The notes under the pieces were generated by a model that was given only the letters and a program-made list of their open reading frames with translations, searched no databases and was not told where the DNA came from. Shown piece after piece: positions 1-64,000 of a stretch of DNA of 64,000 nucleotides. The translations under genes and the position numbers were made by a program. The stretch comes from Tubulanus polymorphus (taxonomy: Eukaryota; Animalia; Nemertea): contig NC_134025.1 of the NCBI RefSeq assembly GCF_964204645.1, forward strand, positions 17,893,101-17,957,100. Direction: 5' to 3'. How positions within the stretch are numbered: position 1 is the stretch's first letter; the number at the start of each line of letters is the position of its first letter.

Positions 1-430
1 CCTCGCAAACAGCGAGCTTCTTCCGCAAGAAAATATAACGACAGCGTCACAGCGCGGCTATACACGAGGATCGGGCCTATTCGATTGGCATTCGACTGTA
101 CAGTGCGAGCGTAATCTTCCGCGATTTAGCGTATCAATTGAATGTACGTTTTTTGCAAAATATGGGAAATAGAAACGATATGACGGCTATCAAATTCAAG
201 AAATAACATAAGAGATTCTCCATGACTGGGAAATGAAAAACTAGATGCTACAAAATGGCACATTAGCAGATAAGACCAGTTTGTATGCGTCGTATAATCG
301 AATATGCCCTTACAATAATGAGGACTCTACGATCGACTGTGGCAAGTCAGTATCACTAGATAGCGCTCAGAATAGTCAGACAGGATCACCTGAATGGATG
401 TATGTTGATTAACGCGGTTTTTCGACTATC

Positions 431-2759
431 ATGACTATGGAATACAACAAATACTCAAATTTAACCCTAAACGAGCTAAAAATCATCCTTCGCAGCAGGA
501 ATTTGAAGGTTTCTGGAAAAAAGAAGGATCTTTTGAGAGGTAGGTAGCCTTCAGGGGCGGATCTAGACGGGAACACGCGGAGCACGTGCTCTTGTCGCAA
601 ATTCTGAGTGCCCTTTTTGAAAAATGTGCGAAATGAAAAATTTTTGACCCATCTCTTAATGAATTGTTGCAGAATGTCATTTTTGTGTCTCAGGTGCCTG
701 GATTTGCATTTAAATGGGTTAAAATTCAAAAATTTTCTGGGGGAGACCCAGACCCCCACGAAAATAAATAAATAGATTAATAGATAGTTGCACTGCAGAT
801 TTCTGGATTTCGATTTCTGGGAAAACAGCTTCTAATGTTCTTCTCTAACGTTCGGAGCTGCTGAATTGGCTTTTCCACTATGCTGGTCAGAATCGGAGCT
901 TGTTCTTACAGTTATCTTGTACTTTCTTAGATTTTCATGAGCCCACTGTTGAATACCATATGGATCTCCCTGATTATTCACAGTACAAAGATATTCATAG
1001 TCAAATGCTGGATGATTTCCCGGAGGTTACCATGGACAGACTGAATGATTATTTGACCACTTGCAGCAAAACATTTGATAACAAATGTGAGGAGTTATAT
1101 AATGGGAGGTAGGTCAAAGTGAATGCACTTCTTTAAAGTTAGTTTTTGTTTAAATGCCTTAACTTGGGTCTACTCATTTGCTTCAGGTATATTCAATATA
1201 TGCGTACCTGCAAGAGCGATGACAAGATATATGTGACGGGCAATATATGGGCCGAGATGAAGAAGTCTGTGGCTTACAGGACGGATATCGCATTAGACAA
1301 GTTTGGTGTGGTGCAGGAGTGCCAGTGCGAATGTGCGGTGGGACAGGGTCCGGCTGCCCATTGCAAACATGTTAGCACATCATTGTACGCTTTATCAAGA
1401 TTCTGTTTAACTGGAAGAATTCTCACAGAGTTGACCTGCACGCAAGTACGTTACCAATCGAGTCTGCCTTTTTAAACTTTCAACAGATTTGTTGAAAATG
1501 TGGAAAATGATCTCTAATTTTAGGTTCTACAAAAGTTCCATCAGGCAAAGGCCTACAAGGGAAGTCCCGTAAAAACAAGAAATATGACTGGAAGTAAAGG
1601 CGCATATATATATGATCCTCGCCCACCGTCGAAAAGACCTGCTGAAAAAATACAGGAAGATACAAGAAACATTATAATCAATTGGCCGGTAAGGTCCTAC
1701 ATTCTGCTTAAACACATCACATTTATTTAATCGGAATTTATGACTGGCCCCTTTTGAATTAATAAGATCAACTTGCAAATGTATATTCTCATAAAATGGC
1801 ATGGTTGTTAGCAATTATTTTGCTGATTTGTGTTATTTTGACACAGTGATTTGTATTAGAAATTATTCCATTCAGAACAAGGTAGCAAGACAGCCGATTT
1901 TACAATCCTATGGTCCAGCTAGGATGCAAGGTTTGACTCATGACCATGATTATCAAGAATTTTCAATGGAACACAAGTTTTTGGTGGATGAAAAGGTATG
2001 GAAATCACTATGCACCGACATTTTTTGATGCATGTTGTCTATAGATTTGGCTTCAATGAAACGTTTTCCCATTTATAGTTAGTTCCTGTTTGTATGGAAG
2101 ACGTCAAAGAAATCGAAGAAAGAACTCAAAGTCAAAGTAACAACAAACTTTGGATGGAAGAACGAAGGAAGCGGATAACGGCCTCAAATTTCGGAACAAT
2201 TTGTAAAATGACCAGTGTCAGAAATATAAATCAACTTGTGAATTCAATGATCTCACCGACATAATTCTGGTCGAGAAGTATCCAACATGGAAAAAAATAC
2301 GAGGATATAGCTGTAGATAAATTTGAACGTACAACTGGACTTAAAAGTAAAAAATGCGGTTTATTCATCTCGGCTAAAACCCCTGTCCTAGCTGCTTCAC
2401 CAGATGGAATATTAGATTCTACGACAATACTGGAAGTTAAATGTCCTTTCGTGTGCCGCGATCAAATGATAAGTGCACAGACTGTACCATATTTAAAGAA
2501 AACCTCTGATGGTCATTTAACTTTAAATAAAGCTCATTCTTACTTCTATCAAATACAAGGTCAGTTATATTGTACTGAAAAAGAACGTTGCAAATTTGTT
2601 GTCTATACTTTCAAAGATCTTGCTGTCATAGATATTAGACGAGATGAAGACTTCATAAATGAAATGGTCGAAAAACTTGTTTCTTTTTATGAACATTATT
2701 TCAAACGTATTTATTTAAACAAAATATTGTACAGAAATGAAGATGCATACTTCTGCTAA
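431..2759 (+). CDS. Spliced SAP-SWIM-YqaJ (lambda exonuclease-like, PD-(D/E)XK) accessory protein of ISL2EU
   Basis: GT-AG exons read by eye: 431-539 (YSNLTLNELKIILRSRNLKVSGKKKDLL, SAP-like), 931-1108, 1187-1445 (CQCECAVGQGPAAHCKHV, SWIM), 1524-1688, ~1876-1995, 2079-2759 (TQSQSNNKLWMEERRKRITASNFG, LAASPDG...LEVKCP, YFYQIQGQL). Exon 1-2 linkage is less certain. Confidence 0.8.
551..760. repeat. Short interspersed repeat in intron 1 of the YqaJ gene
   Basis: Starts CAGGGGCGGATCTAGA and ends AAATTTTCTGGGGGAGACCCAGACCCCC, resembling common invertebrate non-autonomous repeats. No TSD seen. Confidence 0.35.
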
Positions 2760-2824
2760 AACATCTTTAACATTCAATAAACTGAAATAAACTTAACTGA
2801 TTTTCAGATGATAAAAAGTTGTTT

Positions 2825-3807
2825 TTAGGCGTCTGGAGGGATAATACAACTTCGAAAATTACAGAGAAAGAAGCATGATGTTACAATGGCATCAGCCAGT
2901 CGTGCATCATTGGTGTTTAATGGCTGAGACAAAATTTTGAAGGTTTTTGCCAATCCAATAACTCTCTCGACGTGGACTCTTTTGCTAGCTATCTTCCTAT
3001 CAGCCTGGACAGATTTTTCACTCATGCGGTTTTTCTTCTTAAAAAACTCTGGAATGTTGATTTCTACATTATAAGGGATGAAGAGATCTTGCACGTTAAA
3101 GCCCTTATCAGCCATAATTGAATCATTTGGGTCAAGCATTTGCTGTAAACGACTTCGCTCACATATTTGTCGATCACTAGTGGAACCACAGTAAATGTCT
3201 GACACGTACGACACTAATCCACCTGGTGATATTCCGATCAAGGCTTTTACTGTATTTCGGTTTTTGTAGGTGGAGTAACTTGCTTGCTGCATCACAGGAT
3301 TCTTAGGTTTTTTCAACGGGATTTCCGTGCCGTCTACAATTACACGTGTACTGGGAAACTTCTTTCCGAAATCACTAGGTGAGAAATACTTAACGAGTTC
3401 TTTTGATGGCCACCAACACAAGTCTTTGAAATGGAAGTATAGAAAATTTATCCATGTCACAAATATATTTGCTACTTGCATTTCAGAAATCTGGAACAAG
3501 TCACTAAGTTCTATGTTAGGACGGTTCAATCGCAACTTAATGAGAGTCAGGAAAAATTGATCTTCAAGATCCATTTTTGGCGTAGCAGAAAAGTAATATT
3601 GCATATCACAAATATCAGTCCTGAATGTGGCGAATATCATTTTAAAATTCTGATAAGTCTGCAACCCAGTGTAATAGTGGAATTTCTTATTGTCAGATTG
3701 AACAGATCGGATTGACAGTCCACCATCCTTTATACACACTTGCACACCACACTCTTTCATAATAAGCTGTTTCGTTTGTGAAGAGATCTCACGGAATGGC
3801 TCACATT
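2825..3807 (-). CDS. ISL2EU/Harbinger transposase exon 3 (HTH_Tnp_4 + DDE_Tnp_4)
   Basis: FHYYTGL, LEDQFFLTLIKLR (HTH), VIVDGTEI, YSTYKNRNTVK, GSTSD, IMADKGF, RVHVERVIG. Acceptor TTTCAG just upstream of 3807. Confidence 0.92.
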
Positions 3808-3890
3808 CTGAAAGAAAAGAAGACAAATTTCATAAGAAATACAAGCGAAGGCTTTTCAATTACAATTACAATTGAAATAACATAGCCTAC

Positions 3891-4111
3891 CAGTACTCAT
3901 TTCTGCATATGATGGAGTCGTAGTCACTACTTCCTCTGCTATTACTATCTCCAAGCATTCAAGGTAGATTTCTCATCATCATCAATTCTTTTCTGTTTCT
4001 TTTTGGCTCGTTCTTCTCTTTCTAAATGTGCTGTAGATTGTGATCGCTGTTTCCAACAGAAGATATGAGGTACAGCATCCTTCTTTAAGATTTTGTTCAC
4101 CATTGCTCCAC
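3891..4111 (-). pseudogene. ISL2EU transposase exon 2 (end of THAP domain), 1-nt frameshift
   Basis: Reads GAMVNKILKKDAVPHIFCW (THAP AVPTIF box) with AG/GT borders. It is 221 nt between two phase-1 introns, so one base is missing near 3960. Confidence 0.8.
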
Positions 4112-4163
4112 CTTAAGAACAAATGTATGAAATGTGATACATTTGTTGTGTGTTGCAAATGTA

Positions 4164-4666
4164 AGTAATAGATTAATAGGCTTTCAGGCCAAAGGTCGAA
4201 CGGTCGAGCTCATTAAAAACAAAACATTAAAAGTAATTTAAAAATATAATATATTTTCATAACCGTGTGCATTTTATATTATAACTAAATATTTATTCTA
4301 AGATATCAATAATTTAAAAAGCATATAATCAAATATATTTTAATAATAATAATTATTCTATTCTTCAACTGAAATACACATGGTTATGAAAATATATTAT
4401 AGTTTTAAATTACTTTTAATATTTGTTTTTAATGAACTCGACCATTCAACCTTTAACCTGAAAGCCTATTACCCCTATTACTCTTAAAATATTCATGTAA
4501 ATGAATAACATTTAAATTGATAGATTATTCAATATAAAAGTATATATTTACAACATTATTTCAATATTCATATTTGTGTGAGTTAGATTTTTAAACATTA
4601 AAAGTGTTAGTAAAGTGTGATTGAAATAATACATGATATAAATCATTGAACTTCTAAAATCAATTT
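4164..4666 (+). repeat. Left TIR of Polinton A1
   Basis: Near-perfect reverse complement of 18544-19047. Its first 319 bp (4164-4482) are themselves an inverted repeat. Confidence 0.95.
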
Positions 4667-4688
4667 TAATAAAAAATTTAGTATTAAA

Positions 4689-7600
4689 ATGGAAGCAAAT
4701 AAGTACTACTGCCCAACATGTAATATCAATATAGATAAATCCCAAAAAGCAAGACACAATAAAACTAAAACACATTTAGAGAATAAATTGAAACTAGAAT
4801 ATATAGATGATATATTAGAAACTAAATTAGATGAATTAAAGAATGAAAAAGAAACATATAAATGTGATGAATGTAATCAATCATTCAGTGATAAAAGATA
4901 TTATAATGAACATTTAAAATCTAAAAGTCATATTAGAAATAAGAATAATGATATTTTAGGTGAAGATTATTTTGATAAAGATAATGATAAGAAACAGAAG
5001 ACAATTAAAAGCATAAAAAATAAATTAAACAATAAAAGACCATACATGGAAGATGTAAGAAATTATATTAATTCATTTGATAATAAAAAAGATATAGAGA
5101 TAACCGAAGCATTTAAAAGTGATATTGGCCCAGCAGCTATCGACTTTAAATTTCATAAAGGAAAAACATTAGAAGAAAATAAAAAACATTTAGAAAATAT
5201 GAAAAATATTATAAAAATAATTACTGATGTTGAATATCCTAAAATTAGTATATCAGTTAAAGTAAAGTTTATAAAATCTGAAGATAAACCAATATATAAT
5301 ATAAATTCTCATTCACAACATAATATTTCAAAACAACATATAGATGATAAATTAGATAAATGTAATAATGAAGTAAAAACTAAAATAGAAGAGAAATATT
5401 TTGAAGGATCTGGTTTAATATTTGATGAAATAATATTTATGACTTTACATGTTTATAACACAAAATATAATAAGTTAACTAAATCAAAACCAATCGATGA
5501 AAATAATGTATCATATTATAAAGAACCAGATATTGAAGCATCGAGTTATATTAAACTACCATTTAAAACTAATGCTGTAATAAATGTACAAAATGAAGAT
5601 GATAAATGTTTTCTATGGACAATTATAAGTTGTTTACACCCAGTTGAAGATTATAATAAACATACTTATAGATTAACTCATTATAAACCGTTTGAAAATA
5701 ATTATAAGATAGATAAGTATCCTGTTATAATTAAAAACATCCCAAAAATAGAAAGAGATAATAATTTAAGAATAAATGTATTTGATTTAATCAAATTACC
5801 AAATACAAAAGGTAATAATATAAAACATTATACCTTAGAACCTTTATATCTATCAGAAGATTATGATTCAAACGATGTTATAGATATATTATATTATGAG
5901 AATCATTATATGTGGATTAAACAAATAGATTTATTCTTTAGAACAGAAAGTGATCACCATAATAAAATATATCTATGTAGAAAATGTTTACATAGATTCA
6001 GTAATGAAAGTACATTATTAAATCATAAACAATTATGTGAAAATCATGATTATTGTAAATTAGTTTTACCAAATGAAAAAGATAAAATATTAGAATTCAA
6101 AAAATATGATTACAAAAATAAAGTTCCATTTGTTATATATGGAGATTTTGAATCATTAAATAAAGAATTAACTGATCAAGATAGAAAAGAAATATATTAT
6201 AAAAGAAAGAAATTAAATTCTAATGAAAATGATTTTTCAGATGAACCACCAAAAACAAATACAATTAAAAAGATTCATCAATCAGCTGCAGCTTTCGGGT
6301 TATATATTAAATCTGATTATCCAGAACTAATTGAAAGTGAATATTATGATTATAGAAATGAAAATGTTATCAATCATTTTTGTGACTTATTAATTGAATA
6401 TGAAATAAGATTTAGTAAATTATTGAATACAAATATAGAATTTATAATGACAGAAGAAGATAACGAAGCATTTGAGTTTGCAGATAAATGTTATTATTGT
6501 GAAAAGATATTTAATTTTAGAGATAAAAAAGTAAGAGACCATGATCATTTGAACGGAAAGTTTAGAGGCGCTGCACATGAGAATTGTAACTTACAAGCTA
6601 AGAAAATTAACTTTGTACCAGTTATATTTCATAATCTATCAGGATATGATGCACATTTATTCATCAAACAGTTATGCCATAAAATAGAAGAAATTAATAA
6701 TGAAATAGAAAGATTAAATTCAAATAGATCAAAAGATAAAATACCAACTTATGAATTTAGAATGTTAGCTAAAACATCTGAGAATTATGTATCATTCCAA
6801 TTTGGTTGCCTAAGATTTATAGATTCATATAGATTTTTAAATAGTTCATTAGATAACTTATCAAAATCATTAGTTGATGATGAATTAAAGATATTAAAAG
6901 AATATTACCCAAATAATGATGAATTTCAATTAATGAGATATAAAGGAGCAATTCCATATTCATTTTATAAATCACATAATGATTTTAACATAACTGAATT
7001 ATTGAAAGAACAATTCTATGATGAATTAAAAAATGAATATGTTAAAGATGAAGTATATAATAGAACATTGAATATTTGGAATCATTTCAAAATAGAAAAT
7101 CATGGGCAATTAGTAGATATATATTTAAAATCAGATGTATTATTATTAACCGATATATTCGAAAGGATTAGAGATGTAAACCTAAAATATTTTAACATTG
7201 ATCCTCGTCATTGTTATTCATCACCAGGTTTAACATAGGATTGTGGATTAAAATTTACAGATATAAAAATGGATTTGTTAACAAATATAGATCAATTACT
7301 ATTATTTGAAAAATCTATAAGAGGAGGAGTTTCAGGTGTATTAGGGGATAGATATTTCAATGTAAATGATAACCCTGGATATAAGTTATTATATATAGAT
7401 GCAAATAATTTGTATGGTTGGGCAATGATGGAACCACAACCTTATGGAGTATTTGAATTAACTGAAGTTTTACAGAATGAAAATAATGATAAATTTGATT
7501 GGAAGAAAAGAATTCTAGATATTGCAGATGATTCAGATACTGGTTACTTCTTTGTTGTAGACTTAGAATATCCTGAACATATCAAATTTAAATCTAGAAA

Positions 7601-8726
7601 TCTAGCTTACTGCCCCGAACATAAAACTCATGAAGAATTATCAAATTACCAAAAAAGAATTAAACCCGAAAATCATATTCATACAGAAAAGTTAATGGTA
7701 ACTCAAGAAGATGAATATAATTATGTAGTACATTATAGAATGTTAAAGTTTTATTTGAATCAAGGAATGGTTCTAAAAAAAGTACATAGATATATTTCAT
7801 TTAGTCAATCTAAGTGGTTAGAAAAATATATAGATTTTAACACCAAACAGAGAACTGAAGCTAAAACTGATTTCGAAAAAGATTTCTTCAAGTTAATGAA
7901 TAATGCATTCTATGGTAAGACTTGTGAAAATATTAGAAATAGAAATGATATTGAGTTAGTCAGTAATGGTAAAAGAATTAGACATTTACAAACATATCCT
8001 AAGTTCATTGGTAACAGAATATTTGATGAAAATTTAGCTGCAGTTAAAATGAGAAGAACATCAATGAAATTTAATAAACCAATCTATGTTGGCGCTTCAG
8101 TTTTAGAATTATCAAAATTACTAATGTATGAATTCTATTATAATGTATTACAACCACTTTTTGGAGAAAAACGTATAGAAATATTATATTTTGATACTGA
8201 CAGTTACATATTAAAGATAAAAACTGATAACATAACAGATGATTTAAAAACATTAAAACATCATTTTGATTTCAGTAACTATCCTAAAGATCATGAATTG
8301 TTTAGCAATGGTAATAAAAAAGTTCCCGGTAAATTCAAAGATGAATTAGGCGGTGAAGAAATGATTGAATTCATTGGTATTAGATCTAAAATGTATTCAT
8401 ATAAAACTAAAGAACATGAAGCTAAAAAGTTAAAAGGAATAACCAAAAGTGTAGTAGAAAAGAATATTCATTTCAAAGATTACATCAATTGTATATTCAA
8501 TGAAGAAGTTAGAAAACATAAGATGAGATGTTTAAGATCTGAAGATCATGAAATGTTTATTGAAGAAATTGAAAAGATAAGTCTAAACCCATTTGATGAT
8601 TAAAGATATATTCTGGATGATGAAATTCATACAGTTGCTTATGGTTGTAATTAAGATGAATACTTAAAATTTAAAAGAGAAGAAACAAGAGAGAAAGAGA
8701 TAATGAAAAGAATTCTAACGTGTTAA
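4689..8726 (+). pseudogene. polB: Protein-primed family B DNA polymerase (pPolB) with N-terminal C2H2 fingers, vOTU-like and EndoVII-like domains; nonsense mutations
   Basis: ExoI IYGDFES, ExoII FHNLSGYDAH, YIDANNLYG, KLMNNAFYGK, YFDTDS. In-frame stops at 7236-7238 (TAG; TGG in A2), 8601-8603 (TAA; AAA in A2) and ~8652. Confidence 0.95.
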
Positions 8727-8755
8727 TCAAATTTTGATAAAAATATGTATTATAA

Positions 8756-9109
8756 ATGGAGAGTAAACAAACACACAGTGAGAACAACAAATTATTTCTA
8801 GATAGAATTAAAGATATAACAAATGTAAAATCTGTAGATTATAAATTCAAAAAGTTAACAGAATTAACAATCAATAAGAAATATCTAATTACAAATATTG
8901 ATACAGTTACTAATAACTATGGAGATAAATTAGTTATACACTTAGAATATGAAGGATTAAAAGGAAATACATATAAATTCAGAACATATTTACCAGATAG
9001 ATTTCATAGATTATCAAGTGAAGATTTAGAAGAATTATGTTCTGGAGATTTCTATTTCGTATACAAAGGTAAGAATAAAAAAGGGCATCATGAAATAGAT
9101 TTCGAATAA
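8756..9109 (+). CDS. Conserved 117-aa Polinton protein, possibly OB-fold ssDNA-binding
   Basis: Intact and nearly identical at 44519-44872. Beta-rich pattern KKLTEL..YLIT...TNNYGDKLVIHL...TYLPDRF. The function is inference only. Confidence 0.6.
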   Translation: MESKQTHSENNKLFLDRIKDITNVKSVDYKFKKLTELTINKKYLITNIDTVTNNYGDKLVIHLEYEGLKGNTYKFRTYLPDRFHRLSSEDLEELCSGDFYFVYKGKNKKGHHEIDFE

Positions 9110-9123
9110 AATATGTAAAATAA

Positions 9124-9830
9124 ATGGTGGAATTAAAAGAATACAGAATATTTGTTGATTCTAGAAGACTTACAGATTATAAATCACATAATTTACTAGT
9201 ACAATTAGATAGAGAATTCAAGAATTGTGTAGATTTAAAATTAGTAAATATAAGTTTATGTAATTCTTTTTATAATATATCGGATAAAACTATTGAACAT
9301 AGAGCTTGTTTAGTTTTTAATAGACACATAGATTCATTGGGTCTATATATATTTAAAACCGGGGTTATATAATTTAGATACATTAGCACAAGAAATTAAT
9401 AGAAAAGCCTGGCACAAATTAGGTAGTAGTTCTGGGTTTAGTATTAGATTTTTAAAAAGTGATAGTTCTGATAGAATAAAGATAAGGTTGTCTAATAGTG
9501 AAAAACATAAATTTATGGTAAAAAACCTATAGCTAAACTGTTAGGAATTCTTCCAGATAGATCTTTTACAAATATTGATGCTGCTACACCAAACTTAATA
9601 CCTTACACGCATTTTTATATTTATTGCAATTTAATCGATCCTACAAAAACATTCGAAGCAACTAAAGATATAACTTGTAATTCTGGTTTACTAAACATTT
9701 TACCATTGAAGAATGTTAAAGAATTTGGAACGCAAATAAATTATAATTTAACAGAATGTGATTTCAAACCATGCATTCCTCGTTTAAATAATTTTAGATT
9801 AGAAATTAGAAATCATAATGGTTACTTAAT
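9124..9830 (+). pseudogene. Minor capsid protein (penton, single jelly roll), frameshifted and 3'-deleted
   Basis: N-terminal IFVDSRR...FKNCVDLKLVNISLCNSFYNI and C-terminal HFYIYCNLID...LEIRNHNGYLI match the PLV/NCLDV penton pattern. Confidence 0.75.
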
Positions 9831-9860
9831 ATAAAAAGTAAATCATTTAACAATGCATCA

Positions 9861-10079
9861 ATGATTAATAAAGAAAATTATAATATAAAAAAAGTATTTT
9901 ATTTAATTAAATCACCTTTAGAATATTATGAATTAAATGAAGATGGAATTATTGATGATATTAAAAACATATTAACCAAAATATATGATAATCATAAAAG
10001 TAGTAATGAAATAAATGTTGAATTAATCATAAATAAGATAACTATATATTTTGAAGATAGTAATTTTTTTGATAAATAA
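9861..10079 (+). CDS. Hypothetical Polinton protein (partial homolog of 20415-20766 and 45524-45870)
   Basis: Shared C-terminus IIDDIK...INVELII.KIT.YFEDSNFF in several copies. Confidence 0.5.
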   Translation: MINKENYNIKKVFYLIKSPLEYYELNEDGIIDDIKNILTKIYDNHKSSNEINVELIINKITIYFEDSNFFDK

Positions 10080-10301
10080 ATGAGTGATAATAAGTGGATA
10101 ATAACTGGATTATATAATGGCGCATTATTATCAGTGGGAACTGTTGGTTATTCAATGGTATCAAAAAAAGTATTCAAAATGGGAAGTGTTAATGTTGATA
10201 GATTTGATATAAATGATATTTTAAAATTAACATTAGCAGTTACTTTATCTAATTTAACTATTGATTATTTAGAAAAACAAAAATATATTCCTCCCATATA
10301 A
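10080..10301 (+). CDS. Small hydrophobic 73-aa Polinton protein
   Basis: Conserved in all four copies; two hydrophobic/amphipathic stretches. Confidence 0.7.
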   Translation: MSDNKWIITGLYNGALLSVGTVGYSMVSKKVFKMGSVNVDRFDINDILKLTLAVTLSNLTIDYLEKQKYIPPI

Positions 10302-10325
10302 ATGCATAATTATTTTACTAAATAA

Positions 10326-10739
10326 ATGGCTTCTGCAGTTATAACTATTATAGGATCAGCAATTGTTAACGCTTTAGCATTTACTGGTGGCGGTTATTTA
10401 TTCAAGCATATTGATAAAAATGGATCATTAAGACATAACCTAGCATTAGAAAAATATAATAAATCTGCGGAAGAATATAGAGAAAAGAGGCAAAACTATA
10501 TGGATTATATTAACAAGGAATTATATGATCAGAAGATTTCACATAGAGATTTTCAATCAGTTGATGATGCAATGAGTTTATATAACGCGGTAACCAATAA
10601 AGAAAAATTACATCTATACAAACCTAAATTATCAGATTATTATACCCCAAGTAATGAACAGAAGAAATATGAAATAATATGGATTTTAGGCGGAACTGTT
10701 ATTGTTATATTTGTTGCTTATAAGTTTACTAATTATTAA
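10326..10739 (+). CDS. Putative membrane protein (N-terminal hydrophobic helix, C-terminal TM)
   Basis: MASAVITIIGSAIVNALAFTGGGYLF...IIWILGGTVIVIFVAYKF; conserved in four copies. Confidence 0.75.
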   Translation: MASAVITIIGSAIVNALAFTGGGYLFKHIDKNGSLRHNLALEKYNKSAEEYREKRQNYMDYINKELYDQKISHRDFQSVDDAMSLYNAVTNKEKLHLYKPKLSDYYTPSNEQKKYEIIWILGGTVIVIFVAYKFTNY

Positions 10740-10757
10740 TTTTTTTTTGCTAAATAA

Positions 10758-11177
10758 ATGGAAGATAAAGTTGATAATATTGATATTATTCCTCATGATA
10801 TAAATAAAACTAAATTAAAAATATATTTAGAAAAACAAATATTAGCATTTGAAAGTTACTTAAAAGTTAAAAAGAAAAAATATTTAAAATCCAAAATTAT
10901 ATATTATTTGATTATAAGTGGTTCGGTTACAATTAGTTCTGTAATAACATTTCTAGCAATATTCAGTCCATTAACACCTTTAGCTATATCAATTGGTGTA
11001 TTAGGATTAAGTTCAAGTGTTTTAACTGGTATAAGTTCAAAATTAAATATAAAAAGTAATAAAGAAAAAATTAAAACTAATATAAAAGAAATTAATAAAT
11101 TAAAGAATACACTAGATTATATAATAAGTTTAAATGGTCATATAACAGTTGAAGAACAAGATATAAATGGCAGATAG
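10758..11177 (+). CDS. Putative 2-TM plus coiled-coil protein
   Basis: IIYYLIISGSVTISSVITFLAIF and LAISIGVLGLSSSVLTGI. The 3' end is shortened by a small deletion relative to 46561-46937. Confidence 0.7.
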   Translation: MEDKVDNIDIIPHDINKTKLKIYLEKQILAFESYLKVKKKKYLKSKIIYYLIISGSVTISSVITFLAIFSPLTPLAISIGVLGLSSSVLTGISSKLNIKSNKEKIKTNIKEINKLKNTLDYIISLNGHITVEEQDINGR

Positions 11178-11651
11178 TTTTCCAAAAGCTTTCCAATATA
11201 ATAAACCAATTAAATATAATATTCCAGCAATAGATTTTAATAAAGATATTACATATAGAAATGAAGTTTTAAATTCATTAATTGATTTATATATTTATGT
11301 TACTCTAAGTAATAATTTTCATGTAAAGATGGAAAATATATTTCATGTGTATACAATTAATTTCAAAAATTTAAATGAGGCAAAACAATGGCTATTAAAA
11401 TCTAATATGAAGTATTGGCAGAACCAATTAAATTTTGCTGTTTTTTGCGCAACAACAGGTTGTGGAATTAGTTGGAATGATCATTTAAACAAACCAAGTT
11501 TACCATTGATGTTATCACTTTTTAGATAACTGATAATATTCAACATGAAATAATTAAAATAAATGATGATAATAAATCCCATGAAAATGCTAAATTAGCT
11601 TTAACTTGTATAGGAATTGTAATCGGAGGAATATTATATTTTCGATTTTAA
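11167..11651 (+). pseudogene. Conserved Polinton protein with C-terminal TM, internally deleted
   Basis: WQNQLNFAVFCATTGCGISW motif. About 0.85 kb present in A2 (46954-48278) is missing at ~11527. Confidence 0.7.
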
Positions 11652-11667
11652 TTTTTTTATTATGTAA

Positions 11668-13351
11668 ATGGCAGAAGGTGGAGAAGAAATTCCAATGGAT
11701 CCTTTAGATGAACCTGGTATAAGTGCAACCTGATTTTAGTGAAACAAGTTTTAATGACGGTAATGAGCCAGAATATAATACTAATTTAGGTGAAGATGAT
11801 GATTATGATGATGATTATGATGGAATTAATTCCGAATTACGTGAAAAATTAATTAAATATTTACAAGCTCCTGAAAGTGGTAGAATTTCAACTAGAACAG
11901 AAAGAAAAGAATTTATGGAACTATTAGTAGAACAACAAGAAAAATATCCTGATAAACCTATGGAATTATATAAAATGAAATCTAGAGTAACAGATACAAT
12001 TGTTAACGAACTATTACCAAAAGTTGTAATAGATGAAATTGATACTGAAGATGTTGTAGAACAAATTTTTAAAGATGACCCATATTTCACGAATAATTTA
12101 GAATTTAAAAATGATTCATGGTATTATAATCTTGAATTAAATAGGAATACCGTATCAATTCAATTATCTAGAATGGGTCAAGAAAATATTTTTGAACCTG
12201 GAATGCGAGCATTATCTACAATTGAAGGTTCAAAAGGTGGTAGAGAATTTCTCACAATTATATGGAATGCACTCGATAGAATAAATAAAGAAGGATCAAT
12301 TCCTAATATTGATATAAACAAATATTCACCATTTAAAAATCCAAATCCAAATCCTACTGATGTGTATCCAGAAATGGAAGAGTATGGAAATCGATTAGAT
12401 AAATTAAGATCTTCAACGCCCGAAACATCGAGAAGAGATATTCAACAAATTGATGATTATTCAAGTCAATTACCATTAGTATTAGGAAAACAAATTGATA
12501 GATTAAGTGATACAGAAGAACTGATTAATAGTATATCAGATACATCTGGAATAAATCGAATACAATCTTTACTAGAAAAAGGATTACTTGATTTAACTGA
12601 TGAAGAATTAAAACAATTTCCTGAAAAAGCACGTAGAGAAATTAAAGGTATGCAAGAATCAGCTGGTGAAATTGCTAATATTAAGATGAGATTTTCTAAA
12701 ATAACCATGTTAGAAAAAGAATTAGCTAATGCAAATGAAGAATTAAAACAATTAGAATTAAATAAAAATCTTCAGGAAGCTGATTATGAAAGCAGAAAGT
12801 TAGCTTTAGAAAAAAAAATTGATGATTTAGAATATAACAAAGAATTACAGGAAAAAGAAAGAGATATATTACTAAAATCATATGATCTTAATCATATTAA
12901 AAAATTAAAAGTTATTTTTAAAGAGTTAATAATGAAACCAGATTCTAAAATATCATTAAAAGATAGAATAAGATTATTATCTAAGTTAGAAGGAATCACA
13001 ATTCTTTCAATTCTAACAGCTGTAACTATGGTATTCACAACAATAGGTTTAGCAATATCAAATGCTTTGAAATCTACTCCTACTCCCAATAAACCAGATA
13101 AACCCCCGAATGATAATAATTCTATACAAGATAAAGTTAAGGATGGTTTAAAGAAATAAGCAAAATATTTATGGGAACTATCAAAGAAATCTGCTGCAGC
13201 ATTACCAGGAGTTATTGCATCAATTGTTGGTTTTATAATGAAATCTGCAGGAAACATTATTAACTTTGCTGCTGAACATATTATTTTATTTTTAATTACA
13301 GTTGTAAGTGCTATTATTTTTGGTTTAGTAAACGTGATAAAAAATAAATAA
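11668..13351 (+). pseudogene. Large coiled-coil protein with C-terminal membrane anchors
   Basis: Start MAEGGEEIPMD after TAAATG, frameshift near 11720 and lesion at 13157-13159. Heptad-rich region followed by hydrophobic helices ITILSILTAVTMVFTTIGLAI and IILFLITVVSAIIFGLV. Confidence 0.7.
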
Positions 13352-13371
13352 TTAATTTTTTTGTTAAATAA

Positions 13372-14619
13372 ATGAGTGGGAGTTATATCAATCCTTCTAA
13401 GAATCATAGAATATCTAATGCTATTAAAGCAGAAAGATCGCATCATATAATTACTCATAATCCTTCAAATATTAATCCCGATGAAACTTTATATGTTAGA
13501 ATTCCTAGATTAACACAAAATACTTTTTATGTTCCAAATAGTATTTATTTATCAGCCGATATAAAAGTAATTGGTCATGATAATAATTATGTTGTTGATA
13601 ATGTTGGGAGATATTTGATTAAAAAATTAACTATAAAGATTGGTCCAGAAACAGTTTTCTCATTAGATGATTATGATTTATTTATGCATTATAAAGATTT
13701 ATGGTTAACTAAAGCAAATAGAAATAATATGATATTTCAAGGCATCCAATCAGAAAACCAAAATAAATTAAGATCAGAAGCTAATAGCGCAATATTAACT
13801 AATGCTATAGATAAATTGATAAAAAGTATATATGGAAGCAAATATAAAATTCCATTAGACTTTGAATTGATAAATAACAATGCACCTTTATATAAATATG
13901 CAATTCAAGAAGACGTTATATTCGAAATAACATTTGCTCCTGTAAATGAAATTGTATTATCTAGCGTTGTTAAAGATATGAGTTATAAATTATCGAATAT
14001 ATGTTTAGAATATGACACAGTAACTGATGAAAATATTTCAAGTATAATTCAAACTCAATACAATCAAGGATTTTCATTATTATATGATTATATTGATGAA
14101 TTTAAAACTGTAACTATTAATGCAAATGATGAAATTATTAATGAGAATATTAACTTCCCAAGAAGATCTATTAAAGGTATATAATTATTTTTTACCATTG
14201 GAACATATACTAATGGCGCAATAAATGTTGATAATTATTATAATCCTGGAATAACAAAAGTAGAAATAACTATCGAAGGAATAGCAAATAAAATATTTTG
14301 TCAAGGAATGAGAATGATTGGTCAATGGCCAGAAATTAGAAAACATTATATGAATGAAAAAGTAAAATCATCTGAAAATTGTAACATTAATCAAATTGAT
14401 TATTATACCGGTAATAAATATGCATTATGGTTAGATTTTAGAACAACAGAGGATAATTCATTACATGGTTCTGGAAAAAAATTACAAAACACTAAAGATG
14501 GAATACAATTATTCATGACAAAGAAAAAAGGAAGCCTAAATTTCAAAATGCACATTTATATTATATCTGATGCGCAATTAAATATTGTAAATTCTCAATT
14601 AAATAGTGTTATGTATTAA
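13372..14619 (+). pseudogene. Major capsid protein (double jelly roll, ~415 aa), one nonsense codon
   Basis: Size, beta-rich pattern (LYVRIPRL, IKKLTIKIG, NICLEYDTV, ENINFPRRSIKG, ALWLDFR) and position in the morphogenetic module. TAA at 14182-14184 where A2 has TTA; the frame continues to 14619. Confidence 0.8.
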
Positions 14620-14651
14620 AATTTTAACTTTAATAAAAATTTATTATATAA

Positions 14652-14888
14652 ATGCAAGGAGGTAAAGTATATAAACATATTCCATACATCGATACACATG
14701 AAAATAATGATGGTTTATATTATGTAATACCTTGTAATATAGCTTTGATATTTGATCCTATTTCCAAAATTTATAAAACTAAACTAATAGAAATCGATAA
14801 TAATAAAAGTGAAGTTGTTCATAATTTAAGTAATGTAATTGATAATAATGTAATACCTTCTACATCTAATATAGATTATACGTATTAA
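14652..14888 (+). pseudogene. Truncated homolog of the 262-aa Zn-finger protein at 51058-51846
   Basis: First ~73 aa nearly identical to the A2 ORF, then runs into a TACGTATTAAA tandem repeat. Confidence 0.65.
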
Positions 14889-14930
14889 ATACGTATTAAA
14901 TACGTATTAGATACATAGGTATACAAATAG

Positions 14931-15536
14931 TTATTTTATAAATTTATATTCATATGGAAATTGTAATCTCAGTAATAATTTTGAACCTTTATTATTCTTT
15001 AATTTATTCATATATTCATCATGTAATTCAGTAGGTATAATTTGATTTTCTTCTAATGATTGATGCATAGATTTTTTATCTTTGTTATAAAATAAAACTA
15101 GAAATCTTATATTCTCCCTAAAGTCTTTAACAATTGAATTATATTTTTGATTTAAAACCCATGTTGTTATCCCAAAATGTCTTCCTGAGAAAGCTAAATA
15201 ACATAACTCACATAACTTTGAATCTTGTAAATTTGCGCAATCATCTATAATGAATAATGTATTTGATCCTTTATAAGTATCAATTGCTATTTTAATACAA
15301 TTATCTAAATTTTCTTTTACTGTTTTAGGATTTAATATAATAAACTTTTTTATCTTAACTATATCTCTATTATATGTTTTATTCATTTCATAAGTAGGAC
15401 AGAATAATATTATATTATCAAAATGATTCTTATAAATAGTTTCTAACAAGTCTAATATGAAATGTGTTTTACCACAGTTTGTTACACCAGTAACTAACAT
15501 ATTATGCGGTTAGAATATAAATAAATCTTTATTCAT
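14931..15536 (-). pseudogene. A32-like (FtsK/HerA) genome packaging ATPase
   Basis: Walker A GVTNCGKT, Walker B LFIIDD, SGRHFGITTWVLNQKY. An early stop near 15510 is absent from the intact A2 copy. Confidence 0.92.
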
Positions 15537-16618
15537 TTATTCTTTTAATTTTACTAGATAAAATCCATTCATTAAATTTATCATCGTATCCTTTATATTT
15601 CACCAAAGAATACTTTTTTCCTTTAAGAGTTTTTGTTTTCAATACTTTTTCTATTTTGTATTCTATTTCATCTGGATTTGGTACAAGTGATAATTCTTGT
15701 TCATAAAAATAACCTAATATTTCTTCATCTTTTATATCTTCTAGTTTATAAACAATAATTTAGTTAATATTATCTTTTTAATTTTAAATATTTCTTCTGT
15801 AAAATTAGGGGTATAACCTTTATAAAAGGTTTTTCTATATTTAGATATTCTAACGTGCTGTCCAATTTTAAATTTAGGTTCGCCGAAATCATGTGTAACA
15901 AACGCACCATATAAATTATTCCAAACTATTTCCGAATTATCTTCTTTTCTAGCTTGTATAGGTTTCATATTTATAGAACTATGTTTAGAATATTATAACC
16001 TTTCACTAAATCATCTAATACATCGATATATTTATATGTTTCATTAGCAGTAAAATATTTCCACATTCTAGTTTTCAATGTTTTATTAAATCTTTCTGTA
16101 ATAGATGCTTTTTTATCTGAATGTGTTGAAAAATAATCTACATCGTTATCAGATAATAGTTTTTTAAAATGTTTGTTATAAAATTCCTTACCTTCATCAA
16201 ATTGTATCTTATCTGGAATAGCTTCTTTAAATATTGATTTAAAAGCATTTGTAACTTCTATTCCAGTTTTATTTTGGATTGGAATTGACCATGCGTGTCG
16301 ACTGAATATGTCTATAACATTTAATATCCAGAAATATCCTTTGTTGTATTCCTCTAAGTTCTTCATGTCAATTAAATCTGCTTGCCATTGTTGATCGATA
16401 TATGAAACCATAACTTTTCTTGTTAAATAAATTTTATCCATTTTCTTGTGGATTTGATATGTTGGTTGATTTTGTAACCATGATTTTAATTCACTAGATT
16501 TTATATTACCATTTTCAATATCAGATTTAATTTTATTCCATAATTCTGAAACGTTAGAATATGATACTTCACTTTCTGGGTTATAATATAACTCTCTTAA
16601 ATATTGTTCTTTTTTCAT
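15529..16618 (-). pseudogene. int: Retroviral-type (rve) integrase with C-terminal chromodomain, frameshifted
   Basis: WQADLIDM, VIDIFSR, IQFDEGKEF, ERFNKTLK, FKIGQHVRIS, and chromodomain EYKIEKVLK...LVKYKGYDDKFNEWI. Frameshifts near 15990 and 15755. Confidence 0.93.
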
Positions 16619-16624
16619 CTTATT

Positions 16625-17000
16625 TTAATCCATTAATAATAATTTAGATTTAGTTTCAATGGCTTTATGATTTGACTTATTTTCTGGTATGATAGGTTTA
16701 TTGTCATTGGAATCATCTTTATCATCAGATTTGAATTTTGATTTATATATTACACCAGATAATATAAGAACTGTTACTAATCCAATTGTAATATATAATT
16801 TATAATTACTTCCAGCATTAGAAGAATCAGATGGATTATTATTTGAATTAATATCAGATGAAGTCTGTGACTCATTTATTTCAGTTAATTTCTTTTTCTT
16901 AGCTTTTTTTAATTCTGAAGAATCTTTTACCTAATTCTCTTGCCCATTTAATTTGTTTCTCGGATCTAGCCTTTTTCTTAACTCCATCACTCTACTCATT
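16625..17000 (-). pseudogene. Small basic protein with C-terminal TM helix (disrupted)
   Basis: Hand translation KKKARSEKQIKWARELGKR...YITIGLVTVLILSGVIY; homologous at ~53990-54345. Confidence 0.55.
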
Positions 17001-17008
17001 TATTTTAG

Positions 17009-17605
17009 TTAATTTTTGTTCTGATTCATTTTCTGTTTCGCCGTTTGGTTGTCGTGCGGCGCCATCTGTTTCGTTCTTACCTGATTTATATTTATATTCC
17101 GAGGTTTGATATTCGAAAATGTTATGACACCAGTAGAAATAAATGTCGTAACCGATCCTAATTGAAATGAAGCATAACCAACCCATTTTTGTAATTCAGT
17201 CATAACTAAATAGTCATTTTTCAAATCACTATATAATTTATTTTCATCATCAATTGGCATTAACTGGTTACATAACTTAGAATAACATTTGACAATACCA
17301 TCTGAAATAGAATCATTTATTCTAGCTAATCTAGCTTCTTCATAAATCTTAAAATATTTTATTACTTTATCTGGTTTCATAGCATCTAATTCTTGAAATG
17401 TAATTATTTTCCCGATAAACTGATTACATTTCCCGCCAGCAATTAATAATTCTAGATGATGCTTACAATATAAATAGTATTCATAATCTTTATTACAATT
17501 AACTTGAGCACAATTAGTTACAACTGTATCTTTATTATCACTTATACCCAAATCATCTAATGTCTTTTCAATATCAATACTTTTCTTATTAGATTTCTTT
17601 GACAT
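17009..17605 (-). CDS. Hypothetical Polinton protein
   Basis: 198-aa ORF preceded by TAAATG; homolog at 54345-54946. Confidence 0.65.
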   Translation of the reverse strand: MSKKSNKKSIDIEKTLDDLGISDNKDTVVTNCAQVNCNKDYEYYLYCKHHLELLIAGGKCNQFIGKIITFQELDAMKPDKVIKYFKIYEEARLARINDSISDGIVKCYSKLCNQLMPIDDENKLYSDLKNDYLVMTELQKWVGYASFQLGSVTTFISTGVITFSNIKPRNININQVRTKQMAPHDNQTAKQKMNQNKN

Positions 17606-17853
17606 TTATATTAGAGAAAAAAAGCAAAAAAAATATTATAAGTATTCTTCAAATGATGCCAGTATCTCTTTAGATTAATACTAGCTTAGTTAAAGGTAAA
17701 GAATTTTAGTATTAGTTATTGTTTTTTAGTATTTTTTATTTGCGATATAAAGTATTCTTTTTTTAAAAAGAAAATATTAAAAATATAATAGAATTCACTA
17801 GCTAAGTGAAGTTATTGTTTTTTTAATATTTTTTATTTAAAATCTATTATTCT

Positions 17854-18521
17854 TTAACCACTAATTAAAGACTCAACGTATTGTTCATTATTTGGATCAT
17901 TGTTCCATTGATCAATAAATTTCTTTGCCTTTGTTAACTGTTCTAAATATTACTGTAAATCTAGTTTATTAGATTTAATTATGTTTTCCTTCTTTTCTAA
18001 AGGTCTTAGATTCTTCCAATTCCAAATAAGTTTTTTATTGTATTCATCATTCATGTCAAATTTAGAAATCGTAACGTATGATCAATATGAAAGTATTCAC
18101 CATAATTATTTATATTCATTTTATCATCGAATTGAAATATAATCCATGATTTGAGAAATTCATCTGAACAACCCAATAAATTAGATAGTGTTTCTGAATG
18201 TGTTTCTTTGTTGAATAATTGTGTTAATCTAGTCCTTAAGCATTGTTTCAATCTAAAATTAAGATCTGTTTGATATCTTACTCTCATATATTCTGCCATA
18301 TAATAATTATAATGTTCTATATTATCTTCTCGATATTGTTTGGTATATAGTTTAGTGCAAGTTTTACAGCAATATTGAAAACCATCTTTGCTAATCTTAC
18401 GCTTATTAAATTCTATTATAGCTAATTTATCTATATCACATTTAGAACACTTCTTGTAGTATATGTTTATGACACCAGTGTTATTTGTAATATTGATAGT
18501 TTGTGGTTGTTCTGATTGCAT
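17854..18521 (-). pseudogene. HNH endonuclease with N-terminal Cys cluster (NCLDV-like), frameshifted
   Basis: CSKC...SKDGFQYCCKTC and FHIDH motifs; intact homolog at 55194-55853. Confidence 0.8.
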
Positions 18522-18543
18522 TTATTATACATATTTTTTTACT

Positions 18544-19047
18544 AAATTGATTTTAGAAGTTCAATGATTTATATCATGTATTATTTCAATCACACTTTAC
18601 TAACACTTTTAATGTTTAAAAATCTAACTCACACAAATATGAATATTGAAATAATGTTGTAAATATATACTTTTATATTGAATAATCTATCAATTTAAAT
18701 GTTATTCATTTACAAGAATATTTTAAGAGTAATAGGGGTAATAGGCTTTCAGGTTAAAGGTTGAATGGTCGAGTTCATTAAAAACAAATATTAAAAGTAA
18801 TTTAAAACTATAATATATTTTCATAACCGTGTGTATTTCAGTTTAATAATAGAATAATTATTATTATTAAAATATATTTGATTATACGCTTTTTAAATTA
18901 TTGATATCTTAGAATAAATATTTAGTTATAATATAAAATACACACGGTTATGAAAACATATTATAGTTTTAAATTACTTTTAATATTTGTTTTTTAATGA
19001 GCTCGACCGTTCGACCTTTGGCCTGAAAGCCTATTACCCCTATTACT
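18544..19047 (-). repeat. Right TIR of Polinton A1
   Basis: Reverse complement of 4164-4666; the terminal 320 bp (18728-19047) are self-complementary. Confidence 0.95.
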
Positions 19048-19248
19048 AATGTAGACAACCCATTGACATGATTCATTTCACTTCATCGAACAATACACAA
19101 TACACAATTGCCATTCAACAACAATAAAAAGGGAGCCGAGTTTATTGTCACCTAGTTCCTTTCTTGTTGCTTATGTCATTGTTCAAAATGACAATACATG
19201 TACTTTAGCCTATATCAAACGTTTTATTGAATTAAAACCTAAAATTAC

Positions 19249-19438
19249 CTTCAAGTGAAGTAGATAAGTAATCGACTTTTTCAAAATGCTCTCCACAAAC
19301 AGTTGACCAACGTGAAGGCGACCAATTATGTTCCCCTCGCTTCACTGCCTGTGTCCATTTATTTCTCATAGTTTCGTCTCGCGGAAATAAATGTCCACCC
19401 TTATTTGAGCACAGTGGTACACAGCATTGGCCTGGCAT
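19249..19438 (-). CDS. ISL2EU transposase exon 1 (THAP zinc finger)
   Basis: MPGQCCVPLCSN...HLFPRD...KW...VCGEHF; donor GAAG|GTAATT. The domain completes in exon 2 on the far side of the Polinton. Confidence 0.9.
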
Positions 19439-19784
19439 AACTGGGTCGTATAACTGTTTTCTGTAGTAACTTCCGGGTTAGGCTGTCCGACTGTTGAGCG
19501 CGCCATCTATTGAGATACGTGGTGCATCGTAGTCCTCATTGGCTGCGGGAGATCAGCCAACTGCGGGGAGCATTTATTTTACAATAATTTCACTATCTAC
19601 AACGGCCTTCTAGCCGTTTTATGAAACAAAATGCTCCTGGAAATTTCTTTAAAAATCGCTACAAATTCGCCGATTTCTCTGAAATGAACGCGATATTGAA
19701 AATTCCATTTCCAACAGATTTTAGCCGCATGATCAAGCTACATTTTGCACATAAAGATAGTAGCAAGCATGACTTCGTGTCTAA

Positions 19785-20766
19785 GTTCCTAAAATCCAAA
19801 TTATTTCATATTTCTGTTGTTCTTTACTTGGGGTATAATAATCTGATAATTTAGGTTTGTATAGATGTAATTTTTCTTTATTGGTTACCGCGTTATATAA
19901 ACTCATTGCATCATCGACTGATTGAAAATCTCTATGTGAAATCTTCTGATCATATAATTCTTTATTGATGTAATCCATATAGTTTTGTCTCTTTTCTCTG
20001 TATTCTTCTGCAGCTTTATTATATTTTTCTAATGCTAAGTTATGTCTTTTTTGTTCTGATAATGAACCATTTTTATCAATATGCTTAAATAAATAACCAC
20101 CACCAGTAAATGCTAAAGCGTTAACAATTGCCGATCCTATAATAGTTATAATTGCAGAAGCCATTTATTTAGTAAAATAATTACGCATTTATAAAGGAGG
20201 AATATATTTTTGTTCTTCCAAATAATCAATAGTTAAATTAGATAAAGTAACTGCTAATGTTAATTTTAAAATATCATTTATATCAAATCTCTCAACATTA
20301 ACAATTCCCATTTTAAATACTTTTTTTAGATAAAATTGAATAACCAACAGTTCCAACTGATAGTAAGGCTCCATTATATAATCCAGTTATTATCCACTTA
20401 TTATCACTCATTTATTAATCAAAAAAATTACTATCTTCAAAATATTTAGTTATCTTAGTGATGATTATTTCCACATTTATAGTATTATTAGTTTCATTTG
20501 TATATATTTCAATTATTATTTTTTTAATATCATCGATGATAAAATTTTCATCTAATTCATAAAATCTTAAAGATTCTCTAATTAAATTAGTAATCTTTTC
20601 TACATTTAAACTTTCTTTACCTATTGTTGTTTCATACTCAAATGTAGTTTCATTAGAAAATGTAATATTTTTAATATGTGTATTTACATCAGTAATGTTA
20701 AATTTCATTTTTATCACGTTTAAAATCAAATCCAAAACAAATACTTGGTCCAACAGTTATATTCAT
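19785..20766 (-). pseudogene. Small structural-module genes of B-minus (homologs of 9861-10739)
   Basis: ORFs starting at 20766, 20411 and 20164, each preceded by TAAATG; high identity to the A1/A2 proteins. Confidence 0.8.
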
Positions 20767-20782
20767 TTATATATCAAAAAAT

Positions 20783-21570
20783 CTACTCTTTACATCTTAT
20801 AACTAATTCATAAATTACAGGAAAGTTATTCAAATCAATTAAATATCCATTGTGATTTCTTACTTCTAATTTAAAATTATTGAAATGTGAAATACAAGGT
20901 TTCAAATCACATTCTGTTAAATTATAATTTATTTGCGTTCCAAATTGTTTAACATTTTTTAATGGTAAAATATTTAATATACTAGAATTACAAGTTATAT
21001 CTTTCGTTGCTTCAAATGTCTTTGTAGGATCAAATGAATTGCAATAAATATAAAAGTGTGTAAAAGGCATTAAATTTGATCTACCTTCTATGTTTGCTCT
21101 AACAATCATTTTATCTGGAGGAATTCCTAACAGTTTAGCTAAGGGTTTTTTTTAACCCCGAAAGCATATTTTTTTAATCCCTAAATCATTTTTAATTTCA
21201 TCATTTAACTTTATTTTAATTTTATTAGAACTCTCACTTTTTATGAATCTAATATTAAATTTAGAATCACCTCTAATTTGTATTCGTGCTTTTCTATTAA
21301 TTTCTTGAGCTAATGTTTCTAAATTATATAATCCTGGTGTTAGCATAAGATGAACCCATTTATGATAACTTTAAAAAAAATTAAAAAGGCTCTATGTTCA
21401 TCAGTTTTATCTGATACATTATAAAAAGAGTTACATAAACTTATATTTACTAATTTCAAATCTACACAATTCTTAAATTCTCTATCTAATTTTACTAATA
21501 AATTATGTGATTTATAATTTGTAAGTCTTCTAGAATCAACAAATATTCTGTATTCTTTTAAATCTACCAT
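20783..21570 (-). pseudogene. Minor capsid protein (penton), frameshifted
   Basis: Three consecutive ORF fragments from MVDLKEYRIFVDSRR to NGYLIDLNNFPVIYELVIRCKE. Confidence 0.75.
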
Positions 21571-21638
21571 TATTTATAACATAAAAAAATTACTGCTCAT
21601 CACTAAAAATTAATTTTAATAAAATTTTTCCTAAATAA

Positions 21639-22931
21639 ATGGATGAGAAGATAGGATGTGAAATTTGTGGTGAACTTCTAAGAAAAAGTAATATGGCTCG
21701 ACATATGAAAAAACACGATAAAAATTATAAACCCCCTAAACTAAACTGCCCAAATTGTAATAAATTATTCTCAAGAAATTATGTTAAAAAACATTCCGAG
21801 AAGTGTAAAATTAATGACACAACGGTTGATAGTAACGAAAGTAATAGTAATTCTGTTCAAACTGAACCTGAAATTATTTGGAAAAGACCTTTCTTATTCT
21901 ATGATAAGGATGATATAAAAGATCATTTCTGTGAGCATTGTCGAATAAAATATTGCCCTGAAAATATAGAAGATTGGGAGAATCATCAATTTCGTAAACT
22001 ACATATAGATAAAATTTCTAATAAATTTGAAACAGAATTCAATGAAAGAAAAAATAGTTTATTAGAAAAAATAAAATATGAGAAAACGTTACCAGATAAT
22101 AAAGAAACAGTTGAAAAGTTAGATAAACAATATAATGAATTAGTAAGAAAAACATATTATTGTAAATATTGTAAATTGATTATTACAACAAGTAATTTAA
22201 ATCTACATAATAGAACAATAAAACATAAAGAAAACGTAAGAAAATACCAAGAGCTTAATGAAGATATATTACCAAGCTATGATAGACCAAAATGCCCACA
22301 ATGTATTTATAGGTATTTAATTCAACAAGGTCCTGTGATATTTTGTAATGAATGTGGATGGCAAAAGAATTTATGGGGTGATGAAAATTAGAGATATTCT
22401 TATAGAACCAAAATTAAAATATCTAGATGAAATATTTAATATATTTCCTATGGAAGATCATACACCAGAATATAAGCAATGGCTTGAAAAAATGAAAATG
22501 ATAGAAAATAAAAATGTTGAAATAACTAAAAAAGATATTATAAAAACAATTATTCCGTCAACATTTAACACACAAGAAAAGAAAATGTATTTATATCTAT
22601 TATTTAACGATTATTATAAAAAACCTAAATTAACAGAAGAAGATATGGAAAATATAAAAGAAACATTCACAAACATATTAAAATATTATGTGGATTATAG
22701 AATAACAGATTCAATTAATTATGAATTCTTTTTAAATAAGATTGTAAATTTTTCAAACATCGATATTATAATTCCATTTGATGAATTAACGAACAAAAAG
22801 AAACAAAGAGAGCGAGATGAAATGTGGCACAATATAGAACTTTGAATGAGAAAAATGAAATGAAAGAACCTAAACAAATCATACAAAAACAATTAAATGA
22901 AAAAGAAGAAACCAGTAGTGATTTCGAGTTT
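21639..22931 (+). pseudogene. Multi-zinc-finger protein of subfamily B (frameshifted)
   Basis: CEIC..RHMKKH, CPNC..KHSEKC, CEHC..H..H, CKYC..HNRTIKH, CPQC..CNEC. Continues in the 22348-22845 frame; homolog at 25790-27117. Confidence 0.75.
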
Positions 22932-22948
22932 GATGATATTGATCCATT

Positions 22949-23404
22949 TTAATAACCATAAGGTAATGTTTTTATACCATCATCTAAAATATGCCTTTTA
23001 TCATCAAATGGATTCAAACTAGTTTTTTCAACTTCATTAATGTACATATCGTGATCTTCTGATCTTGAACAATTCATTTTATGTTTCATTACAAATGAGT
23101 TATATAAACACTTTATATAATCTTGAAATTCTATATGTTTATCAACCACATGTTTTGTTATTCCTTTTAACTTTTTAGCTTCATGATCTTTTGTTCTATA
23201 ACTATACATTTTACTTCTTATCCCAACAAATTCAATCATTTCATCACCCCCTAGTTCATCTTTAAATTTACCAGGAATCTTTTTATTATCATTGCTAAAT
23301 AGTTCATGATCTTTGGGATAATAGCTAAAATCAAAATGATGTTTTAATGTTTTTAAGTCTTTTGTTATATCATTTGTCTTGATTTTTAGTATGTAACTGT
23401 CGGT
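22949..23404 (-). pseudogene. polB: pPolB C-terminal part (C-extein) of B-minus
   Basis: TDSYILKIKT...PGKFKDELGG...GIRSKMYSY...KKLKGITK...LNPFDDKR. Confidence 0.9.
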
Positions 23405-23555
23405 ATTTTTTTGGATTAATGGGAACCCAGAATTGAATGTTCCATCATCTGTTGATAAATCATAAACATAGTCAGTTGGGTTATATATTTCAAATAAATC
23501 TTTAACTTCTTCTGTTAATTCTTTTTCTATATGCCTTAAATTAAAACAATTTGGA
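23405..23555 (-). mobile_element. C-terminal fragment of a Pol-c intein (blocks F/G)
   Basis: Minus-strand translation ...YNPTDYVYDLSTDDGTFNSGFPLIQKN|TDSYIL; Asn|Thr junction at 23405/23404. Confidence 0.85.
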
Positions 23556-25806
23556 AATTTTATATTAACAGAAGTAGAAAATGATGATAAAACTAATTGG
23601 GAAAGCGCAATTATGAGTTTAGAAGATGATGCTCCAATTGGTTATTTCTTTGTAATTGATTTAGAATATCCTAATGATGATATAAAATTAAAATATAAAA
23701 ACTTACCATATTGCCCAGAACATTAAGCCGTAGATGATAGTTATCTAAATGAATACCAGAAAAAAATAAAACTGAACGACCATGTTTTTACAGAAAAATT
23801 GATATTAACACAAAATAATGAATGTAATAATATTGTTCATTATAGAATATTAAGATTTTATCTAAAACAAGGAATGAAATTAAAGAAAGTACATAGAAAT
23901 ATTGAATTTAATCAATCGAAGTGGTCCGAAAAATATATAGATTTCAATACTCAACAGAAAACAATATCTAAAACAGATTTTGAAAAAGATTTTTTTTAAA
24001 TAAATGAATAATAGTTTTTATGGAAACATGTGAACATATTAGAAATAGAAATGATATTGAATTAGTAAGTAATTCTGAACGATTGAGACATTTACAATCG
24101 AGTCCTGGACACTTAGGAAATAAAAGATTTGAAGATTATTCAACAGCAGAACAATTAAAAAGAACGTCAATGAAATCTAATAAACCAATATTCATTGGTT
24201 CAACTGTTTTAGAAATATCAAAATTATTAATGTACGATTTTTATTATAATGTTTTACAACCACTTTTTGGGGAAAAGCATATAGAAATCTTATATTTTGA
24301 TTCTGTAATAGCTGATACTCCAATATTATTAAAATACAATAATGAAATGTTAATTAAAAGAATTTCAGAAATAATTCCTAAACAAAATGAACTTTATATT
24401 TCGTATGGTGAAAAAGAATTAATATAAATTAATGAATAAATGGATGGACAAAAAATGAATGGGAAAAATTAAAGAATATAATGAGACATAAAACAAATAG
24501 GAAAATCTATAGAGTTAGAACTAAATTACGGTTTGTAGATGTTACTGAAGATCATAGTTTAATTAAACAAAATCGTGATAAAACCAACTGATATAGAAAT
24601 TGGAGATGAATTATTACATAAAAAATTCTATTCAAGAATGAATCATATGTCATTTGATGAAATAATTAATAATATCTGTAACATTAGAAGAAAAAGAATA
24701 TTTTATCAAAGGATTCTTTATGGGAGATGGTTCAGCAGGTGTTTATAAATATGTTAATTGCACAAAATATTGTTGGTATTTATGTAATCAAGATTTGAAA
24801 TTATTAGGAAGAATTAAAAAATACTGTGAAGAAGTTTATTCACACAAAGTTTTTAAAATCATAGATATTATGAAATCATCAGCAGTTTATAGAATATATG
24901 TAAATAATCCTAAAGATTTAGCAATTAAATATAATGATGAATTCTATATTCACGCAATAGTAAAAAGCAATACTTCAACAAAATAAAAGGTAGTCCCAGA
25001 TTATGTATTAAATGCAAAATATAATTCAAGAAAATGGTTCTTCGTTGGATTCTACGCAGCAGATGGTTTAAAAAAATATACAAAAACAAAAACTTTCATT
25101 TGCTCAAAAAATAAAAGTTGCTATATCAGGATTGATTAAATATTTTATGCAATTCAGTAGGTTTTAATATGAATATTGGATTAATTAAATCTAAACCGAA
25201 AATATTTAAATTAAGGTATGTTGAAAAAGAATTAACTGAAGAAGTTAGAGATTCATTTGAAATATATAACCCAACAGATGATGTATATGATTCAACGACT
25301 GAAGATGGTACATTTAATTGTGGATTTCCATTAGTTTGCTTAAATACAGATGCTTACATACTAAATCAAGACAAAATCAAGACAAATAACATATCAAAAG
25401 ACTTAAAAACATTAAAACATCATTTTGACTTTAGCAATTATCCAAAAGATCATGAATTATTTAGCAACGATAATACAAAAATTCCTGGATAGTTTAAAGA
25501 TGAATCAGGGAGTGATGAAATGATTGAATTTGTTGGGATAAGAAGCAAAATGTATAGTTATAGAACTAAAGATCATGAAGCTAAAAAGTTAAAAGGAATA
25601 ACAAAGCATGTGGTGGATGAACATATAGAATTTCAAGATTATATTAAGTGTTTATATAAATCAATAGTAATGAAACATAAAATGAATTGTTTAAGATCAG
25701 AAGATCACGAGATGTACATTAATGAATTTGAAAAAAACTAGCTTAAATTCGATGATAAAAGATATATTTTGGATGATGGAATAAAAACATAACATAACGG
25801 TTATTA
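23551..25806 (+). pseudogene. polB: pPolB 3' half containing an intein
   Basis: YFFVIDLEYP, FEKDFF, KPIFIGSTVLEISKLLMYDFYY, EILYFD|intein|TDAYIL, GIRSKMYSY; multiple stops and frameshifts. Confidence 0.9.
24302..25345 (+). mobile_element. Intein with LAGLIDADG homing endonuclease at the Pol-c site (degraded)
   Basis: 1044-nt insertion between D and T of YFD|TD. Block A SVIADTPILL, block B VDVTEDHSLI (24535-24564), LAGLIDADG blocks GFFMGDGS (~24711) and GFYAADG (~25047), block F VYDSTTEDGTF, block G LVCLN|T. Confidence 0.9.
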
Positions 25807-27117
25807 AAACCGTATCAATATCATCATACTCGAAATCACTATTGGCTTCTTCATTTTCATCTAATTGTTTTTCTATAATTTCTTTAGGTTCCGTCACTTC
25901 ATTTTTCTCATTTAAATAAAATTCTATATTATTCAACATTTCATCTCGCTCTTTTTGTTTCTTTTTCTTTGTTAATTCATCAAATGGAATTATAATATCG
26001 ATGTTTAAATAATTTACAATGTTATTTCAAAAGAATTCATAATTTATTGAATCTGTTATTTCATCATCCGCACAATATTTTAATATTTTTATGAATGTTT
26101 CTTTTGTATTTTTCAAATCTTCTTTTGTTAATTTAGGTTTTTTATAATAATCGTTAAATAATAAATATAAATACATTTTCTTTCCTTTTGTGTCACATGT
26201 TAATGGCATAATTTTTTTTATTATATCTTTCTTAGTTATTTCACCATTTTTATTTTCTGTCATTTTCATTTTTTCAAGCAATTGCATATATTCTAGTGTT
26301 TGATCTTCTGTAGAAAATATTTTAAAGATTTCATCTAGATATTTTAGTTTTGGTTCTATTAGAAAATCTCTAGTTTTTCCATCAGCCCATAAATTTCTAT
26401 GCCATCCACATTCATTACAAAATATCATAGAATCTTCTTGTTTTAGATACTCGTAAATACATTGTGGGAATTTTTTTCTATCATATCTTGGCAATAGATG
26501 TTCATTAAGTTCTTGGTATTTACTTACGTTTACTTATGTTTTATTGTTTTATTATGTAGATTTGAATTGCTTGTTGTAATATTCAATATTAACAATAATA
26601 TGTTTTTCTTACTAATTCATTATATTGTTTTTCTAAATTTTCAAGTGTTTCTTTATTATCTGGTAACGTTTTCTCATATTTTATTTTTTCCAACATATTA
26701 TTTTTTCTTTCATTTAATTCTGCTTCAAATTTATAAGAAATTTTATTTAAATGTACTTCATTTAATTGGTGTTTCTCCCAATCTTCTATATTTTCAGGAC
26801 TAAATTTTATTCGACAATGCTCACAGAAATGATTCTTTGTATTATTCTTGTCATAAAATAAAAAAGGTCTTTCCCAAATAGGTTCAACTTCAACCGAATT
26901 ATTAAAACTCTCGTTACTATCAACATTAACTATTAAGTCATTAAATTTACACGTCTCTGAATGTTTTTAAAAATAATTTCTAGAGAATGTTTTATTACAA
27001 TTTGGACAGTTAAATTTTAGGGGGTTTATAATTTTCATCATGTTTTTTCATATGTCGAGCCATATTACCTTTTCTGTCAAGTTCACCACAAATTTCACAT
27101 TCTATCTTCTCGTCCAT
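25790..27117 (-). pseudogene. Multi-zinc-finger protein of B-plus (decayed)
   Basis: Start MDEKIECEICGEL; collinear with 21639-22931. Confidence 0.75.
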
Positions 27118-29236
27118 TTATTAAGGAAAAATTGTATTAAAATTAATTTTTAGTGGTTCGAGGTAATTTTTTTTGTGTAATAGATAATGGTTGAATTAAA
27201 AGAATATAGAATATTTGTTGATTCTAGAAAACTGTTAAATTATAAATCACATAATTTACTAATTAAATTAGATAAAGAATTTAAAAATTGTGTAGATTTA
27301 AAATAAGTAAATATAAGTTTATGTAATTCTTTTTATAATATATCGGATAAAATTATTGATCATAGATTGTATATGGTTCAGGAAAAAAATAAAAGGTATC
27401 ATCTATATCGAAAAGCAGGGTTATAGACGGACGCCGGGCGCCACAGGCGCCCGGAGGACGTCCGTTTGGTAAACGCGTATATGTGGATACTACGAAGTGT
27501 CTTCTTAACCGATTCTGACTAGCTGACAAAGTCAGGAAAAAATGACGCCACTTGACGTCCGAGTTGAATCTCATGGGGGAAATCGGAAGTAGAATTACGT
27601 CACGCTAAAATCCGGCAGCGAAATAACAGATAAAATCCGGCAACTTTTGGATCAGGTGATTTCAGAATGTATTAATTTTTTGATATTTAGAACAAGATTG
27701 GGTTGTTGAATAGTTTAACAATGAACTGCGTTCATGGAACGAGTTGAAAATAGCTGAAATTCCCTTATGTAACAAAATTTCAGGAGTCATTATTACGTCA
27801 GTTTGTGTCGGTATTTAGTTGTACTGTGGGCCTCGCGGGCGTATTCTGAGTTGCCTTTCTTTTCGGAGTCATGAGAAAAATCGAGTTAGTTGATAATGCG
27901 ATTTGTACCCATTCTTACCCATTCCCCTGTTGCCTCGGGTCGGATTTGGAGGGTGTTGATTGGTTGAGTTTAGTATCGTTTAGTATCAAGCACCCCGGAC
28001 CGGATGCCACGTGCGAGTTGTTTATGAATGTGACGTCACCCTGTCAATCACTTCCGGGTCATCCCTTGTCACGCTCCGGATAATCGTCGTTTTCCCTTTG
28101 TAATTAAATTAGAGTCACCTGATATTTCCCGAATAGGTAATCGTGAATATTTTATAGTTCTGAAGTGCATGAGAACGTTTATGAAGAAATCCGGAGTGGA
28201 AATTAGCTGTGAGCGTTTTATCCGGGTTCGAAGCGCGCGCCAGTTGCCGAGACCGGCTTCTACGCGCCCTTCCCTCCCTTCCCGTTCAAAGGAAAGAATT
28301 TTTCTGCCGGTTTCTATTATTTTATCTATTAACCTCAGAAAGAAGCTTTCAGGAAATGTTTACTTGAAAGGAATCGGTGAAGAAACGAAGATTTTAGAGC
28401 CGTTTGAAAGTTCGAACCGAGCACAGTCATTCATGCGGCGCGAAATCAACAAAAAGCGTGGCGCGACACTCCGGGGTCGGCAATCTCTCCATAAAAGGTG
28501 TGCGATTCGCCGACTCGACGACAGTCTTCTCTCGACCGTTGAGGGGTTAAGTAGAAGAGTAGTTGCAGCAAGATGTAAGTGGTTGAGTTTCGTTGTGTGT
28601 TCGCCCTGCCGGGCTGTGGCGCTGTATGGGCGCGTTATTAGTTGAAGGGCCTGTAATACGTACGCGTCGTAGTTGAGTCGTCCGTACCTTTGTGTATATA
28701 GTAAAACAAGTCCCCAACACTTTTCCGAGGGGATGTGTGTCCCTAGGAAGTCGTATTTTAACGTTCAACGCCCTATGATACGGGAATAAGTGGATAAATA
28801 AAAGTTATACATGCAATGTTAATGTGTCGGGACCCGAGGCGAGTTAGTCGTATCGCTCGGACGTTAGTGCGTATACCCGCGTGTAGTAGTAGGCCTAGCA
28901 GTATGTCTGGTCGTTCGTATACAGATGATGTTCAAGGTTGTGGGCCGACAATAAAGTTTGGTTGAATTGAATTGGTGTAGAGAAGCGCTAGTGTGATGGT
29001 GTAAAGTCCCGGGTGTTGTCATGTACACGCGTATAAGTTATATTTTGTGGAGGGAGGCGACCTCGTTTAATAGTGTGTAATAAATTTATGTTCCCGTGAC
29101 GTTTTGTATGACGAACCTTGAGTCGCGTGCTTCGCGAAAGTTTCGGTGTGGGATAATTAAGTCCGTGTATATATAAAAGAGTTATTTCCTTCTTTCTCAC
29201 TGATACGCCCCCGCTGAGCTGATGGGAGCGACAGTA

Positions 29237-32200
29237 CACTGAAAAAAATTTTTTACTGCTGAATATCGCGGTAAATTTACTAATATTCACGAGATGTTCT
29301 GCATAAACATAAATATTTGGTATAAATACATTTTTTATAGTAAATTAGATTAATAAAATTACATAAATTACTATTTTCGTGGTAAAATAACCGAAATAAA
29401 AAAATTCTGATTACTGCAAGAAACGCCAATAGTTATCGCAATACGAATATTCAGAACGTCTATTGTTGTATAGAAATATCTCGATTAATTTATTATTGAT
29501 TCGACTGGTTGTCGATTCTATTCTTAATTGATGGGATTCGAACTCAATATTCGCGTGTGATGACACATGCGGCGCGGAAGTTGGAAGTTTTTTTGTAGCA
29601 CGGAACGAGAAGAAAACTCAACGCGTGAACGATCTAACGTTGAAATATAGAATTGGTAATATCATTCCGGGTAAGTACGGTTTATCTTTCGAAATGCAAG
29701 TATTAGTAACAGATAAGAACACCGACCAATGTCATTTTAGTTAAGGAAATTGGGGACCGAAACTTTTTATTTAGCAGAGGCCGGCTAAAAAAACACATTT
29801 TTTCGCTACAACATTCCTATTATGTCTATGGTTTCTTTGCAGGCCTATAGGCCTATGAGGATTGATAATATATTCCCTTTGGATGCTTAAGTCGACTCTT
29901 TTCTTGAGTTGAATGACAAAATGATTATTATTGTCTACTGCGGGATTCGACCCTAACTAATTGAACTATGGACTAATACTTAGTTTCGGTTACACAGACA
30001 CTTTTTTCATGAGCGATATTATCAAGGTCGTTGATGCATGTATATTTTACTTCCTGGTTTGTCAAGGAGTGCACGAAAGAAGGTTTGTGTAACTATTGCT
30101 TTACAATAGAACTTTTTAAATTGAAACAAATACTTTCAGAGTAAGATATACCTGGCAGTCTGGTGAACTTGCCTGGTAAATCAATCAATCAAATTAGGGG
30201 TTTTAATACGAATTGTTGGCTGTTCTTTAACCAAGTCCAAAAAAGTGCACGATCAATCACCTGAGGTGAGGCTGTTCTGTTCACTGTTTAGTTTCACAAA
30301 CAAGTTCACAACTCGTAAATCGAATTAGGATAATTGAATTAACGAATAATTTAAATCTATTGAAGAGTTAAACCTTGTTGTAAAACTGGACCCTTGAGAC
30401 TGGTTATAAACTTGTCGCCAATTAGGTCATTGGATTCTAAGGTGAACTTATATGGTGACTGAGTATGGTGGGAATTTTCACCTGCTCAAAAAGAATTCCC
30501 AAATTCAAACACTTGGTTATGATTTTAAATATTAGGCCTATTCCTATTTTCTGATGTTTATATTTATTTTATATAGGCCTGTATCGCTCAATACTGGACT
30601 AGGAGTCGATCTTCTACTGTAGATATGTATTCTTGCCGTGATTGCCAGTTTTCATCTAATTCAACTAAGTTTTATGTGGACCATTGTATGCTACATAAAA
30701 GTCTGCCTAACTTTAAGTTCAGTTGTGGTGTTGAAGGATGTACAAGAACATTTGCATTGCATTCTACATGAACATAAACAGCATGTTCGAGCAATATTGA
30801 AGGAAGTTCAAACTCATGTTGATGACGTGAAAAACATCACTCCACAAGTGGATGCAGTATTGCCATTGTTGGTTGCGTATTTTGGTGAAACACTCTCAGA
30901 TATCATCAGGGTATACGGTGTAAGTAACAATTTTGTTAAACATGAGGGAAAAACTATTTTTTAAGGGAAATTTTTGTCTAATACCTCCTAATTCGTGCAT
31001 TTATAATGTTGGTGTATTAAATGGGCAAGGACGAATCCCAGCTGAAAATCTGTATTTCTAATCTGTATACTATCTAAGACTTGGTAGTGGTGTTGCTTCC
31101 TTATAACTATGATTAGATTAGACAATTTTACCGGCTAACAAAGCTAATTGCTATGATCTTTTTTCAGGAATTGTGTCTCTACCATATGAATGTAAAACTC
31201 ATTTCAGATACAATGTTTTTTTGTTTAGATTGATGGAAACAGGGAGAGAATTGGTCAGGACAGAAGCCAACCAATGACGCCATTTGTTGCTGTTATTGGT
31301 AGGTTACATAAAAGATAATTTTAAAAACCCTCCAACTAAAACTTGTTTTATATGGTACAATTTGTTTTATATTGGAGAAATTTGCTCGCAAACTTTAGAA
31401 TGAATAATTTCAAAAATGTCTGTAGTTTTTGGCCAAAATGCTATCATAATTAGTTTTTTTCAAATACATACACAATTTTTTATTAAATACACTCATACCA
31501 TGTAATGTTTTTATTTTCAGGTAACAGCAAATTATTCCAGTGGTTTGTTCTACGTCGTTGTTGACGGTGTCATAGTTAATGATCACATCGAGAAGCTGTC
31601 AGATGCCATAAAATGTCATTTGCCCTTTATTTCGTGCTCAATATTGAATATCCGCGCACAATCAGCAAAACATAAGACTTGTCCAGCGCTACATTCAGAA
31701 GATTGAACCAGACAATAACATACAACCAACCTCTTATAATTGTTTGACTTCTGTCTACATAATCTGAAGGTGTCTTACCAAGTCAAAAGTTTAGTCAATT
31801 TTAAGAGACCCAAAGGAGTCTTACCAAGTTAAGTTTAGTAAATTTTAAGAGATCCAAAGAAGTCTTAAAGAAGTTAAAATTTTAGTAAGTAAGATTGATG
31901 GACTAAGTGTCTCCATTGGATAATGGCTGTTTATATATACTTCATACTTGAACAATTACTATATTAAAAATTGATGAAGTTAGGTAGCATTAGTTGAGTT
32001 GTTTAATTTAATTTCTATTTTGAAATTAAATATGTGATTCAATATGAAAAATAGTAGTTTTGTTCCCATTTGTGATTATTTGCTACTTATTTCATTTCCA
32101 TTCGTGTTGATGTTAAACGAGCTAAAGGGATTGTGTTTTTAAATACATGCATTAATTGAATGTGAATACAGTATCATGATCTTGTCGAGTCACTGAGTTG

Positions 32201-32820
32201 AAAAATATAGATCAAAGGCTTGTAACCAATATAGCCTTGCACTAAGATAAACATAGGCGCAATTAGTGTTAACTAAAGATACTTGACACATACATGTATT
32301 TTATGGAAAAATATAGACAGATATAATTTATAAAGATTTTATTTCAATTTTGACTTAATGCTGATGGTAAATTCAGATTTTTCAATTCGGATGAAATATT
32401 TGGTCCTTTTAACCTGGAACCATATAAATTATTATTCAATTCGGATTTTTCCTAATTCGGAGAAATCTGTGCGGTCCCTAGTCATCCGAATTAACTGAGT
32501 TCTTCTAAGCCGAGTAAATTTATTCTATTCAAGTTGTATTGGCATCAATTTTGACTCTAATATTTTAGTAAATTTACAATAATATTTGGTTCAGTGTTTT
32601 GATAATTTGGTAAAATCACTACTAAATATTGGTATTTTATGCCAGATACTTTACCAAATGCTTGGTAATAATACCACTAGCTTTAGATAAATATATCGTT
32701 AAGTTACTAAAAGGAAAAAGTATTTACATTGAACCAGAAGCTAGTATTTTTACTAAAATATTTGGTCAACTTTGCTGCCAATATTTTTTTGGTAAATTTA
32801 CCAATATATTTTTTACAGTG
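29237..32820 (+). mobile_element. CACTA/EnSpm-type non-autonomous transposon
   Basis: Termini CACTGAAAAAAAT...ATTTTTTACAGTG with TA on both flanks (29235-29236, 32821-32822); repeated subterminal GTAAATTTAC motifs. Confidence 0.8.
30722..31720 (+). pseudogene. Remnant exons of an EnSpm accessory gene
   Basis: Exon-like VLPLLVAYFGE.. and YVVVDG...YFVLNIEYPRTI..VQRY, resembling the C-terminus of animal CACTA second ORFs; AG/GT borders. Confidence 0.5.
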
Positions 32821-34961
32821 TAGAGTGTCAACGTAGATAGAGCTGCGTCGCCGTAGTGGAAGAATACGTCAGAGAACAGTTATAGTCGATTAGCCCGTTA
32901 TTACGTACAGTGTATTTCTAATGAAAATAAAGTGTACATCGATTCATTTTCCTTTAAACATGTGGTCATTTAGGTAGATTTTGGTTGTTTGTGGCTTATA
33001 TGTGCGAGTACCCCTGAATTGTGATTGAGCAGGTGTGTTGCGGACTCGGCAGTAGAGGATCATCGGATAAGGCCCCGAGGTCCTTCGAGGTACGATGCAG
33101 CGTTCGTCGGCTTTGTATCCTGTGGCGTTGGACATACTGTCACGCTGGCAGGAGGGATGAGTGACGAGGCTTGAGTCCCTTATAGAATGAGATAGGGCGA
33201 TTCCAGGTCTGGAGTAAGCGCGCGCTGGTTACCGCGTATCATGTTCGGGTTGAGTGGCCAATAACCCTAGGCGTGATGCTGTGTGTGGTAACTTTTCTCA
33301 TCTCAAGCCGTGGGAGTTCCGGGAGCCGCACACCTGAGTGTAGTCGGGGATTTTCGCAATTCTTTAAAGCCACTTCAGTCATCGGAATGTTGAGCACTAT
33401 ATATTTTCCTGTGGAGGTACAACTACCCCTTCTTAACTATACTCACCATATAGTTATGTGGACGCAGGAGGACTCTTGTAACGTCGCCTATATTGCCTAA
33501 AACATTTACCTTTACCAGATTGTTGTACAATACCGATTATCGTTACCGGAGATGAGATACATCTCTCGGTTATTCGTATAAGAGGTGAGGATACATTCGT
33601 AAGAGGAGAGGAGACATTCGTAAAAGTAGAGGATTCGTCAGTATAACTCCAACGATCGTCCAGAAAACACGAACTATACATAACATATATACATGTATAA
33701 ATTTTAGATATCACGTGTCTTTTACGAAGAACTTGTTACATCAATTATTACAAGCACATGTCACATGTACATACACACTAGGTAAAATGCATAGAGCGAG
33801 TAGAACGTTACACTTAGCAACGGGAGCGAATTCAAAATAACAAAGCGCGAAGCAGTCAATCCCAAGCCACGGCACTAAAGAAACGTTTATTTCATAAAAT
33901 CTTTATGACCATAAAACTGCGGTTAGAGATGCGTTAGAGTCGTACGATTTACTCAAAATTCACGGCAGCGCGCGGCCCGCATCGCATATCGGCACAGCAG
34001 CAACATCGCGGTCGGCAAAAACTAATCTCCGTCCCTTCTTTCACCAAATAAGGAATTCGGTACCGCTGGCCACGTGCACTGTTTATTTTGAGCCTTAGAT
34101 TCCCGGTACTTGATATTCCCGGAGGATCACAAACAAATAAATATTTTTCGCTAGAGAAATCAATTTTTGTATTGACATTTTCCTGCTGTATTTAATTCGA
34201 CTTTTTCTTGCAGATTTTTCCGATTGATGTTGACGCGTTCCATTTACCGTAATTGAAAAATTCGTAGTAATCTTCTCGTCTTTCTATTATCAAATGGAGC
34301 TAATTTCTAAATTAACAACCAGGTCAAAATTCTCCAATCTTGCAAAAATACCGCACCGGTATCAGCTTCACCATGTCCATAGTACATTGTGGTTTTACAA
34401 AGTTTAAACCATAACAAATTCTTCATACATTTTAGTAAATCGAAGTAGTAATCTTTTAGCAGACAGTGGTAAACAGACCTAGGTTATCTTTAATTATACA
34501 AGAAATGTTTCAAGTTTTTTTCTTGCAGAAAATTTAATTTCATTTGATCTGTTTCCTAATAATTTTCTAATCTTATGAGCCCAAACTTCAGAAATGAATC
34601 AAAACTTAGAGTTACAGTTTTATCTTCTTTCCATCCAACCCTTACCTCTGTGCCATAAGTTTCCAATTTTCTAAGTTTTAACTAAACATTGATTTAATTT
34701 CTTCATTGATTTAATGCTTTGGGCCCAAATCTAGTACGATTTCAATATGAAACAAAATTGGAGTTATTTTCTTTCCAGTTTCATTGACAACATTAAATGT
34801 GTTCCTTACTAAAGTCACCGACAATATTTTGAGTGTTTTCGTTACACCCGTATACGTGAATGAGGTTGTTTTTGGTCAATTGCTATAAGCTTATGATTTC
34901 TAGCTATGAAAAATTTAATCAAGCATTGACCGTGGCGTCCGTCACTAAGATTTCATCTATT

Positions 34962-37140
34962 ACATATTATAATTTAGATACATTGTGACAAGAAATTAAT
35001 AGAAAAGCCTGGCACAAATTAGGTAGTGGTGCTGGCTTTTAACATTTGATTTTTAAAAAGTGTTAGTTCTGATAAAATAAAGATAAGAATATCTCATAGT
35101 AAAAAATATCAATTTTTAGTTAAAAAACCTATAGCTAAACTGTTAGGAATTACACCAGATAAACTTTATTCAAATGTTGATACTACACCAAATATAATGC
35201 CTTTTACACATTTTTATATTTATTGTAATTTAATTGATCCCACAAAAACATTCGAAGCAACTAAAGATACAATTTTAATTCTGGTTCATTGAATATTCTA
35301 CCATTAAAAAATGTTAAACAATTTTGAACACGAATTAATCATAATTAAGCTGAATGTGATTTTAAACCTTGTATTACACGATTTAATAAATTAGAAGTAA
35401 GCAATCATAATGGATACTTAATTGATTTAAATAATTTTCCTGTAATTTATGAATTAGTTATAAGATGTAAAGAGTATTTTTTATATATATATTTATAAAT
35501 AAGAATATAACAGTAGGACCGATTATATGTTTTGGATTTGATTTTAAACGTGAGAAAGAAATGAAATTTGATATTTATGATGTAATAACACATAATAAAA
35601 ATATTGCATTTTTAATGAAACCACATTCGATTATGAAACAACAATAAATAAGAAAACTTATAGTGTAGAAAAGATTATTGGTTTAATTAGAAATTTTATG
35701 AATTAGATGAAGATTTTATTATCGATGATATTAAAAGAAAAATAACTGAAATGTAAATGAAACTAACAATGTCATAAATATTGAAATAATAATAAAAAAA
35801 ATAAAAAAATATTTTGAAGATGGTAATTTTTTTTCTTAATAAATGGCGGATCAGAAGTGGATAATAACTGGTTCATATAATAAAGCATTACTATCAGTTG
35901 GAACTGTTGGTTATACGATGTTATGGAAGAACGGATTCAAATGGGAAATATTAATGTTGACAGATTTGATATAAATGATATTTTAAAATTAACGTTAGCA
36001 GTAACTTTATCTTATTTAGCAATTGATTATTTGGAAAAAAATATATTCCTCCTATTAACGTGTATTTTTTTGTTAAATAAATGGCATGTGCAATTAAACT
36101 ATTATTGGATCGGCAATTGTTAAAGTTTTAGCATTTACTGGATTTAGTGGATATTTATCCAAGCATATTGATAAAAATGGTTCATTATCAGAACGAAAAA
36201 GACATAATTTAGCATTAGAGAAATATAATAACGCTGCGGAAGAATATAGAGAAAAGAGACTAAATTATATGGATTATATTAACAATGAATTATATAATCA
36301 GAAAATTTCACATAGAGATTTTCAATCAGTCGATGATGCAATGAGTTTATATAACGCAGTAACAAATCGTGAAAAATTATATCTATATAAACCTAAATTA
36401 TCAGATTATTATACACCAAGTAAAGAACAACAACAATATGAAATAATTTGGATTTTAGGTGGAACAATTATTGTTATATTTGTAACATGTAAATTTACTA
36501 ATTATTAATTTTTTTATAATATAAATGGAATATAAAATTTATGGTGTAGATATTATTCCTCATGATATCAATACAACTAAATTGAAAACATATTTAGAAA
36601 AACAAATATTAGAATTTGATAATGATTAGAAAATTAAAAAGAAAAAATATGTAAAAAGTAAAATTATATATTATTCTATTATTAGTGGTTTAGTTACAAT
36701 TAGTTCGGTGATAAAATTTTTAGCACTATTCAGTCTATTAACACCTTTAGCTATATGAATTGGCGTTTTAGGTTTAAGTTCAAGTGTTTTAACTGGTATA
36801 AGTTCAAAATTGAATATAAAAAGTAATAAAGAAAAAATTAAATCAAATATAAAAGAAATAATAAAATTAAAAAGTACGTTAGATTATATAATAAGCTTAA
36901 ATGGTAATATAACTATTGAAGAACAAGATAAATTATTAAAAGAATTGATAAATTATTAATTTTTTTATTATATAAATGGTAGATGGTTTTCCAAAAGCTT
37001 TCCAACATAATAAATCAATTAAATATAATATTCCAGCAATAGATTTTACTAAAAAAATATTACATATAGAAATGAAGTTTTAAATTCATTAATTAATTTA
37101 GACATTTTTGTTACTGAAACTAATAATTTTAATGTTAAGA
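34962..37140 (+). pseudogene. Decayed penton 3' part and small structural-module genes of B-plus
   Basis: Collinear with 9370-11330 of A1; many stops. Confidence 0.85.
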
Positions 37141-37564
37141 TCAGTGATCAGTGACGCGGTCAGTAACTCGGTCAGTAAGCGACACAAATGTTTTGCACAA
37201 TACCGGTACTAACCAAGCGTTTCTTAATAACCTAACTAACAATACTACTAACAACTTGAACTACCGCAAATTACCCACCGATACCGGTACCGGTACTACG
37301 AGGAGAGATGCAGAACAAACTCATATCACTTTAGAAATCTTAGATCCCCATCGTGAATCAGACTGTTCAGTTGAACACTGCTCTGTTGAAGAATTTCCTC
37401 TAAAAGAACATGATGTAGGCCTACCAAAATCCCAACGAGCGAGATACCAGTTAGCAAAAACTAGCCGTTTATTTCGATCACCAGAAGACGATCCACCCGC
37501 GACAGTTGAAAATATAGTCACACCGTGGTCTTGGAGAAAGTAACCAGTAACACCCATACCTATC

Positions 37565-38443
37565 ATGAAAATTTCTAAAGTGAAATGTCTTTATACGGAC
37601 CCGTCAGATGTAGAATACCCGATAGAGACAATAACAGAAAAGCAAGCAAACAAGAAACGTAAAATCAATACTGATTCGCCTCTAACCGATACCAGCTGCG
37701 ATACAAACGTGGCCGGTTTTCTTAGGCCTGTTGATATGCCCTGTATTAAAGAAGTTGTAAAAGAAGCCATGAGTGAAGTTGCCAACCAGAAAGTCGACAA
37801 AGAGGATTTCAGTCAACTGGTAGCAGAATTTGCGAAACTAAATACTCGAGTAGAAAACTATATTGGAACTGGTGAAACAATCCAAGATACGGCGAATATT
37901 ATGAAGGAAGAGATTGAAACCAACATCTTGAATAAAGTTGAAAGTGACCTTGCCAAAATAAAAACAAGTATTTTCGAAACGAGGGAGAGGAGAACGCACT
38001 TAATCTTATACAATATTCCTGAATGTCAAGACGATGACTGGAAAGCGAGGTTTATCCATGACAGCGATGAAGTAGAAAAATTCTTAACTATTACGTTGGG
38101 TGCATCAGTATCTAAACCGAAACACATAATGCGCCTTGGCAAAACTAAAAAATCGAACGGACTAGCAAGACCAATCCGGGTTATCATGGTGCGAGAATGG
38201 GAGAAAGACTTGTGTTTAGAACGATATATCAACGAAGTGAAATTTGGACGAGAAAAATTAGACGGAATATCGATGAGTGAGAACAAAACTCGTATCGAGA
38301 TGCGAAAATACAAGGAATTAAAACAGTCCTTAGAGGAGCGCAAGAAAAATGGTGAAACTGACCTTGTGATTAGAGATAATCGAATTGTGAAGAAGAAGAA
38401 AAAGAATTACTTTCAACAATCGGGACACGAACCAACCAATTAA
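37565..38443 (+). CDS. LINE ORF1 (coiled coil + RRM-like)
   Basis: LILYNIPE...IMRLGK...RPIRV, typical of CR1/L2 ORF1p. Confidence 0.8.
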   Translation: MKISKVKCLYTDPSDVEYPIETITEKQANKKRKINTDSPLTDTSCDTNVAGFLRPVDMPCIKEVVKEAMSEVANQKVDKEDFSQLVAEFAKLNTRVENYIGTGETIQDTANIMKEEIETNILNKVESDLAKIKTSIFETRERRTHLILYNIPECQDDDWKARFIHDSDEVEKFLTITLGASVSKPKHIMRLGKTKKSNGLARPIRVIMVREWEKDLCLERYINEVKFGREKLDGISMSENKTRIEMRKYKELKQSLEERKKNGETDLVIRDNRIVKKKKKNYFQQSGHEPTN

Positions 38444-38555
38444 AGTCGGTGTCCCAAAAACTTATCATAATTTAGAATCAGATGGAAATTTAATATCAAG
38501 AAAAAAATCAGTTATTAAAGAAAAAGCCTTAAATCATAATCAAAATGCTAATGGA

Positions 38556-39805
38556 ATGATTCAAATCAACTCGTTAAACTGTCTATTCACAAATGCCGAT
38601 CAACTCTTCAATAAATTTGACGAATTCGAACTGTTAGTTAATCAACAAATGCTCCAAATCATAGGAGTATGTGAAGTTAAACCGAAAAATCAACGGAGAT
38701 ATAGAGCTGTTGAAAACATATTGATACTAGATGGCTATGATTGTTTTACACATTTTTCCTCTAACGAAGAAGGGCGTGGGATATGTTTATACATTAAAAC
38801 TAACTTAAGTCCAGTGAAATATTCAACTAAACAGACCAATGAATTTGCAGAAAACGTCTGGGCGAGAATTAATGTCGGTGATAAAAGATCATTATACATC
38901 GGTTGTATTTATCGAAGTCCGAACTCCAGCAAAGATAACAATGACAATCTAATGAACTTGTTAGATGATATATCGCGATGGAATGGTTAAGTACTTTTCT
39001 TTGGTGATTTCAACTACGGCGAAATTGACTGGACAATCTCGCCGTGTCTCAATCTGGCCAAACACTCATCCAGCATCACAATTTCTAGTGAGTAGCCTTG
39101 ATGCATTCTTGATTCAACACCAACTTCAACTATCTCGTTTTAGAGCCGATAACAGACCCAGTAATTTGGATTTGATATTTACTAACACAGACGAGAAAGT
39201 CAAAATCATCTGTCACAATGCAGGTCTAGGAAGAAGTGACCACAATTTAATTTCATTCGAATATGAAACTGAAACTATATATGACAGATCACTCTACAGG
39301 AGAGTTCAGTATTCGAAAGGTGATTACAAGAAACTGTGCGAATTAATGTCTGTTGATTGGGAAGAGTTATTTAATGGTAAAAATCCCGAAGAATGTTGGC
39401 TGATCTTTAAGAAAAAATTAAATGCTGCTATAGAGATATGTATCCCAACTATCAAAATTAACAGAGATAAAAAACCAAGACCGCTTTGGATGACAGTGTA
39501 CCCTCAACTCTGTAGAAGCAAAAACCAAAGCATGGAAAAAATTCCTGAAAACTAGAAGCGACCAAGACTACAGCATCTGCATTGAGGCGAGAAAAAGATC
39601 ACGATCAGATGTGAGAAAAGCAAAAAGAGATATAGAAATTAATATTTTTATTTCTGTGAAGAGTAATCCGAAAGTTTTCTGGCAGTATAACAATGGTATA
39701 CCACATTTTATTGTTCCCGATGATGGAAATCGCTATACTGAATCAGACGAAGAAAAAGCGGAAGTTTTGTCAGAGTTTTTCTGATCCGTTTTTACTCATG
39801 AAGAC
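38556..39805 (+). pseudogene. LINE ORF2 apurinic endonuclease domain, frameshifted and truncated
   Basis: CLFTNADQL, IGVCEVKPK, GCIYRSPNS, GDFN, LDLIFTN, GLGRSDH, then NPKVFWQY and SVFTHED. Confidence 0.88.
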
Positions 39806-42197
39806 CGGTTCCTGAACTTCGCTGAAAAAGCTGAAACACTGAAAAGCTGAAACGCTGAAATAAAAACGCTGAAATTTCAGGGAATTTCCGAAAAACGCCG
39901 AAATTTCAGGGAATTCCCGAAAAACGCTGAAATCGTGCTAGGTACCGACAATACACGTTTTGAAATGTTTTCCGGGCCGGTGTCCGCTGACGAGTCCTGA
40001 ACCGTGTTTTATGCTCTACCTTCGGTTACAGAGACATGCCCGAAGGTCGTCGTCATGATCGACTTGATCGATTGCGGATTGCGTGGATTGTTAGATGTGT
40101 TTTTTGCCATAGTTTTATGTGCATATACCGGTACGATCTAACAATGAAGTTATCACTTCATTTGAACAAATTCTTAATCACAGTAATATTAATTCACAAT
40201 ATTTTTTCTTATGTTTGGTGATTTCTTGCAACTTATCATTGCCAAGTCTCATACAAGTAGTAGCTGAATGAAAGTACAGTTGAAAGTACAGTTGGGTTAT
40301 CAGGCTGAACCTGATAACCCAAATTAAGTGCTAGCATGGAACTAATGATTATTTTGATTCTATTTTCGGTGTCATTGAAATTCGTTAATAAAGGTTCAAC
40401 CGTCATAGTATACTGTACTTAGCATTGCTACAATTGGGTGCCATATTTCTACAATTTCTACAAGGAGGAAGGAATCTTTAAGTGTCTTTGTTCCCGGGTA
40501 GGGTACGGGGTAAAACCTGGTTTACTTTCTCTTTCGACTTGCCGGAGACTACTATCTGCAATGTATTGCATGCTTTGATGTGTCTGGCCTATAGGAGTCG
40601 AACGATATTTTTTTCCCATACACAGGCATGGCTTTAGTGTAGATGAAGGCTAGGCACTGCACATTGTGGATTGACTGGAACTCTTAACTCACAAAATTAA
40701 ACGAGTCAACAAGAAAGATCCAATAATTGGACATTTGTCTAACTATATTATTTAACAGCTTGAAATAATACATAACACATTCTGCAAGAGTATACAAAGG
40801 AAATCAGTTCTTACATTATATCAGAATCAATAGTTCGCTTAACTAGAATTCTGGTTCCATTGCTTCATATTCTAATGAAATCCACTAGTATACCTTAGAA
40901 TATCGCTTAGCTTAAGACTAAAAATTTGGTACCAGGAAACAGGGAAGAAAAGTGGGTGTACTGTACATCCGCAATTGACTTATTTCTCTCTGGTTGAATC
41001 AAGTTATAATTGAAATAGCATTCGAATAGCCATTTTATTTTTAAAAATTGTGTCGTTCAGCTATCCTGCTGCAAATTTCGCAGTTGAAGTTTACTGGTGC
41101 CATCTGATTTCTCAGTATCTCAAAAAATTTGCACATTCTAAGCCTGAATCTAAAAATAGAAAAAGGTGCATTTTAGTCGGATATAAAAGAATAGTGGCTA
41201 ATACACCCTGGACTATATAGCCTATGGGGTGGGCCTAGTTTGAAAGCACTGAGGTCCGAGAGAACAGCACTTAGTAAATAAATACTGAAATTAAACTTAC
41301 AAAACACCCAGTACTTGAGATGATGTACTTGACAAGAAGTGTCACCAGCTAAGCAAATCAACTTTGTCTATGACTCCTCCTTTTATAGATTCAGTAGTAG
41401 TCTAAAAATAAGAATCGGTACATTTTTCTAACAGTTGGTATGTCATTTCTTCAAAAAAAACTAATTATTATCACGCCACAGCAAATAAATTATTCACAGT
41501 TGTTGAATGGTTAGCCCGATTTAGATTAATTGGTTGACGCTAATCAGTATGACCCATACGTAGGGGCCTACTGCATGCCATTGGCGTCAATCCATTCCAT
41601 TCCATTCCACAGTGAATTAAAAAGAAATTTAGTTAGATCCCTTTTGTCCAAAAGCTGCATCATTTATATAACTAGCTGTCAAATTTAATTTACCTCCTTC
41701 AGAGAATACCATAGTGACATAGTCCGTCGCCCATCAACGTGTTGACAAAAGAAAAGTTGCTCCATGTTTTATACATGAACGTTCAAATAAGATATTTTGC
41801 GTCTTGCAGGGAATATTGAGCATAGTGTTTAAGTTGGCTTGCACGGTTTGTGAATGGGTTTTCCTCATTATGCTGCCTGTATGCATTAAAAATCCGGATT
41901 TCAAGCGAATTAATTTGTCCAACAAGTGGCCCTCTAAAAGTATACTCCACACATACTGTCCATGCGTGTCTCTGTAACCGAAGGTAGAGACTAAAACACG
42001 GTTCAGGACTCGGCAGCGGACACCGGCCCGGAAAATATTTCAAAACCTGTATTGTTGGTACCTAGCACGATTTCAGCGTTTTTCGGGAATTCCCTGAAAT
42101 TTCGGCGTTTTTCGGAAATTCCCTGAAATTTCAGCGTTTTTATTTCAGCGTTTCAGCGTTTCAGTGATTCAGCTTTTTCAGCGAAGTTCAGGAACCG
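39806..42197. mobile_element. Non-autonomous DNA transposon with ~230-bp TIRs
   Basis: CGGTTCCTGAACTTCGCTGAAAAAGCTG... (39806-~40036) is the reverse complement of ~41967-42197; many GCTGAAA subrepeats; no transposase. Confidence 0.85.
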
Positions 42198-44564
42198 ACA
42201 TTATAATGACAGAAGAAGATAAAGCAGCATTTGAGTTTGCAGATAAATGTTATTATTGTGAAAAGATATTTAATTATAAAGATAAAAAAGTAAGAGACCA
42301 TGATCATTTGAATGGAAAGTTTAGAGGCGCTGCACATGAGAATTGTAACTTACAAGCTAAGAAAATCAACTTTGTACCAGTTATATTTCATAATCTATCA
42401 GGATATGATGCTCATTTATTTATCAAACAGTTATGCCATAAAATAGAACAAATCAATAATGAAATAGAAAGATTAAATTCAAATAAATCAAAAGATAAAA
42501 TACCAACTTATAAATTTAAAATGTTAGCTAGAACATCTGAGAATTATATATCATTCCAATTTGGGTGTTTAAGATTTATAGATTCATATAGATTTTTAAA
42601 TAGTTCATTAGATAACTTATCAAAATCATTAGTTGATGATGAATTAAAAATATTAAAACAACACTACCCAAATAATGATGATTTTAATGAGATATAAAGG
42701 CGCAATTCCATATTCATTTTATAAATCACATAATGATTTTAACATAACTGAATTATTGAAAGAACAATTCTATGATGAATTAAAAAATGAATATGTTAAA
42801 GATGAAGTCTATAATAGAACATTGAATATTTGGAATCATTTTAAAATAGAAAATCATCGGCAATTAGTAGATTTATATCTAAAATCAGATGTATTATTAT
42901 TAACCGATATATTCGAAAGGTTTAGAGATGTAAACCTAAAATATTTCAATATTGATCCTTGTCATTGTTATTCAAGTCATTCAGGATTAACATGGGATTG
43001 TGGTCTAAAATTTACAGATATAGAAATCGATTTGTTAACAAATATAGATCAATTATTATTATTTGAAAAATCTATAAGAGGAAGAGTTTCAGGTGTATTA
43101 GGGGATAGATATTTCAATGTAAATGATAACCCCGGATATAAGTTATTATATATAGATGCAAATAATCTATATGGTTGGGCAATGATGGAACCACAACCTT
43201 ATGGAGTATTTGAAATAAGTGAAGTTTCACAACATGAAAATAATGATAAATTTGATTGGAAGAAAAGAATTCTAGATATTGCAGATGATTCAGATACTGG
43301 TTACTTCTTTGATGTAGATTTAGAATATCCTGAACATATTAAATTTAAATCTAGAAATCTAGCATACTGTCCAGAACATAAAACTGTAACTCATGAAGAA
43401 TTATCAAATTATCAAAAAAGAATTAAACCCGAAAATCATATTCATACAGAAAAGTTAATGGTAACTCAAGAAGATAAATATAATTATGTAGTACATTATA
43501 GAATGTTGAAGCTTTATCTAAAACAAGGAATGGTTCTAAAAAAAGTACATAGTTATATTTCATTTAGTCAATCTAAGTGGTTAGAAAAATATATAGATTT
43601 TAACACCAAACAGAGAACTGAAGCTAAAACTGATTTCGAGAAAGATTTCTTCAAACTAATGAACAATGCATTTTATGGTAAGACTTGCGAAAATATTAGA
43701 AATAGAAATGATATTGAGTTAGTTAGTAATTGTAAAAGGATAAGGCATTTACAATCATATCCTAAGTTTTTAGGTAACAGAATATTTGATGAAAATTTAG
43801 CTGCAGTTAAAATGAGAAGAACTTCTATGAAATTTAATAAACCCATTTATGTTGGAGCATCAGTTTTAGAAATATCAAAATTACTAATGTATGAATTCTA
43901 TTATAATGTATTACTACCACTTTTTGGAGAAAAACATATAGAAATCTTATATTTTGATACAGATTCTTTCATATTAAAGATAAAAACTAATAACATAACT
44001 GATGATTTAAAAACATTAAAACATCATTTTGATTTCAGTAACTATCCTAAAGATCATGAATTGTTTAACAATGATAATAAAAAAGTTCCTGGTAAATTCA
44101 AAGATGAATTAGGTGGTGAAGAAATGATTGAATTCATCGGTATTAGATCTAAAATGTATTCCTATAAAACTAAAGAACATGAAGCTAAAAAGTTAAAAGG
44201 AATAACCAAAAGCGTTGTTGAAAAGAATATTCATTTCAAAGATTACATCAATTGTATATTCAATGAAGAAGTTAGAAAACATAAGATGAGATGTTTAAGA
44301 TCTGAAGATCATGAAATGTTTATTGAAGAGATAGAGAAGATAAGTTTGAATCCATTTGATGATAAAAGATATATTCTGGATGATGGAATTCATACAGTTG
44401 CTTATGGATGTAATTTAGATGAATACTTAAAATTTAAAAGAGAAGAAACAAAAGAGAACGAGATAATGATAAGAATTCTAACGTGTTCATCAAATTTTAA
44501 TAAAAGTATGTATTATAAATGGAGAGTAAACAAACACACAGTGAGAACAACAAATTATTTCTAG
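42198..44564 (+). pseudogene. polB: pPolB, 5'-truncated, intein-less allele
   Basis: DHDH EndoVII motif, FHNLSGYDAH, YIDANNLYG, KLMNNAFYGK, YFDTDS (empty site 43958/43959); frameshift near 42685. Confidence 0.95.
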
Positions 44565-44872
44565 ATAGAATAAAAGATACTTCAAATGTCAAATCAGTAG
44601 ATTATAAATTTAAGAAGTTAAAAGAATTAATAATCCATAAGAAATATCTAATTACAAATATTGATACAGTTACTAACAAATATGGAGATAAATTAGTTAT
44701 ACACTTAGAATATGAAGGATTAAAAGGAAATACATATAAATTCAGAACATATTTACCAGATAGATTTCATAGATTATCAAGTGAAGATTTAGAAGAATTA
44801 TGTTCTGGAGATTTCTATTTCGTATACAAAGGTAAGAATGAAAAGGGGCACCATGAAATAGATTTCGAATAA
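44519..44872 (+). CDS. Conserved 117-aa Polinton protein (possible SSB)
   Basis: Intact homolog of 8756-9109. Confidence 0.6.
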   Translation: MESKQTHSENNKLFLDRIKDTSNVKSVDYKFKKLKELIIHKKYLITNIDTVTNKYGDKLVIHLEYEGLKGNTYKFRTYLPDRFHRLSSEDLEELCSGDFYFVYKGKNEKGHHEIDFE

Positions 44873-44886
44873 AATATGTAAAATAA

Positions 44887-45507
44887 ATGGTAGAATTAAA
44901 AGAATACAGAATATTTGTTGATTCTAGAAGACTTACAAATTATAAATCTCATAATTTACTAGTACAATTAGATAGAGAATTCAAGAATTGTGTCGATTTA
45001 AAATTAGTAAATATAAGTTTATGTAATTCTTTTTATAATATATCGGATAAAACTATTGAAGATAATACTTTTTAAATTCATATTAGAAATGTAAATAAAT
45101 GGTTTCATCTAATTTTAAAACCAGGATTATATAATTTAGAAACATTAGCTCAAGAAATTAATCGAAGAGCACGGTTGAAAATTAGAAGAGATGATAAATT
45201 TTTAATTAGATTTATAAAAAGTGATAGCACAAATAAAATTAAAATAAAGGTATATGATGAAAGTCAACATGCATTTATGGTAAGGAAACCTTTAGCTAAA
45301 CTGTTAGGAATTGTACCAGATACTGTTACAGGAAACGTAGACGGTAATTCAAATATAATACCTTTTACACACTTTTATATTTATTGCAATTTAATTGATC
45401 CTACAAAAACATTTGAAGCAACTAAAGATACAACATGTAATTCTAGTATATTAAATATTAATTTAAATTAATTAATTTATGAATTAGTTATAAGATGTAG
45501 AGAGTAA
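44887..45507 (+). pseudogene. Minor capsid protein (penton), disrupted
   Basis: IFVDSRR N-terminus, stop at 45073-45075, deletion near 45465. Confidence 0.75.
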
Positions 45508-45523
45508 TTTTTTCACTATATAA

Positions 45524-46937
45524 ATGAATATAACTGTTGGACCGAGCATATGTTTTGGGTTTGATTTTAAACGTAAGAAAGAAATGAAATTTAACATTAA
45601 TGATGTAATTACACATATCAAAAATATTGCATTTTCTAATGAAACAACATTTGAGTATGAAACAACAATAGATAAAGAAACTTTAAATGTAGAAAAGATT
45701 ACTAATTTAATTAGAGAATCTTTAAGATTTTATGAATAAGATGAAGATTTTATCATCGATGATATTAAAAAAATAATAATTGAAATATATACAAATGAAA
45801 CTAGTAATGAAATAAATGTTGAATTAATCATAAATAAGTTAACTAAATATTTTGAAGATAGTAATTTTTTGATGAGTGATAATAAGTGGATAATAACTGG
45901 ATTATATAATGGCGCATTACTATCAGTTGGAACTGTTGGTTATTCAATGGTATTAAAAAAAGTATTTAAAATGGGAAGTGTTAATGTTGATAGATTTGAT
46001 ATCAATGATATTTTAAAATTAACATTAGCAGTTACTTTATCTAATTTAACTATTTATTATTTGGAAAAACAAAAATATATTCCTCCCATATAAATGCGTA
46101 ATTATTTTACTAAATAAATGGCTTCTGCAATTATAACTATTATAGGATCAGCAATTGTTAACGCTTTAGCATTTACTGGTGGTGGTTATTTATTTAAACA
46201 TATTGATAAAAATGGATCATTAACAGAACAAAAAAGACATAACTTAGCATTAGAGAAATAGAATAAAGCAGCAGAAGAATATAGAGAAAAGAGACAAAAC
46301 TATATGGATTATATTAACAAAGAATTATATGATCAGAAGATTTCACACAGAGATTTTCAAAGAGTCGATGATGCAATGAGTTTATATAACGCAATTACAA
46401 ATAAAGAAAAATAACATCTATACAAACCTAAATTATCAGATTATTATACCCCAAGTAAAGAACAACAGAAATATGAAATAATTTGGATTTTAGGCGGAAC
46501 TGTTATTGTTATATCTGTTGCTTATAAGTTTACTAATTAGTAATTTTCTTTGCTAAATAAATGGATGATAAAGTTGATAATATTGATATTATTCCTCATG
46601 ATATAAATAAAACTAAATTAAAAATATATTTAGAAAAACAAATATTAGAATTTGAAAGTGATTTAAAAGTTAAAAAGAAAAAATGTTTAAAAAATAAATA
46701 GCAATATTCAGTCCATTAACACCTTTAGCTATATCAATTGGCGTGTTAGGATTAAGTTCAAGTGTTTTAACCGGCATAAGTTCAAAATTAAATATAAAAA
46801 GTAATAAAGAAAAAATTAAAACTAATATAAAAGAAATTAAGAAATTAAAGAATACACTAGATTATATAATAAGTTTAAATGGCCATATAACAGTTGAAGA
46901 ACAAGATAAATTATTAAAAGAATTAGTTAATTATTAA
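45524..46937 (+). pseudogene. Four small structural-module/membrane genes of A2
   Basis: Homologs of 9861-11177 starting at 45524, 45872, 46118 and 46561; several nonsense codons. Confidence 0.8.
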
Positions 46938-46953
46938 TTTTTTAATTATATAA

Positions 46954-48278
46954 ATGGCAGATAGTTTTCCAAAAGCTTTCCAATATACTAAATGAATTAA
47001 ATATAATATTCCTGCAATAGATTTTAATAAAGATATTACATATAGAAATGAAGTTTTAAATTCATTAATTGATTTATATATTTATCTTACTGAAAGTAAT
47101 AATTTTCATGTAAAGATAGAAAATATATTTCATGTGTATACAATTAATTTCAAAAATTTAAATGAGGCAAAACAATGGTTATTAAAATCTAATATGAAGA
47201 ATTAGCAGAACCAATTAAATTTTGCTGTTTATTGCGCAACAACAGGATGTGGTATAAGTTGGAATGATCATTTAAACAAACCAAGTTTACCATTGATGTT
47301 ATCACTTTTTAGATTTCATTCTTATTTTCAAATAAAATTAATATTAGATGAATTAGAATGTCCTTTACCAGGTTCAAAATATTTAAGGAATTGAATAATA
47401 ATATTAATTTTTCTAAGTTTTATAAAATATGTAATGAATTTGATATTAATTCAAATAAAGATTTTAGAGCAAAAATTGGAACAATGGGTGGATTAGGAAT
47501 ATTGCATACTAAAGAATTTGGAAAAATAATGACAAATTCAGATATAAGAACACTAAATTGGAATGAATTACCAAAATATTATAATAATATACAACAACAA
47601 AACAATAATGGTTGGGTTAATTTCATTTTAGAAAATAGTGAAGGTTTTACTAAAGCTGGTATACAAAGAATAAATCAATCTATTAGAACTTATTTAATTT
47701 GTATTTTAGGTGCGCAAGTTGAAACAAGATCCCCAATAATTGGAAATGATAACACTTCATTTGATGCGCAGAAAAAATTCAAAGTATTATTTGAAGATTC
47801 CATTCATAATGATAAAAATAGATCGATTCCAGAAAACATTGTAAGATATCAAAATTATTTAGATAGATCACATATTAGACTAAATTATTGTATAAGCCCT
47901 AATCTATTAATTATTTCTAATGATTTAGTATTAAAGATGGGAAATATAATAGGTTACAATAATCTAATTAAAACTGCAACAATAAATAATTCATTTGGAT
48001 TAAATGATATAAATAAAAAGATTATCACTGCTCCAAAATTAATGGAAGGTGAAAAAAATAAAAAACATATTCAATCAACAGAAACTAAAACTAATAATAT
48101 TAAATCAAATAATGATTCTAAAATAAAAGATTACAATACTACAGAAAATATAGATACTGATATTATTCAACATGAAATAATTAAACTAAATGATGATAAT
48201 AAATCCCATGAAAATACTAAATTAGCTATAACTTGTATAGGAATTGTAATCGGAGGAATATTATATTTTAAATTTTAA
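46954..48278 (+). pseudogene. ~440-aa conserved Polinton protein with C-terminal TM
   Basis: MADSFPKAFQY...NQLNFAVYCATTGCG...SIRTYLICILGAQVETRSPI...LAITCIGIVIGGILYF; internal stops and a frameshift. Confidence 0.75.
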
Positions 48279-48294
48279 TTTTATAATTATGTAA

Positions 48295-49755
48295 ATGGCA
48301 GAAGGCGGAGAAGATATTCCATTGGATGGCATGGGAAATAATAATGAAGGATATATTGATGTTGATTATAATGATGCAGGTGCTAATCTTAATGAAACTA
48401 ATATTGATGATGATAATTCATCAGCATATAATTCTAATTTAGCAGATAGTGGTTCTAAAGCCCCATCAACAGATGAATATATTAGAGGAGCTAAATCGAG
48501 AATATATACTGAAAATGAAAATCCAGGTTTATTAAAGAAAAATTTAGAATATCATGAATCTATGTTTAAATTCCAACCTGTATTTGAAAGATCCGGATAT
48601 AATATAAATGAAAAAGATGCTGGCCGTTTAGTAGAAAATTTAAAACATTTAGATGGTGGATATTATTATAAATTGAAAGATGATTATTATATTAGTATCT
48701 CTTATAAAAATCAAGACAAAATATTAGCGGAAAAAACTTTGGGAAAATTAGAACCAGATAGAATTATAAGAATAAGTAATAGTAATGTAATAACTGATGT
48801 TACAAAACAAGAATTAACTGATAAAAATAGAAGAGTATTTAAACAAAGAATTGATGAATTATTTGAAATAATCAAAAAGAAATCAGAAACAGAAACAACT
48901 TCTGAACAGAATATAACTTCCAAAACAACCTAATTCAAGAGGAGTTCAAACTGAAAAAATTTTACCAAATGGATTAATTGATCCAACAAAACAAGAATTA
49001 GAAGATTTAAATATATTTTCTGATAAAGCAATTAAATAAATTATTAGTATAAGACTTGCATCTGATAAAATTGCGCATGACAAAAGTATAAGAGATTTAA
49101 AAATTAGAAATTTAGAAGATAAATTATTTAAATCAAGAAAAGAATCAGAACAACCAAAATTAGATAGAGATAATAAAGTTATTGAAGAAATTGAATTTAA
49201 AAAAGAAATGCATATTTAGAAAAAGAAATTGATGATTTAAAATATAATATAGAATTACAGAAACAAGAAAGAGATATATCATTAAAAGAATATGGTAATA
49301 ATTTTAAAAGGTTAAAAGATGTTTTTAAAAGATATCTAATAAAACCAAATTCTGAAATATCATTGAAAGATAGAATAAAATTATTATTTAAGTTAGAAGG
49401 AATAACAATTCTTTCAATTCTAACAGCTGTAACTATGTTATTTACAACAATTGGTTTAGCTATATCAAATTCTTTGAAATCTACTCCTACTCCCAATAAA
49501 CCAGATAAACCCCCAGATAATAATTCTATACAAGATAAAGTTAAAGATGGTTTAAAGAACGTAGCAAAATATTTATGGGAACTATCTAAAAAATCTACTG
49601 CAGCATTGCCCGGAGTTATTGCATCAATTATTGGTTTTATATTGAAATCTGCAGGAAACATTATTAACTTTGCTGCTGAACATATTATTTTATTTTTAAT
49701 TACAGTTGTAAGTGCAATTATTTTTGGGTTAGTAAACGTGATAAAAAATAAATAA
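48295..49755 (+). pseudogene. Large membrane-anchored protein, allele with a different N-terminal/central region
   Basis: MAEGGEDIPLD start; C-terminal ~150 aa nearly identical to A1; middle not alignable by eye; disrupted. Confidence 0.7.
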
Positions 49756-49776
49756 TTAATTTTTTTTGTTAAATAA

Positions 49777-51025
49777 ATGAGTGGGAGTTATATCAATCCT
49801 TCTAAGAATCATAGAATATCTAATGCTATTAAAGCAGAAAGATCACATCATATAATTACTCATAACCCTTCTAATATTAATCCTGATGGAACTTTATATG
49901 TTAGAATTCCTCGATTAACACAAAATACTTTTTATGTTCCAAATAGTATTTATTTATCAGCCGATATAAAAGTAACCGGTAATAATAATAATTATGTTGT
50001 TGATAATGTTGGAAGATATTTGATTAAAAAATTAACTATAAAGATCGGTCCAGAAACAGTTTTCTCATTAGATGATTATAATTTATTTATGCATTATAAA
50101 GATTTATGGTTAACTAAAGAAAATAGAAATAATATGATATTTCAAGGAATCCAATCAGAAAACCAAAATAAATTAAGATCAGAAGCTAATAGCGCAATAT
50201 TAACTAATGCTATAGATAAATTGATAAAAAGTATATATGGAAGCAAATATAAAATTCCATTAGACTTTGAATTGATAAATAATAATGCACCTTTATATAA
50301 ATACGCAATTCAAGAAGATGTTATATTCGATATAACATTTGCTCCTGTTAATGAAATTGTAATATCTAGCGTTAATAAAGATATGAGTTATAAATTATCG
50401 AATATATGTTTAGAATATGATACAGTAACTGATGAAAATATTTCAAGTATAATTCAAACTAAATACAATCAAGGATTTTCATTATTATATGGTTATATTG
50501 ATAAATTTAAAACTGTAACTATTAATGCAAATGATGAAATTATTAATGAGAATATTAACTTCCCAAGAAGATCTATTAAAGGTATATTAATATTTTTTTA
50601 CCATTGCAACATATACTAATGGCGCAATAAATGTTGATAATTATTATAATCCTGAAATAACAAAAGTAGAAATAACTATCGAAGGAATAGCAAATAAAAT
50701 ATTTTGTCAAGGAATGAGAATGATAGATCAATGGCCAGAAATTAGAAAACATTTTATGAATGAAAAAGTAAAATCATCTGAAAATTGTAATATTAATCAA
50801 ATTGATTATTATACCGGTAATAAATATGCATTATGGTTAGATTTTAGAACAACAGAGGATAATTCATTACATGGTTCTGGAAAAAAATTACAGAACACTT
50901 AAGATGGAATACAATTATTCATGACAAAGAAAAAAGGAAGCCTAAATTTTAAAATGCACATTTATATTATATCTGACGCGCACTTAAATATTGTAAATTC
51001 TCAATTAAATAGTGTGATGTATTAA
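49777..51025 (+). pseudogene. Major capsid protein (double jelly roll)
   Basis: Nearly identical to 13372-14619; +1 frameshift near 50597 and stop at 50900-50902. Confidence 0.8.
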
Positions 51026-51057
51026 AATTTTAACTTTAATAAAAATTTATATAATAA

Positions 51058-51846
51058 ATGGAAGGAGGTAAAGTATATAAACATATTCCATACATCGATA
51101 CACATGAAAATAATGATGGTTTATATTACGTAATACCTTGTAATATAGCTTTGATATTTGATCCTATTTTCAAAATTTATAAAACTAAACTAATAGAAAT
51201 CGATAATAATAAAAGTGGTGTTGCTGATAATTTAAGTAATGTAATTGATAATAATGTAATACCTTCTACATCTAATAATGTAATACCTTCTACATCTAAT
51301 AATGTAATACCTTCTACATCTAATAATGAAATAATATTAAATATTAGTGAAAATAGAAATTATTGTGATTATTGTAAAGGTGAATTTTCAAACGCTCCAT
51401 CAAATTGGAATAAACATACGAATACAAAGGTACATATTACTAATGTAATAGAACGTGTTGGTTTAAGAGAATTTATAAAACACCCATTTAAATATGTTAC
51501 AACGTTTGTTTCAAATAAAAAAGTAAATGGTAAAGAATTATATGAAGATTTATTATTAGCAACACCTAATAAAGATGAATTAGATTTAACCGATGCTAAT
51601 AAAATATTAGGATCAAACACTGTAAATGAAATATTAGGAGCAAACACTAAGAAAGATGATAATGAAAATATAGTTACAGATATTGATAATAAAGATTCTA
51701 TGAAACATAAAGTAGAAAATAATGATAAATTTGATTGGATGAATAAGCATAACAATGAAACAACTATTGATGTAGATTCTGTAGAGCATTTGAATAAATT
51801 GTTAGGGCCTGATAGTGAATTGGAGAGTGATGATGAAAGTGATTAA
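51058..51846 (+). CDS. Hypothetical protein with NNVIPSTS repeats, C2H2-like finger and acidic tail
   Basis: 262-aa open frame; YCDYCKGEF...WNKHTNTKVH; 24-nt repeat x3. Confidence 0.7.
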   Translation: MEGGKVYKHIPYIDTHENNDGLYYVIPCNIALIFDPIFKIYKTKLIEIDNNKSGVADNLSNVIDNNVIPSTSNNVIPSTSNNVIPSTSNNEIILNISENRNYCDYCKGEFSNAPSNWNKHTNTKVHITNVIERVGLREFIKHPFKYVTTFVSNKKVNGKELYEDLLLATPNKDELDLTDANKILGSNTVNEILGANTKKDDNENIVTDIDNKDSMKHKVENNDKFDWMNKHNNETTIDVDSVEHLNKLLGPDSELESDDESD

Positions 51847-52149
51847 GATATTAATTATATTTAACTCAAATAATAATATTAGTTGAAAATTGTATAAAAT
51901 AATAGTAAATAAAAAAGGGGGTTTTAAGTATTCAAGGTATTTAAGGTATCTAATACAATCTAATACAATCTAATACATAAAATATCTTATTTTATAAACT
52001 GATATTCATATGGAAATTGAAACCTCAGTAATAATAAATAACCTTTATTATTTTCAAACTTATTCATATATTAGTTGAAAAAATAAAAATAAATTGGTTG
52101 AAAATTGTATAAATAATATTTGTTTAAAAAAGGGGGTTTTAAGTATTTA

Positions 52150-52270
52150 AGGTATCTAATAGGGTATCAGGTATTAGGGTATCAGGTATTAGGGTATCTA
52201 ATAGGGTATCAGGTATTAGGGTATCTAATAGGGTATCAGGTATTAGGGTATTTAATAGGGTATCTAATAC
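52150..52270. repeat. Minisatellite (GGGTATCAGGTATTA / GGGTATCTAATA) between convergent gene blocks
   Basis: Directly visible tandem 12-15-bp units. Confidence 0.85.
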
Positions 52271-52286
52271 ATAGGTATACAAATAG

Positions 52287-52898
52287 TTATTTTATAAATT
52301 TATATTCATAGGGAAATTGTAGTCTCAGTAATAATTTTGAACCTTTATTATTCTTTAATTTATTCATATATTCATCATGTAATTCAGTAGGTATAATTTG
52401 ATTTTCTTCCAATGATTGTTGCATAGATTTTCTATCTTTATTGTAGAATAAAACTAGAAATCTTATATTCTCCCTAAAGTCTTTAACAATTGAATTATAT
52501 TTTTGATTTAAAACCCATGTTGTTAACCCGAAATGTCTCCCAGAGAAAGCTAAATAACATAACTCACTTTCTCTCACTTTTGAATCATGTAAATTTGCGC
52601 AATCATCTACAATGAATAATGTATTTGATCCTTTATAGATATCAATTGCTATTTTTATACAATTATCTAAATTTTCTTTTACTGTTTTAGGATCTAATAT
52701 AATAAACTTTTTTATCTCAACTATATCTCTATTATATGTTTTATTCATTTCATAAGTAGGACAGAATAATATTATATTATCAAGATGATTCTTATAAATA
52801 GTTTCTAACAAATCTAATATGAAATGTGTTTTACCACAGTTTGTTACACCAGTAACTAACATATTATGCGGTTCAAATATAAATAAATCTTTATTCAT
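52287..52898 (-). CDS. A32-like packaging ATPase (intact, 203 aa from MNKDLF)
   Basis: GVTNCGKT, LFIVDD, SGRHFGLTTWVLNQKY. Confidence 0.93.
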   Translation of the reverse strand: MNKDLFIFEPHNMLVTGVTNCGKTHFILDLLETIYKNHLDNIILFCPTYEMNKTYNRDIVEIKKFIILDPKTVKENLDNCIKIAIDIYKGSNTLFIVDDCANLHDSKVRESELCYLAFSGRHFGLTTWVLNQKYNSIVKDFRENIRFLVLFYNKDRKSMQQSLEENQIIPTELHDEYMNKLKNNKGSKLLLRLQFPYEYKFIK

Positions 52899-53981
52899 GT
52901 ATTCTTTTAATTTTACTAGATAAAATCCATTCATTAAATTTATCATCATATCCTTTATATTTCACCAAAGAATACTTTTTTCCTTTAAGAGTTTTTGTTT
53001 TCAATACTTTTTATATTTTGTATTCTATTTCATCTGGATTTGGTACAAGTGATAATTCTTGTTCATAGAAATAACCTAATATTTCTTCGTCTTTTAGATC
53101 TTCTAATTTATAAACAAATGGTTTAGTTAATATTATCTTTTTAATCTTGAATATTTCTTCTGTAAAATTTGGGGTATATCCTTTATAAAATGTTTTTCTA
53201 TATTTAGATATTCTGACATGTTGCCTAATTTTAAATTTAGGTTCTCCGAAATCATGTGTAACAAATGCTCCATATAAATTATTCCAAACTATTTCCGAAT
53301 TATCTTCTTTTCTAGCTTGTATAGGTTTCATATTTATAGACCTATGTTTAGAATTATTATTACCTTTCACTAAATCATCTAATACATCGATATATTTATA
53401 TGTTTCATTAGCAGTAAAATATTTCCACATTCTAGTTTTCAATGTTTTATTAAATCTTTCTATAATAGATGCTTTTTTATCTGAGTGTGTTGAAAAAAAA
53501 TCTACATCGTTATCAGATAATAGTTTTTTGAAATGTTTGTTATAAAATTCTTTACCTTCATCAAATTGTATCTTATCTGGAATAGCTTCTTTAAATATTG
53601 ATTTAAAAGCATTTGTCACTTCTATACCAGTTTTATTTTGATTGGAATTGACCATGCGTATCTACTGAATATGTCTATAACATTTAATATCCAGAAATAT
53701 CCTTTGTTGTATTCTTCTAAGTTCTTCATATCAATTAAATCAGCTTGCCATTGTTGATCGATATATGAAACCATAACTTTTCTTGTTAAATAAGTTTTAT
53801 CCATTTTCTTGTTAATTTGATATGTTGGTTGATTTTGTAACCATAATCTTAGTTCACTATATTTTATATTACCATTTTCATTATCAGATTTAATTTTATC
53901 CCATAATTCTGTAACGCTAGAATATGATACTTCACTTTCTGGGTTATAATATAACTCTCTTAAATATTGTTCTTTTTTCAT
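52891..53981 (-). pseudogene. int: rve integrase with chromodomain, frameshifted
   Basis: Same motifs as A1; frameshift near 53640 and stop near 53011. Confidence 0.93.
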
Positions 53982-53989
53982 CTTATTTT

Positions 53990-54946
53990 AATCCATTAAT
54001 AATAATTTAGATTTTGTTTCAATGACTTTATGATTTGACTTATTTTCTGGTATAATAGGTTTATTATCATCGGGATCATTATTATTAGATTAGAATTTAT
54101 ATTTATATATTACACCAGAGAATATAATAATTGTGATTAACCCAATTGTAATATATAAGTAATTATTTCTTCCACTATTAGAAGAATCAGATGGATTATT
54201 ATTTGAATCAATATCAGATAAAGTCTGTGACTCATTTATATCAATTAATTTCTTTTTCTTAGCTTTTTTAATTCTGCAGATCTTTTACCTAATTCTCTTG
54301 CCCATTTAATTTGTTTCTCGGATCTAGGCTTTTTCTTAACGCTATCACTGATTTATTTTAATTAATTTTTGTTCTGATTCGTTTTCTGTTTCGCCGTTTG
54401 GTTGTAGTACATCTGTTTCGTTCTTACCTGATTTATATTCCATAGGTTTGATGTTCGAAAATGTTATGACACCAGTAGAAATTAATGTCATAACCGATCC
54501 TAATTGGAATGAAGCATAACCAACCCATTTTTGTAATTCAGTCATAACTAAGTAGTCATTTTTCAAATCACTATATAATTTATTTTCATCATCAATTGGT
54601 ATTAACTGGTGACATAACTTAGAATAACATTTTATAATACCATCACTTATAGAGTCGTTTATTCTAGCTAATCTAGCTTCTTCATAAATCTTAAAATATT
54701 TTATTACTTTATCGGGTTTCATAGCATCTAATTCTTGAGAAGTTATTATTTTCCCGATAAACTGATTACATTTACCACTAGCAATTAGTAATTCTAGATG
54801 GTGCTAACAATATAAATAGTATTCATAATCAATATTACAATTAATATTATTTTCAATTTTGATTGGAATATCCTTATTATCACTAATACCTAAATCATCT
54901 AATGTTTTTTCAATATCAATACTATTCTTACTCGATTTCTTTGACA
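53990..54946 (-). pseudogene. Two hypothetical genes, homologs of 16625-17605
   Basis: Collinear with A1; includes ORF 54345-54722. Confidence 0.6.
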
Positions 54947-55193
54947 TTTATATTAGAGAAATCTAATAAGAAAAATATTATAAGTATTATAAAATGATAC
55001 CAGTATCTCTTTAGATTAATACTAGCTTAGTTAAAGGTAAAGAATTTTAGTATTAGTTATTGTTTTTTTAGTATTTTTTATTTGTGATATAAAGTATTCT
55101 TTTTTGAAAAGAAAATATTAAAAAACAATAACTAATACTAGCTAGTTGAAGATATGTAATTTTTAATACTTTTTATTTAAAATCTATTATTCT

Positions 55194-55853
55194 TTAACCA
55201 CTCATTAAAGACTCAACGTATTGTTCATTATTTGGGTCATTATTCCATTGATCAATAAATTTCTTTGCCTTTGTTAACTGTTCTAAATATAACTGTAAAT
55301 CTAGTTTATTAGATTTGATTTTATTTTCTTTCTTTTCAAGAGGTCTTAAATTTTTCCAACCCCAAATAAGTTTTTTATTGTATTCATCATTCATGTTTAA
55401 TTTAGATATCGGTAACGTATGATCAATATGAAAGTATTCACCATAATTATCTATATTCATTTTATCATCGAATTGAAATATAATCCATGATTTGAGAAAT
55501 TCATCTGAACAACCCAACAAATTAGATAATGCTTCTGAATGTGTTTCTTTGTTGAATAATTGTGTTAATCTAGGTCTTGAACATTGTTTCAATCTAAAAT
55601 TAAGATCTGTTTGATATCTTTCTCTCATATATTCTGCCATATAATGATTATAATGTTCTATATTATCTTCTCGGTGTTGTTTGGTATATAGTTTAGTGCA
55701 AGTTTTACAGCAATATTGAAAACCATCTTTGCTAATCTTACGCTTACTAAATTCTGTTATAGCTAATTTATCTAATTCACACTTCTTGTAGTATATATTT
55801 ATAACACCAGCGTTATTTGTAATATTGATAATTTGTGGTTGTTCTGGTTCCAT
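55194..55853 (-). CDS. HNH endonuclease (NCLDV-like)
   Basis: FHIDHTLPIS...WKNLRPLEKKENKIKSNK (H-N-N core) with N-terminal SKDGFQYCCKTC. Confidence 0.82.
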   Translation of the reverse strand: MEPEQPQIINITNNAGVINIYYKKCELDKLAITEFSKRKISKDGFQYCCKTCTKLYTKQHREDNIEHYNHYMAEYMRERYQTDLNFRLKQCSRPRLTQLFNKETHSEALSNLLGCSDEFLKSWIIFQFDDKMNIDNYGEYFHIDHTLPISKLNMNDEYNKKLIWGWKNLRPLEKKENKIKSNKLDLQLYLEQLTKAKKFIDQWNNDPNNEQYVESLMSG

Positions 55854-56245
55854 TTATTATATGTATTTTTTACTAAATTGGTTAATATTTTAGAATCCTC
55901 TTCAATTTCTTCGACCAACGTCATCCTTTTTCATTCCTCGCTGCTTTTGATAAGTCGTTTCAGTTCCTTGATATCTAAATCATACCACTGGGCAAAACCG
56001 CGCATACAGGCGCGCTTTTGTTTAGTGCGCATGCGCTAATCATAATAGAAACAACCGACATGAAATATCAAAACGTGTTCGCATTAGGCAAAACCGCGCA
56101 TTCAGGTGCGCTTTTGCTTAATGCGCATGCGCTAATCATAATTATATATTCATTCTAGAAATAGAAACGACCGAACATAAAAATTCACCAAACAGATTTA
56201 CACAATACATTATACAAGTTGTTCAGTCGTTGTACATAATTTGAT

Positions 56246-56983
56246 TTATAATTCCAACCAGAACTTTTCAATTTCTGGATCATTGACAAGCATTTTTTCA
56301 ATTTCTGGCATATATCTGATTACTTCACTAAATGACAAACTTAATAATTGGAATCTTTTATATGTAATTAATCTCCCTACGCTTCTTAATTTTCTTTCAT
56401 GCCCAACACTAATACCTATATATTTTTTAACCCAAGAAGCCCAAGAAATCCCCGCAGTTTGTATATTAAACATTAAAAATCCCTTATTTAAACAATCCCC
56501 GAAAATGATATAATCCCATAAATGCTTTGCTTTTTTAAATAACAAGGTTCTATAATTTTTTTTCAATAAAACAGTTATTTCATTAAATGTTGTTACACCT
56601 TCTATTTCTTTAAAACTTACGCCTGTTTCAATTGATAATTTTGATTTTAAAAACTCATTTAACTCATTTCCGCTCATTTTCTTTTTAGTTTTTGTTCCTT
56701 TTAGTCTTAACAATATTTCTACATTGGTTGTTGGTCTTTTCGGTAATGATGTTGCGCTTGATTGCTGGTTTTCTATTATTTTTTCTAAAATTAATGTCAT
56801 TGCTTCATGGTAATATAAATGTTTTTTAACTTCTTCTAACGTTTCGCCGCCTATATCTAAAGATTCTTTTACTTCAACACCCATTTCCATTGGTTCGTCT
56901 TCCATTTCGGTTGGTTCGTCTTCCATTTCGGTTGTCCTCTGAGAATTAAGAGTACTTCTTAATACGTATGACATTTTATTCAA
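56246..56983 (-). CDS. Hypothetical 245-aa cargo protein in an A2-specific insertion
   Basis: Open frame absent from A1; TEMEDEP repeat; helical C-terminal motif GDCL...WASWVKKYIGISVGHERKLR. Confidence 0.6.
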   Translation of the reverse strand: MNKMSYVLRSTLNSQRTTEMEDEPTEMEDEPMEMGVEVKESLDIGGETLEEVKKHLYYHEAMTLILEKIIENQQSSATSLPKRPTTNVEILLRLKGTKTKKKMSGNELNEFLKSKLSIETGVSFKEIEGVTTFNEITVLLKKNYRTLLFKKAKHLWDYIIFGDCLNKGFLMFNIQTAGISWASWVKKYIGISVGHERKLRSVGRLITYKRFQLLSLSFSEVIRYMPEIEKMLVNDPEIEKFWLEL

Positions 56984-57510
56984 CTAAAAGATATCAGCTG
57001 TAGAACAGGAACTGCGATATTGAATGATATAAATATTTTCAAGTCTATCGTTTCTAATTATTATAACTTATTATAGTTCAAGTTATTATCTATCTAACGT
57101 AAAATAGAATTAACTGTATGAAGTTGTAGTTGTCAAATGCACTTAAAGGTTTCATATTAAATAGCTCTAATAACTACAAAAACAGTACTTACATTTAGAT
57201 TAAGAATTGTAAACTATAAACTCCTAATTTCGTTTTGAAAGATAGAATATCCTAAGCGTTATGTTGCAGCGTCTATTCAGTTCCGGTGCGATTTCGAAAT
57301 GAACACGTCGTCGATTATGACACGTCATCTGGTCCCGGTACACCTTCTAGAATTTTCTACGCGTTTTCATTATTATGACTCATATGTCTCAGCGTTATAG
57401 TAACAGCTGTGACAGCTGTGAATTTATAGATTTATTCAATAGTTCATTACATGAAATGTATATAGGCTCAAATAGAATCATGTTCTAGTATAAGCAAATG
57501 CTATGTATTA

Positions 57511-57862
57511 TATCATGTATATATGTATTATTTCAATCACACTTTACTAACACTTTTAATGTTTAAAAATCTAACTCATAAAAATATGAATATTGAAATA
57601 ATGTTTAAAATATATCTATATATCTATTCTATAAGAGCTCGCACTTTTATATTGATTAATCTGTCAATTTAAATGTTATTCATATATATGAATATTTTAA
57701 GAGTAATAGGGGTAATAGGCTTTTAAGCTAAAGGTTGAATGGTCGAGTTCATTAAAAAACAAATATTAAAAGTAATTTAAAACTATAATATATTTTCATA
57801 GACGTGTGTTTTTCAGTTGAATAATAGAATAATAATTATTATTAAAATATATTTGATTATAT
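57511..57862 (-). repeat. Remnant right TIR of A2
   Basis: Matches ~18570-18885 of A1, including the inner AGTAATAGGGGTAATAGG arm (57702); outer arm missing. Confidence 0.9.
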
Positions 57863-57877
57863 GAATTTGTGTATTGT

Positions 57878-57939
57878 AAATAAATCAATTGGTCGCGGAG
57901 CGGAGCGGTAGCGAAGCGGAGCGACCAATTGATTTATTT
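57878..57939. repeat. Perfect 19-bp-stem hairpin with GCGGAGC loop repeats
   Basis: AAATAAATCAATTGGTCGC ... GCGACCAATTGATTTATTT. Confidence 0.85.
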
Positions 57940-58561
57940 CGTCCCCCTTGGGCTTCACGCCTGATGTGTACGTCTTGGCATGGATACACGCCATTGGAGT
58001 ACTACGTATGGACATAAGCTACATCCATACAGAAGGGACATTTGTACTTCAATTTGCGGCTTTCAGTGAGCCCGGATATTTTTCAACGATGACGGAAACC
58101 CTGCGTTTCTTATCTTTTTCTTTTTTTTTCTACGCGCGCTGAACAGCTTATTTTGCATCAGTCAATCCGAGTCGGCCTGTGTTTACATTAGGCGGGACAC
58201 AGCCGCTGGCTGTGTGTTTACATAACTGCTGTCTCTAGTAGCCAGTACATGTACTAACTAGGGTATCTAGGGTACATGTACTAACTAGGGTACCAGAGAG
58301 TACAGCATCTTCGAATGGCGTTGTTTGCGTAGATATATACCGGATGGCATTAATCTTCATCCCTCACTCGCATGTAAATCTGGTGAAATTGGCGATGAAT
58401 ACCATTATCTAATGATCTGTCATTCTCACACCAAGCTGAGAAGATGATACGGTACCGGTACCTGTAAATATCTTGTTTCTTACATAGTGTATCAATATGT
58501 ATGTTTTTCTATATCCATATACAATCAACATTGTCAGGATGATAAAAGTTATCTTAAGTTA

Positions 58562-59342
58562 GGTCACACAATGGCGCGGTACTCGAAAAACGCCTAATGA
58601 AATATACCGAATCGGAAAACGCATAACGCCTAATTCCTAGAAAATGACCTAATTTCGTAATTGCACCATCTACTAGGACTCACAATCCAACTCATCAACG
58701 GAACAGTTTGAAAATACATGTGTTTTACGCTTCACGAAACGAGACTACTACTCATATAAACTACATTATAGGATGATGATAGAATGTCCGCCGTGCAAGC
58801 AATTAATTACATAACGCCATAGAAGTGTAAACTGAAACAGTTTACACTTCTATGATAATGCGAAAACAAACGCCGCGGTTTTAAACCGGCATTCTTGAAT
58901 TTTGAAACCGGAATGCATAAATATGATACAACGCACACAAAGACTGATAAAATAGCCTTTCTCAAATTATCCTCCAAACTGTTCACAACCACGCTAATGT
59001 GAACCTACCGAACCAATGAGAGACTAAATAATGTCCAGCCCCTGAACTTCCTTGAACAAAAAATAATAAACTTTCCATATAAAAAATATGATGTCTTTTA
59101 TTATCATAATACTCTGTCTTAATATGAAATAATAACACAGATAAGCCTGTATAACCAAAGACAGTAGAAACGAAGATGGAACAGGCGGGGCTCCACGCAC
59201 TCCGACGGGAACTAAATAGCGTTGCGTACATAGTTCACGTAGGGATTTAGGTCAATTTCTTGGATGTTACTATGAATTAGGCGTTTTCCGATTCGGTGTT
59301 TTTCATTAGGCTTTTTTCGAAAACCGCACAATGGCGTGTGCC
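58562..59342. mobile_element. MITE with ~100-bp imperfect TIRs (Harbinger/Tourist-like)
   Basis: GGTCACAC...CGAAAAACGCCTAATGAAA..CCGAATCGGAAAACGC mirrored at 59245-59342; flanks TTA / TAA. Confidence 0.7.
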
Positions 59343-59839
59343 TAATTTTTTATCCTCGGTAGGCACCTCTTGATTTTCTCTGCCAATCGACCGTGATCGC
59401 TTTAGGGTCCGTTGAGTTTCTGTATTCGAAACCATCCTGGTCTCGGCACCAAATGGAAACCGCCGAAAACATTTGCATGTATAGCTGAGCAGTATTAATT
59501 GAGAATACGTACATTCACATACTAGAATCGCATTGTGACTACGGTACTTGTTCTCAGAACAGGTTATGGTATCCACGCAAACGAATCTAGAACACTTAGA
59601 TTGGCCCGATTTCTTGTATAGTTGTATAGACCCATGCTAGAAATGCCTGGGAACTTCTTAAGGTGTAGGCTAACCTAGCTTGATGTATTTTGTATGATCT
59701 ACATACGTACTGGACGAGAACGTTAAGTATATACGACAGAGAGTATTATATGTATGATGGTAAGTTAGACACTAAACCAATTATACCTATGAAGAATCTT
59801 TGTGAATATATCGAATTTCATATACTGAAGTCTCGTGAA

Positions 59840-62800
59840 TAAAACAAACGCAATTCTTTTGGCTTTCGGACTCGTGTCCTTCATCAGAATTTATTTGCTT
59901 TGACTTATACATCACAGTTTGGTAACTAAGATACAATGATATTATTGCCACATATGGTACAGATGATACCGTTGCACCCTTATGGTTTTTGCATCCTTAA
60001 TTTCTTTATCCACAATTTTTCTATGGTCTTTCTATAGAAATCATTTTCATTAAGTTTTCCAATGCTCATGATTGATAGATTGGATTGAGAATGATTTAGA
60101 GTGTTGACATGTTTTGAGATTAGATCATCGGTTGTGCGGCGTATTAGGGACAAATTGAGTAAATGTCGTTGGTAAAGTGAATCCCCCGTCTCCCCCACAT
60201 TAATAAATTTGCTACATTTATTACAAAAAAAATGCATATACTACATTCTGTGACTTACAGTTGATAAAGTTACGACATAATACGAGGAACCTTCAAAATT
60301 GATATATCTATATTATCTATTTTGTTTTTTTTTAAACATATGGTTGTGTTTCTTGTGTACTAGAATATCACTTAATGAAGTATCTATTCGGTTTGCTACG
60401 GGTGGTTCTTTGAACATTTTGTTGAGCCTTTCAGACTTTTCTAGGGTTTTATATCCTTTCTTCAGAATTTTGTGTAACTCAGGTAAAGCCTTTGAATATG
60501 TCAGAGTTTGGGGTACTCGAGTTGTATTTTTTCTACGCTTTTATAATTCAATTAACTATTACGATGAATAATCTCTGCCTTATTTATTTGCTTTCTATTA
60601 TGTTCCTGGGGTACCCCCTTGAGGTTAGCTAGTCGGCTCTTTTTTTCTGTGTTGTTTTCCGAACAGATACACGTCTTAAACGGATTCCTAGACCATATGG
60701 TATGGCTTTCTTGGTAGTTTCTGGGTGACATGAGGAATAGTCCAAATGAAGATTTTTATCAGTTTTTTTGCAATATAAATCCGTATTTAGTGTATCATCT
60801 TTAATGTATACCAATAGGTCCATGCGTTCTATTTCTGTTTCTGAATGTCTCAAATCTACTTGTATGTGTTTGTTAATTGTATATGCTAATTTTTGGAAAT
60901 TTTAGAGTTCTTCTAGCTAGCCTACCCATATTCCCCAGATATCGTCCACATAGCGTTCGCAGGCTAGTGGTTTCTTTGGTGACTTTTCTTGAAGTTCTTT
61001 CAACCCATTCCCCTAAATATGTACATGCATAATTCATACCTAGTTGGGACCCTATAGCCGTTTCCTCTTGCTGTATATAATGTTTGTTCATAAAAGAAAA
61101 ATTATTGTTTTCCAAAACCATATCCATTAGATCTAATCGCTTCAGTCGATACTAGATTTGTTCCATTACGGCTGTCTAGAGCCTTTTGTACAGCAATTCT
61201 GGCTTCCCTACGGGGGACATCGGGATAAAGACCCTTAATATCCATACAAGAGAGTATTGAGTTTTTAGGTAAAGGCCCTTCAAATTTAGATATTTTGTTG
61301 AGGAAGTGTGTGGTGTCCCTAAATTAACTATCTAGGCTCTGTACATGCTCTTTTAATTGTGACCCTACAAATTCGGCAATTTTCTCAGTTGGATGAGAGC
61401 GCCCATTAACAAATGTCCTTAAAGGGTTACCTGTTTCATGTATTTTGGGGTTGGCCTGTAATTTCCCGGGTGATGGATCCAGAGGCATTAAGTATTTTTT
61501 CAAATCCTTGGAAATAGCACCCTGTTTATATAGATTGTTGACTAATTTCTTAACTATGTTAGATATTTTTCCTGTTTGATCTGACGGAACTGATTTGTAT
61601 GATTTGTTTTGTGACATTTCATTTTCTACCTGTTCAATATATTTGGCTGTAACCATTATAACCATGCCCGAGCCCTTATCGGCTGGTCTTATTACTTTGT
61701 CTCCATCATTAAGGAGTTATATCATAGCCTATTCCTCAGATCTATTTTGGTTCTCGGGGAAGTAATGCGTTAAACCTTTTATGATTACCTCCTTTACTTC
61801 CTGTATATATAGGTCCATATAATTGTCTCTTCCTGTCGTAGGCATCCATGTACTTCGTTTCTTTTGAAGGAATTGTTCTTTTTCATAGATGGGCTGGTCA
61901 TCTGTTGAATCATCGTAAAATAATTCCTCGAGTCTCATCCGACGTTCCCATTCATGTAAATCAGTGATGACTTTGGCCATATCTAACTTTGAGCGCGAAG
62001 GCCAAGTTTGAGACCATTGCGTAAAAGGTTTTTTTGGGGTACCGTTAATATCTTACTGGATAGTTTACGACTTCCACAATTTTTTCTTTGATGTTTTCGG
62101 GTTCGGCACCTCTGTAATGTACTGATGGTTTATGGCCATTTTGTATTTCAAATATGGTTGTATCTTCTGCGACCTTTTCTTTATGTATCCTTGCAGTATT
62201 ATCGGCTAGTTTTTGAATTCTTGAATGAGTTTCGCGCAAGCATCTAAATGGTCGACTTGTGAGTTCACTTATATTGAAATGGTTATTTCTACGTATGATA
62301 CCAATGACCATTTTTTCGTGATTACATTCACCAGGGGGAAATTTCATCCATGTACCTGCACCGTTGATGTTGGTTTGCACGAATATGTCAATTGAATATA
62401 AATACGATGCGACTATGATATCCGCCTCTGCGGCCCATGAGTCAGTGTGACCATCTTCTCTTAGTACATTACGGGTGTGAATATCATAGTCCCCATCTAT
62501 GTATGGTTCGTATTCGACAATATTTGTTTGAAGCTCACATGCTATTTCTCATCTAACCCTTTTGTATAATTCCTCATCACCATAAATAGAGTGTGCAATA
62601 CACCTATAGAAACAATTTCCATTTTCATTTCTATATATCTGGATCAATGGTTCCACACTGGCTGTTGTTAACTAAGGTCCAGAATTTTTTCTGCTTGGTT
62701 TTTCGTAATTCATGTCAAGTTTTCTCACTCGGTAGTCGATATTGTCCAGTAATTCTTGTTTCGTGCTTAGTTGAGAATTTCTCTCTAATGATGTCATTAT

Positions 62801-63050
62801 TCTTTCGTCCTCCATATCTAGTTTCATTATTTTACCCTTACAAATCTCAATGGTTTTCTTTACTAATTTATGTGAAGCTGTGTTTAAGATTCCATTTACT
62901 GTCTCCAATTCCTCCGGCGTAGAATCAAAGGTTAAGTTCCATTTAATCAAAAACCTTTCGGTAGTAGTCCGGATCAAGTATAGTATATGGGATTGTAGTT
63001 CCTTCGGTGTATGATTATATAGAAACGGAAGTTGTGATTTGGCTTCTCAT
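59840..63050 (-). mobile_element. Penelope-like retroelement (RT + GIY-YIG), decayed
   Basis: Fragments RPADKGSGMV, ANPKIH..NPLR, NNFSF..HYIQ..AIGS, YVDD, TDLYCKKTD..LDYSSCHP, and GIY-YIG CNKC..VGETG...EKLWIKKL (59980-60237). Confidence 0.9.
59845..59902 (-). ncRNA. Minimal type I hammerhead ribozyme in the Penelope terminal repeat
   Basis: Minus strand CUGAUGA-A-GGAC-ACGA-GUCC-GAAA (59887-59864) with a plausible stem I; stem III looks degenerate. Confidence 0.65.
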
Positions 63051-63094
63051 ACGCAACGTAAAGATATCATACAGTGAGAAGTGCCGTCAATTGG

Positions 63095-63836
63095 ATGTAG
63101 GTTAGTTTTACTTGCCGACATTGCCGACATTGGGAAAGATATATCTATTGTAGGTTAGTTTTACTTGCCCACATCGCCGACATTGGGATCGACGGATCCC
63201 AGCCACTTTATATAACGGTAAATCACGCAAACATTTAGCCTCTCGATCCCAGCCACACTTTATATAAGGGTAATCCAGGCACACACCCAGCCCCTCGATC
63301 CCAGCCACTTTATATAAGGGTAATCCAGGCACACACCCAGCCCCTTGATCCCAGCCACTTTATATAAGGGTAATCCACGCACGCACCGAGGGCCCTCGAT
63401 CCCAGCCACATTATATAAGGGTAATCCCAAACACACCCAGTCCGTCGATCCCAATGTCGGTGATGTCGGCAATTTCGGCAAGTAAAGCTTACTTACATTA
63501 AAAATATCTTTTCCAATGTCGGCGATGTCGGCAAGTAAAACTAACCTACATTGAAAATATTTTTCCCAATATCGGCGATGTCGGCAAGTAAAACTAACCT
63601 ACATTAAAGTTATCTTTCCCAATGTCGGCTATGTTGGCGATGTCAGCGAGTTAAACTAACCTACATTGAAAATCTATTTCCCAATGTCCGCAATGTCGGC
63701 GATATCGGCAAGTAAAACTAACCTACATTAAAATTTCTATCCCAATGTCGGCAATGTCGGCGATGTCGGCAAGTAAAAGTAACCTGTATTGAAAATCTCT
63801 TTCCTAATGTCGGCAATGTCGGCAAGTAAACCTAAC
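63095..63836. repeat. Foldback-like repeat: inverted arrays of a ~52-61-bp unit around a ~51-bp minisatellite
   Basis: TAGGTTAGTTTTACTTGCCGACATTG x2 (63098-63190), GATCCCAGCCACTTTATATAAGGGTAATCC x5 (63195-63452), then about 7 reverse-complement units (63453-63836). Confidence 0.85.
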
Positions 63837-63958
63837 CGGTTCAACTCCAGAATGGGTCAAAATAGTTCTATCGTGCAGGGTATTCTCAAATGAGGGGAGT
63901 GGTTCGGTTTCAAATTGCCGCCAGAAACCTTTCTCGGGTCGGGAAACCTGATTGTCGA

Positions 63959-64000
63959 CGTATGTATATATTCGTATGTATATATTCGTATGTATATATT
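63959..64000. repeat. 14-bp tandem repeat CGTATGTATATATT
   Basis: Three copies up to the window edge. Confidence 0.8.

Follow-up and report, generated by a model that had tools for sequence, protein, structure and literature searches.

Nearly every gene of a Polinton/Maverick element in the nemertean Tubulanus polymorphus begins with TAAATG. This motif forms the second half of a conserved, lineage-specific bipartite signal that, by analogy with vaccinia virus, probably acts as a poxvirus-type post-replicative promoter, recognized by the RNA polymerase that a poxvirus-like helper would bring into the same cell. The element, hereafter called copy A, lies in a window of 64,000 nucleotides, the whole stretch of DNA that was analysed, together with further copies (Table 1). 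An initial annotation had reported TAAATG at nearly every Polinton gene start, and all 17 of the sites it listed (12 in copy A, five in other copies) were correct in coordinate and strand; a site at 17002 (minus) was added. With genes curated by homology, the motif was observed at 13/15 starts of copy A (binomial p = 2e-13), against a background of 45/611 other ATGs (7.4%) and 39/395 short ORFs taken from the first ATG after a stop (9.9%). The start of a 16th gene, from the 126-aa family, is missing from copy A; in copy A2 it reads TAAATG (45521). The unbiased count over all ORFs >=70 aa, in which broken pieces and shadow ORFs are included, was 11/21. Outside the Polinton sequence of the window, 0/23 ORFs >=70 aa had TAAATG, a weak control given that most of them do not begin at a genuine host gene start. 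The enrichment expected over composition-matched shuffles was borne out: with the 30 bases ahead of every start shuffled individually, 7.1 occurrences were expected, and 76 were observed at 93 starts.

Table 1. Features of the window, in window positions; empty cells where no entry applies.
Feature	Position	Strand	Remarks
Left TSD, 6-bp	4158..4163		second occurrence at 19048-19053
Polinton/Maverick copy A	4164..19047		full length; GC 0.24; several genes stop-broken
Left TIR of copy A	4164..4697	+	inner end includes the pPolB ATG, here the TAAAATG variant, and its upstream element with T at -9
Protein-primed DNA polymerase B with endonuclease VII domain	4689..8603	+	two ORFs split by in-frame stop; start TAAAATG
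TAAATG, 117-aa gene	8753..9109	+	likely to bind ssDNA (OB-fold predicted)
TAAATG, probable minor capsid gene, broken	9121..9830	+	family common to sister Polintons
TAAATG, 73-aa conserved Polinton gene	10077..10301	+	copy A's one stop-start junction
TAAATG, 137-aa conserved Polinton gene	10323..10739	+	
TAAATG, 139-aa gene, two-helix membrane-type	10755..11177	+	
TAAATG, first part of 442-aa family gene	11164..11529	+	upstream element lost from copy A but retained in A2 (46951)
TAAATG, 485-aa family gene	11665..13340	+	broken by early stop
TAAATG, double-jelly-roll major capsid gene	13369..14619	+	broken, two ORFs
TAAATG, accessory zinc-finger family gene	14649..14888	+	truncated in copy A
TAAATG (15539), A32-like packaging ATPase	14931..15539	-	broken by early stop
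rve integrase, broken	15541..16618	-	start TAAGATG, without motif
TAAATG (17002), 130-aa family gene, broken	16620..17002	-	site absent from initial annotation
TAAATG (17608), 198-aa conserved Polinton gene	17009..17608	-	
TAAATG (18524), HNH-like gene	18051..18524	-	weak PF01844 match in L002 homolog
Right TIR of copy A	18513..19047	-	inner end includes TAAATG at 18524 and ATG of HNH-like gene
Copy B fragments, rearranged	19788..27366		TAAATG at 20167, 20414 (minus), 21636 (plus)
Broken LAGLIDADG-type intein	24302..25345	+	inside motif C of copy-B polymerase
Third partial copy	34968..37141	+	TAAATG at 35840, 36078, 36522, 36973
Copy A2, lacking its left end, 88-93% to A	42201..57863		TAAATG at 44516, 44884, 45521, 46115, 46558, 46951, 48292, 49774, 51055, 54950, 55856

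Copy A is an integrated Polinton/Maverick (Polintoviricetes), with long TIRs (535-bp, the right at 95.7% to the left), AG...CT ends and a 6-bp TSD. The protein-primed PolB was recognized through a relative, as the window protein groups by BLAST with that of locus L020, which matches PF03175 at E 6e-19; endonuclease VII was the sole domain matched by the window pieces taken alone. The rve integrase matches PF00665 (E 2.7e-9) and the A32-like ATPase matches PF04665 (E 2.2e-10). For the double-jelly-roll major capsid a weak Capsid_N match was obtained, its Atlas neighbours (score 0.97-0.98) include Capsid_N/DJR clusters and Preplasmiviricota, and its profile gave 0 matches to PDB sequences. Scans based on the capsid found no relative among viral contigs and one partial locus among genome contigs. 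From its modelled fold, the 117-aa protein is likely SSB-like, and the gene at 9121..9830 is presumably a minor capsid gene, given its position and a motif. The model of the 442-aa family (pLDDT 59) gave no viral fold match, and no adenain-type cysteine protease was matched in Pfam or NCBIfam by any scanned ORF, several of which are unannotated. A Pox_B6 match on the 14652 gene was discarded (E 0.004, below the cut-off).

The signal spans about 20-bp and comprises a block of A/T only at -15..-9, in which the T at -9 is nearly invariant, then a spacer free in sequence at -6/-5, and TAAAT laid over the ATG. Among 76 sites, T occupied -9 in 67 (33.5 expected in shuffles), and G/C was excluded at -15..-9 and enriched at -6/-5. 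The same T was present at 89% of 74 starts vs 34% of 139 internal TAAATG. An A-run often stands before the T of the upstream element. The T-run previously described ahead of TAAATG holds for roughly every second site (TTTT in 38/76 within -14..-6, 12 expected); the constant feature is the T at -9. In 4/5 cases of TAAAT displaced from the ATG, the T at -9 moved with TAAAT. The exceptions that had been named, pPolB and integrase, have variant starts in copy A but are not exceptions family-wide: the pPolB start is TAAAATG in the window and TAAATG in L046, and the integrase start is TAAATG in L002, with TAAAT shifted 2-3 bases in L005 and L033. The copy B minor capsid start reads TAAATAATG, and in A2 the motif has decayed at three further gene starts. 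Head-to-head genes 15-30 bases apart each had their own TAAATG (8 pairs listed); such gaps do not discriminate, because sister Polintons without the motif have short head-to-head gaps and very compact intergenic regions as well. The motif also heads SSB-like, HNH, kinase and pPolB genes and is thus found beyond late/structural genes. A split by gene class into intermediate-like and late-like promoters was not found (56 core vs 23 accessory starts, p = 0.38 and 0.45).

The motif is lineage-specific, not compositional, and limited to one part of the capsid tree. TAAATG was found at 45/50 starts in 11 related loci vs 1/72 in 12 sister Polinton loci, and at a further 11/12 related-loci starts vs 0/17 sister-loci starts (Fisher p = 1.6e-26). 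Related loci at GC 0.32-0.44 keep it at 14/16 starts, and AT-rich sisters have it at 1/21. In orthologous genes the start context switches along with the clade. On the capsid tree the trait required 2 changes vs 12.9 for shuffled labels, a count that shows clustering only, because kin share labels. Sister starts have an ordinary purine at -3, including sisters of equal GC; the T that TAAATG places there is the disfavoured base, so the motif is not an AT-rich Kozak context, the reading against which the initial annotation had set its own. The sisters also have ATATA/TATA 5-20 bases before the ATG at 34/110 starts vs 14.6 expected, and one such locus contains a weak VLTF3-like gene.

The vaccinia late promoter is described (PMC11980589, PMC5294985) as TAAAT(G) preceded, at a distance of about 10 bases, by a conserved T. 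Both parts were found here, as TAAAT over the start codon and as an upstream T-rich element with a short spacer. As far as these accounts and PMC4542343 describe the late (post-replicative) promoters of vaccinia and mpox, the likeness extends to the G that mostly follows TAAAT, to T's flanking the conserved T some ten bases upstream, and to a total length of about 20-30 bases; the fixed T is counted at -9 here and given as the 10th base in the review. Unlike in vaccinia, the signal occurs in a 15-kb integrating Polinton without detectable transcription machinery, and no separate early or intermediate promoter class could be discerned in the clade. Of the helper-virus transcription originally proposed, what stands is a motif far above chance, outside the Kozak context and in the two-part vaccinia layout; the intermediate/late split did not appear, nor did poxvirus-type kin among the five intein carriers checked.

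If the vaccinia analogy holds, transcription would begin in the AAA and slippage of the polymerase would produce a 5' poly(A) leader, giving an mRNA that would read AAAAUG, without T at -3. Clade genes could ignore the Kozak rule because this leader would remove that T; a purine at -3 is common to all 47 eukaryotes examined in PMC2241899. In its resting state the element would be integrated (integrase, TSD), and helper infection of the cell would switch it on. Replication would use the element's pPolB and SSB-like protein, and packaging its own capsid, comparable to mavirus with CroV. The integrated nuclear element must meet a cytoplasmic polymerase, a step that the proposal leaves unexplained.

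No RNA polymerase, capping enzyme or transcription-factor family was matched among clade ORFs, most loci being partial. The element thus appears, from its sequence, to be without detectable transcription genes of its own; several clade proteins are unannotated, and a divergent element-encoded factor is possible. A viral-type promoter would need a helper because the element shows no such genes. The intein has its kin in RNA-primed family-B polymerases (33/35 top matches scanned), and 0/5 carriers checked were poxvirus-type; these were delta-like or resembled PDB 8ywg, the ASFV polymerase. The intein points to large DNA viruses in general, and it does not single out the helper, because none of the five carriers checked was poxvirus-type. 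A deoxynucleoside kinase is present in L001 and L008, and kinase and intein together would fit contact with large DNA viruses. Searches for a helper returned, for the kinase query, a single locus at 37% identity (L056) that looks by eye like a large virus, with TAAATG at 1/19 starts; for the intein query, one phage locus (L057, E 3e-4) and no helper; and for the VLTF3-like query, no match.

The signal might instead be a viral-type promoter read by a non-poxvirus polymerase, either from a different lineage of large DNA viruses whose initiator is TAAAT or as a reduced RNA polymerase supplied in trans by a companion linear element or larger Polinton; we consider this unlikely. In yeast, pGKL2 supplies RNA polymerase in trans for pGKL1. 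TAAAT-like motifs are reported in iridovirus promoters, the intein's checked kin are delta-like or resemble PDB 8ywg, and the yeast linear elements, which bring their own polymerase, initiate with slippage at TAAAN, as described in PMC6211774. However, exact overlap with the ATG plus an upstream T element is the poxvirus arrangement, and no polymerase gene was present in any clade locus examined, most of them partial.

A low probability is also assigned to a compact nuclear core promoter for host RNA polymerase II, with a TBP-bound A/T block and an initiator, perhaps with an element-encoded factor, the poxvirus likeness being convergent or a relic. The TSD places integration in the nucleus, the sisters have very compact intergenic regions too, and TATAAA or AATAAA runs across the motif at many sites (35/76 AATAAATG). 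Coral polintoviruses, which may belong to another clade, are also reported as expressed, apparently without mention of a helper (PMC11131425). A TATA box at the ATG would nevertheless put the transcription start about 24-30 bases downstream, within the ORF, and TATAWA is not enriched at -60..-25. A templated UTR would retain U at -3, contrary to the eukaryote-wide purine bias (PMC2241899), and AATAAATG is not tied to an upstream same-strand gene (20/40 vs 7/22, p = 0.19). AATAAA within 80 bases after clade stops (28/74 vs 16.9 expected) fits host polyadenylation, confounded by the next gene's AATAAATG. Inside ORFs the O/E of AATAAA was 0.96 in the clade and 0.85 (weakly avoided) in sisters, and its avoidance does not separate nuclear from cytoplasmic transcription because the sisters avoid it only weakly. 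Sense-strand TTTTT is depleted in both groups (O/E 0.53 clade, 0.57 sisters), and since the clade is short of A-runs too, the depletion carries no weight.

Very little credence is given to a translational role, in which an in-frame stop before the ATG would allow termination-reinitiation or act as a uORF guard on read-through mRNAs. The TAA is in frame with the ATG, and true stop-start junctions occur at 5/76 sites, a number that agrees with the earlier statement that most sites are not stop-start overlaps. But the triplet before the ATG was TAA in 65 cases and TAG/TGA in 0, with true stops at 47/10/9 (p = 3e-10 given stop usage), the motif is present at first genes and at head-to-head genes, the shifted TAAATATG/TAAATAATG variants have TAA out of frame with T at -9 retained, and the upstream element is left unexplained. 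It is scarcely credible that high AT content produced the motif by chance or that it is a usual AT-rich Kozak context: the element does contain many TAAATG (3.5 per kb), but the shuffles and the AT-rich sisters fall far short of its frequency at clade starts.

The poxvirus-type promoter bears on the autonomy and expression mode of animal Polintons, would predict relatives of poxviruses in hosts from which none has been described, and would offer a sequence-only means of sorting Polintons by helper. A wide branch of animal Polintons could, rather speculatively, consist of endogenous virophages of Pokkesviricetes, with the TAAATG clade wired for poxvirus-like and the ATATA/TATA sisters for asfarvirus-like helpers; the ASFV late initiator resembles the sisters' ATATA just before the ATG. 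If true, changes of helper would be recorded in the promoter type, and undescribed relatives of poxviruses would be predicted from aquatic invertebrates.

In the papers surveyed on Polintons/Mavericks and TAAAT or late promoters, no description of poxvirus-type Polinton promoters was found, and the word "promoter" is absent from the main texts of PMC8502044 and PMC11131425 and of preprint 10.64898/2026.10.13.758929. Animal Polintons/Mavericks, as described for adintoviruses (PMC8502044) and coral polintoviruses (PMC11131425), likewise have TIRs, a 6-bp TSD, pPolB, rve integrase, A32 ATPase and jelly-roll capsids; as a possible difference, no adenain protease was detected in the clade's loci. 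The yeast cytoplasmic linear elements pGKL1/2 are similarly protein-primed, AT-rich and intronless with a TAAA-type initiator, but are described as encoding their own RNA polymerase and capping enzyme, without capsid or integrase (PMC6211774). The entomopoxvirus-associated Polinton-like viruses AHEV_PLV1/2 and CBEV_PLV1 (Barth et al. 2024, PMC11296320) are also Polinton-related and poxvirus-tied, and two of their capsids adjoin the mavpol2 clade; according to that main text, in which the words "promoter", "motif" and "transcription" are absent, they differ in encoding a cysteine protease and in having no rve integrase. Mavirus and endogenous mavirus-like elements (CroV), Sputnik, and Gezel-14T (PgV) are described as likewise capsid-encoding and integrating, with a large-virus promoter motif at gene starts, and different lineages carry different motifs (PMC8547959, 10.1101/2022.07.28.501842). 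These elements have Mimiviridae-type motifs (TCTA, AAAATTGA), protist hosts and a known helper, whereas here a poxvirus-type motif is found in an animal Polinton. With such promoters ahead of almost all genes, integrated elements of animals would join the known cases of virophage-like parasitism.

Copy A, an integrated Polinton/Maverick, is a complete element whose ends read AG...CT; it is flanked by a 6-bp target-site duplication, and its terminal inverted repeats (TIRs), of about 535 bp each, share 95.7% identity. An rve integrase and an A32 ATPase were found by Pfam and the capsid was detected weakly; Atlas grouped a capsid homolog with jelly-roll clusters. The element belongs to the Polintons. 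Much of the remaining window is taken up by incomplete copies, namely B, A2 and a third fragment; the copies, in which many genes are broken, are decaying. The transposase and the putative THAP-like ORF that lie on either side of copy A mark the host as a probable animal. The palindromes in the outer TIRs have arms of about 115 bp and carry an inverted second copy of the element terminus at their inner end; fold-back during replication and a terminal mini-element are both possibilities.

Features of the window and of related Polinton loci (positions are window positions unless a locus is named)
Feature	Position	Remarks
DDE_Tnp_4 transposase	2825-3760	left of copy A
Copy A	4164-19047
Outer 319 bp of copy A TIRs	4164-4482, 18728-19047	each an imperfect palindrome (78-82%)
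117-aa gene	8756-9109; L001:125-469	predicted OB fold
ORF adjoining copy A right end	19232-19477	presumably THAP-like, by its motif
Copy B	19788-27366	partial
Second piece of copy B polymerase gene	~22950-23640	inverted, intein-less
Intein, broken	24302-25345	copy B; at motif C of the protein-primed polymerase
Third partial copy	34968-37141
A2	42201-57863	partial
1.6-kb insertion	55883-57512	within A2 right TIR
242-aa ORF in this insertion	56246-56974 (minus)	no TAAATG; no Pfam or NCBIfam match
Deoxynucleoside kinase genes of clade members	L001:10340-10981, L008:2898-3377	PF01712, E ~1e-31; L001 gene starts with TAAATG
165-aa gene of a sister locus	L016:5082-5576	weak Pox_VLTF3 match (E 3.6e-5, 24 bits, cut-off 25)

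The TAAATG motifs reported at gene starts in the initial annotation were found at 17 of 17 positions, on the strands given. When intact homologs in relatives were used to define the copy A starts, TAAATG was present at 13 of 15, and the two genes already named as exceptions, pPolB and integrase, start with TAAAATG and TAAGATG, respectively. TAA precedes 45 of 611 other ATGs in the element and the first ATG in 39 of 395 short chance ORFs, so that the signal is not an artefact of ORF definition.

Related Polintons served as a control for start context. A capsid search returned 61 proteins, of which 43 were aligned, and the alignment retrieved 54 metagenome loci and one genome locus. Of these 55 loci, 31 entered the main count; the others were near-duplicates (six), had capsids with broken frames (two) or were short or partial (16). 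In the 39-row capsid tree the window copies fall in a starred 15-row clade, in whose 11 counted loci TAAATG was observed at 45/50 starts of ORFs of at least 100 aa, versus 74/1782 other ATGs. Two neighbouring lineages (five loci) had TAAATG at 11/12 starts, 12 loci of a starred sister clade at 1/72, and three loci of uncertain tree position at 0/17. The initial annotation had allowed that TAAATG might be no more than an ordinary AT-rich start context. Among the sisters a purine occupies position -3 at 59/72 starts. AT-rich sister loci have TAAATG at 1/21 starts and clade loci at GC 0.32-0.44 at 14/16, so composition does not account for the difference. Start context switches with clade within the same gene families, and TAAATG starts are kept between members whose capsid proteins share as little as 33-36% identity. 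The TAAATG label requires two changes on the capsid tree versus 12.9 when shuffled, which shows clustering of the label, not a single origin.

The anatomy of the motif argues for a transcription initiator over a translation or polyadenylation signal. T is present at -9 in 89% of 74 TAAATG starts versus 34% of 139 internal TAAATG. The composition-matched shuffle proposed earlier, applied to each start's own upstream bases, bore out the enrichment, with TAA ends at 76/93 starts versus 7.1 expected; the same shuffles gave T at -9 in 33.5 cases versus 67/76 observed. As initially described, most cases are not stop-start overlaps (5/76), and the triplets TAA, TAG and TGA precede ATG 65, 0 and 0 times, versus 47, 10 and 9 true stops. 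In five starts TAAAT is displaced 2-3 bases from ATG, and T at -9 moves with it in four. Head-to-head genes separated by 15-30 bases carry a motif on each, and AATAAATG showed no association with the presence of an upstream same-strand gene (p = 0.19). Upstream bases are A-rich at -15 to -13, T-rich at -12 to -7 and free at -6 and -5, and G directly follows ATG at 65% of TAAATG starts. Several other results were negative or neutral: no split of intermediate-like versus late-like promoters by gene class was found, short head-to-head gaps also occur in sisters, and AATAAA avoidance in ORFs did not separate clade from sisters. AATAAA enrichment after stops in the clade is confounded with the next promoter.

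On this comparative analysis, the motif is probably read by a poxvirus-like helper virus, and we infer that the element works like an endogenous virophage. No RNA polymerase, capping enzyme or transcription factor family matched in the element or in the scanned ORFs of clade loci, so a viral-type promoter would need an outside polymerase. That another viral or an element-borne polymerase reads TAAATG is a less likely alternative. A virophage-like lifestyle had been suggested to explain how the intein was acquired. Its 186 relatives at E <=0.001, with an RNA-primed PolB domain in 33 of the 35 top matches scanned, support contact with large DNA viruses. They do not name the helper: when five carriers were compared with solved structures, Pol delta was the closest match for two and 8ywg, which we take to be the ASFV polymerase, for another two; the fifth had no match, and none was poxvirus-type. 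Three scans of viral contigs via accessory genes yielded no helper candidate. The 117-aa gene product has a predicted OB fold resembling viral SSBs (best matches phage SSB, E 3e-5, and PRD1 SSB P12, E 3.6e-3); a 442-aa family gave no fold match. A compact host promoter likewise seems improbable. Points against the helper, or neutral to it, are that a cytoplasmic polymerase must reach the integrated copy and that coral polintoviruses are reported to be expressed (PMC11131425). A published survey of 47 eukaryotes describes a purine at -3 as shared by every one of them (PMC2241899), so T at -3 is sensible mainly if untranscribed.

Several sister loci lacking TAAATG (L016, L017, L018, L014, L020 and others) carry ATATA or TATA 5-20 bases before ATG. 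ATATA lies within 30 bases of ATG at 34/110 sister starts versus 14.6 expected from shuffles, peaking at -20 to -5 with no excess at TATA-box distance; it is also somewhat enriched after stops (13/99 versus 5.9 expected). Insofar as this signal is uneven among loci (10/14 in L016, 0/15 in L022) and weaker than TAAATG, it is a lead only. The VLTF3-like gene of L016 has no homolog in the other loci.

The Polintons of the cited papers have an adenain-like protease, but neither copy A nor the clade locus L001 (11.5 kb) yielded one. The sister ATATA/TATA, too near ATG for a Pol II TATA box, resembles the ASFV late initiator, reported as TATA at the start site (PMC7163114). No description of TAAATG or a poxvirus-type late promoter on Polintons/Mavericks was found in the literature searched; mavirus-like elements and Gezel-14T are reported to share their helper's promoter (PMC8547959, 10.1101/2022.07.28.501842). 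The vaccinia late promoter is described as TAAAT, typically followed by G, overlapping the start codon (PMC11980589; also PMC5294985), with a conserved T at the tenth upstream base amid less conserved T's (PMC11980589) and an initiator that serves as template for a 5' poly(A) made by slippage (PMC4542343). The clade motif is real, conserved and of the same build.

Follow-up and report, generated by a model that had tools for sequence, protein, structure and literature searches.

Animal genomes are said to lack inteins. The closest described systems are the inteins that occupy the Pol-c site of RNA-primed PolB polymerases in giant viruses such as mimivirus; the site is defined in PMC549080, and 67 viral DNA polymerase inteins are reported in PMC5784728. 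The intein described here, which lies in the protein-primed polymerase (pPolB) of a Polinton, resembles the giant-virus inteins of PMC549080 in its xxD/TD site, a length of ~335-355 aa, the residues Ser1, Asn and Thr+1, and a two-motif LAGLIDADG region, and belongs to one family with them by profile and tree, at ~36% identity to the mimivirus intein. It differs from them in its host gene, a Polinton pPolB, in its many integrated copies in a likely animal genome, and in forming a clade of its own.

Three further systems share part of this arrangement. On nuclear scaffolds of Klebsormidium, Tetrabaena and a labyrinthulid, viral-like DNA polymerases carry inteins (PMC10710043) that likewise sit within an endogenous-virus polymerase in a eukaryotic nucleus, but those hosts are algae and a protist, and Polintons, animals or metazoa are not mentioned in the main text of that paper. 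HNH and VSR nuclease inserts occur in Polinton pPolBs (bioRxiv 10.1101/2023.08.22.554363; PMC11071308) and so also place a nuclease domain inside this polymerase; in the accessible portions they are described as nuclease domains, without a splicing domain, whereas the present insertion comes with a complete Hint domain and interrupts the catalytic motif. One sentence of PMC11071308 suggests that such inserts stem from intein invasions, and the word "intein" does not occur in the available text of 10.1101/2023.08.22.554363. Finally, the iridovirus inteins cited in PMC549080 (an insect virus) also reside in a DNA virus of animals; unlike the present intein they are Gln-ended and belong to a large non-integrating virus outside the animal genome.

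The host gene is of a new kind and the host likely belongs to a kingdom said to lack inteins, the intein family and the site being already known. The original prediction knew of no description of such an intein, and our search agrees: no report of a pPolB intein was found among the top-ranked records of a literature, with subscription journals and Repbase largely outside it, that combines inteins, Hint or LAGLIDADG with Polintons, Mavericks, adintoviruses, mimivirus or metazoa. A case may still be listed in the supplementary material of PMC10710043 or PMC8502044.

The window, which is the whole stretch of 64,000 nucleotides analysed, contains two Polintons with an empty Pol-c site (A1 and A2) and two fragmentary filled copies (A3 and A4), whose features are collected in Table 1. 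In six-frame translation, the polymerase frame of A3 stops at 24301 with ...EILYFD and restarts at 25346 with TDAYIL, Ala being residue +3, and the 1044-nt insertion between them carries blocks A, B, C, E, F and G in this order. The insertion point lies directly behind the leading Asp of PolB motif C, and the insertion is closest to the inteins of that site, as the definition of Pol-c has it; its removal restores xxDTD(S/A), as in the empty A1 and A2, which read YFDTDS, the window copy itself being out of frame.

Table 1. Intein, polymerase and Polinton features in the window (positions counted from its first nucleotide).
Feature	Position	Strand	Basis
Pol-c intein with LAGLIDADG homing endonuclease, broken	24302..25345	+	profile match and frameshift-aware alignment
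Block A, Ser1, SVIADTP	24302..24322	+	alignment to relatives
Block B, TxxH, VDVTEDHSL	24535..24561	+	intein profile; TIGR01445 E 6e-4, under cut-off
Block C, first LAGLIDADG helix, GFFMGDGS, acidic residue retained	24711..24734	+	Pfam sub-threshold, intein profile, alignment
Block E, second LAGLIDADG helix, GFYAADG, acidic residue retained	25047..25067	+	intein profile, alignment
Blocks F and G, VYD...VCLN, terminal Asn, without penultimate His	25283..25345	+	profile, alignment
N-extein of copy A3: pPolB, 5'-truncated, broken, ends YFD	23568..24301	+	
C-extein of copy A3: broken pPolB C-terminal part, starts TDA (Thr+1)	25346..25807	+	
Polinton A1: TIRs, 6-bp target duplication, pPolB, capsid-like ORF, A32 ATPase, rve integrase	4164..19047	+	
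Empty Pol-c site in A1 pPolB	8195/8196	+	
Polinton A2, 5'-truncated	42201..57861	+	
Empty Pol-c site in A2 pPolB	43958/43959	+	
Copy A4, second filled copy: last ~50 intein codons, ends KN, cut off by inversion	23405..23554	-	
C-extein of copy A4, open frame, starts TDS	22952..23404	-	

The identity of the insertion as an intein at the Pol-c site (YFD/TD) of a Polinton pPolB is confirmed by the intein profile, by family profiles and by the modelled fold of a relative. A profile built on 99 Pol-c inteins of RNA-primed PolBs (those of 320-420 aa among 108 with the site pattern, within the best 120 of 1452 matches) runs colinear with the insertion over three frames, from its first to its last position, with i-E values of 3.5e-35 for the nuclease part and 1.3e-17 for block B. 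Frameshift-aware alignment to P0267, the nearest unbroken relative, scores 944 and pairs identical residues in 209 of 338 matched columns, while 10 shuffles score between -139 and -203. The broken pieces give sub-threshold Pfam matches alone (Intein_splicing, E 0.086; LAGLIDADG_3, E 0.003). Of what the original prediction had read from the sequence, the extent and flanks of the insertion, its blocks, Thr+1, the empty YFDTDS motifs of A1 and A2, the frameshifted state, the intein identity, the site and the host gene all stand; the HMM search that it proposed against intein and LAGLIDADG profiles gives a colinear match with the Pol-c profile and sub-threshold matches with Pfam and TIGR01445.

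The copy in the window retains Ser1, the block B TxxH, the block F Asp, the terminal Asn and Thr+1, and the penultimate residue in the two window copies is Leu and Lys, not the His that is common, though not universal, in class 1 inteins. Its intein is interrupted by two stops, ending at 24427 and 24986, and by five frameshifts, near 24435, 24577, 24680, 25092 and 25138; the divisibility of 1044 by three is incidental because these five frameshifts lie inside. Two more frameshifts, near 25220 and 25273 in the profile alignment, were dropped, the nearest relative reading through both in one frame. The host polymerase is likewise broken in both exteins, and since stops and frameshifts in the intein are joined by these further breaks, copy A3 is dead, and neither splicing nor homing is possible from it. 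Assembly error was rejected as the cause of those frameshifts that separate contigs cover: an X1 contig, which may come from the source sample, spans two of them and an X2 contig one, both without gaps.

A1 has the components of a Polinton/Maverick (pPolB, rve integrase, packaging ATPase, TIRs and target duplication), with a weak capsid match (E 0.01), and the EndoVII domain of its pPolB is a feature separate from the intein. As A3 and A4 are fragments, their assignment to Polintons comes from 75-78% DNA identity to A1/A2 and from the polymerase tree; A3 belongs to a subfamily different from that of A1/A2. A tblastn extension of A4 to 23710 was judged spurious, with DNA identity ending at 23545 and reads joining at 23552-23554.

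Unbroken relatives of the window intein occur in other pPolBs. The nuclease piece of the window led to P0001, an RNA-primed PolB that has an intein at its Pol-c site, and a search with that intein returned 1452 proteins; among the best 120, 118 carry PF00136 and none PF03175, and mimivirus PolB is included (P0090, intein from residue 1053, in agreement with the position in PMC549080). In a full HMMER search P0121 ranks first of 318: the C-half of its part-length intein is 60% identical to that of the window, and the pPolB C-extein behind it shares 76% identity with A2. A profile search yielded 39 longer proteins, eight of which are pPolBs with a full-length, open-frame intein at the same site (P0267-P0273 and P0277), four of them 1500-1700 aa long. 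Pairwise identity among the eight is 39-86%, and every one keeps Ser1, the block B T..H, both LAGLIDADG Asp residues, the block F Asp, the terminal Asn and Thr+1; no mini-intein form was seen among them. The penultimate residue is His in five, Lys in two and Ser in one, and is Lys in 94 of the 108 RNA-primed PolB inteins within the best 120 of 1452, that of mimivirus included. TIGR01445 exceeds its cut-off in four of the eight, and PF14528 in P0267, P0272, P0277, P0320 and P0325.

For P0271, an AlphaFold model based on 24 aligned rows has high confidence in the intein (block means mostly 82-97) and low confidence in the exteins. With this model, Foldseek returns homing-endonuclease inteins as the best PDB matches (7qsu, E 4e-16; PI-PkoII; PI-PfuI; PI-SceI), together with matches to the I-DmoI fold, and a Hint fold is accordingly predicted for P0271, a relative and not the broken window copy itself. 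The P0267 sequence has one match in the PDB, PI-PkoII, and the ESM Atlas leads for P0268 all lie under 0.9. One of the eight relatives is labelled by its source as the MAG of a clam symbiont, which suggests a bivalve host for it. Single-protein scans of viral contigs gave one chance match or nothing, and alignment-based scans gave 184 loci, of which one is a pPolB (L082), 158 match the RNA-primed PolB probe and 25 match neither; among these 184, no filled pPolB was found alongside a Polinton capsid, ATPase or integrase. L082 1-4197, a metagenome record, is a further intein-bearing pPolB, its intein interrupted by a single break. ENA contigs of 34-282 kb carry short, broken pieces of inteins (P0123, P0127, P0129, P0130 and others) that resemble P0269 by eye. 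Related inteins also reside in non-polymerase hosts, namely a radical-SAM-like protein and topoisomerase II-like proteins (P0302, P0005, P0075), and the intein family therefore also moves to non-allelic sites.

We consider it probable that the insertion is a decayed copy of a motif-C intein lineage of Polinton pPolBs, likely acquired in one giant-virus-type gain and likely kept by homing among copies in animal genomes. In a 65-row intein tree, rooted on four other-site inteins, 10 pPolB inteins form one clade (100/100) inside 51 RNA-primed Pol-c inteins, near-duplicates and three long-branch rows (P0246, P0303, P0302) having been left out and the bootstrap being not fully settled. In a 38-row mixture-model tree to which those three rows were added, they join as sister (97/93) and the support of the pPolB clade falls to 93/70. 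The window row in these trees carries ~18 misread residues. On this evidence a single origin of the pPolB inteins is likely, and a giant-virus-type donor is favoured, not fixed: the sequences compared were collected with a query of giant-virus type, the root inteins come from the same viruses and archaeal Pol-c inteins are outside the trees, a sampling that leans towards the giant-virus type.

An unlikely alternative is that the donor of the intein was a PolB of phage or archaeal type and not a giant virus. The sister rows of the pPolB clade (97/93; 98) would fit such a donor, P0246 and P0303 being prokaryote- or phage-looking PolBs and P0302 a radical-SAM-like protein, all by eye; they are, however, long branches flagged as unsure by the tool, and the group they form with the pPolB clade still lies inside the RNA-primed set. 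The predominance of PF00136, with mimivirus, among the best 120 of 1452 matches and the labelling of 14 of 80 viral loci as giant-virus MAGs also speak against it. The original prediction had named nesting among NCLDV Pol-c inteins as support, and within this sampling the pPolB inteins nest among giant-virus-type Pol-c inteins; of its giant-virus origin, membership of the mimivirus PolB in the same family and the position inside that family hold, and the donor, probably of giant-virus type, may be of prokaryote or phage type. Its picture of one invasion of one element gives way to that of an intein lineage which is old and widespread among Polinton polymerases.

The polymerase tree (35 rows, without near-duplicates and P0121, its extein row for the window having 6 off-frame residues) requires five changes between filled and empty states, four of them forced by strong branches. 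The empty P0275 is sister to A3/A4; the empty P0311 and the filled P0308 are 99.7% identical over 599 extein residues; and the 15 examined members of the P0268 cluster (121 in all) comprise five with a filled junction, one with an empty junction and a 99.7% identical extein, and nine with neither. Among the EndoVII-bearing filled pPolBs the intein and polymerase trees branch identically, so that most of the pattern can be accounted for by vertical descent and loss, with no need of long-range homing. P0277, which belongs to another pPolB class, departs from this: its intein is 39-46% identical to the other pPolB inteins and nests in their clade (98/95 and 99/89), while its extein is barely alignable and reaches 19-25% identity where more than 170 residues align; an AU test does not reject a tree with the P0277 intein outside the rest (p 0.06). 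From these trees, the intein appears to have descended mostly with one pPolB subclade, to have undergone at least four losses or regains, and probably to have jumped once into the distant class of P0277.

A purely passive history, in which one old gain was followed by descent of an intein that splices and no longer homes, with empty sites arising by precise loss or by conversion from empty copies, appears improbable. The identical branching just described, the p value for the outside position of P0277 and the equal GC of intein and exteins (0.237 vs 0.243 and 0.257) accord with it. Against this, both acidic residues of the nuclease are kept in all eight relatives, down to 39% identity and with no reduction to a mini-intein, P0277 resembles the others much more in its intein than in its polymerase, and near-identical filled and empty forms coexist (P0308, P0311).

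Three of nine listed sequencing runs contain part of the stretch, all under one species label, and the intein occurs in three samples from two studies under one such label. The raw genomic run X4, which belongs to another study, shows at 80% likeness a depth of ~170-260 along the intein's first 750 bases and of 83-157 along its remainder, against 520-670 on the adjoining extein, and at least 113 of its reads join across the empty site. Depth at 90% likeness is 31-58 for the intein vs 14-23 at 29224-31000; read depth is not equal to copy number. It is clear, however, that many copies exist under the one species label, some with a filled and others with an empty site, roughly one in three being filled among copies alike enough for read placement. 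At the first stop, 176 of 183 placed reads differ from the window copy, and at one frameshift 162 of 219 do, and those breaks are therefore not common to most copies; the reads are short and unable to demonstrate a wholly unbroken copy.

That the stretch represents a symbiont, a protist or a free virus in the assembly is very unlikely: no listed read or contig spans it whole, but A1 has its 6-bp target duplication, a DDE_Tnp_4 transposase and a LINE are interspersed with the decayed copies, the LINE endonuclease having its nearest Atlas clusters in a few recorded arthropod, mollusc and rotifer members, the intein recurs across the three samples, and an X1 contig shows one difference over 25021-25279 at a depth of 51, against 54-135 for flank contigs. 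The host, which the original prediction took to be an animal, is animal-like by these neighbouring elements and, judging by the LINE, very probably an invertebrate.

Splicing of unbroken pPolB inteins is predicted because class 1 intein chemistry is established (PMC7765530) and the residues are kept. In an unbroken copy, an acyl shift at Ser1, aided by the block B Thr and His, would be followed by attack of Thr+1 and cyclisation of Asn, which would rebuild the DTD motif of the active site. A polymerase that retained its intein could not function, and it is difficult to see how an insertion at the catalytic Asp would stay in open frame in divergent polymerases if it did not splice. Homing, likewise probable, is suggested by the kept nuclease residues and the mixed filled and empty populations: once released, the intein protein would cleave the empty sites of sister Polintons, and repair templated by a filled copy would insert the intein there. 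An integrating element present in many copies would keep supplying empty sites, unlike a single-copy animal gene. The wider proposal, that animals carry true inteins of a Polinton-specific lineage derived from giant-virus polymerases, still splicing and homing in several invertebrate lineages and jumping between divergent polymerase classes, seems to us slightly better than an even bet.

A multicopy Polinton intein in a likely animal genome, with unbroken relatives, makes the question of intein absence in animals testable. If pPolB inteins splice and home in animal cells, their absence from host genes would reflect a lack of opportunity to spread and not a chemical barrier. The lineage would also make DNA exchange between giant-virus-type and Polinton polymerases traceable and offer a new set of inteins and homing nucleases; if it is active, it would record co-infection and recombination of giant viruses and Polintons and could act as a gene drive or a weapon among the genome's own proviruses. 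The intein resides in a provirus gene and not in a host gene, and its family is known.

Several minor features accompany these elements. A3 and A4, 86% identical, are joined head to head at ~23545-23565 and so form a large imperfect inverted repeat (21391-27366). A pair of zinc-finger ORFs (21639-22842, forward strand; 25919-27117, reverse strand) is located downstream of both intein-bearing polymerases; absent from A1 and A2, it may mark the filled subfamily. The last 60 nt upstream of the site (24242-24301) are 92-93% identical between the filled A3 and the empty A1/A2, against 58-87% further upstream, reflecting either co-conversion or plain conservation of the motif. The regions 37148-42097, upstream of the truncated A2, and 60876-63046 contain ORFs and fragments that we take to be LINE-like and Penelope-like, respectively, and in which Pfam finds no matches. 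A YqaJ nuclease and the DDE_Tnp_4 transposase lie tail to tail at 2265-3829, a pair presumably Harbinger/ISL2EU-like. The A1 pPolB has an in-frame stop at 7236-7238, and in the A1 terminal repeats (4164-4482 and 18728-19047) the outer 319 bp are self-inverted (78-82%) and hairpin-like.
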